Origin: Minisyncoccota bacterium
GTDB lineage: Bacteria > Patescibacteriota > Minisyncoccia > Phycocordibacterales > JABAAK01
Length of the DNA stretch: 64,000 nucleotides
Reading direction: 5' to 3'
Assembly (NCBI GenBank): GCA_965222235.1
Contig: OZ244939.1
Span: forward strand, 400,107 to 464,106
Shown here: in pieces, positions 1 through 64,000 of the stretch
How the letters are laid out: every line of letters begins with the position of its first letter
How positions within the stretch are numbered: position 1 is the stretch's first letter
Notes under the pieces: model-generated
Seen by the model: only the letters and a program-made list of their open reading frames with translations
Databases searched by the model: none
Told to the model about the DNA's origin: nothing
Program-made: the position numbers and the translations under genes

Positions 1-832
1 GCACCGTAATTGCATCCCGGGGATTGGCGAGACGAACGGCGATACCGGAGACATTATTCGCCGGATTCACCACATGTCCCCGCACCTCATCGGCATGCAT
101 CATGACGCTCAGATCCAGCTCGCCGGCTTTCGTGCGGTACACACCCCGCACCAGATACTTCTGGAGCACGCCGCCGGATCCGGAGCGCCGCGGACGCAAT
201 GAACCGGGCTGCTGAACATCGCTGTCAACCTGCCCGAATTCTCCCGACCGAACATCTCCGATACGGATATACACCGAATCGCCGGGGTGAATGCCGGAAA
301 GAACATCGGCACCGAAGGGTGAATACCGCTCCATCAGCGCGCTGCCGACAAGAACTTCACGCCGACCGGTGCCGGAGAAATACTCACCTTCAAGAATACG
401 CCGGGACAGCCCTGTGGTCGCATCCTCTTCAGCGGGATTAATGCCGAGCACCGTTCCGCTGACCGTGTGCCGTTTCTCATTCACATTGATAACATTAAAG
501 ATCTCGTCTTCGGCGATAATCTCAACGCGCGCGGCAAGACGGGGAGACAGCGCGGCAACCCGCGGATTGCCGGTAAGTTGGGAGATGATCTGCTGAGAAC
601 GGTTCACAAAAATCTGACCCTCTTTCGGAGAAATATAGACATCGCCCAATGCTCTCTCGCGCAGTCCGTCAAACGATCCGACAACGATACCCTCCAAAAT
701 ACCGCCGACCACGGTGAGGTTAAGAAAGGTGAGCAGCATGATAAATGTGATAAGTATGGTCGTCCAAATATTCGCACCGCGAATATACCGCGTAACGAGA
801 AAAAAACCTACTGTAATATCATTCCTCTTCAT
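1..832 (-). CDS. ABC transporter permease, MacB/FtsX family. Only the N-terminal part lies in the window; the 3-prime end runs off the window start.
   Basis: Translating the minus strand by hand from the ATG at 830-832 gives MKRNDITVGFFLVTRYIRGANIWTTILITFIMLLTFLNLTVVGG..., a TM helix followed by a large extracytoplasmic domain, as in MacB. It is absent from the ORF track because it has no stop inside the window. It overlaps the end of the upstream adaptor gene by 14 bp. Confidence 0.55.
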   Translation of the reverse strand, partial: MKRNDITVGFFLVTRYIRGANIWTTILITFIMLLTFLNLTVVGGILEGIVVGSFDGLRERALGDVYISPKEGQIFVNRSQQIISQLTGNPRVAALSPRLAARVEIIAEDEIFNVINVNEKRHTVSGTVLGINPAEEDATTGLSRRILEGEYFSGTGRREVLVGSALMERYSPFGADVLSGIHPGDSVYIRIGDVRSGEFGQVDSDVQQPGSLRPRRSGSGGVLQKYLVRGVYRTKAGELDLSVMMHADEVRGHVVNPANNVSGIAVRLANPRDAITV

Positions 833-2366
833 GGGCACCGGTGTCAAAAATGACCACATCATCGGCATACAGTTCGCCGGTGACCACGACCATACCGTCA
901 TCGAGGGATTCGCCGACGGTAACCGATACCGACATCGTATCCCCGCCCCGCTCAACGATTACATATTCGTGCAAATCTTTGCGCATCACCGCAAGCCACG
1001 GCACGGCGAACACATCAACCGGACTGCCTGACGGAATCTGCACATCAATCGTCATGCCCGACCGCAGACCGGATGTGCTGCCGATCACATCAAAGACAAC
1101 TGTGTATACCGCGACATCGCTGATCCGCTTCTCGGTAATATCAATGGTGCGAACGCGAACGGGCACTGTTTCACCGGTCACCTCAACAATTGCCTCCACA
1201 TCCTGACCCTGTTGCATGTGCTGCACTTCAACCTCGGTCACATCAACCACTACGGTAAACCCGTCGCGGGAAATAAAGCGCGCCGCATCCGTTCCCTGCA
1301 CCACAAATTCACCCGCCTTCACGAACATTTCACCGATAACACCGTCAAACGGCGCGTAGACTCTGGTCTTCGCCAGGCGCAGCTCAAGCTGGCGCAGTTT
1401 TTCCTCTTCGGCACCCACCTGCGCCGCCTGCGCGCGCTGGTCGGCATCAGTACCACCGTTCAGCAATTCGGCGGACTGGGCGAGCGCGAGATCATACTGC
1501 GCACGGGCATGCTCAATATCGGCGGCATGCTTTGTCATACTGACTACGAACTCAAGGAGCGCGGTCCGGGTTTTGGCGAGCAGTAGAAATGCCTCGTGAT
1601 ATTCCGAACGGGCGGATCGGAGAGGCAGAAGCGCATCATACATGGTGACAACGCCGCCGTGCAGAAAACGTAAATCCGTATCAAACTGCTCAAGGATGGC
1701 AAGCACCTGCCGATAATCAGAAATATTGTTGCCGGACCACACGCGCCACCGAATAAACACCGCCTCGGCATCCTGCCGCATCTTATTAATCCGCTGTTTG
1801 GTAACGACGGGCACATCGGGCTCAAAATACGGATCGTCGGGTGTGCCGCCGAACAGTGTATCAAGCTCGGTACGCACCATATTCTCAAACAGCGAGGCGG
1901 TGTGCTGGGCGGAGACCAGTGCGATACGCGCTTTGTTTTCAAGCGTCTGCTCGGAAACGGCGGTGTTCGCCTTAACCCGGGTGCGCTCAGGATGCTCCGG
2001 ACCCGTGATAACGCTGTTCAGCCGGATCTGCTCCCGCTCAAGCCGTGAACGCTGCTCTTTTACCTGCGCGGCAAGTGTATCAAAACCCAGTGAGGCAATA
2101 ACGGAGCCGGCGAACACGATATCTCCCGCATCATAGTTCACCTCCCGCACAACGCCGCCGTCCTCAAACGCAAGCGAGACATCGTCACGCGCTTCAATGG
2201 TGCCGGTAGCGATAGAAAGGTCCTGATGCTGTGTCGGTATAACCTGTGCTCTGTGTTTGGTATCGGACATATGAATAGGGTGTAAAAAACTGATACTAGT
2301 ATACAACAAAAAAACACCCAAAAGAACGATGCAAAGAGCAAGAACAGGTCGGGGAAAAATATTCAT
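819..2366 (-). CDS. Periplasmic adaptor / membrane-fusion protein of the HlyD/MacA family.
   Basis: It has an N-terminal TM anchor, long coiled-coil segments (LRQLELRLAKTR) and a C-terminal beta-barrel/lipoyl-like segment. It forms an operon with the downstream MacB-like permease. Confidence 0.65.
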   Translation of the reverse strand: MNIFPRPVLALCIVLLGVFLLYTSISFLHPIHMSDTKHRAQVIPTQHQDLSIATGTIEARDDVSLAFEDGGVVREVNYDAGDIVFAGSVIASLGFDTLAAQVKEQRSRLEREQIRLNSVITGPEHPERTRVKANTAVSEQTLENKARIALVSAQHTASLFENMVRTELDTLFGGTPDDPYFEPDVPVVTKQRINKMRQDAEAVFIRWRVWSGNNISDYRQVLAILEQFDTDLRFLHGGVVTMYDALLPLRSARSEYHEAFLLLAKTRTALLEFVVSMTKHAADIEHARAQYDLALAQSAELLNGGTDADQRAQAAQVGAEEEKLRQLELRLAKTRVYAPFDGVIGEMFVKAGEFVVQGTDAARFISRDGFTVVVDVTEVEVQHMQQGQDVEAIVEVTGETVPVRVRTIDITEKRISDVAVYTVVFDVIGSTSGLRSGMTIDVQIPSGSPVDVFAVPWLAVMRKDLHEYVIVERGGDTMSVSVTVGESLDDGMVVVTGELYADDVVIFDTGAHEEE

Positions 2367-2424
2367 TACACCAGATAGTATACTATATTAGCGAAAGAAA
2401 AAAGAAAGTGATACAATCAAGTCA

Positions 2425-2497
2425 TGGTGCCTATGGTGTAATGGTTAGCACTCAGGTTTGTGGAACCTGCAGCGAGGGTTCAAATCCCTCTAGGCAC
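2425..2497 (+). tRNA. tRNA-His (GTG), with an extra G at position -1.
   Basis: The cloverleaf was read by hand: acceptor gtgccta/taggcac, anticodon stem caggt/acctg with loop ttGTGga, T-arm gagggttcaaatccctc. Confidence 0.85.
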
Positions 2498-2605
2498 CCC
2501 CTAAGAGACAATAGACAACCATATATACCGAAGCCCCCAGTCGTTCCGCCGCCGCTTCACACCGATGAGCCACCGGCACAGCCAATAGAAAATATATGCG
2601 CACAA

Positions 2606-4987
2606 TCAACTCCCGCAGGAAATACAAACATTCGGATCGTCATCTGCCCGCTGAACGGAAACAGGGACTTTCTCCTGAACGGGAATATGTTTTTGCACCT
2701 GTTCCGGATGTTTTGAGTTATCAACCGTAAACTGTACCGCCTCAACCGCCGGTGTGTTGCGGAGATAGTACATACCGGTCTTCAGTCCCCGCCTCCAGGC
2801 ATGAAAATGCAGCGCGGTCAGCTTCCCCGCCGTCGCACCACGCATATGGATATTCATGCTCATACTCTGACAGATAAACGGACCCCTGTCGACCGCCATA
2901 TCAACAATAGAACGCTGTGAAATCTCCCACACCGTGCGGTACCGCATGCGAATATCCTCGGGGATTTCATGAATATTCTGAACGGAGCCGCGTTCGGCGA
3001 TAAGGCGACGGCGAAGATCCTCGTTCCACATACCGACCTCCTGTAAATCACGCAGTAGGTGTTTGTTAATCAGAATGAACTCGCCGGAAATCACCCGCCG
3101 CACATACAGATTGGAAGTGAACGGCTCTATTGACTCATTATTGCCGAACACCTGCGCGGTCGTGGCGGTGGGCATCGGCGCCATGAAAAGAGAGTTGCGC
3201 AGACCGTGGCGCACCATATCAGTGCGGGTTTTTTCCCAGTCCCACAGACCGGAATCGGGCGACATACCCCACAAATCAAACTGGAACTTCCCTTCGGAAG
3301 CGGGAGAACCGGGAAATGTCTCATAGTGCCCGTCCTTCTCGGCAAGCTCAACGGACGCCTCAAGCGCGCCGTGATAAATAGTTTCAAAAATGTTCTTGTT
3401 CAGTTCCCGCGCCCTCGGCTCGTCAAAAGTTAATTTCATCAGCGCGAATGTGTCGGCAAGACCCTGTATGCCGATGCCAATCGGACGGTGGCGCAGATTG
3501 GAATACTCCATCTCAGGAAGAACATACAGATTCCGGTCAATTACCTTGTTCAGATTGCGACAGACGATTTTCGCCACATCATGCAGCCGCTCAAAATCAT
3601 AGGTGCCGTCTGTGCGGATAAACTGATTCACACAAATGGAGGCAAGATTGCAGATTGCTGTTTCCTTGTCGTCGGAATATTCAATGATCTCGGTGCACAG
3701 ATTGCTGCTGCGGATGGTGCCGAGATTCTTCTGATTTGACTTGTGGTTCGCGGTGTCCTTATAGAGCATGAACGGTGTGCCGGTCTCAATCTGCGCATTG
3801 ACGATGTGAAACCACAAATCCCGCGCCTTGACCGTCTTCACACCGCGCCCCTCAGACTCATACTGCTTATACAGCGTCTCAAACTCTCTGCCGTACACAT
3901 TAAAGAGACCGGGGCACTCATTGGGACACATCAGCATCCACTCGCCGTCCGCTTCCACCCGGCGCATGAACTCGTCGGGGACCCAGAGCGCCAAAAATAA
4001 ATCCCGGGAGCGGCGCTCCTCGGCACCGTGGTTTTTCCGCAGGTCAATGAAATCAAACACATCGGCATGCCATGGCTCAAGGTAAATACAGAATGCGCCC
4101 TTACGCTTCCCGCCCTGATCAACATACCGTGCGGTCTCATTGAACACGCGCAGCATCGGCACGAGGCCGTTGGATGTGCCGCGAGACTTTGTGATGAAAC
4201 TGCCCGTCGCGCGGATATTGTGCATACTAATTGACAACCCGCCGCCGGACTGAGACACCAACGCTGCGTCGGTCATCGTTTTGTAAATGCCTCTGATGCT
4301 GTCTTCGGACATCGCGAGGAGAAAGCAGGAACTCATCTGCGGACACGGTGTGCCGGCATTGAACAATGTCGGTGTCGCATGTATGAAATCCTTCCGGGAC
4401 ATGTGGTGATAGGTCTCAAACGCGGCCTTCAGGTCATACCCGTGAATACCGAGCGCAACACGCATGAACATATGCTGCGGCCGTTCAACCACACGATTAT
4501 GCATCCGCATCAGATATTTCTGACCCTCCAGTGTTTTGAAACCGAAAAAGTCAAATACATCATAATCCCGGTTGTGATCTATCTGTGCCTCTATCTCCTC
4601 GCCGTGCTTCGTCACGATATCCAACAACTCATCGGACACGAACGGCACATGTCGGCCGGTCTTCGGCTCAACATGTGCGTGCAGCCGCTGTATCACCTCA
4701 ACAAAGGACGGCGTGGTGTCCTTGTGGAGATTGGAAATGGCGATGCGTGCGGCAAGGCGCAGAAAATCGGAATGGGTGGTCGCCATAGAAGCGCAGATGC
4801 GTGCGGCAAGATCATCAAGCTCCGCCGTCTTTATCTCATCATGCAGTCCGTCAACGACCCGGCGGGTGATTTCAGCCGGATCAATAAAGGCGGCATCCAG
4901 GCCTGTTGTCAGGGAGGAAATACGCTCCAGAATAGCGTCAAACCGCACTTCTTCCCGATCTCCGCTCCTTTTGATTACATACATCAT
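2606..4987 (-). CDS. nrdA: Ribonucleoside-diphosphate reductase, class Ia alpha subunit with an N-terminal ATP-cone.
   Basis: 793 aa. It has the ATP-cone MMYVIKRSGDREEVRFD, the NLCTEI active-site motif, and C-terminal CISCGS cysteines. Confidence 0.9.
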   Translation of the reverse strand: MMYVIKRSGDREEVRFDAILERISSLTTGLDAAFIDPAEITRRVVDGLHDEIKTAELDDLAARICASMATTHSDFLRLAARIAISNLHKDTTPSFVEVIQRLHAHVEPKTGRHVPFVSDELLDIVTKHGEEIEAQIDHNRDYDVFDFFGFKTLEGQKYLMRMHNRVVERPQHMFMRVALGIHGYDLKAAFETYHHMSRKDFIHATPTLFNAGTPCPQMSSCFLLAMSEDSIRGIYKTMTDAALVSQSGGGLSISMHNIRATGSFITKSRGTSNGLVPMLRVFNETARYVDQGGKRKGAFCIYLEPWHADVFDFIDLRKNHGAEERRSRDLFLALWVPDEFMRRVEADGEWMLMCPNECPGLFNVYGREFETLYKQYESEGRGVKTVKARDLWFHIVNAQIETGTPFMLYKDTANHKSNQKNLGTIRSSNLCTEIIEYSDDKETAICNLASICVNQFIRTDGTYDFERLHDVAKIVCRNLNKVIDRNLYVLPEMEYSNLRHRPIGIGIQGLADTFALMKLTFDEPRARELNKNIFETIYHGALEASVELAEKDGHYETFPGSPASEGKFQFDLWGMSPDSGLWDWEKTRTDMVRHGLRNSLFMAPMPTATTAQVFGNNESIEPFTSNLYVRRVISGEFILINKHLLRDLQEVGMWNEDLRRRLIAERGSVQNIHEIPEDIRMRYRTVWEISQRSIVDMAVDRGPFICQSMSMNIHMRGATAGKLTALHFHAWRRGLKTGMYYLRNTPAVEAVQFTVDNSKHPEQVQKHIPVQEKVPVSVQRADDDPNVCISCGS

Positions 4988-4996
4988 AGTTAAATA

Positions 4997-6016
4997 TTAA
5001 AAATTCTGGTCCAGATTGAAATCACGCTGCTGCTCGTCAGTTACGACACCGGCTTTCTGATACTCGGAAACCCTGCGTTCAAAAAAGTTGGTCTTCCCTT
5101 CCAGGGAAATCATGTCCATAAAATCAAAGGGGTTGGACACATTGTACAGTTTGGACAAACCGAGCTCCACCATCAGATGATCGGCGACATATTCAATATA
5201 CTGCGACATCTTCTCCGCGCTCATACCGATCAGACGAACGGGCAGTGACTCGGTTATGAATTCCTTCTCAAGGTCAACCGCATCCCGGACAATGCCGCCC
5301 ACCACATCTTCCGGCAACTTATTCACAATATGATCCCGGTACAGCAGGCAGGCGAAGTCACGATGCATCCCCTCATCACGGGAAATCAGCTGATTCGCGA
5401 ACGACAGGCCGGGCATCAATCCGCGGCTCTTCAGCCAGAAAATGGAACAGAAACTGCCGGAAAAGAACACACCCTCAACAACAGAAAATGCAATGAGTCG
5501 CTCGACGAAACTCCCCCGCGAAATCCAGCGCAGCGCCCACTCCGCCTTTTTCTTTACGGACGGAACGGTGGTGACGGCGTTAAACAGATATCTCTGCTCG
5601 TCTTTGTCGCGGATGTATGAGTCGATAAACAGAGAGTAGGTGTGAGAATGAATATTCTCAACCGCGATCTGAAAGCCGTAGAAGAACTTCGCCTCAATAT
5701 ACTGCACATTGTTCAGAAAATCTTCGGCAAGATTCTTGTTCACAATGCCGTCAGATGCGGCAAAAAAAGCGAGCACGTGCTTGATGAAGTGGCGCTCGTC
5801 GTCATTCAGCTTTTCATGCCAGTCAATAAGGTCGTCCGCAAAGTCAATTTCCTCAGGAACCCAGAAACTGGCGACCGATCGGCGGTAGAAACCCCAAATA
5901 TCATTGTGCTCAATCGGAAATAAAACAAAACGCTCAGCAGCATCGGACAGGATTGGCTCCATATCGGTATTTTTTCCTGCCGCGAAGCTTTTTGTTGTGC
6001 TGGGTATTGTCATCAT
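4997..6016 (-). CDS. nrdB: Ribonucleoside-diphosphate reductase beta subunit.
   Basis: 339 aa with the di-iron ferritin-like motifs ([24 protein letters not shown]). It lies immediately upstream of nrdA on the same strand. Confidence 0.9.
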
Positions 6017-6159
6017 ACGATATTGTTATGGTACTAACCAGTAGTATATAAGAGAAAAAATTGCAATTTTTTCTCTTTCAGAAAAACACAAAGTGAATGC
6101 TGTGGAAACTTTACAACACTTAAAGCAGTGATATTATATAAAAACCCCTTCCGTAGAAA

Positions 6160-6804
6160 TTACTGCGCGCGCAGCTCCTCAACAGTCTCCTGCAGCTCCG
6201 TAATCTGCGCCTGCTGTTCCTTCAGCGCCTCAACCAGCACCGGAATCAGTGCTGCATAAGCGATGCTTTTGTATCCGTCCTCACCGCCTTCAGTAACTAG
6301 AGCAGGAAAGACCGGCTCAACTTCCTGCGCCATGAAACCGATTGACGATCCGCCGCCGAACTCCTCTTTAAAGTCAAATGAATACCCTTGCAGCTGCTGG
6401 ATGCGCTCCAATGAATCCTCCAAAGGAACGATGTGTTCTTTCTGCTCCGCATCACTGCTGTAGAAAAAGCCGGGCGCGTACACACTGTTGTTGCTGGTCA
6501 GGTTGCCGCTTTCCAGCCTCCAATACCTCCTGATCACCGCCGATCTGCATGTCAGCCCGCCGGCATCACCGACCAAAAAGGAATTAGTTCCCGGACAATC
6601 AGGTATGGCCAAATCGGAACTCGGAAGATCCACACAGGTAAGACCCTTGCCGGCGGCGATACTCAACACCTGACCCGGACCGCAGGCACCGACACCGGCA
6701 GTCGGCGACCGTCGGGGAATTGACTGGGCTGAGACATAGGCTATTGAAATTAACGCAAAGACTGCGAGAACCAATAACCAAAAAACAGAGCGTAAAGAAA
6801 TCAT
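6160..6804 (-). CDS. Secreted protein with a C-terminal intramolecular-chaperone (peptidase S74 / chaperone-of-endosialidase) domain.
   Basis: The start was trimmed to the ATG at 6802-6804 (MISLRSVFWLLVLAVFALISIAYVSAQ signal peptide), because the longer ORF would overlap the rluA-family gene. The C-terminus YSFDFKEEFGGGSSIGFMAQEVEPVFPALV...YAALIPVLVEALKEQQAQITELQ matches the S74 chaperone pattern. Confidence 0.5.
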   Translation of the reverse strand: MISLRSVFWLLVLAVFALISIAYVSAQSIPRRSPTAGVGACGPGQVLSIAAGKGLTCVDLPSSDLAIPDCPGTNSFLVGDAGGLTCRSAVIRRYWRLESGNLTSNNSVYAPGFFYSSDAEQKEHIVPLEDSLERIQQLQGYSFDFKEEFGGGSSIGFMAQEVEPVFPALVTEGGEDGYKSIAYAALIPVLVEALKEQQAQITELQETVEELRAQ

Positions 6805-6859
6805 ATACAGACAGTATATACACTGCGCGGTGGGTATAAAGAAAATGGTGTGGATAGAC

Positions 6860-7615
6860 TCAACAGTCCGACAGGGCGCGCTCAAAGTCCTCCGGGTACG
6901 GAGCAATGATATCAAGCGGATCGGTGTGGTGATGGGTATGGATGGTAATCCGCCGCGCATGCAGCGCCAGCCGGTCAAAACCGAGCAATGGCGGCCGTTT
7001 CGGCGCATACCGGGAGTCGCACACAATCGGAATCTGTAGCGACTGCGCATGCACGCGAATCTGATGCGTGCGGCCGGTCTTCGGATAGAAAGAAACGAAT
7101 GAGGAGGATTTGTCATGACAGGCACGAACGAGGACATACTCAGTACATGCTTCCCGCGCCTCGCCGCGGATATGGCGCACCGACTGCTTCCGAAAATCCG
7201 ACCTGCTCTTCCCTATCGCCAGCCGGACGGTGCCGCGAACCTGCTTCGGCCTGCCGTACACGAACGCGTGATACTCCTTCTCTACTTTTCCTTTCTGAAA
7301 ATGGCTTTTGAGTGTCCGAAACATGTCCTGATGCTTCGCTATGACCAGCACCCCCGTCGTTTCCATATCAAGCCGGTGCACGATGCCGGGACGAAAAACC
7401 GTGATCCCTGCGGAAACATACGGCTCCCCCACCTCCCGGATTGTGGGATAGTGCTCAATCAGCCAGTCAACCAGGGTGTGCCCGGTGCCGGTGCCGGCAT
7501 GTACTGCCATCCCCGCCGGCTTGTTAATCCCTATAATATGCTCGTCTTCATAGATAACAACGGGATCCATAGTAATAATCACTGACAGTATAGCATTCGG
7601 GCGAACAACCGCCAT
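6860..7615 (-). CDS. RluA-family pseudouridine synthase.
   Basis: It contains HRLDMETTGVLVIAKH, the catalytic HRLD..TSG-type motif. 251 aa. Confidence 0.8.
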   Translation of the reverse strand: MAVVRPNAILSVIITMDPVVIYEDEHIIGINKPAGMAVHAGTGTGHTLVDWLIEHYPTIREVGEPYVSAGITVFRPGIVHRLDMETTGVLVIAKHQDMFRTLKSHFQKGKVEKEYHAFVYGRPKQVRGTVRLAIGKSRSDFRKQSVRHIRGEAREACTEYVLVRACHDKSSSFVSFYPKTGRTHQIRVHAQSLQIPIVCDSRYAPKRPPLLGFDRLALHARRITIHTHHHTDPLDIIAPYPEDFERALSDC

Positions 7616-7663
7616 ACATCATCATGACGCCGGCACCTGTCATTGGTTGGAGAAGACATAGAG

Positions 7664-7737
7664 TGGGCGATGCAGGGCTCGAACCTGCGGCCTTCTGGGT
7701 GTAAACCAGACGCTCTAGCCAACTGAGCTAATCGCCC
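7664..7737 (-). tRNA. tRNA-Val (TAC).
   Basis: The reverse complement reads gggcgattagctcagttggctagagcgtctggttTACacccagaaggccgcaggttcgagccctgcatcgccca. The acceptor, D, anticodon and T arms all pair. Confidence 0.85.
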
Positions 7738-7757
7738 CAGTACCGCAATATACCACA

Positions 7758-8810
7758 CTACCGCTTGCGCGATGATATCGCCTGAATCGGATACCCGAGT
7801 CGAATGCCGGCATCATCAAACCGATCCAGCACTTCCCGGTGTACCGCGTGGCGAATTCCTACATATTCAGCATAGTTTATGGTGTTGACTTTGTACACGA
7901 CCTCAAACATGATGGCGTGCTCGCCGAACTCGCTCATCCGCGCGTGGACAAACTGTGCCTTCTTGTGGGAGGCAACGATAGATTGAATTATAACGGAAAT
8001 CTCGTCAAGCTTACTGTTCTTCGTATCATATGAAACTGGAATGTGCAGGGTGGCTTTCCGGTATGCCCGGTCCGTTGTGTTGTAAATCTTCGTGCTCACC
8101 AGGTCTTCGTTCGGCACCACGATTCGCTCCCCTGTAAACGCGCGCACATCGGTCGTCTTGATGCCCACTTTCTCAACCGTGCCGCTCACGCCGTCCACAC
8201 TCACCATGTCACCGACGGCAAACGGCCGGTCAAAAAAGATAACGAATGTGCTGAACAGATCGGCAAGAATTTTCTGAAACGCGAATGAAATCGCCAGACC
8301 GGCAACACCGAGGCCGGCGAGGAGCGCTGTAACATTCACCCCGAGATTGGAGAGCACAAATATAAGACCGAACACGGTAATCAGCGCCCGCATCAGCATA
8401 CTCAGTGCGGGAAGCGCCGTCGTCAGCGCGCCGCTGTCCAGTCTCTTCGCATACTCTCCCATGGCAAAATCAACCGCCCGAAAACAGACGAGCACAACCT
8501 CAAAGACAATGAATATGACAAAGAGATGATTGAGAACCGACCGGAACGATTCCGGTAGTGTGAGGACAAAGAGCAGCGTAACCAGAAAACCGAGGATGAT
8601 ATAAAAACGGAGTCCGAACGACCGAACGACCACCAAAAAAAAGTCATCAATCTTTGTCTTCGTCCCCTTCGCCATACGGACAATATGATTCACCAGCACC
8701 GTCCGCATGATGGTGCCGAACCCGATGAACAAAAAAATGACGACTGAGGCGAAAATAATATCGTGAGCGGTATTGCCGTACAGTTCAAACATACACTTAC
8801 AATATACCAA
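7758..8810 (-). CDS. Small-conductance mechanosensitive channel, MscS family.
   Basis: It has TM helices followed by the conserved FAVGDMVSVDGVSGTVEKVGIKTTDVRAFTGERIVVPN beta-domain. Confidence 0.85.
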   Translation of the reverse strand: MVYCKCMFELYGNTAHDIIFASVVIFLFIGFGTIMRTVLVNHIVRMAKGTKTKIDDFFLVVVRSFGLRFYIILGFLVTLLFVLTLPESFRSVLNHLFVIFIVFEVVLVCFRAVDFAMGEYAKRLDSGALTTALPALSMLMRALITVFGLIFVLSNLGVNVTALLAGLGVAGLAISFAFQKILADLFSTFVIFFDRPFAVGDMVSVDGVSGTVEKVGIKTTDVRAFTGERIVVPNEDLVSTKIYNTTDRAYRKATLHIPVSYDTKNSKLDEISVIIQSIVASHKKAQFVHARMSEFGEHAIMFEVVYKVNTINYAEYVGIRHAVHREVLDRFDDAGIRLGYPIQAISSRKR

Positions 8811-9777
8811 ACAGTTTTATCACAATCAACAAATAGAGAAGGATATAAAAAATCCCTTCCCAGATATAAATCTTATTCGACAGGCTTGATACAATAAAAA
8901 GGACGGTCACGCCGATCAGCGCGGGGAGGCCGACAGAGAGCGTGGTGGCATTGAGGGTCAGGTTCGAAAACAGCGCGGGGAGGCCGATCACAAAAAGAAT
9001 ATTAAAGGTGTTTGAGCCGATGATATTGCCGATGACGAGCTCTATCTCCTTGCGCAGTGCCGCCTGCACCGAAACAACAAGTTCAGGAAGCGAGGTGCCG
9101 AGTGCCAGCGCGGTAATGGCAACAAGACCCTCGGGAATAGAAAACAGCGAGGCGATCATCTGTGTTGATATAATCGTGGTGTGCGCCGCCAAGGCGACTA
9201 CGACAACGGCCAGGATAAATACGCCGAGATGCTTGGGAACAAACGACAGGCTTTTCAACCGTTCTTCCGATGTGAGCGGATAAGTCCTCTGATCCTTGGA
9301 CAGAAAGATGTAGGCGAGATAGCAGATAAAGCCGAACAGAAGAAATACCCCCTCGTACATATGCACAACGCCGTCAAACACAATAAATATGAACATGAGC
9401 GTCACCGCAACGATGAGCGGCAATTCAATATCAACAAGATTCTTTGTGATAACGAGCCGGCGCACAATGAGGGTGACAATACCCAGTATTAATAATATAT
9501 TTGCAATGTTTGAGCCGATAACTTGGGCAACGGGAATGTCAACCACACCATTCCAGACGGAGAACAGCGCTATGGTCGCCTCAGGAAGCGAGGTGCCGAA
9601 CGCAACAATAACCGCACCGACCACGAACGGGCTGATATCAAGCGCCAGCCCCAATTGTCCCGCACTGCGCAAAAAATAATTCGTCGCGGTGATAAGTAGA
9701 CCGAGCGAGGCAAAAAACAGGAGAAATGGAATGATGAAATCCATATTAATACACCAAAAGAACGGCGAAATGAGCAA
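8797..9777 (-). CDS. Ca2+/cation antiporter (CaCA / YrbG-like Na+/Ca2+ exchanger).
   Basis: It carries two alpha-repeats, GTSLPEATIALFSVWNG and GTSLPELVVSVQAA, with GSNIANILLILG. Confidence 0.8.
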   Translation of the reverse strand: MLISPFFWCINMDFIIPFLLFFASLGLLITATNYFLRSAGQLGLALDISPFVVGAVIVAFGTSLPEATIALFSVWNGVVDIPVAQVIGSNIANILLILGIVTLIVRRLVITKNLVDIELPLIVAVTLMFIFIVFDGVVHMYEGVFLLFGFICYLAYIFLSKDQRTYPLTSEERLKSLSFVPKHLGVFILAVVVVALAAHTTIISTQMIASLFSIPEGLVAITALALGTSLPELVVSVQAALRKEIELVIGNIIGSNTFNILFVIGLPALFSNLTLNATTLSVGLPALIGVTVLFIVSSLSNKIYIWEGIFYILLYLLIVIKLFGIL

Positions 9778-9925
9778 GAAGATTAATAAGGCTGTAGGTA
9801 AGGAAAAACGAAACGAAGAAAAAATTAACGCACGAGAGTATATTCATATGGATAGTATACTCTGAAATCCTATACGACAGAAAAGTGCGCGGGAAAAATG
9901 GGGAAACCGGCGCGGCGGCGAACAG

Positions 9926-10441
9926 ATGGGGTATACTGAACCTATGAATACGGCTCCGAAATATAAACACAAACCTGACGACATACAGGCACTCGTGCAG
10001 TGGCAACTGCTTGAAGAAAAAGGTGTATATTCAAGAGACAAGGAGCTCCTGATTATACTCATCGGAGCCGGCGCGGCAATACTCGCCGTCATCACCGAAA
10101 CATACATATTCGCACTGCTCGTCGGAATCGCAACCGGTATGTTCGTATACATAGGTCGCCAGAACCCTAAAAAACACCTCTTCACCATCGCCGACATAGG
10201 TGTATTCCTTGATGATGACTTTTTGTCATTTGAAGAAATACATGGGTTCAACATCATTGATGATCCGGGCGCGCGGGCGCGTCTCATATTAAAGATTCAG
10301 AAAATAATATATATCAATGAAATCGTTCCGATATATGATGTGCAGATAGACAAAATAGAGCATGCGCTGAAAGAAATGAATATCCCGAAAGACGAAACAC
10401 TGCGGCCGAACCTGCTTGACCGCATAACCCTGTCTGTGTGA
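9926..10441 (+). CDS. Hypothetical membrane protein.
   Basis: 171-aa ORF with two predicted TM helices and no recognisable family. Confidence 0.4.
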   Translation: MGYTEPMNTAPKYKHKPDDIQALVQWQLLEEKGVYSRDKELLIILIGAGAAILAVITETYIFALLVGIATGMFVYIGRQNPKKHLFTIADIGVFLDDDFLSFEEIHGFNIIDDPGARARLILKIQKIIYINEIVPIYDVQIDKIEHALKEMNIPKDETLRPNLLDRITLSV

Positions 10442-10478
10442 GTTTAAAAAATATCAGATTTGTGATATTGTAAGAAAT

Positions 10479-10568
<90 letters not shown>

Positions 10569-10800
10569 GGCGGAATATTTATACCAACAGTATCCGCTTT
10601 TATAGGTGCCGTAACAAAAGCTTGAAATACCAAAAAAGACGAGCTGATTTCACTATGATGAAGATAAATATCAATATATGGTTCCACAAACCTAAAATCC
10701 AAATGCTATTCAACACAATCAACCACATTAAATAAATTACAAATAGGGAATGTTGTACCGCCGAATATCACGATTTCGGATACCAGTCAGTGATCCTGAT

Positions 10801-10856
10801 GGTACAGTGTTGGAACTCAAAAAACAACTCACAGAAAATTTTGAAGAGTGAAAATA
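10801..10856. repeat. Left copy of a 56-bp inverted repeat. Its partner at 12308-12363 is 54/56 identical.
   Basis: ggtacagtgttggaactcaaaaaacaactcacagaaaattttgaagagtgaaaata matches the reverse complement of 12308-12363. Confidence 0.8.
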
Positions 10857-11624
10857 AATTGTGATATACTGTCACACATGCCTACATCAGCACAAATTAA
10901 ATCTCTAGAGAAAAAACTCAAGGAGTACAAGAAGCGTTTTCTCACTAGAAAACACGAGGGGCTGGACGAGGCATCAACTCGTCTAATGACAAACAATTTC
11001 CTAATCAATATACTTGGTTATGCCGAATTTGAGGAGGTTAAGACAGAATATAATATTTCTGGAGAATATGCTGATTATGTTATACAAATAGGGAGAAAAA
11101 AGCATTTTATTATTGAAGTAAAATCAATATCACTTGACCTGAGTGATAAACATCTTCGTCAAGCAACGAATTATGCAGTTAGCGAAGGTATTGACTGGAT
11201 TTTGCTCACCAACGGCACCGCATTTATGCTGTATCGCATTTTGTTTAACAAGCCAATTTCCATAAAAAAAGTATTTGAACACGACATAGGTAAAGAAAAG
11301 AATCTGCAGAGTGCCAGCAAAGATATTGCACTTCTAACTAAAAAGAGTGTTGGGAAAAATGAGCTTGAAAAACACTGGGGGCGATTTGAGGTAGTTGAGC
11401 CAGCCGGACTTAGCAAACTTCTATACCACAAAACCGTAGTAGCCAGCCTACGAAGAGTTATGAGACAGAAAACAAGCCTTTCTTTTTCCGAAGAAGAGGT
11501 GTTGGACGCACTGCATGGATTAATCACCAAACAAATTGAGAATGTGAAGCCGACAAGACCAATTGAACCACGGACAAGAAAGCCGCGCACTGTAGAAAAT
11601 AACAATACACTAAATCATGATTAA
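10848..11624 (+). CDS. PD-(D/E)xK nuclease-fold protein, resembling the type I restriction enzyme R-subunit N-terminal domain (HsdR_N-like). It stands alone.
   Basis: The motif EYADYVIQIG...HFIIEVKS has the D...E-x-K signature in the usual spacing. 258 aa. It is AT-rich relative to its flanks. Confidence 0.5.
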   Translation: MKINCDILSHMPTSAQIKSLEKKLKEYKKRFLTRKHEGLDEASTRLMTNNFLINILGYAEFEEVKTEYNISGEYADYVIQIGRKKHFIIEVKSISLDLSDKHLRQATNYAVSEGIDWILLTNGTAFMLYRILFNKPISIKKVFEHDIGKEKNLQSASKDIALLTKKSVGKNELEKHWGRFEVVEPAGLSKLLYHKTVVASLRRVMRQKTSLSFSEEEVLDALHGLITKQIENVKPTRPIEPRTRKPRTVENNNTLNHD

Positions 11625-12021
11625 GTTTGCGGACAAGAGCGCAGAGAAAAAATTTAATGAGATTTGGAATATCTCTAATAAATCTATACTGGAGAATGAA
11701 CGAGTTAAAAAATATACTACAGCCAGACGGTCCAAATGTCATTGAAAAAACTACAGCAGGTGCGGGCAACAGTGCTTGACTGTTGACTAAGGTGGAGCCT
11801 GAAAAGAATGCACCACAAAAGGTTCCGAATGAGAGAGGATTGGGTGGTAGTAGTAGACCACCATCTGAAGTAAATCCTGAAAATACTGAAAACACCGGTG
11901 AGTCTGATGGTGAAGCAAGACCGCGCCAAGAAGAAAACGAGTAATTACATGTTTTACAGATTGGTTACAGGTGATTAATGAAATCAAAAATAGCACCACA
12001 CCCTCCTCCTTTGGACTTTTT

Positions 12022-12207
12022 GCAGAGCGTTAGCGGAGCAAAAAAGACAAAGGTGGGGAAACGAAGCGAAACAGAAACACCGAGCCGAAAAGTGAAAAAA
12101 TAAGACGGGCGTGCGTACACACCACCGTCTTATTTTTGAACGAGCGAGGTGCTGTCTGTGAAGCGAAGTGGTGCTCGTTATACTACTGAGCGTGTCTCGC
12201 GCCTTTC
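12022..12207 (+). other. Conserved non-coding module, copy 1: a purine-rich tract, a rho-independent terminator-like hairpin with a T-run, then the box GAACGRGCRAGGTG...GTGAAG...CGCGCCTTTC.
   Basis: Its first 121 nt align with 31174-31294 with no net indels (see findings); overall identity by eye is about 60-65%. The hairpin taagacgg...ccgtcttatttttg is replaced in copy 2 by a different stem. Confidence 0.5.
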
Positions 12208-12307
12208 GGAGCTCCCAATTTTCTTTTTCAATTTATCCCACCGCCCCTTTTCACGCGCTTGTCACAGAACCAGTGAAGACGGAAACAGGAAAATGGTGAA
12301 AGATCTG

Positions 12308-12363
12308 TATTTTCACTCTTCAAAACTTTCTGTGAGTTGTTTTCTGAGTTCCAACACTGTACC
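12308..12363. repeat. Right copy of the 56-bp inverted repeat, 6 bp from the tRNA-Glu 3-prime end.
   Basis: Reverse complement of 10801-10856 with 2 mismatches. Confidence 0.8.
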
Positions 12364-12369
12364 TTTAGG

Positions 12370-12441
12370 TGACCCTACGGGGAATCGAACCCCGGTTTTC
12401 GCCGTGAGAGGGCGATGTCCTAGCCGCTAGACGATAGGGCC
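12370..12441 (-). tRNA. tRNA-Glu (CTC).
   Basis: The reverse complement reads ggccctatcgtctagcggctaggacatcgccCTCtcacggcgaaaaccggggttcgattccccgtagggtca. The acceptor has one G-U pair. Anticodon stem tcgcc/ggcga, T-arm cggggttcgattccccg. Confidence 0.75.
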
Positions 12442-12492
12442 GAATACGCCGTATAGTATAACACAAACAAATGTTATATAATACTGACATGC

Positions 12493-12566
12493 GGGTGATT
12501 AGCTCAGTCGGCTAGAGCGCTTCCTTGACGTGGAAGAGGTCACAGGTTCGAGCCCTGTATCGCCCA
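12493..12566 (+). tRNA. tRNA-Val (GAC).
   Basis: gggtgattagctcagtcggctagagcgcttccttGACgtggaagaggtcacaggttcgagccctgtatcgccca; all four arms pair. Confidence 0.85.
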
Positions 12567-12613
12567 CACAAGACATACATGTCACACTGCGTGTGTTACT
12601 ATTAATATTGTTT

Positions 12614-14875
12614 ATGGTTCGTTTCACATCGCTGTCAATACCAATTATCGCATTCGTCTCCGGTATGGGCGGTCTCGCATATGAAATCATCTATGCCCGT
12701 CTCATTTCATACTACATCGGCGATGTGTTCTACATCATCGCCGTTACACTAGTGGCGGTGTTCCTCGGTCTTGCCGCCGGATACGCGCTGTCCCGCCATA
12801 CGATCCGGTATTTGTGGCTGATTGAATTATTCCTGGGCGCGTTTGCGCTGATTGTTGCGTTTATATTTCACACATACAGCGTCTCCTTCATCCCCGCAAT
12901 AGGCGACCTGCTCATGATCCCCGGTTTCTCGGCGCTGGTTTCCGCCGTCTTTATCAGTATACCGATGTTCCTTGTGGGATTCTCCGTTCCTGTGCTGACA
13001 CACTACCGCGCGTACACGCATGACGATTCGGAATCTTTTGCCGAAGTGTACGGACTGTACGCACTCGGAGCCGGACTGTTCGTGCTCCTGCTGGAACTTG
13101 CGCTGCTCAACTTGCTGGGTATTTCACTGGTTCTCTGCTTCGCCGGCGCGGTGAATATGGCGGTGGCGGTATGGGCATACCGGTTTGCGCGGAAAATTAA
13201 GGAGAAGGAGAAACAGAAGCCGCGTATACAGTGGCACATGCCGCTCTTCTGGTTCGGTGTGTGCTCAACCGTTTTTCAGTTCTACTACCTGGAAATGACC
13301 TTTAAAATATTCGGACCGTTTATCTTTAACTTCTCAACCGTTCTCGCAACCGCGCTGATCGGCATCGGCATCGGCGCGTATATCGCAAGAACATATGCGC
13401 CGGACTTTCTTCCGACAGTCAGAACCATGACGCTGTTCTGTTTCATCCCGTTCCTGTTTCTCATGCCGGCCATCTACGCCTGGTCATACACATTTTCAGC
13501 GGCGGAATCTTCATTCGTCATCATAACGCTCAAAACCCTGCTGATCGTCGGTATGGGGCTGCCGCTGTTCATCCTGTTCGGATCAACCGTTCCGCTGGCG
13601 ATACAGGCATATGGGCAGCGGACGATGCACGGCGTGCTGCTGTCCAACGCGTGCGGTAACGCCCTGGGTATCCTCCTCGCCGTCTTCGTGCTGTTTCCCC
13701 TGTTCAATTTCAAAATAACGCTGATACTACTGTTTGCGGCCCTGCTTGTCATAACTCGTCCGGCATTCAGCCGATGCACAATCGTCGCCGTCCTTCTCAT
13801 CCCGACCCTTCTTTTTTTGCTGTGGCCGGTGAAAGAGCTGCAGGTCGGCCACGGCTCAATTAAGGATTTCCAGGTCCTTGTTGAATCGGTACGGAGTGAT
13901 TTCACCGTGCTCAAACATATCAGGGGATTCGGCGATGAGACAATAATCTTCACTCAGAAATTTGGCGAGGACGACGTGCTTACTATAAACCACAGCGGAC
14001 ATGTCACGCTGCGTTTTGGAAGTGACATGAGTACACAGAGAACTGAAACGCTCATCGGCATCATGCCCGGCTTCTACTCGGCAAAACATGACAAGGCGTT
14101 GGTGGTGGCTCTCGGGAGCGGTACATCCCCTTCCGGAGCGGCGGATGTGTACAAAGAGACAAAGGTGATTGAGATCAACCCGACCATGATTGCCGTCACT
14201 GAATACATGTCCGATATAAACCGGGGATTCCTTGAACGGGATGATAAAGAAATTGTCATACAGGACGGCTTTCTCGCCACACTACTTGAGGAAGACGGCA
14301 CCTATGACATGATCACGGTCTCCGTTTCCCTGCCCTCATACTACGCCGCGGGCAAGATGTACACCAAAGAATATTTTGAAATCGCAAAAACAAAACTTGC
14401 TCCAGGGGGGGTGGTGAGCACCTGGTATGACACCCGATGGGAGGATGACGGTGTCCGCATACTCTACAAAACACTCCTGAGCGTTTTTAATACCTGCGAC
14501 ACACTGCTTCTGAGTCCCGGCTACTATTCAATCGTATGCGGCGACACCCTGCAGATGCACCCCGTCTCCGAAGTTCCTGTTGAGAGTGAATACGCGGAAC
14601 AACTGGCAGTCCATGTCCCGTATCTGAAAGTGCCGGTTCCGGATACCTTCTTCACCGCCGGTCCGGACCTCGGCATATATACACTTAACAGCTCTATCAT
14701 CATTAAATACTCCAATAGAAGGCGCTCGGGGGGAAGAATATATAAAGGCCTGTTTGACGACACACTCAGAATTGCTTTTGAGCAACAGGCCGAGCGGGTA
14801 CCCGGTTCCTGCCGCGCGTACAATGCGGTGGGCTTTTGGTCTTATTTCCAATGCGACAGCGGGTTGTTAAAATAA
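12614..14875 (+). CDS. Polytopic membrane protein fused to a C-terminal spermidine-synthase-like (aminopropyltransferase fold) domain.
   Basis: The track ORF starts inside tRNA-Val, so it was trimmed to the ATG at 12614 (MVRFTSLSIPIIAF). About 10 TM helices are followed by VVALGSGTSPSGAADVYKETKVIEINPTMIAVTEYM...DGTYDMITVSVS, a SpeE-like Rossmann fold. Confidence 0.6.
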   Translation: MVRFTSLSIPIIAFVSGMGGLAYEIIYARLISYYIGDVFYIIAVTLVAVFLGLAAGYALSRHTIRYLWLIELFLGAFALIVAFIFHTYSVSFIPAIGDLLMIPGFSALVSAVFISIPMFLVGFSVPVLTHYRAYTHDDSESFAEVYGLYALGAGLFVLLLELALLNLLGISLVLCFAGAVNMAVAVWAYRFARKIKEKEKQKPRIQWHMPLFWFGVCSTVFQFYYLEMTFKIFGPFIFNFSTVLATALIGIGIGAYIARTYAPDFLPTVRTMTLFCFIPFLFLMPAIYAWSYTFSAAESSFVIITLKTLLIVGMGLPLFILFGSTVPLAIQAYGQRTMHGVLLSNACGNALGILLAVFVLFPLFNFKITLILLFAALLVITRPAFSRCTIVAVLLIPTLLFLLWPVKELQVGHGSIKDFQVLVESVRSDFTVLKHIRGFGDETIIFTQKFGEDDVLTINHSGHVTLRFGSDMSTQRTETLIGIMPGFYSAKHDKALVVALGSGTSPSGAADVYKETKVIEINPTMIAVTEYMSDINRGFLERDDKEIVIQDGFLATLLEEDGTYDMITVSVSLPSYYAAGKMYTKEYFEIAKTKLAPGGVVSTWYDTRWEDDGVRILYKTLLSVFNTCDTLLLSPGYYSIVCGDTLQMHPVSEVPVESEYAEQLAVHVPYLKVPVPDTFFTAGPDLGIYTLNSSIIIKYSNRRRSGGRIYKGLFDDTLRIAFEQQAERVPGSCRAYNAVGFWSYFQCDSGLLK

Positions 14876-15132
14876 CGGGAAAACTTCTGTATAAACTGTT
14901 CCCGGGAAATGCGGCTGCCGTCCGTGTCATAGTAAACAAACACTCCGTCAATTTCCTCAGCAACGAGATCGCCGCTCTCAAGACTGTAGAAATTCGAATA
15001 TCCTTCCACAATATCAAAATCAGCCGGCTGATACGAACGGTCAGGCGCATTGCGGATATAAATAAAAAACAAAATTGCGAGCAGTCCGCAAAGCATGATA
15101 AGAAGACATTGTATGGTTTCTTTACGATTCAT
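14842..15132 (-). CDS. Small membrane-anchored hypothetical protein.
   Basis: Trimmed to MNRKETIQCLLIMLCGLLAILFFIY..., a single N-terminal TM helix. 96 aa. Confidence 0.35.
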   Translation of the reverse strand: MNRKETIQCLLIMLCGLLAILFFIYIRNAPDRSYQPADFDIVEGYSNFYSLESGDLVAEEIDGVFVYYDTDGSRISREQFIQKFSRYFNNPLSHWK

Positions 15133-15174
15133 AGTAAACGGTATCTCATATGATACCACAACCCACGACAAGCG

Positions 15175-15642
15175 TTATGAAACCCCCTCTTCTTTCGCCG
15201 GCACAGTCTTCACTTCATCAGGCTGATCGGATTCATGCTGTGAATCCTCGGATACGGACGCCTGTTCATCCGACGTTTCGGATACGATGGTTGTTCTCCT
15301 GAGTTTCTCGCGAATCTGTTTCTGCGTCTTATCCCGCAGGAAGTAGAGGCGGGCGCGTCTGGTCTTCGTTCTCCGCACTATCTCAATTTTCTCAATCATC
15401 GGAGAGTAGAGCGGAAATATCTTTTCCACCACAATGCCGTCGGAGCCGGCTCTCCGCACGGTGAATGTTGCCCCGGCTTCCGTGCCGTGCTTGCGGGCGA
15501 TAACCACACCCTCAAACACCTGTATACGGGTTTTTTCTTTCTCCACTATCTTCTGATGCACACGAACGGTGTCTCCGGAAGAAATCCGGATATCCCGCCG
15601 ACCTTGAGTGTGCACGGGCGACAGTTGTGTATCGGTAAGCAT
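15175..15642 (-). CDS. rplS: 50S ribosomal protein L19 with an acidic C-terminal extension.
   Basis: The L19 core [31 protein letters not shown]...FTVRR is present. The start was trimmed to MLTDTQL. Confidence 0.85.
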
Positions 15643-15683
15643 AGTGTGTGTATGGTAGCCCACCGCCCGACATTTCGCAAATA

Positions 15684-15716
15684 TAAAAAAGGAGGAGGGG
15701 TGTGTAACCCCTCCTC
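15684..15716 (-). terminator. Rho-independent terminator for the lytic transglycosylase gene.
   Basis: On the minus strand, gaggaggggttacacacccctcctcc is followed by TTTTTTATATTT. Confidence 0.6.
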
Positions 15717-15736
15717 AGTCTCAGTTCTGAACTCCC

Positions 15737-16672
15737 TCAGCTCTGAAACTCCTGAAGGATCTGGTGGACCTTTTCCCGCACTCCGGAAACCTTGCGAAGA
15801 TATTCCAGAGCGCCCGAACTTTCCGCACGCGTCGGACCGGCAAAGTACGCGCCGATCGCGTACTCGAAATTCCGTTGAACACCGAGATCGCTCAGAAGAA
15901 TGCCCATGCCTATCATTGAATGCAGTGGGTCAAACGGGTTCGGGGGATGGTCGCTGCGCCGGCCGAGAAGACCGGACACGCGGTCCTTTTCGGGATTGTA
16001 TTGGTAGACCCAGTTAACAAACTTCGCAACGGCGACCTTGGTGCACCGCCCGAAAGATGCCCTCTGAGACTCTCTGGAGCAGAGACCGTTCCCCCACGCA
16101 ACGTGGTCGTCCTGAAATGTGCGCAGGTGTTTCGCGGTGTTCGGACCGAGAAATCCGTCCACTTTCAGATCCAGCCCGTACACATGGTTCAGAACCGCCT
16201 GCAGAAGTTTCACATTCTGCAGACTCCATCTTACCGACGGGAAATATTCCCGGGACAGCGGTTCAAACTCCATGCCGGTGATGGCTGCCCACATTGATGG
16301 CAGTATCTGCCCGGGTCCCATCGCACTGCCGAAACCGCCGGGCGAGGCCTTAGAGACGCACACCTCCTCCGGGGCATAGCCGAACATCTCGGCTATAACA
16401 ATTAATGGGACAAGATCACGGGAGGATTTGGCGTACACCGCACCCCCCCTGATTCCTTTGAGTTTGCCGAACCTACTCTCGACGATCGAGACCGCCGCGA
16501 GTGTTTCCATGGAAACACCGGTCAGCTCCGCAGCACGTGAGACCGCGTTGATCATTTTTGTTGGTGTGAATGAGGTGCATGTCTCCACCCCGGTTTTTGT
16601 GACGGAGCTGCCGAAAGCGGTCCCGCTCCAAAAACAATACAACAGAAGAAAGACCGCTGTTGACTTTTTCAT
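15737..16672 (-). CDS. Secreted lytic transglycosylase (SLT-like) with a peptidoglycan-binding PG_binding_1 domain.
   Basis: It has a signal peptide MKKSTAVFLLLYCFWSGTAFG and the ES..-type SLT motif SIVESRF. The segment LQAVLNHVYGLDLKVDGFLGPNTAKHLRTFQ is PG_binding_1-like. Confidence 0.6.
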   Translation of the reverse strand: MKKSTAVFLLLYCFWSGTAFGSSVTKTGVETCTSFTPTKMINAVSRAAELTGVSMETLAAVSIVESRFGKLKGIRGGAVYAKSSRDLVPLIVIAEMFGYAPEEVCVSKASPGGFGSAMGPGQILPSMWAAITGMEFEPLSREYFPSVRWSLQNVKLLQAVLNHVYGLDLKVDGFLGPNTAKHLRTFQDDHVAWGNGLCSRESQRASFGRCTKVAVAKFVNWVYQYNPEKDRVSGLLGRRSDHPPNPFDPLHSMIGMGILLSDLGVQRNFEYAIGAYFAGPTRAESSGALEYLRKVSGVREKVHQILQEFQS

Positions 16673-16752
16673 CCCAAACCCCTCCTCTAGATGTTTCCTT
16701 GAGATGTATACACATTATACAATAAAATACCGATTTGTCAAACTTTCTCCTT

Positions 16753-17900
16753 CCCAAGTTCAAACAAATAATAGAACACCTGTCATATACCAAGTAATAC
16801 TGGAGACATATGACAAAAGCAAAGAAAAAGAGACGGGAACCGTTCACCCGTCTGAATATTCATGAACGGAGTAGTATTGAAGTGAGATACTGTGCTGACA
16901 AGAGATCCCTGCGGGAGATAGCGAAAGAGTTGGGCAGGTCACCGGGAACCATACATCGGGAAATAGGGGGAAAACCGAGAAAAGGAGTCGGACGGTACTG
17001 CGCGCTGAGGGCACAGCGGGAAGCAGAGAAAAGGATACACACCCGGGGGAGGAAAGGAGTGCTGACCGACAGAGCACTCCTTGGGTATGTGCGGGAGAAG
17101 ATGGAGGAAGGATGGTCTCCCGAGCAGGTGAGTATTCGTCTTCCCCGGGAGTTTCCGGAGGACACAACCATGCGGGTATCTCATGAGACGATATATACCT
17201 TCATATATGCGCAGATTCACCAAAGCGGACACGGTATCGTGAAACCGGGGTATCTAGACTTACGGTCTCTTCTGCCGAGAAGAAGGAAGAGACGCATACG
17301 GCAAGGAGTGAGAAACACACAGAAAACAGAACGAAGAGCGGCCTTGCCCTCCATAGAGGAGAGACCGGGGATAGAGGGGGTAATCGGTCATTGGGAAGGT
17401 GACACCATGCTCTCAAGGAAAAGCAGCGTTAGGGTAAAGAGTATGAATGAAAAGATGACCGGTCTGGCATTCTTTGAGAAAACAAAAGACGGTACCGCTG
17501 AGTCCTGTGACGCGGCAATCATCAGACGAATGCGCGCTGTCCCTCCGAGATACCGCAAGACCCTCACCCAGGACAGAGGGGCGGAGAATAGGGGGTACCG
17601 CACCGTTGAAAAAGAACTCAGTCTCTCCTGCTACTTCGCCCATCCGTACTGCTCTCATGAAAGAGGATCAAACGAGAACACCAACGGATTGTTCCGTCGG
17701 TGTTTCCCGAAGGGGACTGACTTTGACAAAAGCAATGACCGTGACATTGCCAAGGTTGAGTACCTATTGAATACCCGTCCCAGGAAACGCCTTACTGGTC
17801 TGACCCCTTACGAGGTATTCTACCGCATGACCGGTGTCAATCTCCAGAGGATGGCATATTACAAACTGACAGGTGTTCAATTAGAAGTTTGAATGTAGGC
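16753..17900 (+). mobile_element. IS30-family insertion sequence, copy 1 (1148 bp).
   Basis: It is 100% identical to 29937-31084. Imperfect terminal IRs: TTCAAAC..TAAT(A/T)GAACACCTGTCA. It ends 1 bp from the metG stop codon. Confidence 0.85.
16810..17892 (+). CDS. IS30-family DDE transposase.
   Basis: 360 aa with an N-terminal HTH, the HWEGDTM motif typical of IS30 transposases, and a DDE core. It is identical to 29994-31076. Confidence 0.9.
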   Translation: MTKAKKKRREPFTRLNIHERSSIEVRYCADKRSLREIAKELGRSPGTIHREIGGKPRKGVGRYCALRAQREAEKRIHTRGRKGVLTDRALLGYVREKMEEGWSPEQVSIRLPREFPEDTTMRVSHETIYTFIYAQIHQSGHGIVKPGYLDLRSLLPRRRKRRIRQGVRNTQKTERRAALPSIEERPGIEGVIGHWEGDTMLSRKSSVRVKSMNEKMTGLAFFEKTKDGTAESCDAAIIRRMRAVPPRYRKTLTQDRGAENRGYRTVEKELSLSCYFAHPYCSHERGSNENTNGLFRRCFPKGTDFDKSNDRDIAKVEYLLNTRPRKRLTGLTPYEVFYRMTGVNLQRMAYYKLTGVQLEV

Positions 17901-17901
17901 T

Positions 17902-19611
17902 TTATCCAAGCCCTAGTTTTTCCCGCTGGACCCGGATATCCGCCTCCTCAATTTTGGAAAAAAGCGGCCGAATATTGCCCACCACAATCCGCCCCGGCAG
18001 CGGCCGATACCCCCAGGATTCAGCGGCGGCACCGTCAGAGAAAAAGGAACAGATTTGCTCAGAAGTCCGGGGCAGAAATGGACGGACGACCAGAGCGAGC
18101 GAATAGATAGTTTGAAGAAGGACCGCCACATCCGCCTCAGCTCCGACCGGATCAACCGATATCCGTTTCCAGGGCTCCTGCGCATGTGCGAACCGGTTCC
18201 CGTGTTCCGCAAGCCGCATAATCTCACGGAATGCCTGGCGGAACTGCCCGTTCTCAATACACAAGCCGACCGTGTCAAACACCATCTCCGCGTCGGTAAG
18301 CAGCCGCTCGGCGGCAATATCCGTCGCCTCCGGCAGCGCGGCACCGTCGGGAAAACGTTTCTCGGCAAAGGTGCAGATGCGGTTCACTAAATTGCCGAAT
18401 GTTCCGATGAGCTCTCCGTTGACCAGCTGACCGAACTCAGTCCAGCGAAAATCAATATCCGCCGTCTCGGGACCGTGGGCGGTGAGGATATACCGCAACA
18501 ACTCAGCATCAAAACATTCCAAAAATTCCGGAACCCAGACGGCATGCAGTCTGCTGGTGGAAAACTGTTTCCCCTCCAGGGAAAGATACTCGGAAGCGAA
18601 CACCCTGTCCGGCAGATGATACCCGCCGGAACCGGTCAGTATGGCCGGAAGTATGAGCGTATGAAACGGCACGTTATCCTTCCCGTGTACATAGTAATGC
18701 ACCGCATCATCATCGCACCACCATGCGCGCCATGCATCGGGCGAAGCCTGCTGAGATGCGGAAAGATACCCGAGCACCGCATCAAACCAAACATACAGCC
18801 GCTTGCCTTCGTACCCCTCAAGCGGAACGGGAATGCCCCAGTCGGTGTCCCGGGTAACCGCCCTGTCCAACAGCCCCTGCTTCAGAAAACTTTTTGTAAA
18901 CTGGGCGGCATTAACGCGCCAGGCGCCGCTAACTCGCCCAACCCACTGATCCAGCGTGTCCTGAAACGCACTGAGCCTGAGATAGAAATGTTCTGACTCG
19001 CGAACCTCAAGCGCCCGATCGGCGGACGACACTGAACGGTCAAAAATATTAGGATTGGCCGCGGGTTCAATCAGTGTCAACGGATCAAGCAGGGTGCTGC
19101 ACTCATCACACTGATCGCCGCGGGCGGAAGAATAGCCGCAGTGCGGACAGGTGCCTTCAACAAAACGGTCGGGAAGAAAGCGGTTAAGAAACGGTGAATA
19201 CAGCCCTTTATCCGCTTTGATGTAGAGGTGCCCCTTGCGGTGCAGATCAAGAAACAAACCTTGGACTGTTTTCGCATGCTCAGGGGTTGTTGTTTTGGTG
19301 TACAGATCATAGGTAAAGCCGAGATCTTCAATGAGTGTCTTTTTGAATTCCTTATGATACCGGTCAGCGATAGATGCCGGATCCACCCCCCGCCTAATCG
19401 CTTCAACGGCAATGGGGGTACCGTAACAGTCGCTGCCGGAAACCATCAGCACGGCATCCCCCTTCATGCGGTGATACCGCGCCAACACATCGCCGCCGAT
19501 AAACGCGGCAATGTGTCCGAGATGGAGCGACCCGTTCGCGTACGGCCACGCTACCGCGACAAGAATATGTTTTTTTGGTTCACCCATATATACGGCATAA
19601 TACCGCATCAA
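17902..19611 (-). CDS. metG: Methionyl-tRNA synthetase, catalytic core without the C-terminal tRNA-binding domain.
   Basis: It has HLGH (HIGH-class motif), a zinc-knuckle CPHCGYSSARGDQCDECS, and the KMSKS-region. The probable true start is MGEPKK at about 19587. Confidence 0.9.
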   Translation of the reverse strand: MMRYYAVYMGEPKKHILVAVAWPYANGSLHLGHIAAFIGGDVLARYHRMKGDAVLMVSGSDCYGTPIAVEAIRRGVDPASIADRYHKEFKKTLIEDLGFTYDLYTKTTTPEHAKTVQGLFLDLHRKGHLYIKADKGLYSPFLNRFLPDRFVEGTCPHCGYSSARGDQCDECSTLLDPLTLIEPAANPNIFDRSVSSADRALEVRESEHFYLRLSAFQDTLDQWVGRVSGAWRVNAAQFTKSFLKQGLLDRAVTRDTDWGIPVPLEGYEGKRLYVWFDAVLGYLSASQQASPDAWRAWWCDDDAVHYYVHGKDNVPFHTLILPAILTGSGGYHLPDRVFASEYLSLEGKQFSTSRLHAVWVPEFLECFDAELLRYILTAHGPETADIDFRWTEFGQLVNGELIGTFGNLVNRICTFAEKRFPDGAALPEATDIAAERLLTDAEMVFDTVGLCIENGQFRQAFREIMRLAEHGNRFAHAQEPWKRISVDPVGAEADVAVLLQTIYSLALVVRPFLPRTSEQICSFFSDGAAAESWGYRPLPGRIVVGNIRPLFSKIEEADIRVQREKLGLG

Positions 19612-19625
19612 ACGGCTGTATGCAT

Positions 19626-19973
19626 TTAGGAGAGACGGGAGCCGACCGGAACATCCTGCGGTATCTCAACAACACGCACCTGACCGCCCCCCGAATCATC
19701 TGTGTATGAGGCACAGAGCAGCATGCCGTTGCTCTCAAGGCCGAGCATGGAGCGCGGCTCAAGATTCGCAACAACAACACACCGCACGCCGATCAATTGA
19801 TCCGGCGCATAGTGCTTACTGATGCCGGACAAAACGGTCCGCGGTTCCTCTTCGCCGATGTCTATCGCAAGATGGAGCATCTTATCGGAACCCGGGATAT
19901 GGTCGGCGGATACGACGGAGCCGACGACCAGCATGATCGAAGAAAATTGATCAATGGTAATGCTGCCGCTCAT
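19626..19973 (-). CDS. tRNA-binding domain protein (CsaA/Trbp111-like), probably the detached MetRS C-terminal domain.
   Basis: LHLAIDIGEEEPRTVLSGISKHY...CVVVANLEPRSMLGLESNGMLLCA is an OB-fold tRNA-binding motif. Trimmed to MSGSITIDQF. Confidence 0.6.
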   Translation of the reverse strand: MSGSITIDQFSSIMLVVGSVVSADHIPGSDKMLHLAIDIGEEEPRTVLSGISKHYAPDQLIGVRCVVVANLEPRSMLGLESNGMLLCASYTDDSGGGQVRVVEIPQDVPVGSRLS

Positions 19974-19980
19974 ATATAAA

Positions 19981-20247
19981 CTAACTGCTGTCAGGCCTGA
20001 TTGCCCGCGCCAAAACAGACTTCCTGCGCGATGCCGTCTTGCCGGTGATAACCCCCCGCTTCGCCGCCTTATCAATCGCCTTCTGCGCCAGACGATATTC
20101 CGCGCGCGCGCCGGCGCTGTCGCCCGTGCGGTGCTGCCCTTTCACCTTTTTAATAAGGAGGCGCATTGTGCGGAATCGACGGAGATTAAACACGCGACGT
20201 TTTGCTGAAACACGGATTTCTTTTTTTGCTGATGCGGTGATAGCCAT
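19981..20247 (-). CDS. rpsT: 30S ribosomal protein S20.
   Basis: MAITASAKKEIRVSAKRRVFNLRRFRTMRLLIKK...AIDKAAKRGVI has the S20 signature. The start was trimmed to MAITASAKK. Confidence 0.8.
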   Translation of the reverse strand: MAITASAKKEIRVSAKRRVFNLRRFRTMRLLIKKVKGQHRTGDSAGARAEYRLAQKAIDKAAKRGVITGKTASRRKSVLARAIRPDSS

Positions 20248-20302
20248 ATACACGCACTGTACCGAGATATACCCCAAAACGCAAGCGGAAGTCTTGTCTC
20301 AC

Positions 20303-21664
20303 GCAAAATGATACTGAACAGGGATCGTGATTCTCCTGAGGATGACCCTGAAAACGGAAAAGAAGGGCGTGAGCCCTTCTCTCCGGTCGGTAGTATGGAA
20401 ATGTATGACCATAACCATGCAAACCAACACTATCAATATACAGGACATTACTAACCTTTTGAACGCATCAGAGAACAGAGAGATTCGGAGAAAAGACACA
20501 AAAGAGGAGATATACCGGTGGATACAGGATACCGTGGTGTCCGTGCGGTACCTGAGACTCGGGAAAAAGGAGAAAGGAAAGGTGCTCAGGTATCTCACTG
20601 TCTACAGTGGGTACAGCACTTCACACATCAAACGACTGGTGCGGCAGTATGCGGAAACAGGGTATGTGCGAATGAAAGGGAGAACCCAACCGATGTTTCC
20701 GGTGATCTACACCGCAGGAGATATCAGGACACTGGCAGAGACTATGGATGCCTACGGGCATCAGAACGGGAAGGCCGTCAGAGAAACTCTTCGGGAGATG
20801 TATGCGATATATGGGGACAATCGATTCGTTCGTCTGCGACATATATCACCAGCGCATATCTACCGGCTGAAGAAGAAAGACGTGTTCAGAGCCTACGCCA
20901 GAACCTTCACGAAAACAAGGAGAACAGCGGTGCCAATCGGTGCGCGGAGGAAACCGTACCCTGCGGGAAAACCTGGATATATACGGGTGGATTCGGTGCA
21001 TCAGGGGGACAAAGAAAAGGAGAAGGGTATATATCATCTTAACCTCGTTGACGAGGTGACTCAATGGGAGGTGGTGTGCTGTGTGGAGGTGATCTCTGAG
21101 CAGTTTCTGCTGCCGGCGCTTGAGGAAGCCTTGGGTTCCTTTCCTTTCCGTCTCCTGAACCTTCATTCAGACAACGGGAGTGAGTATATCAATTACACTG
21201 TTGCCCGTCTGTTGGAGAAGCTGCGGGTGACTCAGAGCAAAGGAAGGTCACGACACTGCAATGACAATGCTCTGGTTGAGGGCAAGAATGCCGCGGTGGT
21301 GCGAAAATACATCGGACACGGGCATATTCCCAAGGACTATGCCTCCGCCATTGCTGTGTTCTACCGTGAACACTTCAATGACTTCCTCAACTTTCACCGT
21401 TGTTGTGCCTTTCCTGAGGAAATGACGCTCCCGAACGGGAAGATCAAAAAGATCTACCGGGAGTACAGAACACCGTGTCAGAAACTCCTCTCTCTGCCGG
21501 ATGCCGGACAGTATCTCAAAGAAGAAGTCACGGTCTCCTCCCTTGAAAAGAAGGCAGGAGAGACCTCACACCTTGCCGCCGCGCAGGCAATGCAGCAGGC
21601 AAAACACCGATTATTCACCTGACAACATATGTTCCATGCTATATTGTGTTTCAGTATCATTTAC
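20303..21664 (+). mobile_element. IS element of about 1.36 kb with an rve-type DDE transposase (IS481/IS3-superfamily-like) and 13-14-bp terminal IRs.
   Basis: AAATGATACTGAA at 20304-20317 matches the reverse complement at 21650-21662 (ttcagtatcattt). It carries a single transposase ORF. It lies between the rpsT and ruvA starts. Confidence 0.55.
20327..21622 (+). CDS. DDE integrase/transposase (rve core).
   Basis: RVDSVHQGD ... LHSDNGSEYIN ... NALVEGKN give the D, D and E catalytic residues with retroviral-integrase-like spacing. Confidence 0.75.
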   Translation: MILLRMTLKTEKKGVSPSLRSVVWKCMTITMQTNTINIQDITNLLNASENREIRRKDTKEEIYRWIQDTVVSVRYLRLGKKEKGKVLRYLTVYSGYSTSHIKRLVRQYAETGYVRMKGRTQPMFPVIYTAGDIRTLAETMDAYGHQNGKAVRETLREMYAIYGDNRFVRLRHISPAHIYRLKKKDVFRAYARTFTKTRRTAVPIGARRKPYPAGKPGYIRVDSVHQGDKEKEKGIYHLNLVDEVTQWEVVCCVEVISEQFLLPALEEALGSFPFRLLNLHSDNGSEYINYTVARLLEKLRVTQSKGRSRHCNDNALVEGKNAAVVRKYIGHGHIPKDYASAIAVFYREHFNDFLNFHRCCAFPEEMTLPNGKIKKIYREYRTPCQKLLSLPDAGQYLKEEVTVSSLEKKAGETSHLAAAQAMQQAKHRLFT

Positions 21665-21707
21665 GGATGAGAAAATACTGCGGAGAACACGGTATACTGA
21701 ATATACT

Positions 21708-22289
21708 ATGATCGGGACACTGACCGGAAAAGCGGAAGATGCGGGAAAAGGCATTATTCTTATTAAAACCGACAGCGGTGTCGGATACATCGCCGGCGTT
21801 TCTGCGACGACAAAAAATACTGCCCTGCAGGAAGAGACCTGTACCCTGTTCACCCACACCGTCATACGAAAAGACACTATGGAATTGTTCGGATTCCTTG
21901 AGCAAGAGGAATACTCAGCGTTTCTGCTGCTGCTGACCGTCTCGGGCATCGGACCGAAAAAGGCGCTCGTGGTGACAGAGCGGGTGCCGGTTCCGGCATT
22001 GCTGCAGGCTATTAAAAAAGAAGATGTTGACACCCTGGTTTCGTTCGGTATAACCAAGAAGGAGGCGCAGCGTATCACACTGGAGCTGCAGCGCAAGATA
22101 GAGATGTCTGAAAACGACATACCCGCTGCCGGAGATGTCGTTCCCGCACTGGTGGCGCTGGGGTATGATAAGAAGGAAATAGCCGAGGCGCTGAAAAACA
22201 CGGTATTGAAGGGGAAAACAACAGAAGAACAAATTCAGGAAACACTGCGGGCAATGCGGAACATGACTCTGCAGACATATGGCAAATAA
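21708..22289 (+). CDS. ruvA: Holliday-junction DNA helicase subunit RuvA.
   Basis: Trimmed to MIGTLTGK. It has the helix-hairpin-helix LLLLTVSGIGPKKAL and the C-terminal domain VALGYDKKEIAEAL. Confidence 0.85.
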   Translation: MIGTLTGKAEDAGKGIILIKTDSGVGYIAGVSATTKNTALQEETCTLFTHTVIRKDTMELFGFLEQEEYSAFLLLLTVSGIGPKKALVVTERVPVPALLQAIKKEDVDTLVSFGITKKEAQRITLELQRKIEMSENDIPAAGDVVPALVALGYDKKEIAEALKNTVLKGKTTEEQIQETLRAMRNMTLQTYGK

Positions 22290-22340
22290 TAGCGGAAGCG
22301 CGCACCATTCACAGAAATCTGTATATAATAGCAATGACCC

Positions 22341-23387
22341 ATGGATATAAAATTTCTCATCACCATATTCCTCCTTTTCACACTGGTCGCCGGTATTATC
22401 ATCATCTACCAGGAAGAAATAATGAAGATGGAATTTCTTGCGCGGCTCCAGACAACACCAATTCCGCAGACAGAACAACCGGTCACGTCTGCGCTTCCCA
22501 AACCGTACGCGCCTCCCGTTCCGAGACCGGATGTGCAGACTTTTTTCTATGATAACCGCGACCTGACTTTCGGAGAAGGACAGATCACCGATGTGCGGGC
22601 CAAAGGCATCAAAAAAATTGAACCGGGAAAGATACTCCATGTCATCACAAGCGGTGTCAGTAACTATTACGCCCGGGGGTTTCTTGAAGAAGCGGAGCGA
22701 TTGTATGAGCCGTCGCCACATGCCGGATCAATTGTGTTCCACAACCGTACATCCGGCATAAAAGAATCAGAGCCGGAAAGAGAATATTTTGTTCTTCTGG
22801 TGTCAAGCGCTCTGCCGGAGCCGATTGATATAACGGGGTGGAAAGTGTTTGATAAGAATAAAAAAATATCCTACTCCCTGCCGAAGGGAATAAAGGTGTT
22901 GGGAACCGGAGGAATCCAAAAGGCGGTGCCAATACGGGTTGGGGCCGGAAACACTGTTATCATCTCCTCAGGCAGATCGCCGGTGGGTTCGTCATTCCGA
23001 ATTAATAAATGTTCCGGATACCGATCGCAATTCAAAAACTTTACGCCCACAATTAAAACACAGTGTCCGAAACCGCTGGATGAATTCATATCGTTCGGCT
23101 CTGTGCCGTACACCGATAACAAATGTTTTGACATAGTGAACCGTATGGGAACATGCACAACAGTAACGGACATACCGACCGGTATCTCAGACAAGTGCCA
23201 CGAACTTCTGGAAAATGTAATAACTGAAAGCGGTTGTGTGGGAATACACAGGAACGATTCTGATTTCTTTTCATCTGAGTGGCGCCTTTTTCTCGGATCA
23301 CAAAGGGGTCTCTGGAGAAATGAAGACAATGTGCTGTATCTTCTTGATAAAGAAAGGCGTCTTGTAACAACATTGGTATACAGTTAA
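22341..23387 (+). CDS. Membrane-anchored secreted protein with a lamin-tail-domain (LTD)-like segment.
   Basis: N-terminal TM helix. EYFVLLVSSALPEPIDITGWKVFDKNKKISYSLPKGIKVLGTGGIQKAVPIRVGAGNTVIISSG resembles LTD. The C-terminal part is Cys-rich. Confidence 0.45.
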   Translation: MDIKFLITIFLLFTLVAGIIIIYQEEIMKMEFLARLQTTPIPQTEQPVTSALPKPYAPPVPRPDVQTFFYDNRDLTFGEGQITDVRAKGIKKIEPGKILHVITSGVSNYYARGFLEEAERLYEPSPHAGSIVFHNRTSGIKESEPEREYFVLLVSSALPEPIDITGWKVFDKNKKISYSLPKGIKVLGTGGIQKAVPIRVGAGNTVIISSGRSPVGSSFRINKCSGYRSQFKNFTPTIKTQCPKPLDEFISFGSVPYTDNKCFDIVNRMGTCTTVTDIPTGISDKCHELLENVITESGCVGIHRNDSDFFSSEWRLFLGSQRGLWRNEDNVLYLLDKERRLVTTLVYS

Positions 23388-23414
23388 TGGCTAAGATGCT
23401 ACCATACCCCCAAA

Positions 23415-23487
23415 CCGCCCATAGCTCAGTTGGTAGAGCAACGGCCTTTTAAGCCGGGGGTCCCAGGTTCGAGCCCTGGTGGGCGGA
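23415..23487 (+). tRNA. tRNA-Lys (TTT).
   Basis: ccgcccatagctcagttggtagagcaacggccttTTTaagccgggggtcccaggttcgagccctggtgggcgga. Acceptor ccgccca/tgggcgg, T-arm ccaggttcgagccctgg. The first anticodon-stem pair is mismatched and the 5-prime end is an unusual C1. Confidence 0.7.
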
Positions 23488-24966
23488 CTTTCCAGTACAA
23501 GCAAAGACACATTCACTATCGCTCGTGTGGCTGTCTTGGTCCGCGCGCCCGCAGGGCGCGCGGTAGAGGGTTTTCCACGCGCCGCGGGGCGCAAAGGTCA
23601 CACCGGTGTCGGCGAGTCGGCGGTTCAAGCCAACCTCTTTGAAAAAATCCGCCAAATCGGCAGGGTCGGTGCTATCAGTAACATTTCGCATTGCAGTTGC
23701 TTGCTCAATCACCAAAAGTGCCGGTTCAAGCCACGAATCATCATCGCCCGAGACACTCCGCAGTTTCTCCTTGATATCCATCTTTTTACCAAGTAGGATA
23801 TTTTTCTTGGCAATGTATTCTTCACGGGTGATATCACCAGAAAGAGACATATCAAGAAGATGGTCCATCTGCCCCTCAAACGCCCGCAAATCAGCGCGGA
23901 GTGTCTCGGTGCGACTTACTCCCGCCTGAGCGTCTGCATTGTACAAATCGTAAAGTTCATCTGAAATTCCACCAGCTTCGGCGGGAGTAAGGGAAACTTT
24001 TTGTAGTGCTGAGCGAACCTCCTCGTCAATTCTCTCACTGCGAACATATTTACCCGCACACTTCCCTTTTTTCTTAGTGCAGTGATAGTAGGTATGCCCT
24101 TTTTGAATTGATGAGGTGATGGAACAGCCACAATGCGCGCAGACAAGCATCTGGCGGAACGGATACCGCGCCGGGTCATGCTGCCGCACTTCCCGTCCCC
24201 GCTGTTCCATAATCGCTCGGCACTGATCAAAAAGTTTCTTGGTGATAAGTGGCGTATGCGCACCCTCGTGGGTTTCGCCGCCCCACGCTACCAAACCGTA
24301 ATATATCGGATTGTTAAGTATCCAGTGAACATTGCTCGCCGGAGTAAGATTGCCACGCCTGTTTTTAAATCTGAGAGACCGAAAGGTGAACTTACCGGTG
24401 GCATATTTTTCAAAAAGCGAAACCACGAGGGGTGCATACTCGGGGTCGGGGTCTATAGTATTCGTGTTGCGGTTATTTATATACCCGAAAGGTGCTCGTG
24501 ACGGGTGGATACCCCGCCGCGCCTTATTCCTCATACCACGGCGAACATTCTCGCTGAGGTTGTCTACATAGAGTTTGCTCTGACCGAATGCGAGGGTGAG
24601 GCAGAAAATACCGTGTGGTGTATTTTCAAAAGTGTAAGTCGGAAAACGCAGAGCAGCACCGCGTTGCTCCACCAATTCAACCAGTTTTGCGCCGTCCGTC
24701 ATATTGCGGGCAAGTCGGTCCGGATGCCAGGATAAAATGCCTTCCGCCTCACCCAGGGCGATGCGACCGAGCATCGCCTCAAAAACTTTTCTCCCGGGTT
24801 GCTTGGCGGATTGTTTCTCCGTCAAAACCTCAGTCACACTGACACCATTCTTGCGAGCGAAAGCGCGCAACTCTGCAATCTGATCGGGTATACTCTGCAC
24901 CTGTTTGTCTCTGTCATCAGTGCTTTTGCGAGCATATATAAAAAGTTTTTGCAAGCGTTCGGTCAT
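23449..24966 (-). CDS. Large serine recombinase (resolvase-type catalytic domain, recombinase domain, zinc ribbon).
   Basis: Trimmed to MTERLQKLFIYARKSTDDRDKQVQSIPDQ (catalytic Ser in YARKST). The zinc ribbon is CAHCGCSIT...YYHCTKK...C. The ORF 3-prime end runs 39 bp into tRNA-Lys on the antisense strand. Confidence 0.85.
   Translation of the reverse strand: MTERLQKLFIYARKSTDDRDKQVQSIPDQIAELRAFARKNGVSVTEVLTEKQSAKQPGRKVFEAMLGRIALGEAEGILSWHPDRLARNMTDGAKLVELVEQRGAALRFPTYTFENTPHGIFCLTLAFGQSKLYVDNLSENVRRGMRNKARRGIHPSRAPFGYINNRNTNTIDPDPEYAPLVVSLFEKYATGKFTFRSLRFKNRRGNLTPASNVHWILNNPIYYGLVAWGGETHEGAHTPLITKKLFDQCRAIMEQRGREVRQHDPARYPFRQMLVCAHCGCSITSSIQKGHTYYHCTKKKGKCAGKYVRSERIDEEVRSALQKVSLTPAEAGGISDELYDLYNADAQAGVSRTETLRADLRAFEGQMDHLLDMSLSGDITREEYIAKKNILLGKKMDIKEKLRSVSGDDDSWLEPALLVIEQATAMRNVTDSTDPADLADFFKEVGLNRRLADTGVTFAPRGAWKTLYRAPCGRADQDSHTSDSECVFACTGKSAHQGSNLGPPA
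23488..23629. repeat. 142-bp perfect inverted repeat, left copy. It encodes the last ~49 codons of the recombinase and contains the palindromes ccgcgcgcccgcagggcgcgcgg and gacaccggtgtc.
   Basis: The reverse complement of 25058-25199 is identical by eye. Confidence 0.85.
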
Positions 24967-25057
24967 AGTAAACGAATTGTACCATACCGACCCCGAACAA
25001 AATAAAGTACAAAGCACCGCCCTGCCAAAATAAAAAGTTTTTTAAAAAGTGGATGGT

Positions 25058-25476
25058 CTTGAACCGCCGACTCGCCGACACCGGTGTGACCTTTGCGCCC
25101 CGCGGCGCGTGGAAAACCCTCTACCGCGCGCCCTGCGGGCGCGCGGACCAAGACAGCCACACGAGCGATAGTGAATGTGTCTTTGCTTGTACTGGAAAGT
25201 CCTCTGAACAAGTAGCACTTGAACTCAAAAAACATTTTACCGAAGACACCTCGCACGCTCCACCCGCCCCGTAACTTTAATCCCAAAAGTGCCGCCAGAC
25301 AATCGCTCCGCTTACTACGGGCTCATGCTCGCAGGCTCACACCAGCCCTCCGTGCGCTCCGCTCCCGCGCCAATCACGCCGGCAGATTCTTTTTCAATTC
25401 AGCCCGCCGCCCAACCCCGCGTGCTCGCCGTTGCACCGTGTCGGGTCGGATATGGGAGTGGACGGGTGGTTTCTGA
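25058..25476. repeat. Right inverted copy of the recombinase 3-prime cassette (25058-25199) plus a 277-bp downstream segment (25200-25476). The downstream segment recurs inverted at 31401-31676.
   Basis: The plus-strand ORF 25053-25274 encodes the same C-terminal peptide as the recombinase. The ORFs 25219-25476 and 31403-31657 encode identical 85-aa stretches. Confidence 0.8.
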
Positions 25477-25514
25477 GTGCACAATAAAGACACGACAGCA
25501 CGCGAACAAACAGC

Positions 25515-25620
25515 AAAAGGATCTGCCGGCGTGATGGGGCGGGAGAACTATATGCAATCCGCCATCTTTCCTGCTTGCAAATGCTTGCGGAAAAGGCGGA
25601 TTTCCTTTATCCGACACAGG
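25515..25620 (+). repeat. Roughly 105-bp direct repeat R1 (partner at 26145-26250) with an internal imperfect hairpin and a GCTTGC-N5-GCTTGC direct repeat.
   Basis: The two copies align at about 85% identity. Confidence 0.7.
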
Positions 25621-25647
25621 GTGTCACAAGATGTACAATGGTTTTAT

Positions 25648-26142
25648 ATGACACAAAACAGTAACGGGTCAGACAAGGAAAATCAGGAAAATGCCCGAAA
25701 TAATTATTTGGAGGCAGGAAAGAGCGCAAATCAATTGCTAATTCCCGTGTTGATTGCTGTGCTTGGTCCTACCATCGCATCTCCAGATCTTTTATACCCG
25801 GCCGCACTTATTCTTTTTCTTTCTATAATATCTCTAATTATTCATAAAATGAGACAGATGTGTTTCTTTATGGATGAAAAAAACGGCGGAAAACAATATG
25901 AAGAAAGAGAGAGATTTATCAAAAACATTCCTTGCTTTTTGTTTAGTTTTTATCTGCTCGTCATATTGACTTTTGTATTTCTGTCATATACCATCCTTAC
26001 TATGAATGAAGATCAGAAAGATTTCAAGCCGGAAAGGAGAAATTCTCCGACTCACGAAAGGGATTTTAAACCAAACAAATCGGCACCTAATACCACACCA
26101 CCTACCCCAAGTCCTCAACCCAAGCCGAAAGAAAGTCAATAA
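25648..26142 (+). CDS. Small membrane protein (2-3 TM helices) with a Pro/Thr-rich tail.
   Basis: Trimmed to MTQNSNGSDKENQ. It has hydrophobic helices and AT-rich codon usage typical of the island. Confidence 0.4.
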   Translation: MTQNSNGSDKENQENARNNYLEAGKSANQLLIPVLIAVLGPTIASPDLLYPAALILFLSIISLIIHKMRQMCFFMDEKNGGKQYEERERFIKNIPCFLFSFYLLVILTFVFLSYTILTMNEDQKDFKPERRNSPTHERDFKPNKSAPNTTPPTPSPQPKPKESQ

Positions 26143-26144
26143 GG

Positions 26145-26250
26145 GGAAAAGAATCTGCTGGTGTGATAGCAAGGGAGAACTATGCGTAATCCGCCATCTT
26201 TCCCGCTTGCAGACGCTTGCGGAAAGGGCAGATTTCCTTGTCCTGCTTGA
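26145..26250 (+). repeat. Direct repeat R2, the partner of R1.
   Basis: See R1. Confidence 0.7.
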
Positions 26251-26312
26251 TTTTATATTTATATATGTGAATAACTAAAATTGAAAGATTTTTTACTAGT
26301 ATTATGATAGTA

Positions 26313-27256
26313 ATGAGTGAGAAACATAAGGTTGTTTCGTTGTTTTCTGGTTGTGGGGGTCTTGATTTAGGTATTTTGGGAGGATTCACGGTATTCAAGA
26401 AAAAATACCAAAAACGAAAATTTGATATTGTCTGGGCAAATGATTTTGACAAGAATGCTTGTGAAACATTTAAAAAAATATAGGAGATCACATTGTTTGT
26501 GGGGATATAGCTAAACTTCTGCAAAATAAAAAAGAATTTTTAAAATTTGACAATATAGATGTGGTGATAGGCGGTTTTCCATGCCAAGATTTTAGTATCG
26601 CAGGAAAAAGAAAGGGAACACAAACAAAAAGAGGTAAACTATATAAAAGTTTTATTGAGGTTGTTGAATTATTACAACCAAAAATTTTTTTAGCCGAGAA
26701 TGTGAAAGGGATTTTATCTATAAAAAGCGGTTCTGTGATTAAAAAAATTATATCTGATTTTGAAAAAATCGGTTACAAGGTCGAGTATAAGTTGTTTCAT
26801 GTCGCTGATTTCGGAATTCCCCAAAATAGGGAGAGGGTTTTAATGGTCGGAGTTAAAAACGGAGCTGGAAATTTTATTTTTCCAAAACCAAAAACTAAAA
26901 AGAGGCTCTCAGTTGGTCAAGTAATACAAGATTTAGAACACTTACCGGAAGGTGCTATTCACAATCACTTTTGGAGTAAAGCAAGAAAGAATAGTGGACA
27001 GGGAAATACTCGTATTAATAAAAATAAAATTGCTCCGACAATGCGCGCCGAGCATCACGGAAATATAGAATACCATTGGAATAAGAGGAGGAGGTTGTCC
27101 GCAAGAGAGGCTGCAAGGATTCAATCGTTCCCTGATAACTTTATTTTTTACCCATCAACTTCCCAAGCATACAGGCAAATTGGAAACGCTGTTCCACCAG
27201 TGATGGGTTGGCATATGGCGAAAGCGATGGAGAATTTTTTTGAGAGGTCTCTATGA
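26313..27256 (+). pseudogene. DNA (cytosine-5)-methyltransferase (Dcm-type) interrupted by a -1 frameshift in an A7 tract at 26471-26477.
   Basis: The N-terminal ORF MSEKHKVVSLFSGCGGLDLG carries motif I and stops at TAG at 26478-26480. Motif IV GGFPCQDFS, motif VI ENV and motif X QIGNAVPP continue in the +1 frame (track ORF 26561-27256). One extra A restores a single ORF of about 314 aa. Confidence 0.75.
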
Positions 27257-27921
27257 TTTATGCGACAGAAAAGAACGCAACAGAAAAAGATTTTCTCTCC
27301 CTACTTGAAGAATCAAAAAACCTTCTTTTAAAAAATATAGCCACTAACAAAAATTATCAACCATTAGATTTTGAAACCTTTGTTTATGAGACGATGCGCA
27401 ATGTGGCAAAAGAAACAGTATTTGAGGGAACTATTGAACGAACTGGAAAATTTGGCTTTCCTGATGTTTTGGCAAATAGATACTTTGGGGTTGAAGTAAA
27501 GATGACAAAACAAGATAAGTGGACATCAATTGGAAACAGCATATTTGAAACATCCAGAGTTGATGATGTGGAAAGAATATTTATTCTCTTTGGAAAATTT
27601 GGCGGTAATTTTGATGCGCGTTATAAGGCATATCAAGATTGTTTACCATCAATTAAAGTGACACACTCCCCCAGATATGTTATTGACATGGAATTATCGG
27701 TCAACGAATCAATATTTGAAAAAATAGGAACTGATTATGAATCTTTCAGAAAAGATGAAAACAAGGTTCATTTAATTAAGACATATTACAAAAAGCAATT
27801 AAAAGATGGAGAGGAATTATGGTGGATGGATGAATCTCAAGAAAAAAGTGTTGCGCCAATTATTCGCTCATTTCAAAATCTTGAAGAAAAAGAAAAGAGG
27901 GTTTTGTTGTTGAGAGTGTGA
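27253..27921 (+). CDS. Candidate type II restriction endonuclease (PD-(D/E)xK).
   Basis: FGFPDVLANRYFGVEVKMTK gives D..E-x-K. The start overlaps the methyltransferase stop (ATGA). It has the island's low GC. Confidence 0.45.
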   Translation: MIYATEKNATEKDFLSLLEESKNLLLKNIATNKNYQPLDFETFVYETMRNVAKETVFEGTIERTGKFGFPDVLANRYFGVEVKMTKQDKWTSIGNSIFETSRVDDVERIFILFGKFGGNFDARYKAYQDCLPSIKVTHSPRYVIDMELSVNESIFEKIGTDYESFRKDENKVHLIKTYYKKQLKDGEELWWMDESQEKSVAPIIRSFQNLEEKEKRVLLLRV

Positions 27922-28055
27922 TTTTATTTCCAGAAATTTTTGGCAGTAGCAGATTAAAATTTGAACGGGCGGCAATTTATCTGGTCACTGAATACAATAC
28001 TGTTTGCTCTAACCTGAGAGATATTTTTACTGCGGGCGGGTAAGAGGATGTTAAT

Positions 28056-28319
28056 ATGGCAAAGGAAAGATATTGTGTTCCACATATTTACTCTGAAATG
28101 CATAAGAGGGCGAAAATAATAGAAGAAAGAATAAAAGAAATGAATAGTGAAACTCTTTTATATTATTGGCGCATTGGTCATCTAAGTAAGGATAGGGTAT
28201 CTCAATGGAAACTCCTTTTAGAAAAAAATACAAAGTCATCAATTTCCTCCGAGCGGATTAAAGATAAACCGCAAAAGATATCAATAACAGATATTTTTGA
28301 AAGTGGTTTAAATATTTAA
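28056..28319 (+). CDS. Hypothetical 87-aa protein.
   Basis: ORF between the REase candidate and vsr; no recognisable family. Confidence 0.3.
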   Translation: MAKERYCVPHIYSEMHKRAKIIEERIKEMNSETLLYYWRIGHLSKDRVSQWKLLLEKNTKSSISSERIKDKPQKISITDIFESGLNI

Positions 28320-28321
28320 AT

Positions 28322-28750
28322 ATGGCGGATAAATATACGAAAGAACAGAGATACATTATGATGTCGTCTGTTAAAAGTAGAAATAACAAAAGCACAGAAC
28401 TTGTTTTTATCTCTTTGCTCCGCACAAATAAAATAACAGGATGGCGAAGACATTATCCGATAGAGGGAACGCCTGATTTTGTTTTTCCAAAAGAAAAGAT
28501 CGCAGTATTCATTGATGGTTGTTTTTGGCATAAGTGTCCGAAGTGTTACAGAAGGCCGAAATCAAATAAAGCGTATTGGGACCAAAAAGTGGAAGACAAT
28601 CAAAGAAGAGACGCAGCAAAGAGAAGGTCCTTGCGCAAACAGGGGTGGCATGTTGTTCGCATCTGGGAACATGAATTAAGCGGGAATAACAGATCTATAA
28701 TTAAAAGGCTTCAGAAAATATTTCCGGCACATTATGATTCTATCGCTTGA
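28322..28750 (+). CDS. vsr: Very-short-patch repair endonuclease.
   Basis: It has FIDGCFWHKCPKCY and TPDFVFPKEKIAVF, the Vsr catalytic and Zn motifs. 142 aa. Confidence 0.85.
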   Translation: MADKYTKEQRYIMMSSVKSRNNKSTELVFISLLRTNKITGWRRHYPIEGTPDFVFPKEKIAVFIDGCFWHKCPKCYRRPKSNKAYWDQKVEDNQRRDAAKRRSLRKQGWHVVRIWEHELSGNNRSIIKRLQKIFPAHYDSIA

Positions 28751-29883
28751 TCATTAAAAATGCGCAGCAAATCTTTTATTCCTTTTGCAATCAAACCTTC
28801 ATCAACAGATTTTTCTTCCTCCGGGTGAGCGAACTCATGTCGTAACTTTGTGACATATGTTATATCATTCCCTGAAGCATCTTTTTCATCAGCGAGCAGT
28901 GGCTTACCTTCAGTATTATTCTTACCCGCCAAACGCTCTGAATCAAATTTGTCATATGAATTAATACCGCTCTTAATTTTAAAATGTTCGTACAACTCAA
29001 GGAAGTAAGATTCACTCAGCTGATTAAACACAAAATAATTTATCTCCGAATGAGACCTATACCCTAACACGGACCAAGAATTATCCATATGTTTTAGTGT
29101 GGTGGACTTGGTGTTCTGATCACGGGAAACCTCGTATATTTTATCATCTCTGTTCAACCTCACAAAATCCGGATCATGTGTTGTTATCGCCACTTTCACA
29201 TCAACACCGCTTCCATCTTCTTTTTTGAGCAGTTTCTTAATCATCGTGTTCAGGCTCTTTTTCCACTCCGGGTGCAGATACGCTTCTGGCTCTTCTATAA
29301 GTAGTAGTATTTTTTTGTTACCACCACTGGCGTAAATTTTTTTGTAGTATAAAATAAACGCTATAGACATTAATCTCTGAGAACCCTGCCCTATCGAATC
29401 TAAGTCAATCTCATTATCCTTCTCACGATATTGGTCAAGCGCTTTCACTCCAATTAATTTTCTCACATCATCAGGACCAAAATCAGAACCCATAGATATA
29501 ATGACCTTTTTATCCTCAACACCGCTGTCCGATAAAATTTTGTTTATCTCGTCTTCGGCTTTCTTTTTCTCCCCACTTTTATCAAACTTGCTGATTAAAT
29601 CCGACAAAATAGTTTCATCCACAATCTCATTCAATATCGGGACAACAGTTTTTGAAAATTCGCTTCCTTTTTGAGATGTTGAACATTCAGTCCTCGGATC
29701 AATTTGATCTGACCTGATATAAATAACCTCACACTCTGGGTCAACTTCTTTTTTGTAGTTTTCATGAATATGACACAAAATATTTGATTTCCCTGCATTA
29801 TTTTTTCCAGCAAAAACAGTATAATCAGCGAGTTCAAACTCAATTTTGTCAGTTATGCTTTTGTAGTTCTCTATTGAAATCAT
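28732..29883 (-). CDS. AAA_21/ABC-type ATPase of the OLD / AbiEii / PARIS-AriA / Septu-PtuA class, with no partner gene.
   Basis: It has the Walker A FAGKNNAGKSN, a Q-loop/signature-like SIGQGSQRLMSIAF, the Walker B LLLIEEPEAYLHP and an H-loop ITTHDP. 383 aa. Its start is 54 bp from the end of IS30 copy 2. Confidence 0.7.
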   Translation of the reverse strand: MISIENYKSITDKIEFELADYTVFAGKNNAGKSNILCHIHENYKKEVDPECEVIYIRSDQIDPRTECSTSQKGSEFSKTVVPILNEIVDETILSDLISKFDKSGEKKKAEDEINKILSDSGVEDKKVIISMGSDFGPDDVRKLIGVKALDQYREKDNEIDLDSIGQGSQRLMSIAFILYYKKIYASGGNKKILLLIEEPEAYLHPEWKKSLNTMIKKLLKKEDGSGVDVKVAITTHDPDFVRLNRDDKIYEVSRDQNTKSTTLKHMDNSWSVLGYRSHSEINYFVFNQLSESYFLELYEHFKIKSGINSYDKFDSERLAGKNNTEGKPLLADEKDASGNDITYVTKLRHEFAHPEEEKSVDEGLIAKGIKDLLRIFNDQAIES

Positions 29884-29936
29884 AACTGCATTCTGCCAAA
29901 ATACACCACATTGAGCAAGATGACAATATGATGCGC

Positions 29937-31084
29937 CCCAAGTTCAAACAAATAATAGAACACCTGTCATATACCAAGTAATACTGGAGACATATGACAA
30001 AAGCAAAGAAAAAGAGACGGGAACCGTTCACCCGTCTGAATATTCATGAACGGAGTAGTATTGAAGTGAGATACTGTGCTGACAAGAGATCCCTGCGGGA
30101 GATAGCGAAAGAGTTGGGCAGGTCACCGGGAACCATACATCGGGAAATAGGGGGAAAACCGAGAAAAGGAGTCGGACGGTACTGCGCGCTGAGGGCACAG
30201 CGGGAAGCAGAGAAAAGGATACACACCCGGGGGAGGAAAGGAGTGCTGACCGACAGAGCACTCCTTGGGTATGTGCGGGAGAAGATGGAGGAAGGATGGT
30301 CTCCCGAGCAGGTGAGTATTCGTCTTCCCCGGGAGTTTCCGGAGGACACAACCATGCGGGTATCTCATGAGACGATATATACCTTCATATATGCGCAGAT
30401 TCACCAAAGCGGACACGGTATCGTGAAACCGGGGTATCTAGACTTACGGTCTCTTCTGCCGAGAAGAAGGAAGAGACGCATACGGCAAGGAGTGAGAAAC
30501 ACACAGAAAACAGAACGAAGAGCGGCCTTGCCCTCCATAGAGGAGAGACCGGGGATAGAGGGGGTAATCGGTCATTGGGAAGGTGACACCATGCTCTCAA
30601 GGAAAAGCAGCGTTAGGGTAAAGAGTATGAATGAAAAGATGACCGGTCTGGCATTCTTTGAGAAAACAAAAGACGGTACCGCTGAGTCCTGTGACGCGGC
30701 AATCATCAGACGAATGCGCGCTGTCCCTCCGAGATACCGCAAGACCCTCACCCAGGACAGAGGGGCGGAGAATAGGGGGTACCGCACCGTTGAAAAAGAA
30801 CTCAGTCTCTCCTGCTACTTCGCCCATCCGTACTGCTCTCATGAAAGAGGATCAAACGAGAACACCAACGGATTGTTCCGTCGGTGTTTCCCGAAGGGGA
30901 CTGACTTTGACAAAAGCAATGACCGTGACATTGCCAAGGTTGAGTACCTATTGAATACCCGTCCCAGGAAACGCCTTACTGGTCTGACCCCTTACGAGGT
31001 ATTCTACCGCATGACCGGTGTCAATCTCCAGAGGATGGCATATTACAAACTGACAGGTGTTCAATTAGAAGTTTGAATGTAGGC
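29937..31084 (+). mobile_element. IS30-family insertion sequence, copy 2, identical to copy 1.
   Basis: It aligns base-for-base with 16753-17900 at an offset of 13184. Confidence 0.85.
29994..31076 (+). CDS. IS30-family DDE transposase, copy 2.
   Basis: Its 360-aa sequence is identical to copy 1. Confidence 0.9.
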   Translation: MTKAKKKRREPFTRLNIHERSSIEVRYCADKRSLREIAKELGRSPGTIHREIGGKPRKGVGRYCALRAQREAEKRIHTRGRKGVLTDRALLGYVREKMEEGWSPEQVSIRLPREFPEDTTMRVSHETIYTFIYAQIHQSGHGIVKPGYLDLRSLLPRRRKRRIRQGVRNTQKTERRAALPSIEERPGIEGVIGHWEGDTMLSRKSSVRVKSMNEKMTGLAFFEKTKDGTAESCDAAIIRRMRAVPPRYRKTLTQDRGAENRGYRTVEKELSLSCYFAHPYCSHERGSNENTNGLFRRCFPKGTDFDKSNDRDIAKVEYLLNTRPRKRLTGLTPYEVFYRMTGVNLQRMAYYKLTGVQLEV

Positions 31085-31173
31085 GCCACATGCGACAGAC
31101 GGATTAAAAAACACTAAGAATATTAAATATCGCTGATTAAATTGCACAGGCATTTCCGGCTCCGATGCTTTCC

Positions 31174-31349
31174 GCAGAGCGAATGCGGAGTGGAAAGAGG
31201 AGGAGTGGGAAAAGCGAGCGGAACGGAGCCGAGCCGAGCAGGAATGAAAAAACAGGAAAGGCTTGCGCATGCAATGCCTTCCTGTTTTTGAACGGGCAAG
31301 GTGAGAGTCCGTGAAGTGAGCGATGCCGTTCCCTATTCCGCGCCTTTCA
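31174..31349 (+). other. Conserved non-coding module, copy 2 (purine-rich tract, terminator-like hairpin, GAACGGGCAAGGTG box).
   Basis: Its first 121 nt align with 12022-12142 with no net indels. The hairpin aaaaacaggaaaggc...gccttcctgttttt has a different stem sequence but the same position and T-run. Confidence 0.5.
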
Positions 31350-31400
31350 TCGCCAAAGATTCTTTTACCTTTCCCCCGTGCGAGCCGTTGTCTATGAACA

Positions 31401-31800
31401 AAGAAACCACCCGTCCACTCCCATATCCGACCCGACACGGTGCAACGGCGAGCACGCGGGGTTGGGCGGCGGGCTGAATTGAAAAAGAATCTGCCGGCGT
31501 GATTGGCGCGGGAGCGGAGCGCACGGAGGGCTGGTGTGAGCCTGCGAGCATGAGCCCGTAGTAAGCGGAGCGATTGTCTGGCGGCACTTTTGGGATTAAA
31601 GTTACGGGGCGGGTGGAGCGTGCGAGGTGTCTTCGGTAAAATGTTTTTTGAGTTCAAGTGCTACTTGTTCAGAGGACTTTCCAGTACAAGCAAAGACACA
31701 CTCACTATTGCTCGTGTGACTTCCTTCTGCAACACGCCCTTCCAACCTGTGGTAGAGGGTTTTCCATGGCGCAACGCAGGACAAAGCAACGACATCGCTG
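31401..31800. repeat. Third copy (B) of the recombinase 3-prime cassette plus its downstream segment. It is in the orientation of the tRNA-Lys-proximal copy. 31401-31676 is near-identical to the reverse complement of 25200-25476; 31677 to about 31800 is a diverged recombinase 3-prime end.
   Basis: The minus-strand ORF 31602-31817 ends ...ECVFACTGKSSEQVALELKKHFTEDTSHAPPAP, as does 25053-25274. Confidence 0.75.
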
Positions 31801-31864
31801 ATTGACGAAGAAAACACATTTTCCTATACTATGAACCACATACACTCAGAGACAGTATGCAAAT

Positions 31865-32512
31865 ATGACTGATATTTTTATAGACGAAAGTGGAAATTTA
31901 GGGAAAGGAGAAAGATTTTTTATCATCTCGGTAATACAATTCAATTCCGACAACGATTATAAAAAATGGAAAAGAGTCGCAAGGAAAATTATAAAAAATA
32001 AAAAACACCTAAAAGAAATTAAATCTTCTTCAATGGATTACACTTTGAAGAGGGAGGTCTTGGAGCAGGCTAGAAAGCAAGATATAAAATTCAAAGTTTG
32101 GCTTGGTATTATTGATACAGATCACGACTATTACAAACAGAAATTTATAATGCAAGACAACTCTAAAGAGCTTGCTTTTAACTATACTTTAAAAAAGTTA
32201 TTCAAAGAGACAATTGCAAAAGAAATTCAAAAAGAAGTGGCCATAGTATATGTTGATCAGCGAAACACCAAAACAGGATCAAGATATTCGTTGGGTGATT
32301 ATTTAAACGCAGAAATTCTTCACGACCCGGATGTCCCACTACAAAAGATTATTATTTATTACCAAGATTCAAAGAATAATTATGGCATCCAACTATCAGA
32401 TCTGATTGCAAATATTACTTACACCAAACTTGAGCACAATAAATCAAAATATCTTTTTAAAAAATATGTGAGTCCAAGATTATCAGGTAAATGCAAATAC
32501 CCAGAGTGTTGA
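31865..32512 (+). CDS. DUF3800-family protein.
   Basis: The N-terminal MTDIFIDESGNLGKG matches the DUF3800 signature (I-F/Y-I-D-E-S-G). 215 aa. AT-rich island gene. Confidence 0.55.
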   Translation: MTDIFIDESGNLGKGERFFIISVIQFNSDNDYKKWKRVARKIIKNKKHLKEIKSSSMDYTLKREVLEQARKQDIKFKVWLGIIDTDHDYYKQKFIMQDNSKELAFNYTLKKLFKETIAKEIQKEVAIVYVDQRNTKTGSRYSLGDYLNAEILHDPDVPLQKIIIYYQDSKNNYGIQLSDLIANITYTKLEHNKSKYLFKKYVSPRLSGKCKYPEC

Positions 32513-32734
32513 GCTTGTGTATAAAACGAAGAGAGCCCCTGACGGGCTCCTTCTAAGCAACTTATACTTCGGTGCCGTATAACGACACTTAACCGGCATT
32601 ATGCTTGGGTCTCCATATAAGATTTATGCCTACAACCAGTATATACATCTTCAACCCACTTTTCCAGGTCCTTGTGAAAAACACAAAATTGGTTGACATA
32701 TAAAGAATATTTTATACCACCCCCCTTCCCCAAA

Positions 32735-32785
32735 GTAGGATATTTTTCTTGGCAATGTATTCTTCGCGGGTAATATCACTTGCCG
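32735..32785. repeat. About 50-bp fragment homologous to an internal part of the serine recombinase gene (23795-23845).
   Basis: aagtaggatatttttcttggcaatgtattcttc[g/a]cgggt[a/g]atatcac is shared at both positions. Confidence 0.6.
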
Positions 32786-32792
32786 AGGGAAG

Positions 32793-33389
32793 TCACTGGA
32801 TGATCCCGAGCAGGGAGCGGAGCACAAAAGGAGCCTCTTTCATCCCGTCATCCCCGCTGGTGAAATGACCCATATTTTTCATAATGACAATCTCCGAACC
32901 GAGTTTTTCCCTAAAATCATCCTGATTATCAAGCGGAACATCCGGGTCGTTATCGGAAAATATGGCGACACTCTTCGGTAGGTGGGAGCTCGCCTTCCTG
33001 AAATCGGGGGGCGAATCAAGCCAGTGTCTTTTGGTTTCCAAATCATCATCGGTATCATTATCGGATTCCGAGAGTCTTTTAAAGAAGCCGGCGACAAAAA
33101 CCGCGCCCCCGATTTTTATATCCCCATCTTCTGGTAGTCCTTCAAGGTAACGCACAATGGTTTGGCAACCGAGACTGTGCCCGACAAAATAGGTATTTTC
33201 ATTGACGGTGCCGACTGCATTTGATACTTCGGAAACCCAGTTGTGTATCCGTGGTTTTTCAGCCTCCGGGAGTTGTGGGATGTGAACCTCAAATTCCCTT
33301 GCTTCAAGTTCTCCTTTCAGCCATTGAAACCAATCTTCTTCCGGGTGGCCATCCCAGCCGTGCAGGATATAAACTCTTTTTTGGTTCAT
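32793..33389 (-). CDS. Alpha/beta-hydrolase of the YdeN/RBBP9 serine-hydrolase family.
   Basis: Trimmed to MNQKRVYILHGW. It has the nucleophile elbow GHSLG, and Asp/His are present later. About 198 aa. Confidence 0.65.
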   Translation of the reverse strand: MNQKRVYILHGWDGHPEEDWFQWLKGELEAREFEVHIPQLPEAEKPRIHNWVSEVSNAVGTVNENTYFVGHSLGCQTIVRYLEGLPEDGDIKIGGAVFVAGFFKRLSESDNDTDDDLETKRHWLDSPPDFRKASSHLPKSVAIFSDNDPDVPLDNQDDFREKLGSEIVIMKNMGHFTSGDDGMKEAPFVLRSLLGIIQ

Positions 33390-33588
33390 GTATAAATGAT
33401 AGCAGTTGTGTCGGTAATATTCTATCAATTCTCAATTCAAATTCATATACCATCATATACCATTAAAGTATAACACGATACAGTGCCGCATCCCCGCGGT
33501 GGTTTATCAAACCACAAAATTATGGTAGAGTACACGCTAGGAAACCCATCGGGGCTTTCGTGTACTTTTTCACAGAGAGGAGAGGAAC

Positions 33589-34386
33589 ATGCACAACACT
33601 GCACCCCTTCGGGCACCGGCTCTTTTTCTGGTGTTCGCAGCCGCAATCGTCGTCGCCCTGCCCGCATCTGCTCAGGAGGGTGACTGGTACGGCCGTCTGG
33701 GTGTTTTCGCCGGAAAGTACCGGGAGACCTCCTTCAAGGATGAGGACTGCAACGCGACATCTCCGGCTGCGCTGTACGGATGCGGCGAGGATGCGTCCGG
33801 CAGGGCCATACAGTCGTTCGTTGACTTCAGGAGAAATCCTGGTGTGCAGATCGGCATCGGACATCGCATCAACAACACCCCTTTCCGGGTTGAAGGATCC
33901 CTGGAACACCAGAGAAGCCTGAGAATGTCCGGGAGAACGAACTTCCTCGCACCGGAACGGAGACAGGACATCACGTCGGAGATGGATGTCACGTCGCTCA
34001 CCCTTTGGGGATTCGTCGACAGTCCGCAGGTGGTGGAGGTGTTCGGTGGCGGTGTCAACCTCTTCGCCGGGGTTGGGGTCGGCATGAGCCACATATCCGC
34101 CGAAAAGACCATCATGGACTTCCCCGCAACCTACACGGTTGTTCCGGGCGGCAAGGAAAGGAACCTTGCCTTCGGAGTAACCGCCGGTGTATCGCACCGG
34201 GTCTCCGAGAGAATCATGGTGGACCTTGCATGGCGCCACATGGACTACGGTGACATCGGAACGGAAGCCGGGAGCGGATCAGTGGTGTGGCGCGACGGCA
34301 GTCGGACAATCCCACTTGACCTTGCTCCGACCAAGGGAAAGCTCCGGGGAAACGAAATGTCCCTCTCAATGCGCTACCTGTTCTGA
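33589..34386 (+). CDS. Secreted protein with an outer-membrane beta-barrel-like architecture and a C-terminal aromatic residue.
   Basis: It has a signal peptide MHNTAPLRAPALFLVFAAAIVVALPASAQ, alternating amphipathic beta-strands, and a terminal ...LSMRYLF. GC-rich. Confidence 0.5.
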   Translation: MHNTAPLRAPALFLVFAAAIVVALPASAQEGDWYGRLGVFAGKYRETSFKDEDCNATSPAALYGCGEDASGRAIQSFVDFRRNPGVQIGIGHRINNTPFRVEGSLEHQRSLRMSGRTNFLAPERRQDITSEMDVTSLTLWGFVDSPQVVEVFGGGVNLFAGVGVGMSHISAEKTIMDFPATYTVVPGGKERNLAFGVTAGVSHRVSERIMVDLAWRHMDYGDIGTEAGSGSVVWRDGSRTIPLDLAPTKGKLRGNEMSLSMRYLF

Positions 34387-34438
34387 GGAACACAGCAACC
34401 GCAAACACCACCGGGTCTCCGGTGGTGTTCCCTTTTAT

Positions 34439-35152
34439 CTAACCAAGAATAATATATTCAATAATTTCCTCATCGCTGGCGCCGTGCAACCGGCCCCGCC
34501 GAACCGCCTGTTCAGCAAGAAGAAAAAAACCGAAAGGACTGGCAAACGAGGTGAGTGCTTTCTTCGCCTTTGTGAACACGAACGGCTTCACGCCCGCAGC
34601 GACCGCATTCTCGGAACGGGACACAAGAACGAGCATGCGCAGCTGCCACAGCAGTATATTCAATAATGAGGTCGGTGATTCGCCCTTTTGCAGCAGCCGG
34701 TAGAGTGCCGCGAGGGTTTTGCCCCGATCCCGCCTGACAAACACATCGGTAAAGGCGAACAATGCCCTGCTGTCTTCAGCGGCAACCTGTTCCCTGAACC
34801 GCTTGATTGATGCTCCGCATTCGGTAAAACTTTTTTCCTGTGCCGCGGTGAGAGCGGGCTCAAATATAATAAACATATGGGGAGAAGATTGATACGCACC
34901 GAGATTCTCCGTAAGGTGCCCGGACAGCGTGTCGCCGAGCATCTCATCACAAAAAACAATGTATTTTTTCTCAAACAGCCCCTGACCGAACAGCAGCTCC
35001 TCTAATGAATGATGGGGGAATCCGGGAGAAAGATAGATATATTCCGCCTGCGTCCGTTTCTTTCTGCAGGCATCAGCAAAACTGCCGGCATAGTTGCGCG
35101 ATGAAAATCTGTCGCCGCAGAATACATACAACATACCGGCAGTATACCTCAC
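34439..35152 (-). CDS. DNA polymerase III delta subunit (HolA-like).
   Basis: The N-terminal MLYVFCGD and the length and helical pattern fit the delta subunit. Weakly conserved, low certainty. Confidence 0.5.
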   Translation of the reverse strand: MRYTAGMLYVFCGDRFSSRNYAGSFADACRKKRTQAEYIYLSPGFPHHSLEELLFGQGLFEKKYIVFCDEMLGDTLSGHLTENLGAYQSSPHMFIIFEPALTAAQEKSFTECGASIKRFREQVAAEDSRALFAFTDVFVRRDRGKTLAALYRLLQKGESPTSLLNILLWQLRMLVLVSRSENAVAAGVKPFVFTKAKKALTSFASPFGFFLLAEQAVRRGRLHGASDEEIIEYIILG

Positions 35153-37488
35153 GACAACGAACCCCAGGAGCCGCCCTGCTTCACATCAGTCACAAGCGGT
35201 ATGGGGTCCCGGTTGTCCGGATAGACGGATTCCATGACTGATACGATATCTTTAACGGCGGTATTAATGACATCGGGGCGGATTTCAAATAACAATTCAT
35301 CGTGAATCTGCAGAACCATCCGCACATCGCCGGAATATTTCTCGGCAAGCATCCGGTCGGTGCCGATCATCGCCATCTTAATAACATCAGCCTCGGTTCC
35401 CTGTATAACACTATTCACCGCCATACGCTCGGCTTGGGCGCGTACAAACGCGAGTGATGAGTTAATACCGTCCATGTGCCGAACGCGGCCGAATGCCGTC
35501 GTTACAAAACCGGACAATCGCGCCTCACCCTTTATCCCCTCAAAATATGCAAACAGTCCCGGAAACGCACCCTTATACTCCTCAAGAAACTGTTCCGCCT
35601 CCGCAAGAGAAACATTGGTTGAGCGCCTGAGCGCCTGAGCGCCCATGCCGTAGAGAATGCCGAAATTGATGGACTTGGCGGCGGCACGCTGGTCGGGCGC
35701 GACCGCGTCCTCTGTGACGGAAAAAATTTTCGCCGCAACGGATGTGTGCACATCACCCCCTTCGCGGAAAATATCTAATAGGCCCGTATCTCCGGATAAA
35801 ATGGCGGCGATGCGAAGCTCCATCTGGGAATAATCAATGGACACCATAGTCCAGCCGTTGCTGGCAACAAACAGGTTGCGTATGGCGGTCCCGTCCTCTC
35901 CCCCTATCGGAATATTCTGAAGATTGGGATCCCGTGAAGACAGCCGGCCGGTGACCGTGCCGTTCTGTTGCAGATTGGTATGGATCCTGCTGTCCTTATC
36001 AACAAACTCAGGCAGCGCGTCGGTGTATGTTGAACGGAGTTTCTCATAGTGCCGGTACTCAAGCACCAGACGAATAATGGAGTGGTCATCAATCATGTCA
36101 AGCAGCACTGATTCTTTGGTCGTCCGACCGCCGGAGGCGGTCTTTGAAGAACGCTTCGGCCGCAATTTCAGATCAATATACAACACCTCTCCCAACTGCT
36201 TCGGCGAATTAATATTAAATTCCCTGCCGGCGGCCGTATAAATAGCATCGGAAATTTTTTGTATTTTTTTGCGGTACGCCCCGCTCAGCGACTGTGCCGC
36301 GGATACATCAAAACAGACACCTGTTTCCTCCATTCTCCTGATAACCGGCATCAGCGGTTTTTCAATATCCTCCCATACTGACAGGCGCCCGGCCTCGCGG
36401 AGCTTATCCCTGAGAATACGCACCGCGGCTTCGGGAGAGGGTGCGCCGGTGTACGCGTACACATCTTTCGCACCGGCATTGGTGTATGACGCATCAAGCA
36501 CCCACAGCGCTATTGATGCTTCCCTGATAATGCGCTGCTCATCCGCGGACAGTTCTTTCTCATGCTTTTCAGAAGGAGTCGGGGGTGTGTTGTCATGGTG
36601 TCCGGTGATGGCGTCCAGGCGGGCAAACAGTGAATCAAATGAAAATTTCTCAAGTGTGCTCCGCGCAGCGTGGCGGTCAACCGACTCCCGCCACACCTTC
36701 GCCCCGGCGTGAGGCGGGCGCACAGGAACATCGGTGTGGATGGTGGCAAGATCGCGGGAGAGAAACGCGCTTTCCCGCCCCTCGGAAAGCAGTTTCTCAA
36801 CCCGGGCACTGAATCCGGCACCCTGTACGGTTCCTGCGTCCAACGCGGCATAAATCCCTTCAAGATCACCGAATGCCGTGATGAGGCGCGTTGCGTAGGT
36901 CGCGCCGATGCCGGATACGCCGGCGATATTGTCCGAACTGTCCCCCGCCAGCCCTTTATAATCAACAATATACCGGGCCGGGTAGCCGTTCTTTTTCTCA
37001 ACATCCGCCTCGTCAAGGAAGACAAAATCGCTCATCCCCTTTCTCAGAAAAAAAATACGGATGCGGGGATGCACGGTGAGCTGCAGCAAATCTCCGTCAC
37101 ACGAGACAATCACGACCTCCTGTCCGTTCTTCGCGTCGGCAAGGGCGAGTGTGCCGAGCAGATCATCGGCCTCATACCCCGCCTTCTCAGCTATATGAAC
37201 ACTATATGACGACAACATGTCTCGTGCCGCCTCTATCTGTACGATCATGTCCTCTTCCGGCATCTCCCTGTTCGCCTTATATGTATCGTGCGCCTCCTGA
37301 CGCAGCGTCTGTTCAGGGCGGTCAAAACAGGCGATGATGTGATCCGGCTCCAGCTCAGCGATGATGCGGAACAGTGAGTTGGTGAGACCGTACAGGGCAC
37401 CGGTCGGCATGTCATCCTGTGAATGTAAATTAGGCACGGCATAATATGACCGGTACAGCAGGGCGAAGGTGTCAAGGTATATAATCAT
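35149..37488 (-). CDS. polA: DNA polymerase I: 5-prime-3-prime exonuclease plus family A polymerase, short form.
   Basis: Trimmed to MIIYLDTFALLYRSYYAV (FEN-like N-terminus). The polymerase motifs RRAAKSINFGILYG and the QIHDELLFE region are present. Confidence 0.9.
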   Translation of the reverse strand: MIIYLDTFALLYRSYYAVPNLHSQDDMPTGALYGLTNSLFRIIAELEPDHIIACFDRPEQTLRQEAHDTYKANREMPEEDMIVQIEAARDMLSSYSVHIAEKAGYEADDLLGTLALADAKNGQEVVIVSCDGDLLQLTVHPRIRIFFLRKGMSDFVFLDEADVEKKNGYPARYIVDYKGLAGDSSDNIAGVSGIGATYATRLITAFGDLEGIYAALDAGTVQGAGFSARVEKLLSEGRESAFLSRDLATIHTDVPVRPPHAGAKVWRESVDRHAARSTLEKFSFDSLFARLDAITGHHDNTPPTPSEKHEKELSADEQRIIREASIALWVLDASYTNAGAKDVYAYTGAPSPEAAVRILRDKLREAGRLSVWEDIEKPLMPVIRRMEETGVCFDVSAAQSLSGAYRKKIQKISDAIYTAAGREFNINSPKQLGEVLYIDLKLRPKRSSKTASGGRTTKESVLLDMIDDHSIIRLVLEYRHYEKLRSTYTDALPEFVDKDSRIHTNLQQNGTVTGRLSSRDPNLQNIPIGGEDGTAIRNLFVASNGWTMVSIDYSQMELRIAAILSGDTGLLDIFREGGDVHTSVAAKIFSVTEDAVAPDQRAAAKSINFGILYGMGAQALRRSTNVSLAEAEQFLEEYKGAFPGLFAYFEGIKGEARLSGFVTTAFGRVRHMDGINSSLAFVRAQAERMAVNSVIQGTEADVIKMAMIGTDRMLAEKYSGDVRMVLQIHDELLFEIRPDVINTAVKDIVSVMESVYPDNRDPIPLVTDVKQGGSWGSLS

Positions 37489-37945
37489 GGTGGTGTTGTA
37501 CGGCGACGGGGGAGGAGAAAGAAAATGTATGCACGGTGCCTTCCGCCCCGACAGCCACCGACCAGTGGCGCGGAGGAATGCTGGATACGACATGTTCCGG
37601 CCATTCAAGCACGACAAGCGTGCGCGGCGAGGTGAGCATGTCATCCCAGCCGACTGTTCCCACCTCATCCCCGGAAAGACGGTAAGCATCAATATGAATG
37701 AGTGAGGAAAAAACAGGGTCGTCGGTGTTGTAATCAGAGCGAAGAATGAATGTGGGGCTGGTAATAACCCCACGGACGCCGAGTATGTCAGCAATACATT
37801 TCGTCAGGGCGGTCTTTCCGGAGCCGAGCGGTCCGGACAGTGTCAGCACCGTCGCCCCGTCATCGGAAGCTGACTTTTTCAGCATATCAAGAACGTCACC
37901 GGCAAAGCGACGGGTGTCCCGGAGTGAGTGTGACACGGTCTGCAT
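37472..37945 (-). CDS. tsaE: tRNA threonylcarbamoyladenosine biosynthesis ATPase TsaE.
   Basis: P-loop LSGPLGSGKTALTK followed by SPTFIL. Trimmed to MQTVSHSL. It overlaps the polA start by 17 bp. Confidence 0.8.
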   Translation of the reverse strand: MQTVSHSLRDTRRFAGDVLDMLKKSASDDGATVLTLSGPLGSGKTALTKCIADILGVRGVITSPTFILRSDYNTDDPVFSSLIHIDAYRLSGDEVGTVGWDDMLTSPRTLVVLEWPEHVVSSIPPRHWSVAVGAEGTVHTFSFSSPVAVQHHHDYIP

Positions 37946-38016
37946 ACACAAACAGAATACCACTTTATACGTAAAAACACATAAAACAAACGCGCCCGCT
38001 GTGTTACAATACAACC

Positions 38017-39696
38017 ATGACAAACAACGCGACGCTGCGGACATTCCAGAATCAGCTTGAAGAGCACAGGGTGAAGGAAGAAAAGCGCCTCATAGAATAT
38101 CTGTCCGAAAAATACCGCCTCCCCGTCATTAAATTAACCGGCATACAAGTGAACCCGGACGCACTGCAATTAATCAGGGAAGTTGACGCACGCGAGGCAA
38201 AAATGGCGGTGTACAAGCGGCTGAAGGGAAAATTAACAATAGCGATCAATGAACCGAACAATGAGAAATTGAAAGAGGTGCTGCGGGAACTGGAGGGAAA
38301 AGGATATGCCAACGAACTCACCCTCGCCACAACACAAACACTTGAGCAGGTCTGGCAGTTCTACAAAGACATTGTCGCAACAAGCGCGACAACGCCCGGA
38401 ACGCTCTCAATAACAAACAAGGAGCTGGAACAGACAACACAGAACATACAATCATTGGATGAGGTAAAGGAGGTGCTTGAAGGAATGAAAGGCCTCAATC
38501 AGGCGAGAAAAATATCAAAAAACGTTGAATATATCGCCGCGACAGCGATAGCGGTTAACGCGTCAGACATTCACATTGAACCGGCCAAAGGGGGCGGCGT
38601 TGTCCGCTACCGTATTGACGGCGTTCTGACGGATGTTGCAAAGCTTCCTCCGAAAGAATACAAACAGCTTGTCACAAGAATGAAGTTGGTATCACATATG
38701 AAGATAACCTCAAAGGGAGCGCAGGACGGCGGATTCATCATTCACCTTTCCGACCGAACAATCAGTGTCCGCTCTTCCGTTATCCCTGAAGATGAAGGGG
38801 GCTCTTTTGTTCTCCGTATTCTTGATCCGAATAATGTGCTGCATAATATTGAAAAGCTGGGGCTGCATCCGGTCATTCTGAAAGTATTCCAAAAGCACAT
38901 TAAGAGGCCGAACGGTATGGTGCTCACCACCGGTCCGACCGGATCCGGGAAAACAACCACACTGTATTCATTTCTCAACTCAGTAAGGGACGGAGAGACG
39001 AAGATAATCACCCTTGAAGATCCGATTGAATACCGCCTGGAAGGTGTTGTACAGACCCAGATTGATAAAAACTACTCGTTCGCATCCGGACTCCGGGCGA
39101 TACTCAGGCAGGATCCGGACATCATCCTCGTCGGCGAAATACGGGACCGCGAGGTTGCCGAAATTGCCATTCAGGCCGCATTGACCGGACATTTGGTGTT
39201 TTCAACATTACACACCAATGATGCGTTGGGGGCGCTGCCGCGCCTTGCGCAGCTTGAAGTTGACCCACAGGCATTTGCCCGGGCAATAAACATTGTCATC
39301 GCCCAAAGGCTTGTGAGAATCCTCTGCCCGCACTGCTCCGAGCCGCACCGCCTCACCGACGAACAGAAAGAAAAAATACAAAACATGATTCAGGACTTCC
39401 CTGAGGGATATAGGGAAGAACCATTGAATATCGAGAATATCAAAAAACCGGGCGAGGCGGCACAAAACTGCCAGCAATGTACAAATGGATACAAGGGGCG
39501 TATCGGCGTATTTGAGGTGTTTGAAGTAAATGACGACGTAGAAAAAACACACCGAAGCGGTGAAGGAATATCCGCCCTGCATGAAGCGGTGAAGAAGCAG
39601 AATCTTCCTTTTATGAAAGATGATGGGTTGTGGAAAGTTCTGCAGGGCACGACATCGTTGGCTGAATTAGAGCGGGTTGTGGGGGTGAATATATAG
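38017..39696 (+). CDS. Type IV pilus / type II secretion assembly ATPase (PilB/GspE family).
   Basis: It has the N1/N2 domains, the Walker A GPTGSGKTTTL, Asp/His boxes and a tetracysteine CPHC...CQQC motif. 559 aa. Confidence 0.85.
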   Translation: MTNNATLRTFQNQLEEHRVKEEKRLIEYLSEKYRLPVIKLTGIQVNPDALQLIREVDAREAKMAVYKRLKGKLTIAINEPNNEKLKEVLRELEGKGYANELTLATTQTLEQVWQFYKDIVATSATTPGTLSITNKELEQTTQNIQSLDEVKEVLEGMKGLNQARKISKNVEYIAATAIAVNASDIHIEPAKGGGVVRYRIDGVLTDVAKLPPKEYKQLVTRMKLVSHMKITSKGAQDGGFIIHLSDRTISVRSSVIPEDEGGSFVLRILDPNNVLHNIEKLGLHPVILKVFQKHIKRPNGMVLTTGPTGSGKTTTLYSFLNSVRDGETKIITLEDPIEYRLEGVVQTQIDKNYSFASGLRAILRQDPDIILVGEIRDREVAEIAIQAALTGHLVFSTLHTNDALGALPRLAQLEVDPQAFARAINIVIAQRLVRILCPHCSEPHRLTDEQKEKIQNMIQDFPEGYREEPLNIENIKKPGEAAQNCQQCTNGYKGRIGVFEVFEVNDDVEKTHRSGEGISALHEAVKKQNLPFMKDDGLWKVLQGTTSLAELERVVGVNI

Positions 39697-39697
39697 T

Positions 39698-40693
39698 ATG
39701 GACGGAGAAAACAAGAACAAAGAACTCGAACACTCACTAGACTCACTATTGCGCCCGAAGGTGTGGGAAGAATATATAGGACAACAGCACATAAAAAATG
39801 ATCTCGACATTCTCATTAAGGCGGCAAAAAAACGGGGGCAGATGCCCGAACATGTCCTGCTGCACGGCCCGGCGGGACTGGGGAAAACGACACTCGCTTA
39901 CATCATCGGATCTCTACTTGAGGTGCCGATACAGACCACCTCAGGGCCCATGATAGAACGGGCGGGGGATATTGTTTCACTCGCATCAACATTGGAAAAC
40001 GGCGGCGTGCTCTTCATAGATGAGGTACACCGGCTGAACAGAAACATTGAAGAGGTTCTCTACCCCATCATGGAAAGCGGTGGTATATCAATTATGGTCG
40101 GGAAAGGACCAACTGCACGGTCAGTACACATTGCGCTCCCCCCTATTGTGGTGATAGCGGCAACAACACAGGCGGGAAAAATATCCGCCCCGTTGCGCTC
40201 CCGATTCTCGGGCGGCATTATGCGACTGATACCATATAACGAGGAGGAAATAAAACAGATTCTGCTCCACTCTGCAAAAAAACTGGATATTGAAATTTCG
40301 GAAGATTCGGCGAAAGAAATAGCAAAACGATCACGAAGCACCCCGAGAACAGCAAACTATCTTCTGAAAAGAATTCGTGATTATGCACAAATTCATAACA
40401 CCGCCATAACACCGGAAATGGTGCACACCGCCCTGTCCGATCGAAATATTGATGCGTACGGACTGAACGCCGAAGACAGAAACATGCTTGCCACCATACA
40501 GCAGGTATTTAACGGCGGACCGGTCGGCGTGCGGGCCCTCGCAACAACACTGTCCGAGGATGTGGGAACCATTGAAGAAGTGTATGAGCCGTTTTTGGTA
40601 CAAATAGGTTTTCTGGAGAGAACACTGCGCGGGAGGGCGATAACGGACAAAGGCAGGGCATATCTTGCCGATATCGGCATGTATGAAGAATAG
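39698..40693 (+). CDS. ruvB: Holliday-junction helicase RuvB.
   Basis: It has the Walker A GPAGLGKTTLA and the sensor motifs. 331 aa. Confidence 0.9.
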   Translation: MDGENKNKELEHSLDSLLRPKVWEEYIGQQHIKNDLDILIKAAKKRGQMPEHVLLHGPAGLGKTTLAYIIGSLLEVPIQTTSGPMIERAGDIVSLASTLENGGVLFIDEVHRLNRNIEEVLYPIMESGGISIMVGKGPTARSVHIALPPIVVIAATTQAGKISAPLRSRFSGGIMRLIPYNEEEIKQILLHSAKKLDIEISEDSAKEIAKRSRSTPRTANYLLKRIRDYAQIHNTAITPEMVHTALSDRNIDAYGLNAEDRNMLATIQQVFNGGPVGVRALATTLSEDVGTIEEVYEPFLVQIGFLERTLRGRAITDKGRAYLADIGMYEE

Positions 40694-40707
40694 TGTATAC
40701 TGCCGAC

Positions 40708-41238
40708 ATGGCAGGTCATAATAAATGGTCAAAAATAAAACACAAAAAGGCCTCAACCGATGCACAAAAAAGCAAAATCTTCGGGAAAATAGCAAAAACA
40801 CTAACCGCTGAATCAAAAAAATGCGGCGGCAACAAGGATGATTTGCGGCTGAAATCCGCAATTGAACAGGCAAAATCGGTTAATATGCCTTCACAAAACA
40901 TTGAGCGGGCGATAGAAAGAGGAATGAGTGCCGATGTGGTATCATTGGAATCCGTCATATATGAGGCATACGGACCTGGGGGATGTGCCCTCCTTGTTGA
41001 GACACTGACCGATAATCGCAACAGAACAGCCGCGGAAATACGCCACATTCTTTCAAAGCACAACACCTCTATCGGAGAACCGGGGTCCGCATTGTGGATC
41101 TTCACCAGAAAAAATAATACAACCACACCAAACACAACCATGGAAATTTCAGAAGATGATATGAAAAAACTTGAAAGCATGGTTTCAGACCTGCTGGATC
41201 AGGATGATGTACAGGAGGTACATACAAATGAGGTATAG
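40708..41238 (+). CDS. YebC/PmpR-family transcriptional regulatory protein, short form.
   Basis: MAGHNKWSKIKHKKASTDAQKSKIFGK is the characteristic N-terminus. Confidence 0.75.
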   Translation: MAGHNKWSKIKHKKASTDAQKSKIFGKIAKTLTAESKKCGGNKDDLRLKSAIEQAKSVNMPSQNIERAIERGMSADVVSLESVIYEAYGPGGCALLVETLTDNRNRTAAEIRHILSKHNTSIGEPGSALWIFTRKNNTTTPNTTMEISEDDMKKLESMVSDLLDQDDVQEVHTNEV

Positions 41239-41243
41239 CGCGT

Positions 41244-41738
41244 ATGAAATTAATCGCAATAGATCCGGGATACGACAGAACGGGGTTTGCGGTTATTACC
41301 AAGGAAAATGATCGGATGGTGCTTCTTTTTTCGGAATGCTTTGAGACTGACGGGGGAAAGGAATACAACAAAAGAATTGTGGAGGTCGGAACACGGCTTG
41401 AAAAACTGATTGAGAAGCATGAGCCGGATTCTGTTGTTATTGAAAAACTGTTTTTCTCAAAAAATAAAAAGACGGCCCTGCGGGTGGCTGAAGTTAGGGG
41501 CTTGTGCATATATGAGGCGGAAAAAAGAAACATACCGGTGGCTGAATACACACCCAATCAGATAAAAAGTGCAGTAACCGGAAACGGCCGCGCGGACAAG
41601 AAACAAATTATGCGGATGATTCCCCATCTTATAGAAATAGACAGGAATAAAAAGAGACATGATGATGAATATGATGCCGTGGCGATCGGCATAACCCACC
41701 TCGCCGCCGTGCGAAACAACATACCAAACAATATTTAA
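41244..41738 (+). CDS. ruvC: Crossover-junction endodeoxyribonuclease RuvC.
   Basis: MKLIAIDPGYDRTGFAV... and the catalytic acidic residues. 164 aa. Confidence 0.85.
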   Translation: MKLIAIDPGYDRTGFAVITKENDRMVLLFSECFETDGGKEYNKRIVEVGTRLEKLIEKHEPDSVVIEKLFFSKNKKTALRVAEVRGLCIYEAEKRNIPVAEYTPNQIKSAVTGNGRADKKQIMRMIPHLIEIDRNKKRHDDEYDAVAIGITHLAAVRNNIPNNI

Positions 41739-41753
41739 GGGTATGCTGTATAT

Positions 41754-44090
41754 ATGTATATAAAAATTATATATATTAGAAACCTCCTCCTTTTATGTCT
41801 TTCTGGAATGTTTGTGGGTCTGGGACTGATAATACTGTTCTATGTATTTACTCCGTTGCCGGATGTGGAGGTCCAAAATATAGCATCAAAACAATCAACC
41901 ATTCTGGAAGACAGAAACGGTGAGTTTTTGTTTGATTTTTCAGAAAATGAAAAAAGGGTGTATACGCCGATTGAAAAAATATCACCTAATGTCATTAATG
42001 CTGTTATATCTATAGAAGACCATCTTTTTTTTGAACATAAGGGGGTGCGTATTGATTCATTTTTAAGAGCATTGGTATACAATATATTAACACTTTCATT
42101 CAGTCAGGGCGGGTCTACAATCACACAACAATTGATAAAAAATGTATACCTTACTACGGAAAAAAAGATAGAGAGGAAGATGAAGGAATTCTTACTCGCC
42201 TGGAAGATTGAAAAAGTTCTGGAAAAAGAAAAAATATTAGAGTTATACCTTAACACCATCCCGTACGGCGGTGTCATATACGGCATCAGTGAAGCGAGCA
42301 ACTTTTTCTTTGGGAAAAAACCGGATGATATAACTATTGCGGAAGCGTCCTACTTGGCGGCGATACCGAACGCCCCGACCTATTTTTCACCTTACGGAAG
42401 AAATAAAAAGGACCTGGAGAAAAGAAAGAACGCCGTACTCACACGCATGTTGGAATACAGTCTCATAACACGGGAAGAATACAATAGTGCGAGGAAAGAA
42501 AACGTCTATTTCAAAGACCGAAGACCGTCCTCAATACGGGCACCTCATTTTGTGTTTTTTGTAAAAGAACAGATTGAAAAGGAATACGGAACACATTTAA
42601 GATCTTTAAAGGGAGAAAGAATACGCACTTCCGTTGATTTAAAACTACAAAAAAGTATTGAAGAAAGTGTGGAGATGTTTGCCGAAGGTTTTGAAGAAAA
42701 ATACAGAGGAACAAATATCGCATCGGTGGTTATTGCCGCAAAGACCGGAGAAATACTCGCCATGGTGGGGTCGCGTGATTTTTTTAACGACAAGATTGAC
42801 GGAAGTGTTAATATTATCACATCTTTAAGGCAACCAGGATCAACTTTTAAGCCGATAGCATATGCAAAGGTATTTGAGAAAGGGCTGCGTCCAGAAACAA
42901 TATTGTATGACGTCCCCACCCAATTCACCAGCAGGTGTGAGGAGGATAAATTTGAAAGCACAGAAGACGGGTGTTACTCACCCGTCAACTACACAGGAAC
43001 GTTTAAGGGTCCGATTTCCCTTCGGAGCGCTCTCGCACAATCAATCAATGTGCCGGCTGTTAAGGTTTTGTATATCGCCGGTGTAAAAAATACCATAGAG
43101 CTTGCGGAAAAAATGGGCATAACATCGCTCACCAGGGGAAGTGGTCATTATGGGTTAAGTTTGGTGTTGGGTGGAGCCGAGGTTACACCGCTGGAACTTG
43201 CACAGGCATATAGTGTGTTTGCAAATGAGGGGAGATTAATCCCATACACATGGAAACCGGAAGAAAAGAGGGGTACTGGGAGAGAAATCATATCAAAAAA
43301 GGTCGCACAGAATATAACATCAATACTGAGTGATGATAGGTCCAGATCCCCTGTATTTGGAGAAAGATCCCCGCTGTATATCACAAGCCCTCAAGTTGCG
43401 GTAAAAACAGGAACAACGAACAATTCAAGAGATATATGGGTTGTCGGCTACTCTCCTGATTTGGTGGTCCTTGTGTGGGGAGGAAACTCCGACGGAACAT
43501 TGTTAGAAAACAATGCGTCAGGATTTTCACTTTCGCGACTTTTCAGAGAAATTATGCTTAAGGCATCGGCACAATATGGGGATCGGAGATCGTACTTTTC
43601 TGTAAACACAACCCCGTCAATAGGAGGACATGAAATAATATCAGGAATTGTTGATTTGGAAGATCAACACACAATCCTCCACTACATACAAAAAGAAAGA
43701 ATACATCGGAAGCCCCAAACCCCCGAAGAAGACCCACAATACAAAAACTGGGAATTTGGTGTGCAGGATTGGCTTGAACAAAATACCGACAATGAACACA
43801 CCACAACAGACACACACCGGAATGAAATATTCTCCATACAGTCTCCGGAAAAAAACACCAAAATACCGAGAGATGGTGTGGTAATCATAACGGCAACACC
43901 GATAGGAAAAGGAAACACCCAGTACGAGTTCTATGTAAATAAAAAATTAATAGGTTCATCATACATACCCCTCATCAGCTTCACTCCTTCACAGATAGTA
44001 AAGGAAAATAGTAAAAATATAACAATACAGATTATCGCAAGTGGTTCTCTCGGCGTGTTTAGTGCGGAGGAAACCTTCTCCTTCAAATAA
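41754..44090 (+). CDS. Class A penicillin-binding protein (glycosyltransferase plus transpeptidase).
   Basis: The GT51 motifs EDHLFFEHKGV and GGSTITQQL are present, with the TP motifs SxxK (STFK), SxN and KTG. 778 aa. Confidence 0.85.
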   Translation: MYIKIIYIRNLLLLCLSGMFVGLGLIILFYVFTPLPDVEVQNIASKQSTILEDRNGEFLFDFSENEKRVYTPIEKISPNVINAVISIEDHLFFEHKGVRIDSFLRALVYNILTLSFSQGGSTITQQLIKNVYLTTEKKIERKMKEFLLAWKIEKVLEKEKILELYLNTIPYGGVIYGISEASNFFFGKKPDDITIAEASYLAAIPNAPTYFSPYGRNKKDLEKRKNAVLTRMLEYSLITREEYNSARKENVYFKDRRPSSIRAPHFVFFVKEQIEKEYGTHLRSLKGERIRTSVDLKLQKSIEESVEMFAEGFEEKYRGTNIASVVIAAKTGEILAMVGSRDFFNDKIDGSVNIITSLRQPGSTFKPIAYAKVFEKGLRPETILYDVPTQFTSRCEEDKFESTEDGCYSPVNYTGTFKGPISLRSALAQSINVPAVKVLYIAGVKNTIELAEKMGITSLTRGSGHYGLSLVLGGAEVTPLELAQAYSVFANEGRLIPYTWKPEEKRGTGREIISKKVAQNITSILSDDRSRSPVFGERSPLYITSPQVAVKTGTTNNSRDIWVVGYSPDLVVLVWGGNSDGTLLENNASGFSLSRLFREIMLKASAQYGDRRSYFSVNTTPSIGGHEIISGIVDLEDQHTILHYIQKERIHRKPQTPEEDPQYKNWEFGVQDWLEQNTDNEHTTTDTHRNEIFSIQSPEKNTKIPRDGVVIITATPIGKGNTQYEFYVNKKLIGSSYIPLISFTPSQIVKENSKNITIQIIASGSLGVFSAEETFSFK

Positions 44091-44092
44091 GA

Positions 44093-45208
44093 CTACTTTT
44101 CAATAAGTGGTGATATGATGGTGGTGAGTGTCGTATCGTCAGCACCCCGTATCATAAGAGGTTTGGTTATATCATTAATGATATTAAGAATTATTCTTTC
44201 ATCAGAAATAACAGAAAGTGCATCGTTTAAGAAACGATAGTTGAATGATGGAATGGGTATGATATCACCATTTATAGTCACCGGAACGGTGTTTTGTGTT
44301 GAACCGACTGTTTCATTATCAAGCTTAAGTAGGAGAGAAGTTTTGCTTTCCACATTAAAAGATATTTTATTTAGTTTGTTGGAAAAAAGCCTTGCCTTTT
44401 TAAGAAAGTTGAGAGCATCGCTTCGAAGTAGGGTAATGTTCATATCAAAACTGGTGGGCATAATATTTTTATAATCAGGAAAATTACCTTTCACACTATT
44501 CACTTTAATAGTGATTGTTTCGGTTGAAAGGTAAATGACATCCTCACAAACATACAAACTAACATCAGTATCAGACACCCCCTCTAAAACGCGCAAGATC
44601 TTGGCAACGCTTTTATTCGGTATAAGAATTGAAATATCATTGTAGTCTTTTTTTTCCAGTAAAAATCTTATTTCAGCAAGGCGAAACGCATCAGTGGACA
44701 CAAAATAAACTGAATCATTTTTGGTATAAATATAAACACTTGCTATCTCTGGTTTGATGATACTCTCTGCGGCGGCATGCTGTACACTCCTGAACCCCTG
44801 AATTAAAACCTCTCTCTTCATCACAAAAGAGGGTGAAATATCCGGAACAGTGATTGCACCTCCATCCTCCTCACTGTTTTCCAGAATAAATATCTCCGAT
44901 GTGCTTGTGTTAGTCTTAATGATAAGTTTTTTCTCAATCAATTCAACAGTTACCACCATATCAATCAAAGAGCTTACAGCACCATCAAGAACCTGTATGG
45001 GAACAAAAATAGAACCTTCTTTTGATTCGTTAATATTAACACGATACATAACATTAAAATCAAATTGGTGTGTTTTAAACAAGACCTTGTCCGATGAAAC
45101 TTCTATATAAATACCACTAAAAGAAGAACTGGGAATATCTTTTGAAACCACTTTTGTTAAGATGGTTGTTATGTTTTTTAATATTTCTGTTGATATTGAA
45201 AATTTCAT
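44093..45208 (-). CDS. dnaN: DNA polymerase III beta sliding clamp.
   Basis: 371 aa with a three-domain clamp pattern. It is immediately downstream of dnaA. Confidence 0.85.
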   Translation of the reverse strand: MKFSISTEILKNITTILTKVVSKDIPSSSFSGIYIEVSSDKVLFKTHQFDFNVMYRVNINESKEGSIFVPIQVLDGAVSSLIDMVVTVELIEKKLIIKTNTSTSEIFILENSEEDGGAITVPDISPSFVMKREVLIQGFRSVQHAAAESIIKPEIASVYIYTKNDSVYFVSTDAFRLAEIRFLLEKKDYNDISILIPNKSVAKILRVLEGVSDTDVSLYVCEDVIYLSTETITIKVNSVKGNFPDYKNIMPTSFDMNITLLRSDALNFLKKARLFSNKLNKISFNVESKTSLLLKLDNETVGSTQNTVPVTINGDIIPIPSFNYRFLNDALSVISDERIILNIINDITKPLMIRGADDTTLTTIISPLIEK

Positions 45209-45431
45209 AGTTAAAATTTATTAGTAGTAATAGTAATGAGTAAAAGTAGAAAGATAAAAAATATCCAATGTCTGTTTACAATTATAACAGAAAAATCTCT
45301 GTGTATCTTTGTGTATTTCTTTACAAAACATGTTGAATACTTTGTAAGTAAAAAATTCAATGTGTATAAAAATAACATACCCACATTTTTTTCACCATTA
45401 CTACAGGTTTTATACACAAAGTTTTCCATAT
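45209..45431. promoter_or_regulatory. AT-rich dnaA-dnaN intergenic region with two inverted DnaA-box-like 9-mers (candidate oriC element).
   Basis: TGTGTATAA at 45361-45369 and TTATACACA at 45410-45418. The consensus TTATCCACA has one mismatch to each. Confidence 0.45.
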
Positions 45432-46793
45432 TTATAGGTTAATTCTTTTAATGATGGATTCAAAATCCTTTTGTACAATTGAATTTTCATCCAACCCCTT
45501 CTGTATTTTTTCACATGCGTGCATAACAGTTGTATGATCTCTATCGCCAAACTGCTTTCCTATAAATGAATAAGAGAGATCAAAGTGTTCCCTAAAAATA
45601 TACATAATGATCTGCCGTGCATGAACCACCTCCCTTTTTCGTATTTTGGTGGATAGTATGCCGGGATCCAGATTATAAAAATCACAGACAATATCAACCA
45701 CCTTCTCATAAGAAATGGTTGTTTTGGACCGTACATGGTTCCTTATGAACCTTTTAACCTCCTCAAGCCCTATTTCTTGATGGGGATTCTGGGCATTATG
45801 TAAATGGATGCTTTTCAATGCCCCACCAATTTCCCGTATATTTTGAGAGATTTTTTCAACAATATAATCTATAGCCCCCGGCGTGAGATTAATATTCATT
45901 TTCAGAGCTTTTTCAGTACACACAATGCGCATATCTTCATATTTTGGCTGCTCAATATCAATAACAACACCAGAATTAAGGCGGGTTTTAATACGGTCCT
46001 CCATTTTTTCAAGCTGTGTCGGGGATTGGTCAGAAGAAAGAACAATCTGGGCGTTTTTGTTTATCAGAGCGTTAAAAAGGTGGAAAACCTCAACCAGGGT
46101 GGATTCACTCTTCTGTAAAAAATGGATATCATCTATAATAAATAATTGATAGCTCTGATAGGTACTTCTGAATTCCTTCACCCTGTCCCGCTTTATAGCA
46201 TTTATAAAATTTTCCATAAAGGTTTCACTTGAAATATAATACACATTAAGTGGGGGGTTAATTTTTTTAATCCGGTTCCCTATCGCCTGAAGAAGATGTG
46301 TTTTTCCAACCCCCGTCGGTCCGTAAACATAGAACGGATTGTACAGTGTTCCGAATTTTTCTATAATGGCCTGCGCCGCGGTGTATGCAAACCTGTTATA
46401 TGGAGCAATAATAAAATCTTCAAAATCAAAATCCGGATTGAGATTTGTTTCTATATCAAATATCTTGAGATCAAGAGGGACACTTTTCCCCGGATCAGCG
46501 GCCCGCCTCTTTTTCTTCGCCGTCCTTCTTGAAATGGTGAGTTTAATACTCCGCACATTCGGACTTATCTTGATCACTTCCGTAGCAATTATACTCTGAT
46601 AATTTTTCTGAATCCACCCGCGAGTGAGCTCATTCGGAACCCCTAATACTAACACCCTTCCCCCATTCTCAAAGCGCATCGGATAAACACCAGAGAGCCA
46701 CGTATTAAAACTGTTTGCGGAAATATATTCCTTTACTGTTTTTGATGCTTCATTCCATAAAGACTGCATATCAAAAACTTGTGCAACATCCAT
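45432..46793 (-). CDS. dnaA: Chromosomal replication initiator DnaA.
   Basis: It has the AAA+ Walker A GPTGVGKTHLL, sensor motifs, and the C-terminal DNA-binding domain ending ...HTTVMHACEKI. Confidence 0.9.
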   Translation of the reverse strand: MDVAQVFDMQSLWNEASKTVKEYISANSFNTWLSGVYPMRFENGGRVLVLGVPNELTRGWIQKNYQSIIATEVIKISPNVRSIKLTISRRTAKKKRRAADPGKSVPLDLKIFDIETNLNPDFDFEDFIIAPYNRFAYTAAQAIIEKFGTLYNPFYVYGPTGVGKTHLLQAIGNRIKKINPPLNVYYISSETFMENFINAIKRDRVKEFRSTYQSYQLFIIDDIHFLQKSESTLVEVFHLFNALINKNAQIVLSSDQSPTQLEKMEDRIKTRLNSGVVIDIEQPKYEDMRIVCTEKALKMNINLTPGAIDYIVEKISQNIREIGGALKSIHLHNAQNPHQEIGLEEVKRFIRNHVRSKTTISYEKVVDIVCDFYNLDPGILSTKIRKREVVHARQIIMYIFREHFDLSYSFIGKQFGDRDHTTVMHACEKIQKGLDENSIVQKDFESIIKRINL

Positions 46794-46974
46794 ATACTCC
46801 CATTTTTCCTTAAAACATACTAAATAAGCAAGGGAGGATTATATGAAAAAGGTTAGAAAAATGGTACACTGAATAAAGTGTAATGTGTATAACTTGTTGA
46901 TTACTAGAGGTGGGCGACCATTGCATCAATGTGAGGTATCCTGTATAATCAAAAATCCTACTTAACTATATTTT
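46794..46974. promoter_or_regulatory. Divergent dnaA/rpmH promoter region with a further DnaA-box-like site (candidate oriC part).
   Basis: TGTGTATAA at 46884-46892; the AT-rich context matches the classical rpmH-dnaA origin arrangement. Confidence 0.4.
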
Positions 46975-47097
46975 ATGAAAATAAAAGTTAAAAAAAGAAT
47001 GAAAAAGCACGGTTTTTTAGCGCGCAGCAAAACCCCGGGCGGTCGTCGCGTGCTTGCCCGCCGAAGATCTAAAGGAAGGTCTAAGATAAGTGTATAA
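46975..47097 (+). CDS. rpmH: 50S ribosomal protein L34.
   Basis: Hand translation gives [40 protein letters not shown]. This gene is not in the ORF track because it is under 60 aa. Confidence 0.85.
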
Positions 47098-47114
47098 GGA
47101 TTTTTCACAGCAAT

Positions 47115-47411
47115 ATGAAAACATCACTACACCATCAGGAGATAGCAGAAATTCTAAAAAAAGGAAAAAGAGTAGTGGCTGAGGGTATTGTTGTTGTGCA
47201 CAAAGGAAAGAAGGGGGGGGTGAAGCGGTATGCAATTATTATTTCAAAGAAAAAAATAAAGAAAAACTCCGATCGTAATAAGGTTCGGAGAATAATCAGG
47301 GAGGTGCTCCGAGAAATTGACCCCCAATATTCCCCGATGGTTATCTTGTGTACCAAAACACACTATAATTACAAAACAGTGAAAGATGCGCTCTCCGTCA
47401 TTAAACTGTAG
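47115..47411 (+). CDS. rnpA: RNase P protein component.
   Basis: 98 aa, basic. Its position between rpmH and yidC and its motifs (KKGKRV, KKIKKNSDRNKVRRIIRE) fit RnpA. Confidence 0.7.
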   Translation: MKTSLHHQEIAEILKKGKRVVAEGIVVVHKGKKGGVKRYAIIISKKKIKKNSDRNKVRRIIREVLREIDPQYSPMVILCTKTHYNYKTVKDALSVIKL

Positions 47412-47425
47412 TATAATTTATAAAT

Positions 47426-48124
47426 ATGGAATTTTTCTTTACTGTGTTCTACCAGCCGATCATTAATCTGCTTTTTTGGGGCATAGATTTAATACATACC
47501 CACAGCCTCGCTTTCGGTATATTGGTTTTGGTTGTTGTGGTAAAGGTTTTAATTCTTCCGCTTTCAGTCAAAAACATAAAAATTCAGATACGGATAAAAT
47601 CAATATCTGATGATCTGAAAAATATACGGAACAATATAAAGGATAAGAAAGAACAGGCAGAAAAAACAATTGAACTTTACAAAAAAGCGGGTATAAATCC
47701 AATAACCCCCATATTTCTTCTTCTCCTCCAAATTCCACTGTTTATAACAATGTTTTTTGTTATAAGGGATGTCGGAAAAGAAGACTTTTCATTTGATCAT
47801 CTTTATAGTTTTATACCTCAGAATATACCCGACTTTTACTTCCTCTCATTCAATTTAACCGATTCAGGGAGTATATCTATGTCTGTATTGGTTGGGGTGA
47901 CACAGTATATTCTTATGTACTACTCACAAAAAAATGTGGCGGCTGATATGATCTCGGGAACACAAAAGATCTTTTTCTTGGTCCTGCTCCCGGTCTTTGC
48001 CGGGGCGGTCTCCTTCTTTTTTGTAACGGCGGTCGGTCTGTATTGGTTTGTTAATAATATCATCTCTATACTCCAGGAAGTGACTGTGCTAAAATTCCTT
48101 CGGATAAAATGGAACAGACTATAA
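47426..48124 (+). CDS. yidC: Membrane protein insertase YidC/Oxa1, short form.
   Basis: Five-TM-core pattern with ...PLFITMFFVIRD... 232 aa, after rnpA. Confidence 0.8.
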   Translation: MEFFFTVFYQPIINLLFWGIDLIHTHSLAFGILVLVVVVKVLILPLSVKNIKIQIRIKSISDDLKNIRNNIKDKKEQAEKTIELYKKAGINPITPIFLLLLQIPLFITMFFVIRDVGKEDFSFDHLYSFIPQNIPDFYFLSFNLTDSGSISMSVLVGVTQYILMYYSQKNVAADMISGTQKIFFLVLLPVFAGAVSFFFVTAVGLYWFVNNIISILQEVTVLKFLRIKWNRL

Positions 48125-49435
48125 CCGTAACATCCATAGTGATAAGTCATTTTTGTTAACGAAGATGAAAAACTCGCCATCATCACTCACCGTCGGGCGG
48201 ATGATGTCAAAGGCTTCATTTCCTGACAAAAGTTTAATATCATCCTGATCAGGAGACATGATAAGTTTTTTCTCACCGGTTACGGCATCAATTTGTATAA
48301 CAGAATCACTCAGTGTAATATCTCCCTGATACCAGGAATCAGGAAAAACGGTTTCATAGCCGGAAAGGGTGCTTGAGGGCACCGAATTCGGGACCGCACA
48401 CACAAAGACCCCGTTGAATCCGTCACATTTTTCCGGAACGGTGCTGGGCAGGGCTATAGATGTTTTTCTTGATTGGTCCGTAACTAATGTTTTCCCCACA
48501 AAACTACCAGGAACAGATTCATACAGCACAAAGAAACCGGAGGTTGTGTCCACCAGCGCGGATCCGCCGGAAGAGATATCAACAAATCTGTTGATGGGGA
48601 CCTTGCCCGCCGGATCAACCAGATATACATATCCTCTTGCATATTTTGAAATCGGGGTGGAGATGGTGATATAATCATTTCTTCCCCAGCGCGGAAGCCA
48701 GTTGGTAAAATGTGATTCCCACACAATTTCAGTTTTTTCCGGGTTTGAAACATCAACAACAATACCTATAACCCTATCATCAACCTCCCTGATAAAAAAG
48801 AGGTTTGTTTCATTATCTGTCGCAACCCGTATATTATTTTCAAACAACTGGATACCATCATTTCCTCCGACCGGGGCAAACGGAACAAAGGCGGACTTAA
48901 CGGTAAATTCATCCTCCCCACTTTCATATAAAATTAGGGAGGTGTCATTAGAGAATATATACCCCTCAAGAACCTTGGTGAATTCACCCGCGGCGATCAG
49001 GTTCAGGGTGTATGGGGCTGTACGGATACTATACCGGTTTCCCCTACCCTGCTCAATAACCCTTATTTCCCATGAATCCGCATCAGCCCTATCAACACGA
49101 TACCCAGCGGTCGGTCCTTTAAAAAGTCTCACCAATCTCGGCAGTGATTGAAGTGTATCCTCGTTAGGCCGGTTAGGGGCGGTGTATATACGATCATCAC
49201 GTGAGTCGTCAATTTCACCGACATCTTCGGGAAAAGAAAAAATCGGTTGTTCTGTTATATCAATACTCTCAAGACCCAACTGGTCACCAATAAGGGTCTT
49301 TTTGGTGGGATCGGTAAGGGGTCTTTTATCAATATCTCCCCCACTGTCTTTTATAAAGAAAAAATAGAGCAACAAAACAACAAATAAAAAGAACAGAGAG
49401 CCGACGATAAAGAAAACGAAGATGTTTTTACTCAT
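48119..49435 (-). CDS. Membrane-anchored extracytoplasmic hypothetical protein.
   Basis: Trimmed to MSKNIFVFFIVGSLFFLFVVLLL (N-terminal TM helix). About 430 aa with no recognisable domain. Confidence 0.4.
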   Translation of the reverse strand: MSKNIFVFFIVGSLFFLFVVLLLYFFFIKDSGGDIDKRPLTDPTKKTLIGDQLGLESIDITEQPIFSFPEDVGEIDDSRDDRIYTAPNRPNEDTLQSLPRLVRLFKGPTAGYRVDRADADSWEIRVIEQGRGNRYSIRTAPYTLNLIAAGEFTKVLEGYIFSNDTSLILYESGEDEFTVKSAFVPFAPVGGNDGIQLFENNIRVATDNETNLFFIREVDDRVIGIVVDVSNPEKTEIVWESHFTNWLPRWGRNDYITISTPISKYARGYVYLVDPAGKVPINRFVDISSGGSALVDTTSGFFVLYESVPGSFVGKTLVTDQSRKTSIALPSTVPEKCDGFNGVFVCAVPNSVPSSTLSGYETVFPDSWYQGDITLSDSVIQIDAVTGEKKLIMSPDQDDIKLLSGNEAFDIIRPTVSDDGEFFIFVNKNDLSLWMLRL

Positions 49436-49515
49436 AAAGGCAGTATACAAGAAAATCAATCAACCAAATAAACAAGCACAACCAATCCGACATGCTTCAG
49501 TCCGGAATTCACCCA

Positions 49516-50022
49516 TCATCGGGGACCGGAGTCTCTGGGATCGTGGTGGGGATTGGGGGGATCGGAGGGATCGGGGGGCGAGACCCCCGCTGGCGGAGTC
49601 TGCAAAAGCTTGGGATTGAGCAGGTTGGGATTAACAAAATTCAACAGTAAATATGAAAGTAAGAGGAGGGCAACGCCGAAAAAAATGTCAAAAAGTTTCC
49701 CTTTTTTAACCACTATATCACTGACCTTCCCGACCAATTGCGCATAAATTAATTGTGTCCCGTATATGGCGAGCATAACAACAAGAGCTATTCCGACTAT
49801 TGAGAATAATAGTCGCATAACCAAACTGAGGACTGTTCTAATTTGGCCGATGTTTTCCGTGGGATCAAGACTCAAACTTGAAAGGGAGAAAATGTTTGTC
49901 GCAAACCCGACCGCCTTCTCTGCAGACACACAGAGTGGAAAAAGTAGTATAAAAAATATACTACAGATTAATAGTAAAATTATTTTCTTCTTTTTGTAAG
50001 CCATTATGTGTATTTTTCGCAC
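49516..50022 (-). CDS. VirB2/TrbC-like small membrane protein (candidate T4SS pilin).
   Basis: A signal-peptide-like N-terminus ends in ...CVSAEKA, followed by two hydrophobic helices and a Pro-rich tail. It lies in a cluster with a VirB4-like ATPase. Confidence 0.4.
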   Translation of the reverse strand: MRKIHIMAYKKKKIILLLICSIFFILLFPLCVSAEKAVGFATNIFSLSSLSLDPTENIGQIRTVLSLVMRLLFSIVGIALVVMLAIYGTQLIYAQLVGKVSDIVVKKGKLFDIFFGVALLLLSYLLLNFVNPNLLNPKLLQTPPAGVSPPDPSDPPNPHHDPRDSGPR

Positions 50023-50968
50023 GTATTCTTAATAAAACGGAAGAAGATTCCCCCTCCGTGGAAACATCAATTTTTCTCCCCTCCTTTATATGGTTTGTGC
50101 CGTCATTAACAAACCACTTATATTCTATAACATTTTTTTCAAAATCGGGTTTGCTGAAGTAGTACGGGTATACGGAGAAGGTAACGGGCTGTTTAACCAA
50201 GGATATTTTTTGCGGAATAACGAGGTTGGAGAGGAGTCCGTGTAAGAGGGTATGAGGGTATGTAAGCAGCCGTGGCTCAACAACGGGAATATTGATAATT
50301 TTTTCAAGCGAGACAGTGTTGTCGTTTATGAGAGTTGCCTGAGCGCGGACGAAAATAAAATTATTAAGCAGCGTCCCTCCCTCTTCATATACAATACTAC
50401 TCACCCCCGGACCCCGTTCATCATGATACCGTGACTCAATTTCCCAAACGAAGGAAAAATCCTTTTCGGTGTATGTGTCGCCGTTCCGGTCAATATATTG
50501 TATTTTTGCCGAAATGCGTATCGGCGTTTGAGGCCCCGCCAACTTGTACCCCCGATACAGGGTGGGAGCCACCGAATCACCCTCCCAAAGAATATCAAAA
50601 ACCGCCGGTCTGACCCATCGGACATCCTGGGTATATCGCCTTTGATTGTGTATATCAAAATAGATAATATTGGCAACAATCTGTTTCACCGAACTATCAC
50701 TAATTTCAGTCATACTAAGCTTGTTGGCAAACTCTTCCCTTTCCTCCCCGTTCACATACCACCTTACTGATCGTATGCCTGTTGTTGAGGCATCGCCCGA
50801 TTCCACAAATATCTGAATTTTTTCTCCGGGTGACGGATGCTCCTTGTCTGCATATAGAGAATATGCGTTTGATTCTCCGTACTGTGCAAAAACAGAAACG
50901 GACAGGAAAACAGACAAAAGAACAGCAGGCACACCAAAAACCATAACAATACTATTGTTCATATACAC
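49961..50968 (-). CDS. Secreted hypothetical protein.
   Basis: N-terminal signal/TM segment; 335 aa with no recognisable family. Confidence 0.4.
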   Translation of the reverse strand: MYMNNSIVMVFGVPAVLLSVFLSVSVFAQYGESNAYSLYADKEHPSPGEKIQIFVESGDASTTGIRSVRWYVNGEEREEFANKLSMTEISDSSVKQIVANIIYFDIHNQRRYTQDVRWVRPAVFDILWEGDSVAPTLYRGYKLAGPQTPIRISAKIQYIDRNGDTYTEKDFSFVWEIESRYHDERGPGVSSIVYEEGGTLLNNFIFVRAQATLINDNTVSLEKIINIPVVEPRLLTYPHTLLHGLLSNLVIPQKISLVKQPVTFSVYPYYFSKPDFEKNVIEYKWFVNDGTNHIKEGRKIDVSTEGESSSVLLRIRAKNTHNGLQKEENNFTINL

Positions 50969-51000
50969 AGTATACGATATATTTCAGGATAGATCATATA

Positions 51001-51426
51001 TCAACCACCACCGGCCAGCAGCCGTACTCTTCTTCGCCACTTGAGATAAAACAGAAAACCCACCCACCCGGTGAAGAAACTGAAAAAAGGAATGGATTCC
51101 ATGATAAAGACACCGGCGGCAACCAGGCAGTCGTAAACAGTGTAAGATCCTTTCGGAGATGCAAGCACAATAGCATAGAATATGCAAAGAACAATGAGGG
51201 CCAAAAATAACTGCGCACCGAAAATAATAATAAGAACCCCGAAGATGTCTTCCGCAAATCCGAAAGGATCCCCGAAAAACTCAAGAACGGTCGCGACCGC
51301 TCCGACCACCACAGCGGGCTTCAATGCGAGTCCTTGTATGGTGGTGAGAAAAACCCCGATGAATTCAGCAATTGCGACAACACCCGAGAAAAGAATGACG
51401 GATAGAGATGGAAAGGCTTTGATCAT
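51001..51426 (-). CDS. Small polytopic membrane protein.
   Basis: 141 aa with about 4 TM helices. It overlaps the VirB4 start by 4 nt, which implies translational coupling. Confidence 0.4.
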   Translation of the reverse strand: MIKAFPSLSVILFSGVVAIAEFIGVFLTTIQGLALKPAVVVGAVATVLEFFGDPFGFAEDIFGVLIIIFGAQLFLALIVLCIFYAIVLASPKGSYTVYDCLVAAGVFIMESIPFFSFFTGWVGFLFYLKWRRRVRLLAGGG

Positions 51427-53207
51427 GAGGTATTTTCTTTTTCGGCGAGCAGTTGCGACGGATCGGATGTGATAATTTTATCCTCAGTAAAGGATGCAAC
51501 GATCTTTATCCCCACCCGTTTGAGTCCGGCTATAAATAACCCTTCGCCGACAGATGCCTCCAACAGAAGATACTTCTCACTATCGGTCAGGTTAAACACC
51601 TCCTGCACAAAGCTAATAGATGTTGCGGACTGTCTCAGAAGAAGGATAAGCGACGCATTATTCAGTATCGGTTTCCCATACTGTGAGCGGAGAAAGTCGC
51701 TCACATCCTGCGTTATCGTTCCAACCCCCAGATAATATTTTCTTCCCCGCTTCACCAGGCCGAAAAGGAAAGAGGCAGTGTCATCTGACTGCATCATCAC
51801 CCATGCCTCGTCAACCACAAGAAGCCGTTTCTTCAGACTTTTCTTCACGTTATTCCAGATAAATCGCGTAATAATATACATAGCCGCAGGTTTCAGTTCT
51901 TCCTCCATGTCACGGATGGAGAACACCACAAACTGTTTATCCATATCAACATTAGTAGGTTGGTTAATGAAGCCGGACCACGAGCCGTCCGTATATCTGC
52001 TCAGGCGCTCCGCAAGCTGCTCCCCTCCCTCAATACCCGCAAGAACCAGAGAAAAATCAGACATAAGGGGCGGCTCCATAGAATCAAAGTTGCCCGCCTC
52101 CGTTATATCTTTCAGTGCGTATGTTTCCCGCAGAGCCCTGTCAGTAATTGATTCTTCTTCCTGGGTCAGTCCGCCGAGCAATACACGGAATAAGCCGATA
52201 AGATTAATCAGCGCACTCCGCAGAACGTCAGCCGGATTTTCATCATCTCCGACCGGAGGCAGGTCAAAAGGATTGATATGATTTTTAGAATTCAGAGAAA
52301 CATTAAAATGTCTACCTCCGGTTGCCTGCGCGAGGCGTTCAAATTCCCGTTCCGGGTCTATGACGATAACATTTATACCAATCATGAGAGATCGCAGCAC
52401 CTCGAGTTTCATCGCATATGATTTCCCCGCACCGGAGGTGGCAAAGGTGACGGAATTATAGTTCGGGAGGGAGAAGCGATCAAAGAGAATGAGTGACGCA
52501 TTGTGCTGGTTCACGCCGTACAGAATACCCCGATCGGCGGACAGGTCAAAGGAAACAAACGGAAACAGGCTTGAAAGCGGGTCAGAATTCAGTTTGGTAT
52601 GTATGTCAAGCAGATCAGTGCCGAACGGACTCGTACTCTTAAACCCCTGTTCCTGTTGAAAAATAGTCGGCTTGATGAAGATGAGACGCCCCTCAAGGAT
52701 GGAACGGATGTCCTTTTCAACATCGTTTATCTCATCCATACTCTCGCCGTAAATAGTGATATATACACCAACCTCAAACAATTTTTCCGTCGCCTGCTGT
52801 ATGTTGTCCCGCAGCAGCTCGAGGTCCTGATGGGCGGTGTCAAGTTTGGGATCACGCACCATCCCCTTCCGTTCCCGTTCAATGATTTGACTTTCCACCT
52901 GGGCGACCTTTCTTCGGAACGTCCGAAGAACGTCCTTAGATTCCATGGGATGTATGAATATGGAAATATCAAACTCCCTACTGATGTTTATAATCGGAGA
53001 GAACCAACCCTCGTTCAGGAAGCGTGGGTATGAAACAATAGCAAAAGAGCGGACCAACTTGTTCCCCAGTGATATATTCTTTGAAGTTACTTTAATCGCG
53101 GCCGGCGCAATGACATCACGGAGTCCGACACTTGCCTGGGCAAAACTTTCTTTCGGAATAAAGTCCATTATGTCGCCCTTTTTTTTATTTTTACTGAAAA
53201 TTCCCAT
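51423..53207 (-). CDS. VirB4/TrbE/CagE-family T4SS ATPase.
   Basis: It has the Walker A TSGAGKSYAMK and the Walker B LLVVDEAWVMM. 594 aa. Confidence 0.8.
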   Translation of the reverse strand: MGIFSKNKKKGDIMDFIPKESFAQASVGLRDVIAPAAIKVTSKNISLGNKLVRSFAIVSYPRFLNEGWFSPIINISREFDISIFIHPMESKDVLRTFRRKVAQVESQIIERERKGMVRDPKLDTAHQDLELLRDNIQQATEKLFEVGVYITIYGESMDEINDVEKDIRSILEGRLIFIKPTIFQQEQGFKSTSPFGTDLLDIHTKLNSDPLSSLFPFVSFDLSADRGILYGVNQHNASLILFDRFSLPNYNSVTFATSGAGKSYAMKLEVLRSLMIGINVIVIDPEREFERLAQATGGRHFNVSLNSKNHINPFDLPPVGDDENPADVLRSALINLIGLFRVLLGGLTQEEESITDRALRETYALKDITEAGNFDSMEPPLMSDFSLVLAGIEGGEQLAERLSRYTDGSWSGFINQPTNVDMDKQFVVFSIRDMEEELKPAAMYIITRFIWNNVKKSLKKRLLVVDEAWVMMQSDDTASFLFGLVKRGRKYYLGVGTITQDVSDFLRSQYGKPILNNASLILLLRQSATSISFVQEVFNLTDSEKYLLLEASVGEGLFIAGLKRVGIKIVASFTEDKIITSDPSQLLAEKENTS

Positions 53208-53219
53208 GGTTCTATTGTA

Positions 53220-53825
53220 TTATATCGACGGCGGTGTCTGGGTGTCTCCGGGATTGAATGTCTGATACAACAACTCCGTCACCTCCTCGGTTCCCAGCTG
53301 AACCGCCCGAAGACCGAGGGATCGGATATTGTTCTGTATAAAGGAGACGCGCTGCAGGAGCTGGCTTTGGTTTTCCTCAAACCTCTTCTCTTTTACATCA
53401 TCTCCTTTCTTAAAGAAGGGTAGTTTGCTGCCGCCCATATCCAGCGGCGAATAGTTAACAATAATGAAGAACTGCTTTGTCATTATCTCATTTTTCTCAG
53501 TGAAGTCATGGATAAAATTAATATACTCCCTGGTCTGGAGACGCAGCAGTTCATTCTGCTGCCCTTCGTACATAGTGTTTAAAAATTCAAGATACGGCTT
53601 GATATTGAGCCGCCGTGACTGTATGAGTACCTGAATGCCGACTTCAAGAGAGTTAAGAAGCGACTGGAACTGAAAAAGGATGGCCTCCCTCTCAACCTGC
53701 GACTTTAGGCTGAAGTTGAGTGATGAAACGAGTATAATCGCGCACAGGACACCATCATCGCGAATAACAATACCTTCGCGAATTTCCCGGACCGGAACAA
53801 ATGATTGTGTCGTGTTCTTGGTCAT
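53220..53825 (-). CDS. Hypothetical protein, possibly a detached N-terminal domain of the VirB4-like ATPase.
   Basis: It is in the same reading frame as the ATPase. A single TAA at 53220-53222 and 4 sense codons separate it from the ATPase ATG. The N-terminus VPVREIREGIVIRDDGVLCAIIL resembles VirB4 N-termini. Confidence 0.4.
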   Translation of the reverse strand: MTKNTTQSFVPVREIREGIVIRDDGVLCAIILVSSLNFSLKSQVEREAILFQFQSLLNSLEVGIQVLIQSRRLNIKPYLEFLNTMYEGQQNELLRLQTREYINFIHDFTEKNEIMTKQFFIIVNYSPLDMGGSKLPFFKKGDDVKEKRFEENQSQLLQRVSFIQNNIRSLGLRAVQLGTEEVTELLYQTFNPGDTQTPPSI

Positions 53826-54259
53826 ATGCGTACATCAACCCCGTCATCAGAAGGAGAATCATCAAATATCAGGTTTGCGTTCAGGTCGCCGATTCTTTTC
53901 AAATCAGGGTCGCCGGCCTTTTTCACCTCTCCGTCCGCAGACGATTTCTGACGCCCCCTCCTTTCAACATATGTTTCACCCTTCTCCTGTTTCCATATAT
54001 ACATTTTTTTATTCATAAAGAAACGGATGGTTGCCTGAAAAATAGTGACAAACGACTGATTATTGAGTGAAAAGAAGGAAAGAAGAAGTGCGAAAAGAAC
54101 GATAGGCACGCCGAATAATATCGCGACGATTGTGCCGGTAAAAAGAAAAAGAAAAACAAAGAGACCGGCGGCACCGCAGAGATACAACAACTGCTTGAAA
54201 TCAAGACCGAACAATATCTTATCAGTAATATCTATATTTTGTGGAACCTGAAAGCGCAT
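53822..54259 (-). CDS. VirB3-like small membrane protein.
   Basis: 145 aa with a hydrophobic hairpin followed by a charged cytoplasmic tail. It overlaps the downstream ORF by 4 nt. Confidence 0.4.
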   Translation of the reverse strand: MRFQVPQNIDITDKILFGLDFKQLLYLCGAAGLFVFLFLFTGTIVAILFGVPIVLFALLLSFFSLNNQSFVTIFQATIRFFMNKKMYIWKQEKGETYVERRGRQKSSADGEVKKAGDPDLKRIGDLNANLIFDDSPSDDGVDVRI

Positions 54260-54306
54260 ATACCTACAGTATACCGCAGAAAACTCGGGATGATTTTAGA
54301 TATACA

Positions 54307-56325
54307 TCAAGTATTTCGGTCCCCATCAGGATTTTCATTGTCAGGTCTTTCATCCCCATCAGGGCGTTCGTTCCCGACCTCCTCACTCTCATTAGGCTGC
54401 CTCGGTTCGTTTTCTTCAGCCCGGTTTCCACGCAGCGCATCAAGTTTTTCTTGGGCCATTCTTCTAACCTCCCGATTGGTCAATTCTGTATTATTGAGAA
54501 TGGTTTCAAGCCGCTCCGCATTGGTGTCAGGGTGGTCAAGAATCTTTCTGATAATTTGGGTATTGGTGCCTTTGAGGAGTGCCTTGAATACATCATCAGG
54601 CATGTTCGTCATGTCGGCGACGGTGAGACGGGCCTGGAGATCTTCCTCCTGGTTTCCGGCATAACGCAGAAGGGTGTCCCGATCATTTTCTTCAAGGGCC
54701 TTTCTGATAACGCGGACCTTTTCATCTTTAGAGAGTTTCGGAGGCTCCTTCCCGGTGGATAGTTTGTTTAATGTGTCAACAGCTGCACCTCGAATTCTTT
54801 GGTTGTTATAAATATCATTACCGGTCTGATTGGTGCGGTTAATAATATTCTGAAGCGTTCCTTCGGAAATGTTGGGATTGTTAATAGCCGCCAAAAGCGT
54901 CTTCTGATCATTATTGCTCTCCGCAATACGGTCGATTTCATTATCAGTGATGTTGGTGTTACTCACCAACGACTGGTGCAGATCCGGGTTGCTGAAAAGC
55001 CTGTTAAACTGCCCCTGGGTAAGTGTGGATCGCTTGGAAACCGCCATCTGCTCTTCAAAAGTGCCGCTGTTAACGGTTCGTGCGGTCTGCCTCTCGTCCG
55101 CGCGCCTTTTCCTGGACTCAGGGGTGCTGAATTCAGCGCGCTTGCCTCTCCAGGCATCTCTCGCCCCGCCTGCGACTCCGACGGCGGTATCCCGCAAGTT
55201 TCGTCCCAACCTGGTTCTCGGCAACCTGCCCGAGAACCTGTCAGTTACAGGTCTGGCGGCGGTGCGAGCCGTGCCGAGAGGGAGCCTTCCGCGGTTGAGA
55301 GTGACGATACGGTCAACGGCCTGTTTCATGTATTTTCCGATCTGGAACTTGCCCACCCTGATGCCCTGCACCATCTGACCGATCTTAAAAATACCCAGAA
55401 CAAGGGCGAAGGTGGCCAGGATGAGCTGGACCAATATCTCCATTCCGTTGGAGCCCATGGATTGGGGTAGATTTTCCGGCTTGGGAATCTGATTCAGCAC
55501 CGCGGAGTATATGGCCATAAGGAAGGCCAGTCCGAACATTAGTACAACAGGATTTATCAGTGTAGTCACTAACTTGTCTTTCCATAAGGAGAAAAGAGCG
55601 TCAATTTTTCCCATAGATCCGCTGATACTCACAAAGAAAGCAAGGACGGCAAGAGGAGAAGTGACAACAAGAATGATGGCGATGATAAATCGCTCAATGA
55701 GAATGATGGAGAGATAAATAAAACCGAGAAACATGAAGAAATAACTAACGGCGAACACGAGACCGTACAGAACATTCCATGTGCTGTCATTACTTACAAA
55801 ACGGGTGCCGTATCCGTCAAACAGTGAGCCGGAAAGCGTTTGTGTGTCCAGTATATTAAAGGCGACCAGGAAGAAGGCGTGCGAGATGTCAAAAAGTGCG
55901 AGCACGAAGAAAGCACTGAAGTTAACAACAACCGCGGCTGCCAGTAGCCCGAAAAGAATTTTTCTTTTGAAAAAGAAATCTCCGAAAATGGTGAGAAAGG
56001 CCGTAACGATAAAGAGAACCACAATGAAAATATTGGCGATATCCCTCATCAGCTGCCACAGCGATTTCAGCTCGCCCGCGACACCGCTACCTTTCCAATA
56101 TGAAGCAAAGTCAAAGATGGTGAATTGGATAACCAGGAAAAACAAACTTTTACCCAGGGAGAACAGCCCGTGGGCAAGGTCCCGGAGCCATCCGATCATG
56201 GTGGTCATCACCGTGCCGACAATCGAAGTTTCTGCCAGCACCTCGGGGGACATTAAAAGGAGCACCGCCGCAAAGAGAAAGAATAAGTTTCGGTGTGAGG
56301 AGATTTTTTTAATCAGTGTTGTCAT
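54307..56325 (-). CDS. Large polytopic membrane protein (VirB6/TrbL-like) with a hydrophilic C-terminal region.
   Basis: At least 8 TM helices, then a charged repeat-like tail (..NPDGDRNT). It lies in a cluster with the VirB4-like ATPase. Confidence 0.45.
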   Translation of the reverse strand: MTTLIKKISSHRNLFFLFAAVLLLMSPEVLAETSIVGTVMTTMIGWLRDLAHGLFSLGKSLFFLVIQFTIFDFASYWKGSGVAGELKSLWQLMRDIANIFIVVLFIVTAFLTIFGDFFFKRKILFGLLAAAVVVNFSAFFVLALFDISHAFFLVAFNILDTQTLSGSLFDGYGTRFVSNDSTWNVLYGLVFAVSYFFMFLGFIYLSIILIERFIIAIILVVTSPLAVLAFFVSISGSMGKIDALFSLWKDKLVTTLINPVVLMFGLAFLMAIYSAVLNQIPKPENLPQSMGSNGMEILVQLILATFALVLGIFKIGQMVQGIRVGKFQIGKYMKQAVDRIVTLNRGRLPLGTARTAARPVTDRFSGRLPRTRLGRNLRDTAVGVAGGARDAWRGKRAEFSTPESRKRRADERQTARTVNSGTFEEQMAVSKRSTLTQGQFNRLFSNPDLHQSLVSNTNITDNEIDRIAESNNDQKTLLAAINNPNISEGTLQNIINRTNQTGNDIYNNQRIRGAAVDTLNKLSTGKEPPKLSKDEKVRVIRKALEENDRDTLLRYAGNQEEDLQARLTVADMTNMPDDVFKALLKGTNTQIIRKILDHPDTNAERLETILNNTELTNREVRRMAQEKLDALRGNRAEENEPRQPNESEEVGNERPDGDERPDNENPDGDRNT

Positions 56326-56342
56326 ATATACATATTAGGATA

Positions 56343-59300
56343 TTACAGCGGGGTTATAAAGGACTCAACGACCTCACGGTACCTCCTCTCCACCTTTTTC
56401 TGGAAAGAATCCCGGTATCGGCGCTCCGCCTCGGTCGCACTGAGCGCTCCCCAGTGTTCCGTTGAACTTTGCGGATCGCCTTCACCGACGAATATTTCAC
56501 CGAACCGGCGGTATTTTTCAGAATCTCTCTGTCGCTGTCCGTAAGAGCTGATGTCGGTGGAGAAACTGGTTAAGAGTGTCTGCGCTGATGCTGTGGGGAG
56601 ACGCACCAATTTTGACTCATGTCCGAAAACATAGAGGGCATATATGATTTTTTCAGGACTCTTCGGCAGGTTGCGGACGCTTGTGTTGACAAAGTTTGTA
56701 AACTCATCAAGCGTACAGTCCATCTCAACATATCTTCCGCTGATGACACCGCCGTCTCCGGAGTGTACCTCAACCGCGCAGGCACCCCTGAGCAGATTAA
56801 TGTGTTCCGATCCGGCGGTGTAAATATGAACGCTTCTATTGCGGAGATTTTCTATCGTAGCATCCCGCACCACCGCCCACTTGGAGACCCCTCTGGCCAG
56901 CCGCGAAGAAAACCGTTCATCCTGAAGTATGGCGTTTCTGTAGTTCTGTTTTGCCACAGATGTGCTGTCCCCGCGATATTCCTCCTCTTCACCGACGAGT
57001 TGTATATACGCCGCCATCGTCGCTTCATAAATTTCCCGCAGTAGTCGTGCAGTCTCGGCAGAGTCGGATTCAAGCGAATTTTTCATTCGGGTTGTCGCCC
57101 CGTTCAGCGCCGCCCGGTCATCCGGATAAATATATGCGGTCACATTCCTTCGCCGTCTGTATCCGCACCCACCAGCGTCATTGTAATAATCACAGAACGT
57201 CAGGGTTCTCGGCCTCTGAATGGCGCGCAGAACGTTGGTAATAGTGTTTCCGTTCGGATATGCCTCAAGAAACGGATAATCCGCTGCCCTGAACCCGCCC
57301 GAGTATGTTTTGTAGTACACCCCATCTTCGCCGGGCTGTCGGTATTCGATCGGAGGCGTGTTCTCGGTATGAAGATTGGTGTTGATATATGACAGGAGTT
57401 TGATACTGTCCCGTATGCGAATTTCAGCGGATAATATATTAATGTATGAACCGGCGGTTGAAGAAGTAAGGAGTGTGTCAACCCACCAGTTACCACCCCG
57501 GGAATATGTGGGAATACCTTCACTGACCCGATGAATCTCAGTTCGTGATGATATCCAACTGCTGCTGAGGCCTTCTTTCAGCACCCTCTTGACAAGACCG
57601 ACCACAGTTGCGTCCACAACGGCCTGGATAATCTCCCCGAGACCGTCCGCATCGTGGACGGATTGAATTTGTAAATCAATAAAACTCTCCTTGCGCCGTG
57701 CTATGGTAGTGGCACCGCTTTTTACACTGACGGGACACACAATTTCCGCGCCGTCGTCATCGTGACACTCTTCAGTGTATGAAGCGATTGCCGTCGGATC
57801 TTCACCACTGCTCAATAGTTCCCGCTGCGACGGCTCTTCGCCGATACTCCTTTCAAGAATTTCCCGCTGCAGTCGGTCTTGCTCGCTCAACTGGGTTAAC
57901 TCATTGCCGTCTTCTACAATTGAACGAATCTCCCGTGTTATCGTATCGGACACGCGGTCTAATTTTTCATTTGCGTCTATTTGTGACACGCCGGCGAGAT
58001 CAAAAGGATTGATGGTGATAGCACCGTTGCCGGGTCTGACACCCCTGCGGCCCCGCAAGGCTGGATCAAGCTGGTTTGATCCTACAAAAGCCTGTTGTTC
58101 AATAACATACGGACCCTTTCTCGCGACAATATGAACACGGGCATTCTTTTTGGTTCTCCCGTGTATTGTTCCTTTTGTGTCCGTGTTGCTCCGAATATTT
58201 ACACGCTTAACCTGAGAAGTCTCAGTGCCGTCGTCAAGTTGCTCTGTTATAGTGACCTCCCACACACCGACAACCGCGTTATTGGTGACGGCATTTCCTC
58301 CCCCACTTCCGCTGGCAAGAGCGAAATCAACTGTTGCCGAATAGAAGGCGGCTTCGGAACCGAGGATAATCGGATCATCTTCTATAAAATCAATAGGATT
58401 ACCCACAAAGTCTACAGGATTGTCTATAAAATCATCAATATTATTTATAAAATCACTCAGTGTACAGCGTGGCGGTTCAAGACCTATCCGACGATACCGT
58501 AACTGTAAGAGACTTGAAATATCAATTTTAATTCCGTCTATATCACACAAAAACCCCAACCCACCACTTTCCAGTGCCCGACCGACCGACCTGTCGGCAA
58601 AGTCTTTCCAGAATTGGGACGGATTGTCAATAAAGTACGGCTGGCCGTGAAAACCGGTCAATGCCCAATCTATATACGAGGAAGCCAAATCAAGAGCGGC
58701 CTGTTTGGCGACTCCATATGCAATAACATCAATCCCACAGTCCTTGAGCGTATCTGAGCCGTCAATGTCATTGACCGCATGGGGAAGGAGTGTGGTCAGG
58801 AGTGTCCCCGCAATACAGGCGGCAGTGTTGCCGACAACGGCAAGCGCCAAACTTTGCAGTATGCTTCCCAAATCAAAATCCTCATCCTCAAATTCCCCTT
58901 CGGGAATGACAACAGTCCCAGGAGGACCTTGCGGTATGAGAGGGGGTGGCGGGTCAGGATCGTTAGGATCCGGCGGGGTAATAGGGCCCGACGGTATAGT
59001 AGGGCCCGGAGGAATATCAATGTTAATGGCGGGCGGTGTTATAAAAGGAGTCGGCCGCACTGTCGGGGGGGTGATGCCGGGAAATGAAGGTCTTCTCGGA
59101 GTGACAAAGGGATTGTTGCCGCTGCCCAGGTACAGGACACTTCCGGGATTTTGCGACACGTCGCCGAACGGGCGTATCACCGTATTATACGCCCCCGTTA
59201 TTCCCCGAAACCTGACCGGATCACTGGCGGGCCCCTGGGGCCCGTATAGGGCGACGAGATCACGGTACGCAGAGTCAATCTCCCCCCGCGTCGCCCCGGG

Positions 59301-59894
59301 ATTGAGCCCTAGTGTGGTGTAGGCATTGTCAATCAATGCGTTATACGCCCCCGTTATTCCCCGGAACCTGACCGGATCACTGGCGGCCCCCTGGGGCCCG
59401 TATAGGGCGACGAGATCACGGTACGCAGAGTCAATCTCCCCCCGCGTCGCCCCGGGATTGAGCCCTAGTGTGGTGTAGGCATTGTCAATCAATGCGTTAT
59501 ACGCCCCCGTTATTCCCCGGAACCTGACCGGATCACTGGCGGCCCCCTGGGGCCCGTATAGGGCGACGAGATCACGGTACGCAGAGTCAATCTCCCCCCG
59601 CGTCGCCCCGGGATTGAGCCCCAGTGTGGTGTAGGCCCGCCGAATCACATCGTCATCCCGAACCACATCGTCGTCTGTGACCGGCAGCTCTCTGAGGATA
59701 AGAGAATCCCTGTCTCTCGCACGAGGATCGTTGGGGTTAATGATTTCGGCAACATCCTTTTTTTCCAGTGTTGCAATATCTTCCTTCTCGCCGTAAAAAA
59801 ATAAAAAGAAAACAATAAGGGCGAGAATGAGAACAACAGAACCGACAATGATGGAAATCAACAAAGCCCGACCCGCATTATGCAAGTTTTTCAT
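56343..59894 (-). CDS. Giant (1183 aa) membrane-anchored surface protein with three tandem 53-aa repeats that resemble a degenerate J-domain.
   Basis: N-terminal TM helix. The repeat AYTTLGLNPGATRGEIDSAYRDLVALYGPQGAASDPVRFRGITGAYNALIDN occurs 3 times. A proline-rich linker follows. Confidence 0.6.
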   Translation of the reverse strand: MKNLHNAGRALLISIIVGSVVLILALIVFFLFFYGEKEDIATLEKKDVAEIINPNDPRARDRDSLILRELPVTDDDVVRDDDVIRRAYTTLGLNPGATRGEIDSAYRDLVALYGPQGAASDPVRFRGITGAYNALIDNAYTTLGLNPGATRGEIDSAYRDLVALYGPQGAASDPVRFRGITGAYNALIDNAYTTLGLNPGATRGEIDSAYRDLVALYGPQGPASDPVRFRGITGAYNTVIRPFGDVSQNPGSVLYLGSGNNPFVTPRRPSFPGITPPTVRPTPFITPPAINIDIPPGPTIPSGPITPPDPNDPDPPPPLIPQGPPGTVVIPEGEFEDEDFDLGSILQSLALAVVGNTAACIAGTLLTTLLPHAVNDIDGSDTLKDCGIDVIAYGVAKQAALDLASSYIDWALTGFHGQPYFIDNPSQFWKDFADRSVGRALESGGLGFLCDIDGIKIDISSLLQLRYRRIGLEPPRCTLSDFINNIDDFIDNPVDFVGNPIDFIEDDPIILGSEAAFYSATVDFALASGSGGGNAVTNNAVVGVWEVTITEQLDDGTETSQVKRVNIRSNTDTKGTIHGRTKKNARVHIVARKGPYVIEQQAFVGSNQLDPALRGRRGVRPGNGAITINPFDLAGVSQIDANEKLDRVSDTITREIRSIVEDGNELTQLSEQDRLQREILERSIGEEPSQRELLSSGEDPTAIASYTEECHDDDGAEIVCPVSVKSGATTIARRKESFIDLQIQSVHDADGLGEIIQAVVDATVVGLVKRVLKEGLSSSWISSRTEIHRVSEGIPTYSRGGNWWVDTLLTSSTAGSYINILSAEIRIRDSIKLLSYINTNLHTENTPPIEYRQPGEDGVYYKTYSGGFRAADYPFLEAYPNGNTITNVLRAIQRPRTLTFCDYYNDAGGCGYRRRRNVTAYIYPDDRAALNGATTRMKNSLESDSAETARLLREIYEATMAAYIQLVGEEEEYRGDSTSVAKQNYRNAILQDERFSSRLARGVSKWAVVRDATIENLRNRSVHIYTAGSEHINLLRGACAVEVHSGDGGVISGRYVEMDCTLDEFTNFVNTSVRNLPKSPEKIIYALYVFGHESKLVRLPTASAQTLLTSFSTDISSYGQRQRDSEKYRRFGEIFVGEGDPQSSTEHWGALSATEAERRYRDSFQKKVERRYREVVESFITPL
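59170..59645. repeat. Three tandem, near-identical 159-bp DNA repeats inside the giant gene.
   Basis: A unit of about 159 bp recurs at about 59175, 59339 and 59498. Confidence 0.8.
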
Positions 59895-59929
59895 ACAGTC
59901 AGTATACCCCGCATTTCAAGGGCAAACGA

Positions 59930-60802
59930 TTATTCCAGAAGTGTAATAACCCGGGAAACATGACTCAAAAACTTGTTCTGTAGCGTTGTTTGGGAAACAT
60001 TCTCCACATTTTCAAACAACCTTCCGGTGCTCAAAAGTTTGAGGGTATAGAAATAATTTTCCGCGCTTGGATCAGATAAGGCGAGAGAAAGTGCTTCACA
60101 TCGGTAGATAAGTGTTTCCAGGACGAGATAGTATGAATCATATACATCTTCCGGGACATCTCGGGGGATGTGGGAAAGCGTATAATCGCATGCAGCCCGC
60201 ATTTTTCTCGCGTCGGGCAGGATGCCGGTGTTTTTTGCGAACACCTCAAGGGTCAGTGTATCAACGGATTTTCGCTCATCGGAGAACCGTTTCAGGGCTC
60301 CCAGGAATCCGTTAAGCACACCCCGCCTGGAAGCGGCGGTATCTATATTCAGGCGCACAGGAGGCAGCCCCCGCTTTTCAATTTGGTTGATGAAGTATTC
60401 CACGGACACGGTGATAAATTGTTCCCGCTCTTCCGGCGTAACGGTAACGGTGCCTTTAGTGTCAAGCAAAAATCGTCTCACAATTTCTTCCGTGAATTCC
60501 CCCGGACCTCCGTACAACAAATCATCAACAGAGATGTTTTTTGCCTGAGCGATATCTTTCTGGTACGGAAAAGAGGATGCATTTAAAATATCGGATCCGA
60601 CGACCTCTTCCTGCCAGTCGGGAACCCCGTCACCGTCGCTGTCAATATCAGATCGATCCGAATAAGACTTCAGGATAAGGACACCTCCCCTGTTCTCCGG
60701 TGCCGCGAACAGTAAAAGAGCGGCGACAACACCCGCAAAGATAAGGAGAAGAATACAAAAAATTTTGTATCGCGCGAAGATTTTTTGTACGTATGACATC
60801 AT
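59930..60802 (-). CDS. Secreted hypothetical protein with an acidic DxDxDG calcium-binding-like motif.
   Basis: N-terminal TM/signal segment, then DIDSDGDGVPDWQEE. 290 aa. Confidence 0.45.
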   Translation of the reverse strand: MMSYVQKIFARYKIFCILLLIFAGVVAALLLFAAPENRGGVLILKSYSDRSDIDSDGDGVPDWQEEVVGSDILNASSFPYQKDIAQAKNISVDDLLYGGPGEFTEEIVRRFLLDTKGTVTVTPEEREQFITVSVEYFINQIEKRGLPPVRLNIDTAASRRGVLNGFLGALKRFSDERKSVDTLTLEVFAKNTGILPDARKMRAACDYTLSHIPRDVPEDVYDSYYLVLETLIYRCEALSLALSDPSAENYFYTLKLLSTGRLFENVENVSQTTLQNKFLSHVSRVITLLE

Positions 60803-60835
60803 ACAATATCAGTCCCATGGTACCATACTAAAAAT

Positions 60836-61225
60836 ATGAACAGTATAAAAAAAAACATACTCACGGCGATTATAATCGTATTCACCGTCGTATGTGTCAT
60901 CATCGCGACTCCGAGTATTCCGGCGTATGGTATTTTCGGCAATGTCGGAGGCGGCGTGATTCCCGCCTGGCCGTTTCCCTGTATCGGTCCGCCGGGACTG
61001 TACACCATTACCAGACTCCCGTTCCCGACCCCGGTTGCATATCCATATCCGGCACCGCCGTTAGTAGTGAAAAGTAAATGGATTCCGCCGACCACGGGCG
61101 TCATAACACTTGCAAAGACGGTGCCCGGAGGATGTGTCTCATACTTCCCCTGCACATTCGGAGTGTGTCCGATTTTTCTTCCGGGACAGATAAGCATACA
61201 GTATGGCACCGCGTTCGGGATATAA
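60836..61225 (+). CDS. Small Pro-rich secreted hypothetical protein. It competes with the antisense ORF 60799-61251.
   Basis: A signal-anchor MNSIKKNILTAIIIVFTVVCVIIA is followed by a Pro/Gly-rich region. Which strand is coding is unclear. Confidence 0.3.
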   Translation: MNSIKKNILTAIIIVFTVVCVIIATPSIPAYGIFGNVGGGVIPAWPFPCIGPPGLYTITRLPFPTPVAYPYPAPPLVVKSKWIPPTTGVITLAKTVPGGCVSYFPCTFGVCPIFLPGQISIQYGTAFGI

Positions 61226-61226
61226 C

Positions 61227-61997
61227 CTATAATTCCGCTGCCGCCAGCCACACAGAAAACGGCACATTCTCGGCCCGTGATGTCGTATCAACACCCTGCG
61301 AAACAAGAAAATCGCGGACACGTGGTCGGGAAGAAAATTTTTTCAGCACGACTTTCCGTTTTTCATGGAAGGCGGTGTGAATGATATCAAAAAACATCTC
61401 CTGAACTGAAGAATCAGGTATCCGTATATCGGTAACGGATATAAGGGCCGAATCAACGGCCGGCACCGGAGTAAATGCCGTACGGGGAATGGTCGTGATA
61501 TAGTGTGGGTGTCCGAACAGCCGAACGGAAAGCGAAAGGAGAGATTCCTTGGAATCGTTCCGTCCGGTGATGCGTTCCGCCACCTCCTTTTGTACCACCA
61601 GTGCCATACCGCTTGGTGGTCGTGTGCGGGTGAGCATATCCCTGATGAGGGTGCCGGTAAGGTAATACGGGATATTGGCGATGACAACATACGGCATGTC
61701 GCCGACAAGTTCAGCCCACTCACAGTCCCGAATATCGCCGTTGTGGAGTATCAGCGTACCGTCGGCAATGTCGCGTGAAAATGTCTCCCGCAGCCTTTCA
61801 AACAGAGCCGCATCTTTTTCTATCCCAATTACCCTTCTCCCTTTCTGCAGAAGATATTCGGTCAGCGCGCCTTTGCCGGGACCGACCTCAACAATAGCAG
61901 TGCCTTCAGGAACCGGCAGCGCGTCAACAACTGTGCGTATGGTCGAACGTGATCGGAGGAAATGTTGTCCGAGAGGTTTTTTCATATATACTGCCAT
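61227..61997 (-). CDS. rsmA: 16S rRNA (adenine1518-N6/adenine1519-N6)-dimethyltransferase.
   Basis: MKKPLGQHFLRS... with the SAM motif VVEVGPGKGALT. 256 aa. Confidence 0.85.
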   Translation of the reverse strand: MAVYMKKPLGQHFLRSRSTIRTVVDALPVPEGTAIVEVGPGKGALTEYLLQKGRRVIGIEKDAALFERLRETFSRDIADGTLILHNGDIRDCEWAELVGDMPYVVIANIPYYLTGTLIRDMLTRTRPPSGMALVVQKEVAERITGRNDSKESLLSLSVRLFGHPHYITTIPRTAFTPVPAVDSALISVTDIRIPDSSVQEMFFDIIHTAFHEKRKVVLKKFSSRPRVRDFLVSQGVDTTSRAENVPFSVWLAAAEL

Positions 61998-62006
61998 TCT
62001 ACTCCT

Positions 62007-63884
62007 TCACCACAGAATATCCCCCCCGTCATTCTTTCCGGCAGATCGAGACTTCTCAAACAGGTGTTCGGGTATATCATTCAGGAAGGACGACGGACGC
62101 ATTGATTTATATGAGCCGAACATGCCGCGTCTTTGCGCAAAGGAAAAATACAGACGATCCTTGGCGCGCGTCATGGCGACGTAGCACAACCGTCGCTCTT
62201 CCTCCCTATCACGCAAAGCATCTTCATCATACAGAAACGGGAACAGTCCTTCTTCCATGCCGGTAATAAAAACATGTGAAAATTCCAGCCCTTTGGCGGC
62301 ATGAACGGTCATCAGTCGTACCCCGTCCTTCTTTTCGGTGCGCAGAGTATCCTGGTCACTACTCAGGGCGACCTCGGTAAGCAGACGGTCTGTGCCGTCA
62401 GTACCGGAGAGATTGGAAAAACGGTCGGCGAATGTGATGAGTTCGTACACCTCAAGCATGCGATCTTCGGGATTGTCATATGACGCAATAAGATAGTCCT
62501 TGTATGAGAGAAGATCAGTCAGTTCGCGCAATACATGGCTGACCGTGTGCTTCGCGGCGCAATGCCGGATTTCCGCTATATCCGAACGCAGCTTTGCAAC
62601 GACCGTCGCGCCGCGTGCCGACAGCATGTGTTCCTCCCCGGAAAAAATTTTATCCAGTGTTCGCGCACCAATGCCCCGCCGCGGTATACCGGCCGCCCGC
62701 CTAAAGGCGTCCTCAGACACCGGATTCTGAACCAGGATGAGATAGGTGAGCAAATCTTTAATCTCAGCGCGGTCAAAGAATCTTACCCCCAGCATGGTAT
62801 ACGGCAGGTGATCCGCTATCATCGCGGTTTCCAGAGCCCGCGACTGAAAGTTGGTCCGGAACAAAACAGCGATGTCGCTGTACGGCACACCGCCCGCCCG
62901 CAGCTGTATAATTTCACGGGCGATGCATGCGGCTTCGTCCTCCTGGTCAACGGCGCGAATACAGGCGATCGGGGGTCCCTCATATCGGGTGCTGATAAGA
63001 TGCTTATCCTGTCGCAGGACATTTTTTTCAATAACGGCATTGGCGGCGGCGAGTATGGTGGCGCTTGACCGGTAGTTCTGCACAAGGAGCACCGTTGCCG
63101 CGGGCGCGTACCGGTCGGCAAAATCAAGCATGTTGTCCACATCCGCGCCGCGCCATGAATAAATGGTCTGGTCCGTGTCGCCGACGGCAACAATGTTGGT
63201 CTGCGGACCCTTCAGAAGAGTGATGAGGCGGTTCTGCACCCCATCGGTATCCTGAAATTCGTCAATGAGAAGGTAGGCATAGCGGGACCGGACCTGATCG
63301 CGCACCCGACCGTCCCGTTCCAACATGGCGACCGCCTTGATGATAAGGTCATCAAAATCAAGGGCTTTTTCCTCTTCCATAGCGGCTGAATACAGCGGCA
63401 GCAGGCGGTCAGCCGCGACTGCTATGTCACTATCCACGGCATCCGTGCGTTCGGTTTTTAACCGACCGACGGCATGCTGCATGACCCGGGGAGTGTAGTC
63501 AGTTATACCCACCTGTTTCATGCACCGTTTAATGATCCGTTTGCAGTCATTTCGGTCGAAGATAATAAAATGTTCGGGAACGCTGCCGGCATCGGAAAAT
63601 GTGCGCAGTAGTGAAACACAGAATGAATGAAAGGTGCCGACAAAGAGGAGGTGTGCCGCGGAACAGTGAGAGTGCACCCGCTCACGCATCTCATCGGCGG
63701 CCTTGTTGGTGAATGTCAGGGCGAGTATGGAGTCGGCACGAACCCCGCTTCCGAGCAGGTGAACGATCTTTTCCACAAGAACATGTGTTTTCCCGGTACC
63801 GGCTCCGGCAACAATGAGCAGTGAAGAATCTTTTGTTTCCACGGCTTTTTTCTGCTCATTGTTTAATACGGGACTCATCGTCAT
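62007..63884 (-). CDS. UvrD/PcrA/Rep-family SF1 DNA helicase.
   Basis: Trimmed to MTMSPVLNNEQKKAV. It has the Walker A AGAGTGKT, motif II DEFQDT, and C-terminal motifs VHAAKGLEF and TRAK. Confidence 0.85.
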   Translation of the reverse strand: MTMSPVLNNEQKKAVETKDSSLLIVAGAGTGKTHVLVEKIVHLLGSGVRADSILALTFTNKAADEMRERVHSHCSAAHLLFVGTFHSFCVSLLRTFSDAGSVPEHFIIFDRNDCKRIIKRCMKQVGITDYTPRVMQHAVGRLKTERTDAVDSDIAVAADRLLPLYSAAMEEEKALDFDDLIIKAVAMLERDGRVRDQVRSRYAYLLIDEFQDTDGVQNRLITLLKGPQTNIVAVGDTDQTIYSWRGADVDNMLDFADRYAPAATVLLVQNYRSSATILAAANAVIEKNVLRQDKHLISTRYEGPPIACIRAVDQEDEAACIAREIIQLRAGGVPYSDIAVLFRTNFQSRALETAMIADHLPYTMLGVRFFDRAEIKDLLTYLILVQNPVSEDAFRRAAGIPRRGIGARTLDKIFSGEEHMLSARGATVVAKLRSDIAEIRHCAAKHTVSHVLRELTDLLSYKDYLIASYDNPEDRMLEVYELITFADRFSNLSGTDGTDRLLTEVALSSDQDTLRTEKKDGVRLMTVHAAKGLEFSHVFITGMEEGLFPFLYDEDALRDREEERRLCYVAMTRAKDRLYFSFAQRRGMFGSYKSMRPSSFLNDIPEHLFEKSRSAGKNDGGDILW

Positions 63885-64000
63885 AGTATATACCAAGCAC
63901 TTCAGCATGTTACTTGACAACAGGCGGGAAAAAAAGGATATAATGCGGAGTATACAACACCATGAAACGCTCTTCAAAAAAAGAGGGTGCCGATGCTATA

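Follow-up and report, generated by a model that had tools for sequence, protein, structure and literature searches.

The 383-aa protein encoded at 28732-29883 of the window, by which we mean the whole 64,000-nucleotide stretch of a Minisyncoccota contig analysed here, probably unites sensor and effector in a single polypeptide: an OLD-type ABC ATPase fused to a HEPN domain, complete in itself, which by analogy with PrrC and RloC would act as an abortive-infection RNase. It most likely serves in defence without a separate partner, because its last 120 residues resemble a HEPN ribonuclease domain. The preliminary description of this DNA had taken the gene for one half of a truncated two-gene system, but no conserved partner is found in 34 homologous loci without the insertion sequence, and the protein itself probably includes a nuclease domain. 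The gene and its parts are the following.

28732-29883, minus strand: complete gene for an ABC ATPase fused to a HEPN-like domain (open reading frame with an ATG start, 383 aa)
29098-29883, minus strand: N-terminal OLD-type ABC ATPase domain, residues 1-262 (Pfam, PADLOC, PDB, Foldseek and invariant residues)
28735-29097, minus strand: C-terminal helical domain, residues 263-383, a putative HEPN RNase domain
28825-28842, minus strand: Rx4H motif RHEFAH (R348...H353), predicted to be catalytic in the putative HEPN domain (from the translation)

The reading frame and the four ATPase motifs quoted in the preliminary description are all present and translate as given, namely Walker A AGKNNAGKSN at 29782-29811, the signature-like SIGQGSQRL at residues 163-171, the Walker B/D-loop LLLIEEPEAYLHP at 29269-29307 and the H-loop ITTHDP at residues 233-238. 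Its assignment of the protein to the OLD/AriA/PtuA type of ABC ATPase agrees with profile searches, in which Pfam AAA_15 scored 8.4e-25 and AAA_21 6.3e-12, and the top PADLOC models were Old (1.6e-28) and AriA (6.2e-27), followed by GajA/PtuA. Similarly, the PDB entry 6p74, a class 2 OLD protein, matches the ATPase domain at 2e-21, NCBIfam retron_eff_Eco8 matches the ATPase at 1.6e-13, and the Foldseek partners of the domain are Rad50, GajA, the retron-Eco8 OLD protein and PtuA. Structure prediction used an alignment of only 8 sequences; the AlphaFold2 model of the whole protein has a pLDDT of 75.9 and a pTM of 0.79. In a full-length alignment of 35 members (the window protein and 34 relatives of 340-400 aa), the catalytic residues of the ATPase are invariant (G26, N28, N29, G31 and K32; G167 and R170; E197-E200, L203, H204 and P205; T235, H236 and D237), and so are R348 and H353.

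These last two residues belong to a feature on which the preliminary description did not remark: the final ~120 residues form a separate conserved domain with an Rx4H motif. Comparison of 110 homologous C-terminal domains, including those of larger relatives of 450-560 aa, revealed that Rx4H is the best-conserved feature of the domain, the R being present in 108 of the 110 and the H in every one. The consensus over these domains is R[NH]xI[HAG]H, and a consensus of this type is the common HEPN form. The Pfam families matched by more than one of the domains were HEPN_RiboL-PSP (4 members, best 4.5e-4), HEPN_MAE_28990 (2) and PUB (2), and the weak PADLOC matches include Cas13a, Csx1 and CARF_HEPN. 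The domain of the window protein itself matches no Pfam family at that family's own threshold, and a sequence-profile search of the PDB with it returned nothing; its structural model is helical and confident (pLDDT 84.5), with a best Foldseek E-value against the PDB of 4, which is not significant. No TOPRIM was detected in Pfam searches with the whole protein and with the C-terminal domain. The motif and the family matches point to a domain that is probably HEPN ribonuclease-like. None of the curated models in Pfam, NCBIfam and PADLOC covers it, so that defence-finding tools would label the family only as a partial Old/AriA ATPase.

Defence proteins with an ABC ATPase are usually described as an ATPase together with a TOPRIM or HNH nuclease, with PrrC and RloC regarded as a separate Rad50-like lineage, and to our knowledge these two are the only ABC ATPase-HEPN fusions that have been studied. 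Both share with the window protein an N-terminal ABC ATPase, a C-terminal HEPN domain (Rx4-6H; putative here), a similar size (PrrC has about 400 aa), a sensor-effector logic contained in one polypeptide, which here would be of the same kind, and a frequent genomic linkage to restriction-modification genes. However, their ATPase is Rad50/SbcC-like (AAA_13, PF13166), whereas the ATPase described here is of the OLD/AAA_15 type and has no AAA_13 match at E<=0.01; no PrrC or RloC model occurs among the best 25 of 120 PADLOC matches of the whole protein or among the C-terminal-domain matches listed. In addition, PrrC sits in a type Ic hsdMSR operon, whereas the window gene lies beside type II Dcm/REase/Vsr genes and the family neighbours are mostly type II or none. 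APECO1_4465 and ERFG_01251 are likewise ABC-HEPN proteins, the latter compared by description only (Anantharaman et al., 2013), and fusions of this kind, from PrrC and RloC to these two, are an established defence architecture that is often linked to restriction-modification (PMC3710099).

By sequence, the closest ATPase domains are those of the OLD nucleases (P2 Old and the class 2 OLD protein of 6p74), GajA and the retron-Eco8 effector, with which the family also shares a defence-island context. The TOPRIM-bearing relatives are 500-700 aa long and carry PF20469, in place of which the window protein has a 120-residue all-helical Rx4H domain; PF20469 is also missing from the precomputed Pfam list of the family. 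PARIS AriA and Septu PtuA contain the same AAA_15/AAA_21 ABC ATPase core, their matches spanning part of the ATPase only, but they depend on a nuclease from a second gene (DUF4435-TOPRIM AriB and HNH PtuB, respectively), and no such gene is conserved beside this family. The PARIS partner AriB (DUF4435/TOPRIM) is absent among the flanks in the window, which hold the decayed Dcm and REase genes, Vsr, IS30 and DUF3800; the operonic HNH gene of Septu, PtuB, is absent in the window as well, as are the TOPRIM domain and the neighbouring UvrD-like GajB helicase of Gabija, GajA models matching the ATPase part alone. The earlier observation that no nuclease-like partner stands beside the ATPase was borne out in this respect, with no TOPRIM, DUF4435, RloB or HNH among the scanned flanking reading frames.

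The family is small, uncharacterised and found mainly in candidate-phyla-radiation bacteria. Almost all of the 35 loci belong to Patescibacteria and one to a DPANN archaeon, and the distribution is patchy; out of 1.84 billion representatives, about 75 clusters match at E<1e-30. The closest relative, at locus L001, has an ATPase 57% identical to that of the window. No partner gene is conserved in the 35 loci, 34 of which lack the insertion sequence, and the neighbours vary: the upstream genes include DUF2130 in six loci, DUF3800 in two, RloB in one and assorted restriction endonucleases and methyltransferases, and the downstream genes DUF2779 in four, among others. DUF4435 does not occur among 63 immediate neighbours, and HNH matches among them are sporadic, the one characterised being a GmrSD-HNH protein. 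Restriction-modification genes adjoin family members frequently but not always; DNA methyltransferases (C5 or N4/N6) lie within 5 kb of the ATPase gene in 14 of the 35 loci, and further loci have a Tsp45I, EcoO109I, M.EcoRI or GmrSD gene right beside the ATPase gene. On one contig of 2.46 kb (L007), a family member is accompanied by a Rep_1 gene alone, and the contig ends show no terminal overlap. Plasmid and phage searches gave weak and partial matches only.

A context of defence genes and mobile elements is supported for the ATPase gene of the window, which sits in the low-GC cargo of an island at a tRNA-Lys gene.

23415-23488, plus strand: tRNA-Lys, where the integrated island with the ATPase gene begins
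23449-25017, minus strand: large serine recombinase abutting tRNA-Lys (Resolvase, Recombinase and Zn_ribbon_recom domains)
25137-25481, no strand assigned: left arm of a 345-nt inverted repeat (96%), with an attP-like X|Y junction
26304-27256, plus strand: C5 cytosine DNA methyltransferase, in two reading frames (26304-26483 and 26561-27256) as the result of a frameshift
27253-28319, plus strand: type II restriction endonuclease, broken into reading frames 27253-27921 and 28056-28319 in different frames
28322-28750, plus strand: intact Vsr very-short-patch repair endonuclease (Pfam Vsr 3.7e-17; TIGR00632 109 bits against a cut-off of 97.85)
31395-31739, no strand assigned: right arm of the 345-nt inverted repeat, between IS30 and DUF3800

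According to the GC profile, the two repeat arms bracket the low-GC cargo and IS30. Vsr is convergent with the ATPase gene, as had been stated, and the two 3' ends overlap by 19 bp. The Dcm/REase/Vsr module beside the ATPase gene is decayed: PADLOC REase_II matches the endonuclease at 1.1e-34 but covers profile positions 33-208 of 340 only, and the splits in methyltransferase and endonuclease both recur in an independent short-read contig (L084).

On its other side the ATPase gene is bordered by a short native sequence and the insertion element.

29884-29936, minus strand: native upstream stretch of 53 bp from the start codon to the IS30 end, holding a promoter-like TTGTCA-17-TATTTT
29937-31084, plus strand: IS30-family insertion sequence of 1148 bp, encoding a transposase at 29994-31076, bounded by imperfect terminal inverted repeats and flanked by a GC target duplication of 2 bp

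The transposase scores 219 bits against NCBIfam transpos_IS30 (NF033563; cut-off 80). A second copy of the element, at 16753-17900, is 100% identical, has the same length of 1148 bp and is flanked by a TT target duplication. The matching 2-bp duplications at both copies (GC and TT) show that the insertion was simple and that its flanks were contiguous beforehand. The distance of 53 bp between the left end of IS30 and the ATPase start given in the preliminary description is exact, but its proposal that the element removed a partner gene is not supported, as IS30 inserted cleanly, with a target duplication of 2 bp, and deleted nothing. The upstream position was also inspected in the 34 loci of relatives that lack the element, and no gene is conserved there. 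The insertion at most severed upstream regulatory sequence of the ATPase gene. The sigma-70-like TTGTCA-17-TATTTT at 29926-29898 lies within the native 53 bp, and such sites are no commoner here than in shuffled sequence.

A case for a former two-component system of the AriA/AriB, PtuA/PtuB or OLD kind, of which only the ATPase survives after IS30 deleted or displaced its nuclease partner, could draw on the PADLOC scores for AriA (6.2e-27), PtuA and GajA, on the closeness of the element (only 53 bp upstream) and on the family locus L024, where an RloB-like gene lies directly upstream. We nevertheless regard such an origin as very unlikely: the AriA, PtuA and GajA matches are restricted to the ATPase core, the protein is full length for its family and has its own conserved C-terminal domain, no TOPRIM, HNH or DUF4435 partner is conserved in the 34 loci without the element, the intact target duplication of IS30 implies that nothing was deleted, and L024 has a second AAA_15 ATPase nearby that could be the partner of RloB. 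If the helical C-terminal domain instead served for sensing or interaction and had no catalytic function, the protein would be an ATPase accessory that modulates adjacent restriction-modification or other nucleases, with no RNase activity. It would then be unusual for the two most conserved residues of a purely structural domain to be exactly the R and H of Rx4H, and the neighbours are too diverse for a single specific protein partner, which makes this proposal unlikely as well. A housekeeping function as a RecF/RecN/SMC-like DNA repair ATPase deserves next to no credence. The SMC_N match that might suggest it (1.7e-4) is below cut-off at 21.5 against 40, and the weak recF match reaches 18.7 bits against 172, in line with the earlier choice of a defence-type over a RecF/RecN ATPase; moreover, the gene belongs to a low-GC island at a tRNA gene, and the family is small and patchily distributed.

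On the preferred reading of an ATPase-HEPN fusion, the HEPN-like domain would occupy the place that the TOPRIM domain has in OLD and GajA, or that of the separate AriB or PtuB. By analogy with PrrC and RloC, the ATPase domain may dimerise in a nucleotide-dependent manner and thereby hold the HEPN domains inactive; an infection-associated cue would then let two Rx4H motifs build a metal-independent RNase site, which would cut tRNA or another RNA, so that translation would stop and infection would be aborted. The RNase activity, the substrate and the regulatory logic are proposed by analogy, and we infer the defence role from genomic context as well. The family would thus point to a domain swap in which OLD-type ATPase cores acquired a HEPN RNase as well. 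Recent studies reportedly describe OLD and PARIS effectors as tRNases, and a union of OLD and HEPN would fit the tRNA targeting described there. For other seemingly orphan AAA_15 ATPases, it suggests that a short C-terminal effector domain should be sought before a lost partner is inferred. Among Patescibacteria, which are episymbionts with tiny genomes, we know of few defence systems described beyond restriction-modification.

Beyond IS30 and the right repeat arm lies a further gene that might be considered as a partner, together with a noncoding element.

31865-32512, plus strand: DUF3800 gene (Pfam DUF3800 2.4e-14)
32513-32646, plus strand: conserved noncoding element of ~130 nt downstream of DUF3800, in which a terminator-like hairpin precedes a conserved core

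DUF3800 occurs near the ATPase gene in three of the 35 loci (the window, L001 and L026). In the window it is divergent and 2 kb away, past IS30 and the 345-nt repeat, whereas in L001 it lies directly upstream of the ATPase homologue; the two DUF3800 proteins are 52% identical. The copy in L026 came from Pfam, and a local model built on two DUF3800 sequences gave no further copies. The 207-aa and 166-aa upstream genes of L002 and L003 were considered as DUF3800 candidates and ruled out by alignment and domain search. The noncoding element is ~80% identical to L001 9744-9862 and 7354-7483 and to L014 2559-2643, and in part to L001 3255-3342, with a folding z-score of -2.58 and three covarying pairs. 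The genome of L014 is related to that of the window. No Rfam family matches the element of the window or of L001, and an exact-pattern metagenome scan for it returned nothing.

These observations allow an arrangement in which the true partner of the ATPase is DUF3800, perhaps together with the conserved RNA element next to it. L001 would then keep the ancestral order DUF3800-element-ATPase, which rearrangement and IS30 would have split in the window. DUF3800 is directly upstream of and co-directional with the ATPase gene in L001 and in L026 (ATPases 57% and about 25% identical to that of the window, respectively), the 52% identity of the DUF3800 pair parallels the 57% of the ATPase pair, the downstream element is ~80% conserved, type VII retrons use DUF3800 as an effector (PADLOC model DUF3800_VII), and an association of DUF3800 genes with structured RNAs is known (PMC5737381). 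We consider the partnership improbable all the same, as the association is limited to three of the 35 loci, adjoining DUF3800 and ATPase genes are 238-266 bp apart with a terminator-like hairpin in between, and in L001 copies of the element also flank unrelated genes, before SocA_Panacea and after an EcoO109I REase. This last arrangement suggests that the element marks cassette boundaries, and the terminator-like hairpin and repeated element between DUF3800 and the ATPase gene in L001 suggest that the two are separate cassettes, as DUF3800 probably is. An inversion between the 345-nt repeats was also considered as a means of restoring adjacency, but given the repeat layout no single inversion between the present repeats would do so. 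A bolder version, which we think has little chance of being correct, would make ATPase-HEPN, DUF3800 and the ~130-nt structured element a three-part RNA-guided or RNA-regulated defence module of candidate-phyla-radiation bacteria, with the element as a sensor, antitoxin or regulator RNA; if true, the long-unexplained RNA motifs associated with DUF3800 would gain a function, and the window would hold a module split by rearrangement.

A spirochaete host with cross-phylum transfer, raised by a faint TP_0781 domain match in L001, was ruled out by the Patescibacteria (Kaiserbacteria/Paceibacterota-like) PolA relatives of the window's genome. The core of the noncoding element, CTAAGC/GCTTAG, differs from the canonical attC RYYYAAC/GTTRRRY.

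The ATPase encoded beside an IS30 copy in the window is best described as an OLD-type ATPase in which a likely HEPN domain replaces TOPRIM, which places it in the previously known ABC-HEPN kind.

Features of the window around the ATPase gene
23415-23488, tRNA-Lys gene
28322-28750, intact Vsr gene, convergent with the ATPase gene
28732..29883, minus strand, ATPase gene (ORF of 383 aa)
29937-31084, IS30 copy of 1148 bp, transposase above the NCBIfam IS30 cut-off
31865-32512, strand opposite the ATPase gene, DUF3800 gene
32513-32646, plus strand, noncoding element of ~130 nt following the DUF3800 gene

Pfam matched the protein to AAA_15 (8.4e-25) and also to AAA_21, and the best PADLOC models were Old (1.6e-28) and AriA (6.2e-27), followed by NsnB, GajA and PtuA, with all of these PADLOC matches confined to the ATPase part. 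The preliminary description was right to class it as an OLD-like defence ATPase, and the Walker A, signature-like, Walker B and H-loop strings that it quoted occur exactly in the translation. No NCBIfam model reached its own cut-off, the RecF model scored 18.7 bits, far short of its cut-off (172), and current curated models do not cover the protein.

The invariant columns of a 35-sequence alignment are the ATPase catalytic residues together with R348 and H353, which delimit RHEFAH, an Rx4H motif. Across 110 homologous C-terminal domains, the arginine is present in 108 and the histidine in all, and no other positions of the domain are so well conserved (consensus R[NH]xI[HAG]H). In the AlphaFold2 model, the domain consists of five helices and a small beta insert (pLDDT 84.5; 75.9 for the full-length protein). 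When 42 C-terminal domains were each scanned singly against Pfam, only HEPN_RiboL-PSP (four members, best 4.5e-4), HEPN_MAE_28990 (two members) and PUB (two members) were matched more than once, and weak PADLOC matches of the domain included Cas13a, Csx1 and CARF_HEPN. Counting against this assignment, Foldseek found no significant match to the domain and a PDB sequence-profile search found none. On balance, we consider a HEPN identity of the domain likely, short of proof.

Only four full-length relatives (35-57% identity, 377-409 aa) came out of a word-indexed search covering 5.8 billion proteins, and scanning a single genome for each GTDB species added 34 family loci (35 with the window), whose proteins are mostly 340-400 aa long. 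Almost all come from Patescibacteria, including Saccharibacteria, Paceibacterota, Staskawiczbacteria and Nomurabacteria, plus one Woesearchaeota chromosome, with candidate-phyla-radiation bacteria over-represented in the family. Searching 1.84 billion representatives exhaustively with HMMER yielded 75 clusters at E<=1e-30, as well as AAA_15 proteins of 450-560 aa with the same C-terminal domain; TOPRIM-bearing OLD proteins of 500-700 aa scored far lower and were matched through the ATPase part alone. On the Woesearchaeota chromosome (OZ242164.1; locus L024, 9295-14136), the DPANN member directly follows an RloB-like gene, with a second AAA_15 ATPase (494 aa) 1.5 kb downstream.

ABC-ATPase-HEPN fusions (PrrC, RloC, APECO1_4465 and ERFG_01251) have been established as, or predicted to be, defence RNases, and in these fusions HEPN is gated by the ATPase domain, with frequent linkage to restriction-modification systems (PMC3710099). 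Recent papers report that OLD and PARIS effectors act on tRNA. Based on these precedents, we propose that the protein may be a single-gene, ATP-gated HEPN RNase that would act, with predicted activity, trigger and substrate, through abortive infection.

The alternative view, that the ATPase is the orphan remnant of a two-gene system whose partner was removed by IS30, is not supported. The IS30 end does lie 53 bp from the start codon, and Vsr does converge on the 3' end of the gene, overlapping it by 19 bp. The 2-bp target duplications match at both IS30 copies in the window (GC at 29937-31084, TT at 16753-17900), indicating simple insertion, so that 29936 and 31087 were formerly contiguous and the insertion removed nothing. 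The two copies are 100% identical, in direct orientation and 13.2 kb apart, and their identity suggests recent transposition in this small candidate-phyla-radiation genome. The retained 53 bp contain a sigma-70-like site, although such matches here are not above chance. In addition, immediate neighbours vary among the family loci: upstream are DUF2130 (six loci), DUF3800 (two) and, once each, RloB, Tsp45I, EcoO109I, M.EcoRI, a C5 methyltransferase, a Y-family polymerase, a serine recombinase and Rep_1; downstream are DUF2779 (four), NUDIX (two) and, once each, GmrSD-HNH, AbiV-HEPN and methyltransferases. A DNA methyltransferase lies <=5 kb from the family gene in 14 of the 35 loci. This heterogeneity, together with a 2.46-kb contig carrying Rep_1 and a family member alone, points to no conserved partner in the homologous loci, which counts against the two-gene reading on the preliminary description's own terms.

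DUF3800 is the neighbour for which a functional link could be argued, since it lies upstream of the ATPase gene in L001, whose ATPase is the closest relative at 57% identity (266 bp, co-directional, with a C5 methyltransferase after the ATPase gene), and in L026, a distant family member. The DUF3800 gene of the window, 52% identical to that of L001, lies past IS30 and the right repeat arm relative to the ATPase gene, and the element that follows it shares ~80% identity with the spacer between DUF3800 and the ATPase gene in L001, exceeding the conservation of the genes themselves. Element copies were located in L001 (9744-9862, 7354-7483 and 3255-3342), where it recurs two further times beside unrelated genes, with a single copy in L014 (2559-2643), a related Paceibacterota genome, so that it spans three Patescibacteria genomes. 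We read DUF3800 as a cassette separate from the ATPase gene and regard a functional link as improbable. The element starts with a terminator-like hairpin, followed by the core CTAAGC...TTCGGTGCCG..ACGACACTTAACCGGCA..GCTTAG; it folds better than shuffled sequence (z = -2.58), one stem has three covarying pairs, and Rfam gave no match. It may be a cassette-boundary (attC-like) site or a new DUF3800-associated RNA, for which known DUF3800-associated RNA elements offer a comparison (PMC5737381).

By its PolA, which most resembles that of Patescibacteria (Kaiserbacteria, Parcubacteria, Paceibacterota), the window comes from a candidate-phyla-radiation bacterium of ~52% GC. The ATPase gene sits in a 35%-GC segment (25500-29936) downstream of tRNA-Lys and a large serine recombinase gene. 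The segment also holds a module (26304-28750) of a Dcm-type C5 methyltransferase split by a frameshift, a type II restriction endonuclease divided between two frames, and the intact Vsr. The same splits occur in L084, an independent short-read contig, so the restriction-modification module appears truly decayed; it adjoins an intact putative abortive-infection gene. Inverted repeats of 345 nt that share 96% identity (right arm 31395-31739) lie on either side of the low-GC cargo with IS30 (25482-31394). A perfect 145-nt inverted repeat (23485-23629 / 25058-25202) flanks the recombinase gene body and includes its 3' coding end, leaving the ORF intact in either orientation, and the tRNA-Lys gene carries at its 3' end the crossover-like tetranucleotide GGAC, which also occurs at two attP-like X|Y junctions. 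The region could be a segment that is invertible or shuffled by a recombinase. Two 93-nt direct repeats (84% identity; 25515-25607 and 26147-26239) flank a 221-aa ORF (25477-26142) with no family match, and may mark another cassette boundary.

Several minor observations were made. The Rep_1 contig (L007, 2462 bp, binned as Actinomycetota) holds only a rolling-circle replication gene and the family member; it may be a tiny plasmid with this sole cargo, and its compared ends show no terminal overlap. In L034, another family locus, a PF06821-type serine hydrolase (399-956) lies directly upstream of, and co-directional with, the family member, and a window ORF (32793-33428, minus strand), upstream on the strand of the ATPase gene and past DUF3800, looks from its sequence to be of the same kind, with no NCBIfam match; the shared position is probably coincidence. 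Elsewhere in the window, a tRNA-Val pair from a tRNA gene cluster (anticodons TAC and GAC; 7663-7737 and 12493-12567) forms a 79% inverted repeat, and a 156-nt unit occurs in three tandem copies of 92-100% identity (59176-59643).

Follow-up and report, generated by a model that had tools for sequence, protein, structure and literature searches.

A Patescibacteria-type T4SS locus near dnaA with VirB4 encoded as two genes

The window analyzed here, a 64,000-nucleotide stretch of a Minisyncoccota chromosome, very likely contains a chromosomally fixed T4SS locus of the Patescibacteria type, monoderm and MPF-FATA-derived, in a Paceibacteria/Kaiserbacteria-like genome; the encoded machine would serve epibiotic growth, and the locus is probably transcribed head-on to replication. 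As judged from sequence comparisons, the locus encodes a split VirB4 (a TrsD-like protein and an ATPase), a PrgI/VirB3 protein, an extended VirB6 and a VirB2-like pilin. Envelope proteins that these comparisons mark as clade-specific are encoded there as well: a Ca-motif anchor, a large bitopic protein, an Ig-repeat protein and a TolB-like propeller (Table 1). Both the cluster and its near-origin position were already described in 2025, and the window locus matches that system (PMC12102498).

Table 1. Features of the T4SS locus and the neighboring dnaA region (window coordinates)
Feature	Position	Strand	Basis
dnaA-dnaN spacer; two inverted TTATACACA DnaA-box variants (45361, 45410); candidate half of oriC	45209-45431		exact-match search
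dnaA	45432-46793	-	PF00308, PF08299, PF11638
dnaA-rpmH spacer; one TTATACACA box (46884); candidate half of oriC	46794-46975		sequence read, exact-match search
rpmH (46976-47098), rnpA (47115-47411), yidC (47426-48124)	46976-48124	+	sequence read; PF02096 (yidC)
TolB-like (PD40) beta-propeller protein, 446 aa, membrane-anchored; last gene of conserved block	48119-49459	-	family profile
VirB2-like T4SS pilin, 168 aa	49516-50022	-	family f3 HMM, PF18895 in relatives
335-aa secreted or anchored protein, three Ig-like repeats	49961-50968	-	repeats, position
141-aa protein, four hydrophobic segments, lineage-specific	51001-51426	-	sequence read
VirB4 ATPase, C-terminal two thirds	51423-53207	-	NF045971, PF19044, PF12846, PDB 4ag5
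TrsD-like protein (VirB4 N-terminal domain as its own gene), 201 aa	53220-53825	-	VirB4/TrsD models
PrgI-family (VirB3-like) two-helix membrane protein	53822-54259	-	PF12666
Extended VirB6-like polytopic protein, 672 aa	54307-56325	-	family f6 HMM, TrwI fold match
1183-aa bitopic envelope protein	56343-59894	-	PF00226, positional families f12/f27
Tandem repeat, 156-nt unit, 2.9 copies, 98% identical	59185-59636		Tandem Repeats Finder
290-aa membrane-anchored protein, Ca motif	59930-60802	-	family f10 HMM, motif
Uncertain 150-aa ORF (probably shorter), C-terminal hydrophobic helix	60799-61251	-	sequence read

Conservation and layout of the locus

Dozens of Patescibacteria contigs in GTDB show the order uvrD-ksgA-...-VirB6-PrgI-TrsD-VirB4-...-pilin-TolB-like / yidC-rnpA / dnaA-dnaN-PBP1. 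The block ksgA–T4SS–yidC–dnaA–dnaN is kept across dozens of Paceibacteria genomes from many lineages, and in some close relatives (L001, L002) the cluster is rearranged. A T4SS with a TrsD/VirB3/VirB6/VirB2 repertoire and without a relaxase, located near dnaA, dnaN, ksgA, rnpA and rpmH in Paceibacteria, has been reported for Patescibacteria (Quiñonero-Coronel et al. 2025; PMC12102498). The window locus shares with it the MPF-FATA-type VirB4 and adjacent TrsD, the PrgI/VirB3, VirB6 and VirB2-like pilin genes, the lack of a nearby relaxase and the chromosomal site, and it differs in nothing essential. In contrast to that system, the window genome has a single pilin gene instead of a pilin array, a lineage-specific gene with four transmembrane segments after VirB4, and triplicated J-like domains in its large surface protein. 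It also lacks a ~220-aa gene (family f7) that most relatives carry between VirB6 and PrgI. The survey discusses neither the direction of transcription relative to dnaA nor the accessory families (PMC12102498).

The genes form a minus-strand array from 48119 to at least 63977, in which inter-gene gaps do not exceed 56 nt and the start and stop codons of adjacent ORFs overlap as ATGA at three sites (51423-51426, 53822-53825 and 60799-60802). The preliminary description had placed all genes between 49516 and 60802 on this strand and had listed the first two overlaps; every sizeable ORF there is indeed on the minus strand, and both overlaps are present. Its proposal of a single operon is plausible on gene spacing alone, but scans for promoters and terminators performed no better than on shuffled sequence. 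Its coordinates leave out the TolB-like gene, a member of the conserved block.

Housekeeping genes border the block, ksgA and uvrD upstream and yidC downstream. Because of these borders, missing parts of the system do not lie just beyond the window end, as had been suggested. A search of all window ORFs of at least 300 aa revealed no relaxase, T4CP or VirB11, in keeping with the earlier reading; the window covers 64 kb of the ~641-kb genome, so a T4CP or relaxase may still be encoded in the remainder. Similarly, no VirB8-like or VirB1-like component was identified in the window, a weak match to a Tse3 muramidase (E=0.017) being the sole hint of one. The non-conjugative role suggested before agrees with the published Patescibacteria T4SS survey.

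The cluster could instead be the remnant of a Gram-positive-type conjugative element (ICE or plasmid), or an integrated one, with its relaxase and coupling protein encoded beyond the window. Its VirB4, TrsD and PrgI are homologous to conjugation components of the pGO1/pCF10/CTn2 type, and mobile DNA (a serine recombinase, IS copies and a low-GC island) is present elsewhere in the window. However, the cluster itself is flanked by no integrase, repeats or tRNA, its GC content (0.478) equals the window mean and that of the genome, and it occupies the same place between ksgA/uvrD and yidC/dnaA in many Paceibacteria lineages. Moreover, descent in the published VirB4 tree is mainly within classes, and only 103 of 3,035 genomes have a relaxase (PMC12102498). 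We therefore consider a conjugative element very improbable.

Split VirB4 and its membrane partners

The 594-aa VirB4 ORF matches NF045971 (CD1110-family VirB4) with 358.7 bits at model positions 179-734 of 752, above the NCBIfam cutoff of 325 bits, in agreement with the earlier VirB4 call. Matches were also found to PF19044 and PF12846 in Pfam, and in the PDB to the VirB4 C-domain 4ag5 (1e-41) and to TrwK (2e-6). The Walker A (GAGKS) and Walker B (LLVVDEAW) motifs are both intact. By these profile matches, VirB4 is of the CD1110/MPF-FATA type.

The N-terminal part of the VirB4 model is found in the gene directly upstream. The 201-aa protein aligns to positions 2-122 of NF045971, so that this gene and the ATPase gene together tile the CD1110 model, and it also aligns to positions 100-234 of NF045975 (E=1.7e-12) and 11-180 of TIGR00929. 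With the TrsD model NF041427, the alignment spans positions 13-200 of 201 (188 positions), although the score of 27 bits is below the cutoff of 200 bits. The two ORFs share a reading frame and are separated by TAA plus 12 nt, an arrangement that the preliminary description had listed, with the implication that it was odd. This is also what a VirB4 pseudogene broken by an in-frame stop codon, in a decaying system, would look like. Nevertheless, the N-domain and the ATPase are separate ORFs in all 74 relatives that have both, and fused in none; the two parts are in frame in 23 of these and in different frames in 51, the proportion expected by chance. In addition, the Walker motifs are undamaged and all other ORFs of the cluster are long and uninterrupted. 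TrsD is known as a separate protein in the pGO1 subclass and is the most abundant T4SS component in Patescibacteria (PMC12102498). Since the split is found in 74/74 relatives in any frame, the upstream ORF is not a pseudogene fragment, and decay by an in-frame stop is ruled out. Sequence comparison identifies the upstream ORF as a TrsD-like gene that encodes the VirB4 N-domain separately, as is universal in the clade.

The PrgI protein matches PF12666 with 33.1 bits (Pfam gathering score 27), its stop codon overlaps the TrsD-like start (ATGA), and it is found directly upstream in 69 of 80 related loci. Searched singly against Pfam, the window pilin and VirB6 proteins gave no match, and both were assigned through profiles of positional orthologues. 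The 672-aa protein, with approximately seven predicted transmembrane helices in residues 1-320 and a charged, helical C-terminal half, matches the f6 HMM at E=8.6e-38. PF04610 (TrbL/VirB6) is matched by 7 of 30 f6 members (best 3e-8), and the f6 profile finds TrwI in the PDB (E=0.013). The top Foldseek PDB match of its AF2 model is likewise TrwI/VirB6 (8rt9_F, probability 0.99), at E=0.15 and with a mediocre pLDDT of 62. On these profiles and this model, we assign the protein as VirB6-like. The pilin assignment similarly follows from family f3 (E=2.3e-21), in which 22 of 24 aligned members match PF18895 (T4SS_pilin) and 3 match PF04956 (TrbC/VirB2). The predicted protein consists of a signal peptide, two hydrophobic helices, a conserved (I/V)NP(D/N)L motif and a Pro-rich tail. 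Thus, the earlier VirB3-like, VirB6-like and VirB2-like assignments are supported in addition to VirB4.

In the staphylococcal pGO1/pSK41 trs system (TrsC, TrsD, TrsE; an MPF-FATA subclass), as in the window, a ~200-aa TrsD is encoded separately beside the ATPase, with a VirB3-like protein upstream. The window protein covers 188 of the 201 TrsD-model positions, albeit far below the cutoff. Conversely, the plasmid pGO1 is conjugative and has a relaxase and a T4CP, whereas the window locus has neither; pGO1 lacks, in turn, the VirB6 homologue and VirB2 pilin (PMC12102498) that are present here. The enterococcal pCF10 Prg/Pcf and clostridial CTn2 (CD1110) systems share the PrgI-family VirB3 and the best-matching VirB4 family, but their VirB4s are single polypeptides. 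They also have a PcfC T4CP, a relaxase, a PrgK hydrolase, VirB8-like PrgL/PrgD and a PrgB adhesin, none of which was found in the window. The A. tumefaciens VirB and R388 Trw systems resemble the locus in VirB2-type pilin topology, in TrwI as the top fold match of VirB6 and in TrwK as a VirB4 homologue. In contrast, no outer-membrane core (VirB7/9/10), VirB5, VirB8, VirB11 or VirD4 was detected here; the window organism is a monoderm.

Accessory envelope proteins and proposed function

The largest envelope protein consists of a transmembrane segment, three J-like repeats, a Pro-rich linker, a second hydrophobic segment, a helical domain of ~150 aa and a variable region of ~680 aa. The J-like domains are encoded by the 156-nt tandem repeat and match PF00226 (DnaJ) in three stretches (E=7e-20), with GPQ replacing HPD. 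The conserved helical domain (residues 352-492) is matched by the HMMs of positional families f12 and f27, and also in a jackhmmer search. More than 1200 cluster representatives contain this domain, for which Pfam, PDB sequences and fold comparison gave no match. The adjacent 290-aa protein matches family f10 (E=5e-11) and carries, as previously noted, a thrombospondin-type-3-like DxDxDGxxD calcium motif (residues 54-62). This motif is conserved in 25 of 29 f10 members as well as in the window protein and in L003, and within the loci it is almost confined to this family. The stop codon of the 150-aa ORF overlaps the 290-aa gene start (ATGA). This ORF matches no family model, is a singleton in the clustering of the 80 loci and may not be a real gene.

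On the other side of VirB4, the start of the 141-aa protein overlaps the VirB4 stop codon (ATGA), not its start as stated previously. It matches no family model, and its sequence homologues are limited to L001 and L002; L003 and L004 have ORFs of similar size with four transmembrane segments at the same position. In 50 of 80 loci, a member of the family of the 335-aa protein immediately follows VirB4. The repeats of the window protein show recurring W..DG and Y.W motifs, and no match was found in Pfam and only weak Ig-type profile matches in the PDB (Hoc, 0.007; Fabs). Of the 80 related loci, 45 have a TolB-like family member after the pilin gene. The family profile matches TolB structures at E=1e-11; PD40 is detected in 12 and PG_binding_1 in 6 of the 32 family members.

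By analogy with VirB systems, we propose that PrgI/VirB3, together with the TrsD-like domain, docks the VirB4 hexamer beneath a VirB6 platform. VirB4 would then pull the VirB2-like pilin from the membrane and polymerize it into a pilus or tube that spans the monoderm envelope, and the variable surface proteins may mediate host-cell contact. Such a machine would serve host-dependent (epibiotic) growth rather than conjugation. The homologous system is required for epibiotic growth in Saccharibacteria. In Southlakia epibionticum the T4SS is essential (PMC12857230; PMC11665869), for ML1 according to Wang et al. 2023 (cited in PMC12857230). At a parasite-host interface, tubes have been observed that were proposed to be T4SS pili (bioRxiv 10.64898/2026.06.21.733656).

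A different cargo and direction would be the only change if the machine were a T4SS-derived importer of nucleic acids or other macromolecules from the host, feeding an organism unable to make nucleotides. Its analogues would be the T4SS-related uptake systems H. pylori ComB and archaeal Ced. These work without a relaxase, and neither a T4CP nor a relaxase is present near our locus. Import has been raised as a candidate role in Patescibacteria because comEC is dispensable while the T4SS is essential in S. epibionticum (PMC11665869), and feeding on host RNA with T4SS-like tubes has been proposed in a 2026 preprint (bioRxiv 10.64898/2026.06.21.733656). VirB4 also weakly matches the model of the DNA-import ATPase CedB, but the scores for CedB (35.7 bits, cutoff 700) and CedD (15.4, cutoff 600) are far too low and are due to the shared P-loop fold. 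Furthermore, the cluster in the window has no nuclease, DNA-binding or ComEC-like gene or other sign of import, and sequence does not reveal transport direction. Import is thus a possible but rather unlikely role.

Orientation relative to dnaA and the candidate origin

The proximity of the cluster to the origin, pointed out in the preliminary description, is borne out by dnaA and a DnaA-box cluster 1.3-2.7 kb away. That description had, however, placed dnaA on the opposite strand, whereas dnaA and the cluster are both on the minus strand. Between the two stand rpmH, rnpA and yidC, which converge on the 3' end of the cluster; family f16 is conserved at the rnpA position in related loci. The window has 4 exact matches to TTATACACA (0.34 expected), of which 3 flank dnaA. 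In the dnaA flanks of 25 relatives, TTATNCACA is ~25-fold enriched. Across the rpmH/dnaA boundary, the GC skew at four-fold sites shifts weakly in 25 loci (-0.066 vs -0.001; per-locus estimates 0.019±0.012 and 0.038±0.025). The cluster is transcribed toward dnaA/oriC and therefore, on the evidence of short DnaA-box clusters and this weak skew, probably head-on to the replication fork.

The T4SS gene array and its relatives

The minus-strand gene cluster beside dnaA matches an already known system, the Patescibacteria clade's type IV secretion machinery (T4SS), because a 2025 survey describes the same system (Quiñonero-Coronel et al. 2025, PMC12102498). According to that survey, Patescibacteria VirB4 proteins form a monophyletic clade nested in MPF-FATA, and TrsD (the commonest T4SS component in Patescibacteria), PrgI/VirB3, VirB6 and VirB2-like pilins adjoin VirB4. 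Relaxases are nearly absent and T4CP genes are rarely nearby, and in Paceibacteria the system lies near dnaA, dnaN, ksgA, rnpA and rpmH, for which a gene-dosage effect has been proposed (PMC12102498). The window shares with this clade the VirB4 type, TrsD, PrgI, VirB6, the pilin, a chromosomal position close to dnaA, dnaN, ksgA, rnpA and rpmH, and the lack of a nearby relaxase. It is a typical Paceibacteria example and represents no new kind. The window yields a gene list parsed in full, each entry with its evidence, and its analysis shows a split VirB4 to be the normal state and corrects the strand relation to dnaA. The survey describes the VirB-type core alone and makes no mention of strand or orientation, operon structure, DnaJ, TolB/PD40 or calcium motifs (PMC12102498). 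Three leads go beyond it: transcription toward oriC, the conserved accessory envelope genes, and a widespread helical domain fused to J-like domains that lack HPD.

All substantial ORFs from 48119 to the end of the window are on the minus strand, with intergenic gaps of at most 56 nt (Table). The preliminary description had delimited a cluster at 49516-60802, all on this strand, with two start/stop overlaps, and the sequence agrees on each of these points. ATGA overlaps occur at 51423-51426 and 53822-53825, and at a third junction, 60799-60802. At 0.478, the cluster's GC content is the same as the window mean. Promoter and terminator scans for the operon limits were uninformative, the number of sites being no higher than in shuffled sequence.

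Features of the window by position; the array is listed in transcription order, from uvrD/pcrA to the 446-aa gene
Feature	Position	Strand	Predicted product or remark
uvrD/pcrA	62007-63977	-	housekeeping
ksgA	61227-61997	-	housekeeping
150-aa ORF	60799-61251	-	doubtful
290-aa gene	59930-60802	-	calcium-type motif protein
1183-aa gene	56343-59894	-	large protein with J-like repeats
tandem repeat in 1183-aa gene	59185-59636	-	156 nt, 2.9 copies, 98% identical; encodes three J-like units
helical domain of 1183-aa protein	~58400-58790	-	~150 aa, residues ~370-500
672-aa gene	54307-56325	-	polytopic; candidate VirB6
145-aa gene	53822-54259	-	PrgI/VirB3 homologue
201-aa gene	53220-53825	-	TrsD-like N-domain of VirB4
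594-aa gene	51423-53207	-	VirB4 ATPase
141-aa gene	51001-51426	-	4-TM protein
335-aa gene	49961-50968	-	Ig-like repeat protein
168-aa gene	49516-50022	-	candidate VirB2-like pilin
446-aa gene	48119-49459	-	TolB-like PD40 propeller
dnaA	45432-46793	-	
72-aa ORF	45211-45429		between dnaA and dnaN
dnaN	44093-45208	-	
pilB	38017-39696	+	T2SSE with MshEN domain
repeated element, copy 1	16753-17900		1148 bp; 360-aa HTH_38 protein
repeated element, copy 2	29937-31084		1148 bp; 360-aa HTH_38 protein
tRNA-Lys	23415-23488		
large serine recombinase	23449-25017		
ATPase	28732-29883		AAA_15/AbiEii-like
325-aa protein	6160-7137	-	Peptidase_S74 (endosialidase chaperone) domain

A scan of 185,579 GTDB species genomes, one per species, yielded 294 relatives of the VirB4 protein. 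The best 80 of these 294 are 52-79% identical and all lie on Patescibacteria-type contigs; their labels include Paceibacterota, Kaiser-, Sung-, Moran-, Azam-, Nomura- and Niyogibacteria and others, and some are labelled otherwise but have the same synteny. Dozens of the best 80 keep one order: uvrD, ksgA, the calcium-motif protein, a large bitopic protein, VirB6, usually a further family (f7), PrgI, TrsD, VirB4, the Ig-repeat protein, pilin and TolB-like protein, then yidC and rnpA, dnaA and dnaN, and PBP1. On this conserved synteny and a GC content equal to the window mean, a mobile-element origin is rejected. The T4SS genes are very probably a chromosomal block retained by vertical descent.

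Two of the closest relatives show local rearrangements. In one of them, the closest complete genome (OY764332, VirB4 79% identical), the block is broken, with no pilin, Ig-repeat gene or dnaA nearby, and next, on the opposite strand, come seven paralogues of a ~232-aa protein in tandem (15602-20530 of that locus). Several other loci, L004, L062, L064, L068 and L072 among them, carry GTDB titles of Alphaproteobacteria or Bdellovibrionales, yet contain a Patescibacteria-type VirB4 block and neighbours, which suggests mislabelled or misbinned MAGs.

VirB components and conjugation functions

The 594-aa protein is a VirB4 ATPase of the Gram-positive CD1110, or monoderm MPF-FATA, type. It scores 358.7 bits against NF045971 (CD1110 family; cutoff 325) over model positions 179-734 of 752, and also matches PF19044 and PF12846. 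Walker A and Walker B are intact, and the best solved relative is the VirB4 C-domain (PDB 4ag5, E=1e-41). The neighbouring 201-aa protein aligns to three VirB4 models in their N-terminal part, and it covers the TrsD model almost over its full length. By these alignments, the two genes jointly tile a full VirB4, with the 201-aa product as its TrsD-like N-domain.

The 201-aa gene had been described as an in-frame upstream ORF, and the two parts are indeed in the same frame in the window, separated by TAA plus 12 nt. However, the parts are fused in none of the 74 related loci that have both; they are in different frames in 51 and in the same frame in 23, which is the chance proportion. Therefore, two VirB4 genes are the normal state, and the shared frame is a matter of chance. 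A pseudogene or recoding at the TAA is ruled out by a split that is universal (74/74 loci) and independent of frame.

The 145-aa protein passes the Pfam threshold for PrgI (PF12666, 33.1 bits against 27), giving a VirB3 homologue near virB4. Neither the 168-aa nor the 672-aa protein matched Pfam when searched alone; each was compared with an HMM of its positional orthologues from related genomes. The 168-aa protein matches the HMM of its family with E=2.3e-21, and 22 of the 24 family members match PF18895 (T4SS_pilin). It is thus, indirectly and through the family profile, a probable VirB2-like pilin near virB4. The 672-aa protein matches its own family HMM with E=8.6e-38; PF04610 (TrbL/VirB6) is matched by 7/30 of its family, and the family profile finds TrwI of R388 (E=0.013). 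Its AlphaFold model is of moderate quality (pLDDT 62), with TrwI/VirB6 as the top fold match among 350,542 PDB chains (probability 0.99, E=0.15). Family profile and predicted fold together point, again indirectly, to a VirB6 homologue. Support extends beyond VirB4 to PrgI, the pilin and VirB6, and the T4SS interpretation of the cluster is supported.

Conjugative MPF-FATA systems of the pCF10, pGO1 and CTn2 type have a relaxase, a coupling protein and VirB1- and VirB8-like proteins, whereas none of these was found in the cluster. Among all window ORFs of at least 300 aa (64 kb of a genome of ~641 kb), neither a relaxase nor a VirD4/TcpA-type coupling protein nor VirB11 was recovered, in line with the preliminary description. 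The sole other secretion ATPase in the window is of the PilB type. Its gene lies beyond dnaA as seen from the cluster, at ~6 kb, with ruvB, yebC and ruvC next in line and no further pilus genes adjoining. Within the cluster, no VirB1-like hydrolase or VirB8/PrgL was recognised; a sub-cutoff match to a Tse3 muramidase is weak (E=0.017). It had been suggested that other parts could lie outside the window. They do not lie just past its end, since the upstream genes, in the window and in the relatives, are the housekeeping genes ksgA and uvrD; the cluster ends within the window.

The gene content corresponds to the inner-membrane VirB3-VirB4-VirB6 module with a VirB2-type pilin and envelope proteins, without DNA processing. 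By analogy with VirB systems, VirB3 would anchor VirB4, VirB6 would serve as the platform for pilus assembly, and VirB4 would power pilin extraction. Because of these established roles, we propose that the machine may build a pilus or tube across the monoderm envelope toward a host cell, with the variable ectodomains possibly acting in host recognition. A large part of bacterial diversity belongs to the Patescibacteria, which live attached to other cells. Southlakia epibionticum, the one species tested, cannot grow on its host without a homologous T4SS, according to reviews; the same reviews call the role of the T4SS "completely unknown" and suggest effector delivery or nutrient import (PMC11665869, PMC12857230). 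Tubular structures, possibly T4SS pili, have been seen at a parasite-host interface (2026 preprint, bioRxiv 10.64898/2026.06.21.733656). The machine may export effectors or import host macromolecules. Import, the main rival, seems to us unlikely. Neither CedB/CedD-type ATPases nor ComB components of DNA-import systems were recognised, the scores being 35.7 bits for CedB (NF041017, cutoff 700) and 15.4 bits for CedD (NF053655, cutoff 600).

Accessory envelope proteins

The 290-aa protein is a member of a membrane-anchored family in which a calcium-type motif, DxDxDGxxD, is conserved, as its earlier reading as a Ca-motif protein had implied. The 1183-aa protein has an N-terminal TM helix followed by three nearly identical J-like domains that match Pfam DnaJ significantly. 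The HPD tripeptide of DnaJ/Hsp40 co-chaperones is absent from all three repeats, which carry YGPQG at its place between helices II and III; orthologues have a single J-like copy with GPD or GPG instead of HPD. A DnaJ match was also seen in one VirB6-family protein of another genome.

Past the repeats, the 1183-aa protein consists of a Pro-rich linker, a second hydrophobic segment, a ~150-aa helical domain with two conserved cysteines, and a variable remainder. The positional counterparts in other Paceibacteria also encode the helical domain, and a search of 1.84 billion representatives places it in more than 1200 protein clusters, usually directly behind an N-terminal anchor; these proteins are 150-2200 aa long. 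Pfam, PDB sequences and a fold search gave no match to the domain. For the whole protein, Pfam, NCBIfam, PHROGs and PDB sequences were uninformative beyond the J-like repeats, and a word-based homologue search returned, besides the query, a single distant relative.

The 335-aa protein is conserved and secreted, with three Ig-like repeats and only weak Ig-type matches. A VirB8-like role is not supported, as the protein looks Ig-like and not NTF2-like. The 4-TM protein of 141 aa is limited to the closest relatives. The TolB-like PD40 propeller is membrane-anchored; it lies outside the range first assigned to the cluster and within the conserved block. The ~220-aa family located between VirB6 and PrgI in most relatives (f7) is absent from the window.

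Origin, orientation and other features

The cluster had been placed on the strand opposite to dnaA; this was mistaken, as both are on the minus strand. The plus-strand genes between them are rpmH, rnpA and yidC. The exact 9-mer TTATACACA differs from the DnaA-box consensus by one mismatch and is present four times in the window (0.34 expected). Three of these copies lie beside dnaA, two of them in the spacer toward dnaN and the third in that toward rpmH. Across 25 relatives, the density of TTATNCACA is ~25-fold higher in the dnaA flanks than elsewhere. Because DnaA-box variants are enriched there, the origin is probably at dnaA, which would put it 1.3-2.7 kb from the cluster. The short ORF in the dnaA-dnaN gap overlaps two inverted TTATACACA DnaA-box variants; it is more plausibly origin DNA than a gene.

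Transcription of the cluster runs toward dnaA and converges on yidC. Thus, the same-strand array of uvrD, ksgA, T4SS genes and TolB-like gene (48119-63977) would probably meet the replication fork head-on. Raw GC skew of the window tracks gene orientation and was uninformative for locating oriC; four-fold-site skew (25 loci) and DnaA-box enrichment were used in its place. The pooled four-fold-site skew goes from -0.066 on the cluster side to -0.001 on that of dnaA whatever the strand of the genes, and this change lends weak support to the origin and the head-on orientation. On the other side, PBP1, ruvC, yebC, ruvB and pilB (38-44 kb, plus strand) are also directed toward dnaA, and relatives keep the arrangement.

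A broader proposal is that an accessory envelope module (calcium-motif anchor, large bitopic protein with the ~150-aa helical domain, Ig-repeat protein and TolB-like propeller) is fixed and common to Paceibacteria and substitutes for the missing functions of VirB1, VirB5 and VirB8, and that T4SS expression is tied to replication or the epibiont cell cycle by the conserved head-on transcription of the entire 13-16 kb array toward oriC. Taken jointly, these two parts are speculative, and we regard the combination as rather improbable.

Elsewhere in the window, an element present in two identical copies, each encoding an HTH_38 protein, is probably an insertion sequence, judging from this domain. 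The gene for a large serine recombinase overlaps tRNA-Lys, and beside it the GC content is low, 0.35-0.36 at 26-30 kb, in a stretch that includes the gene for an AAA_15/AbiEii-like ATPase; the region 23415-33000 is probably an integrated element. Among housekeeping genes, a 325-aa protein carries a Peptidase_S74 domain, which is typical of phage tail fibres.
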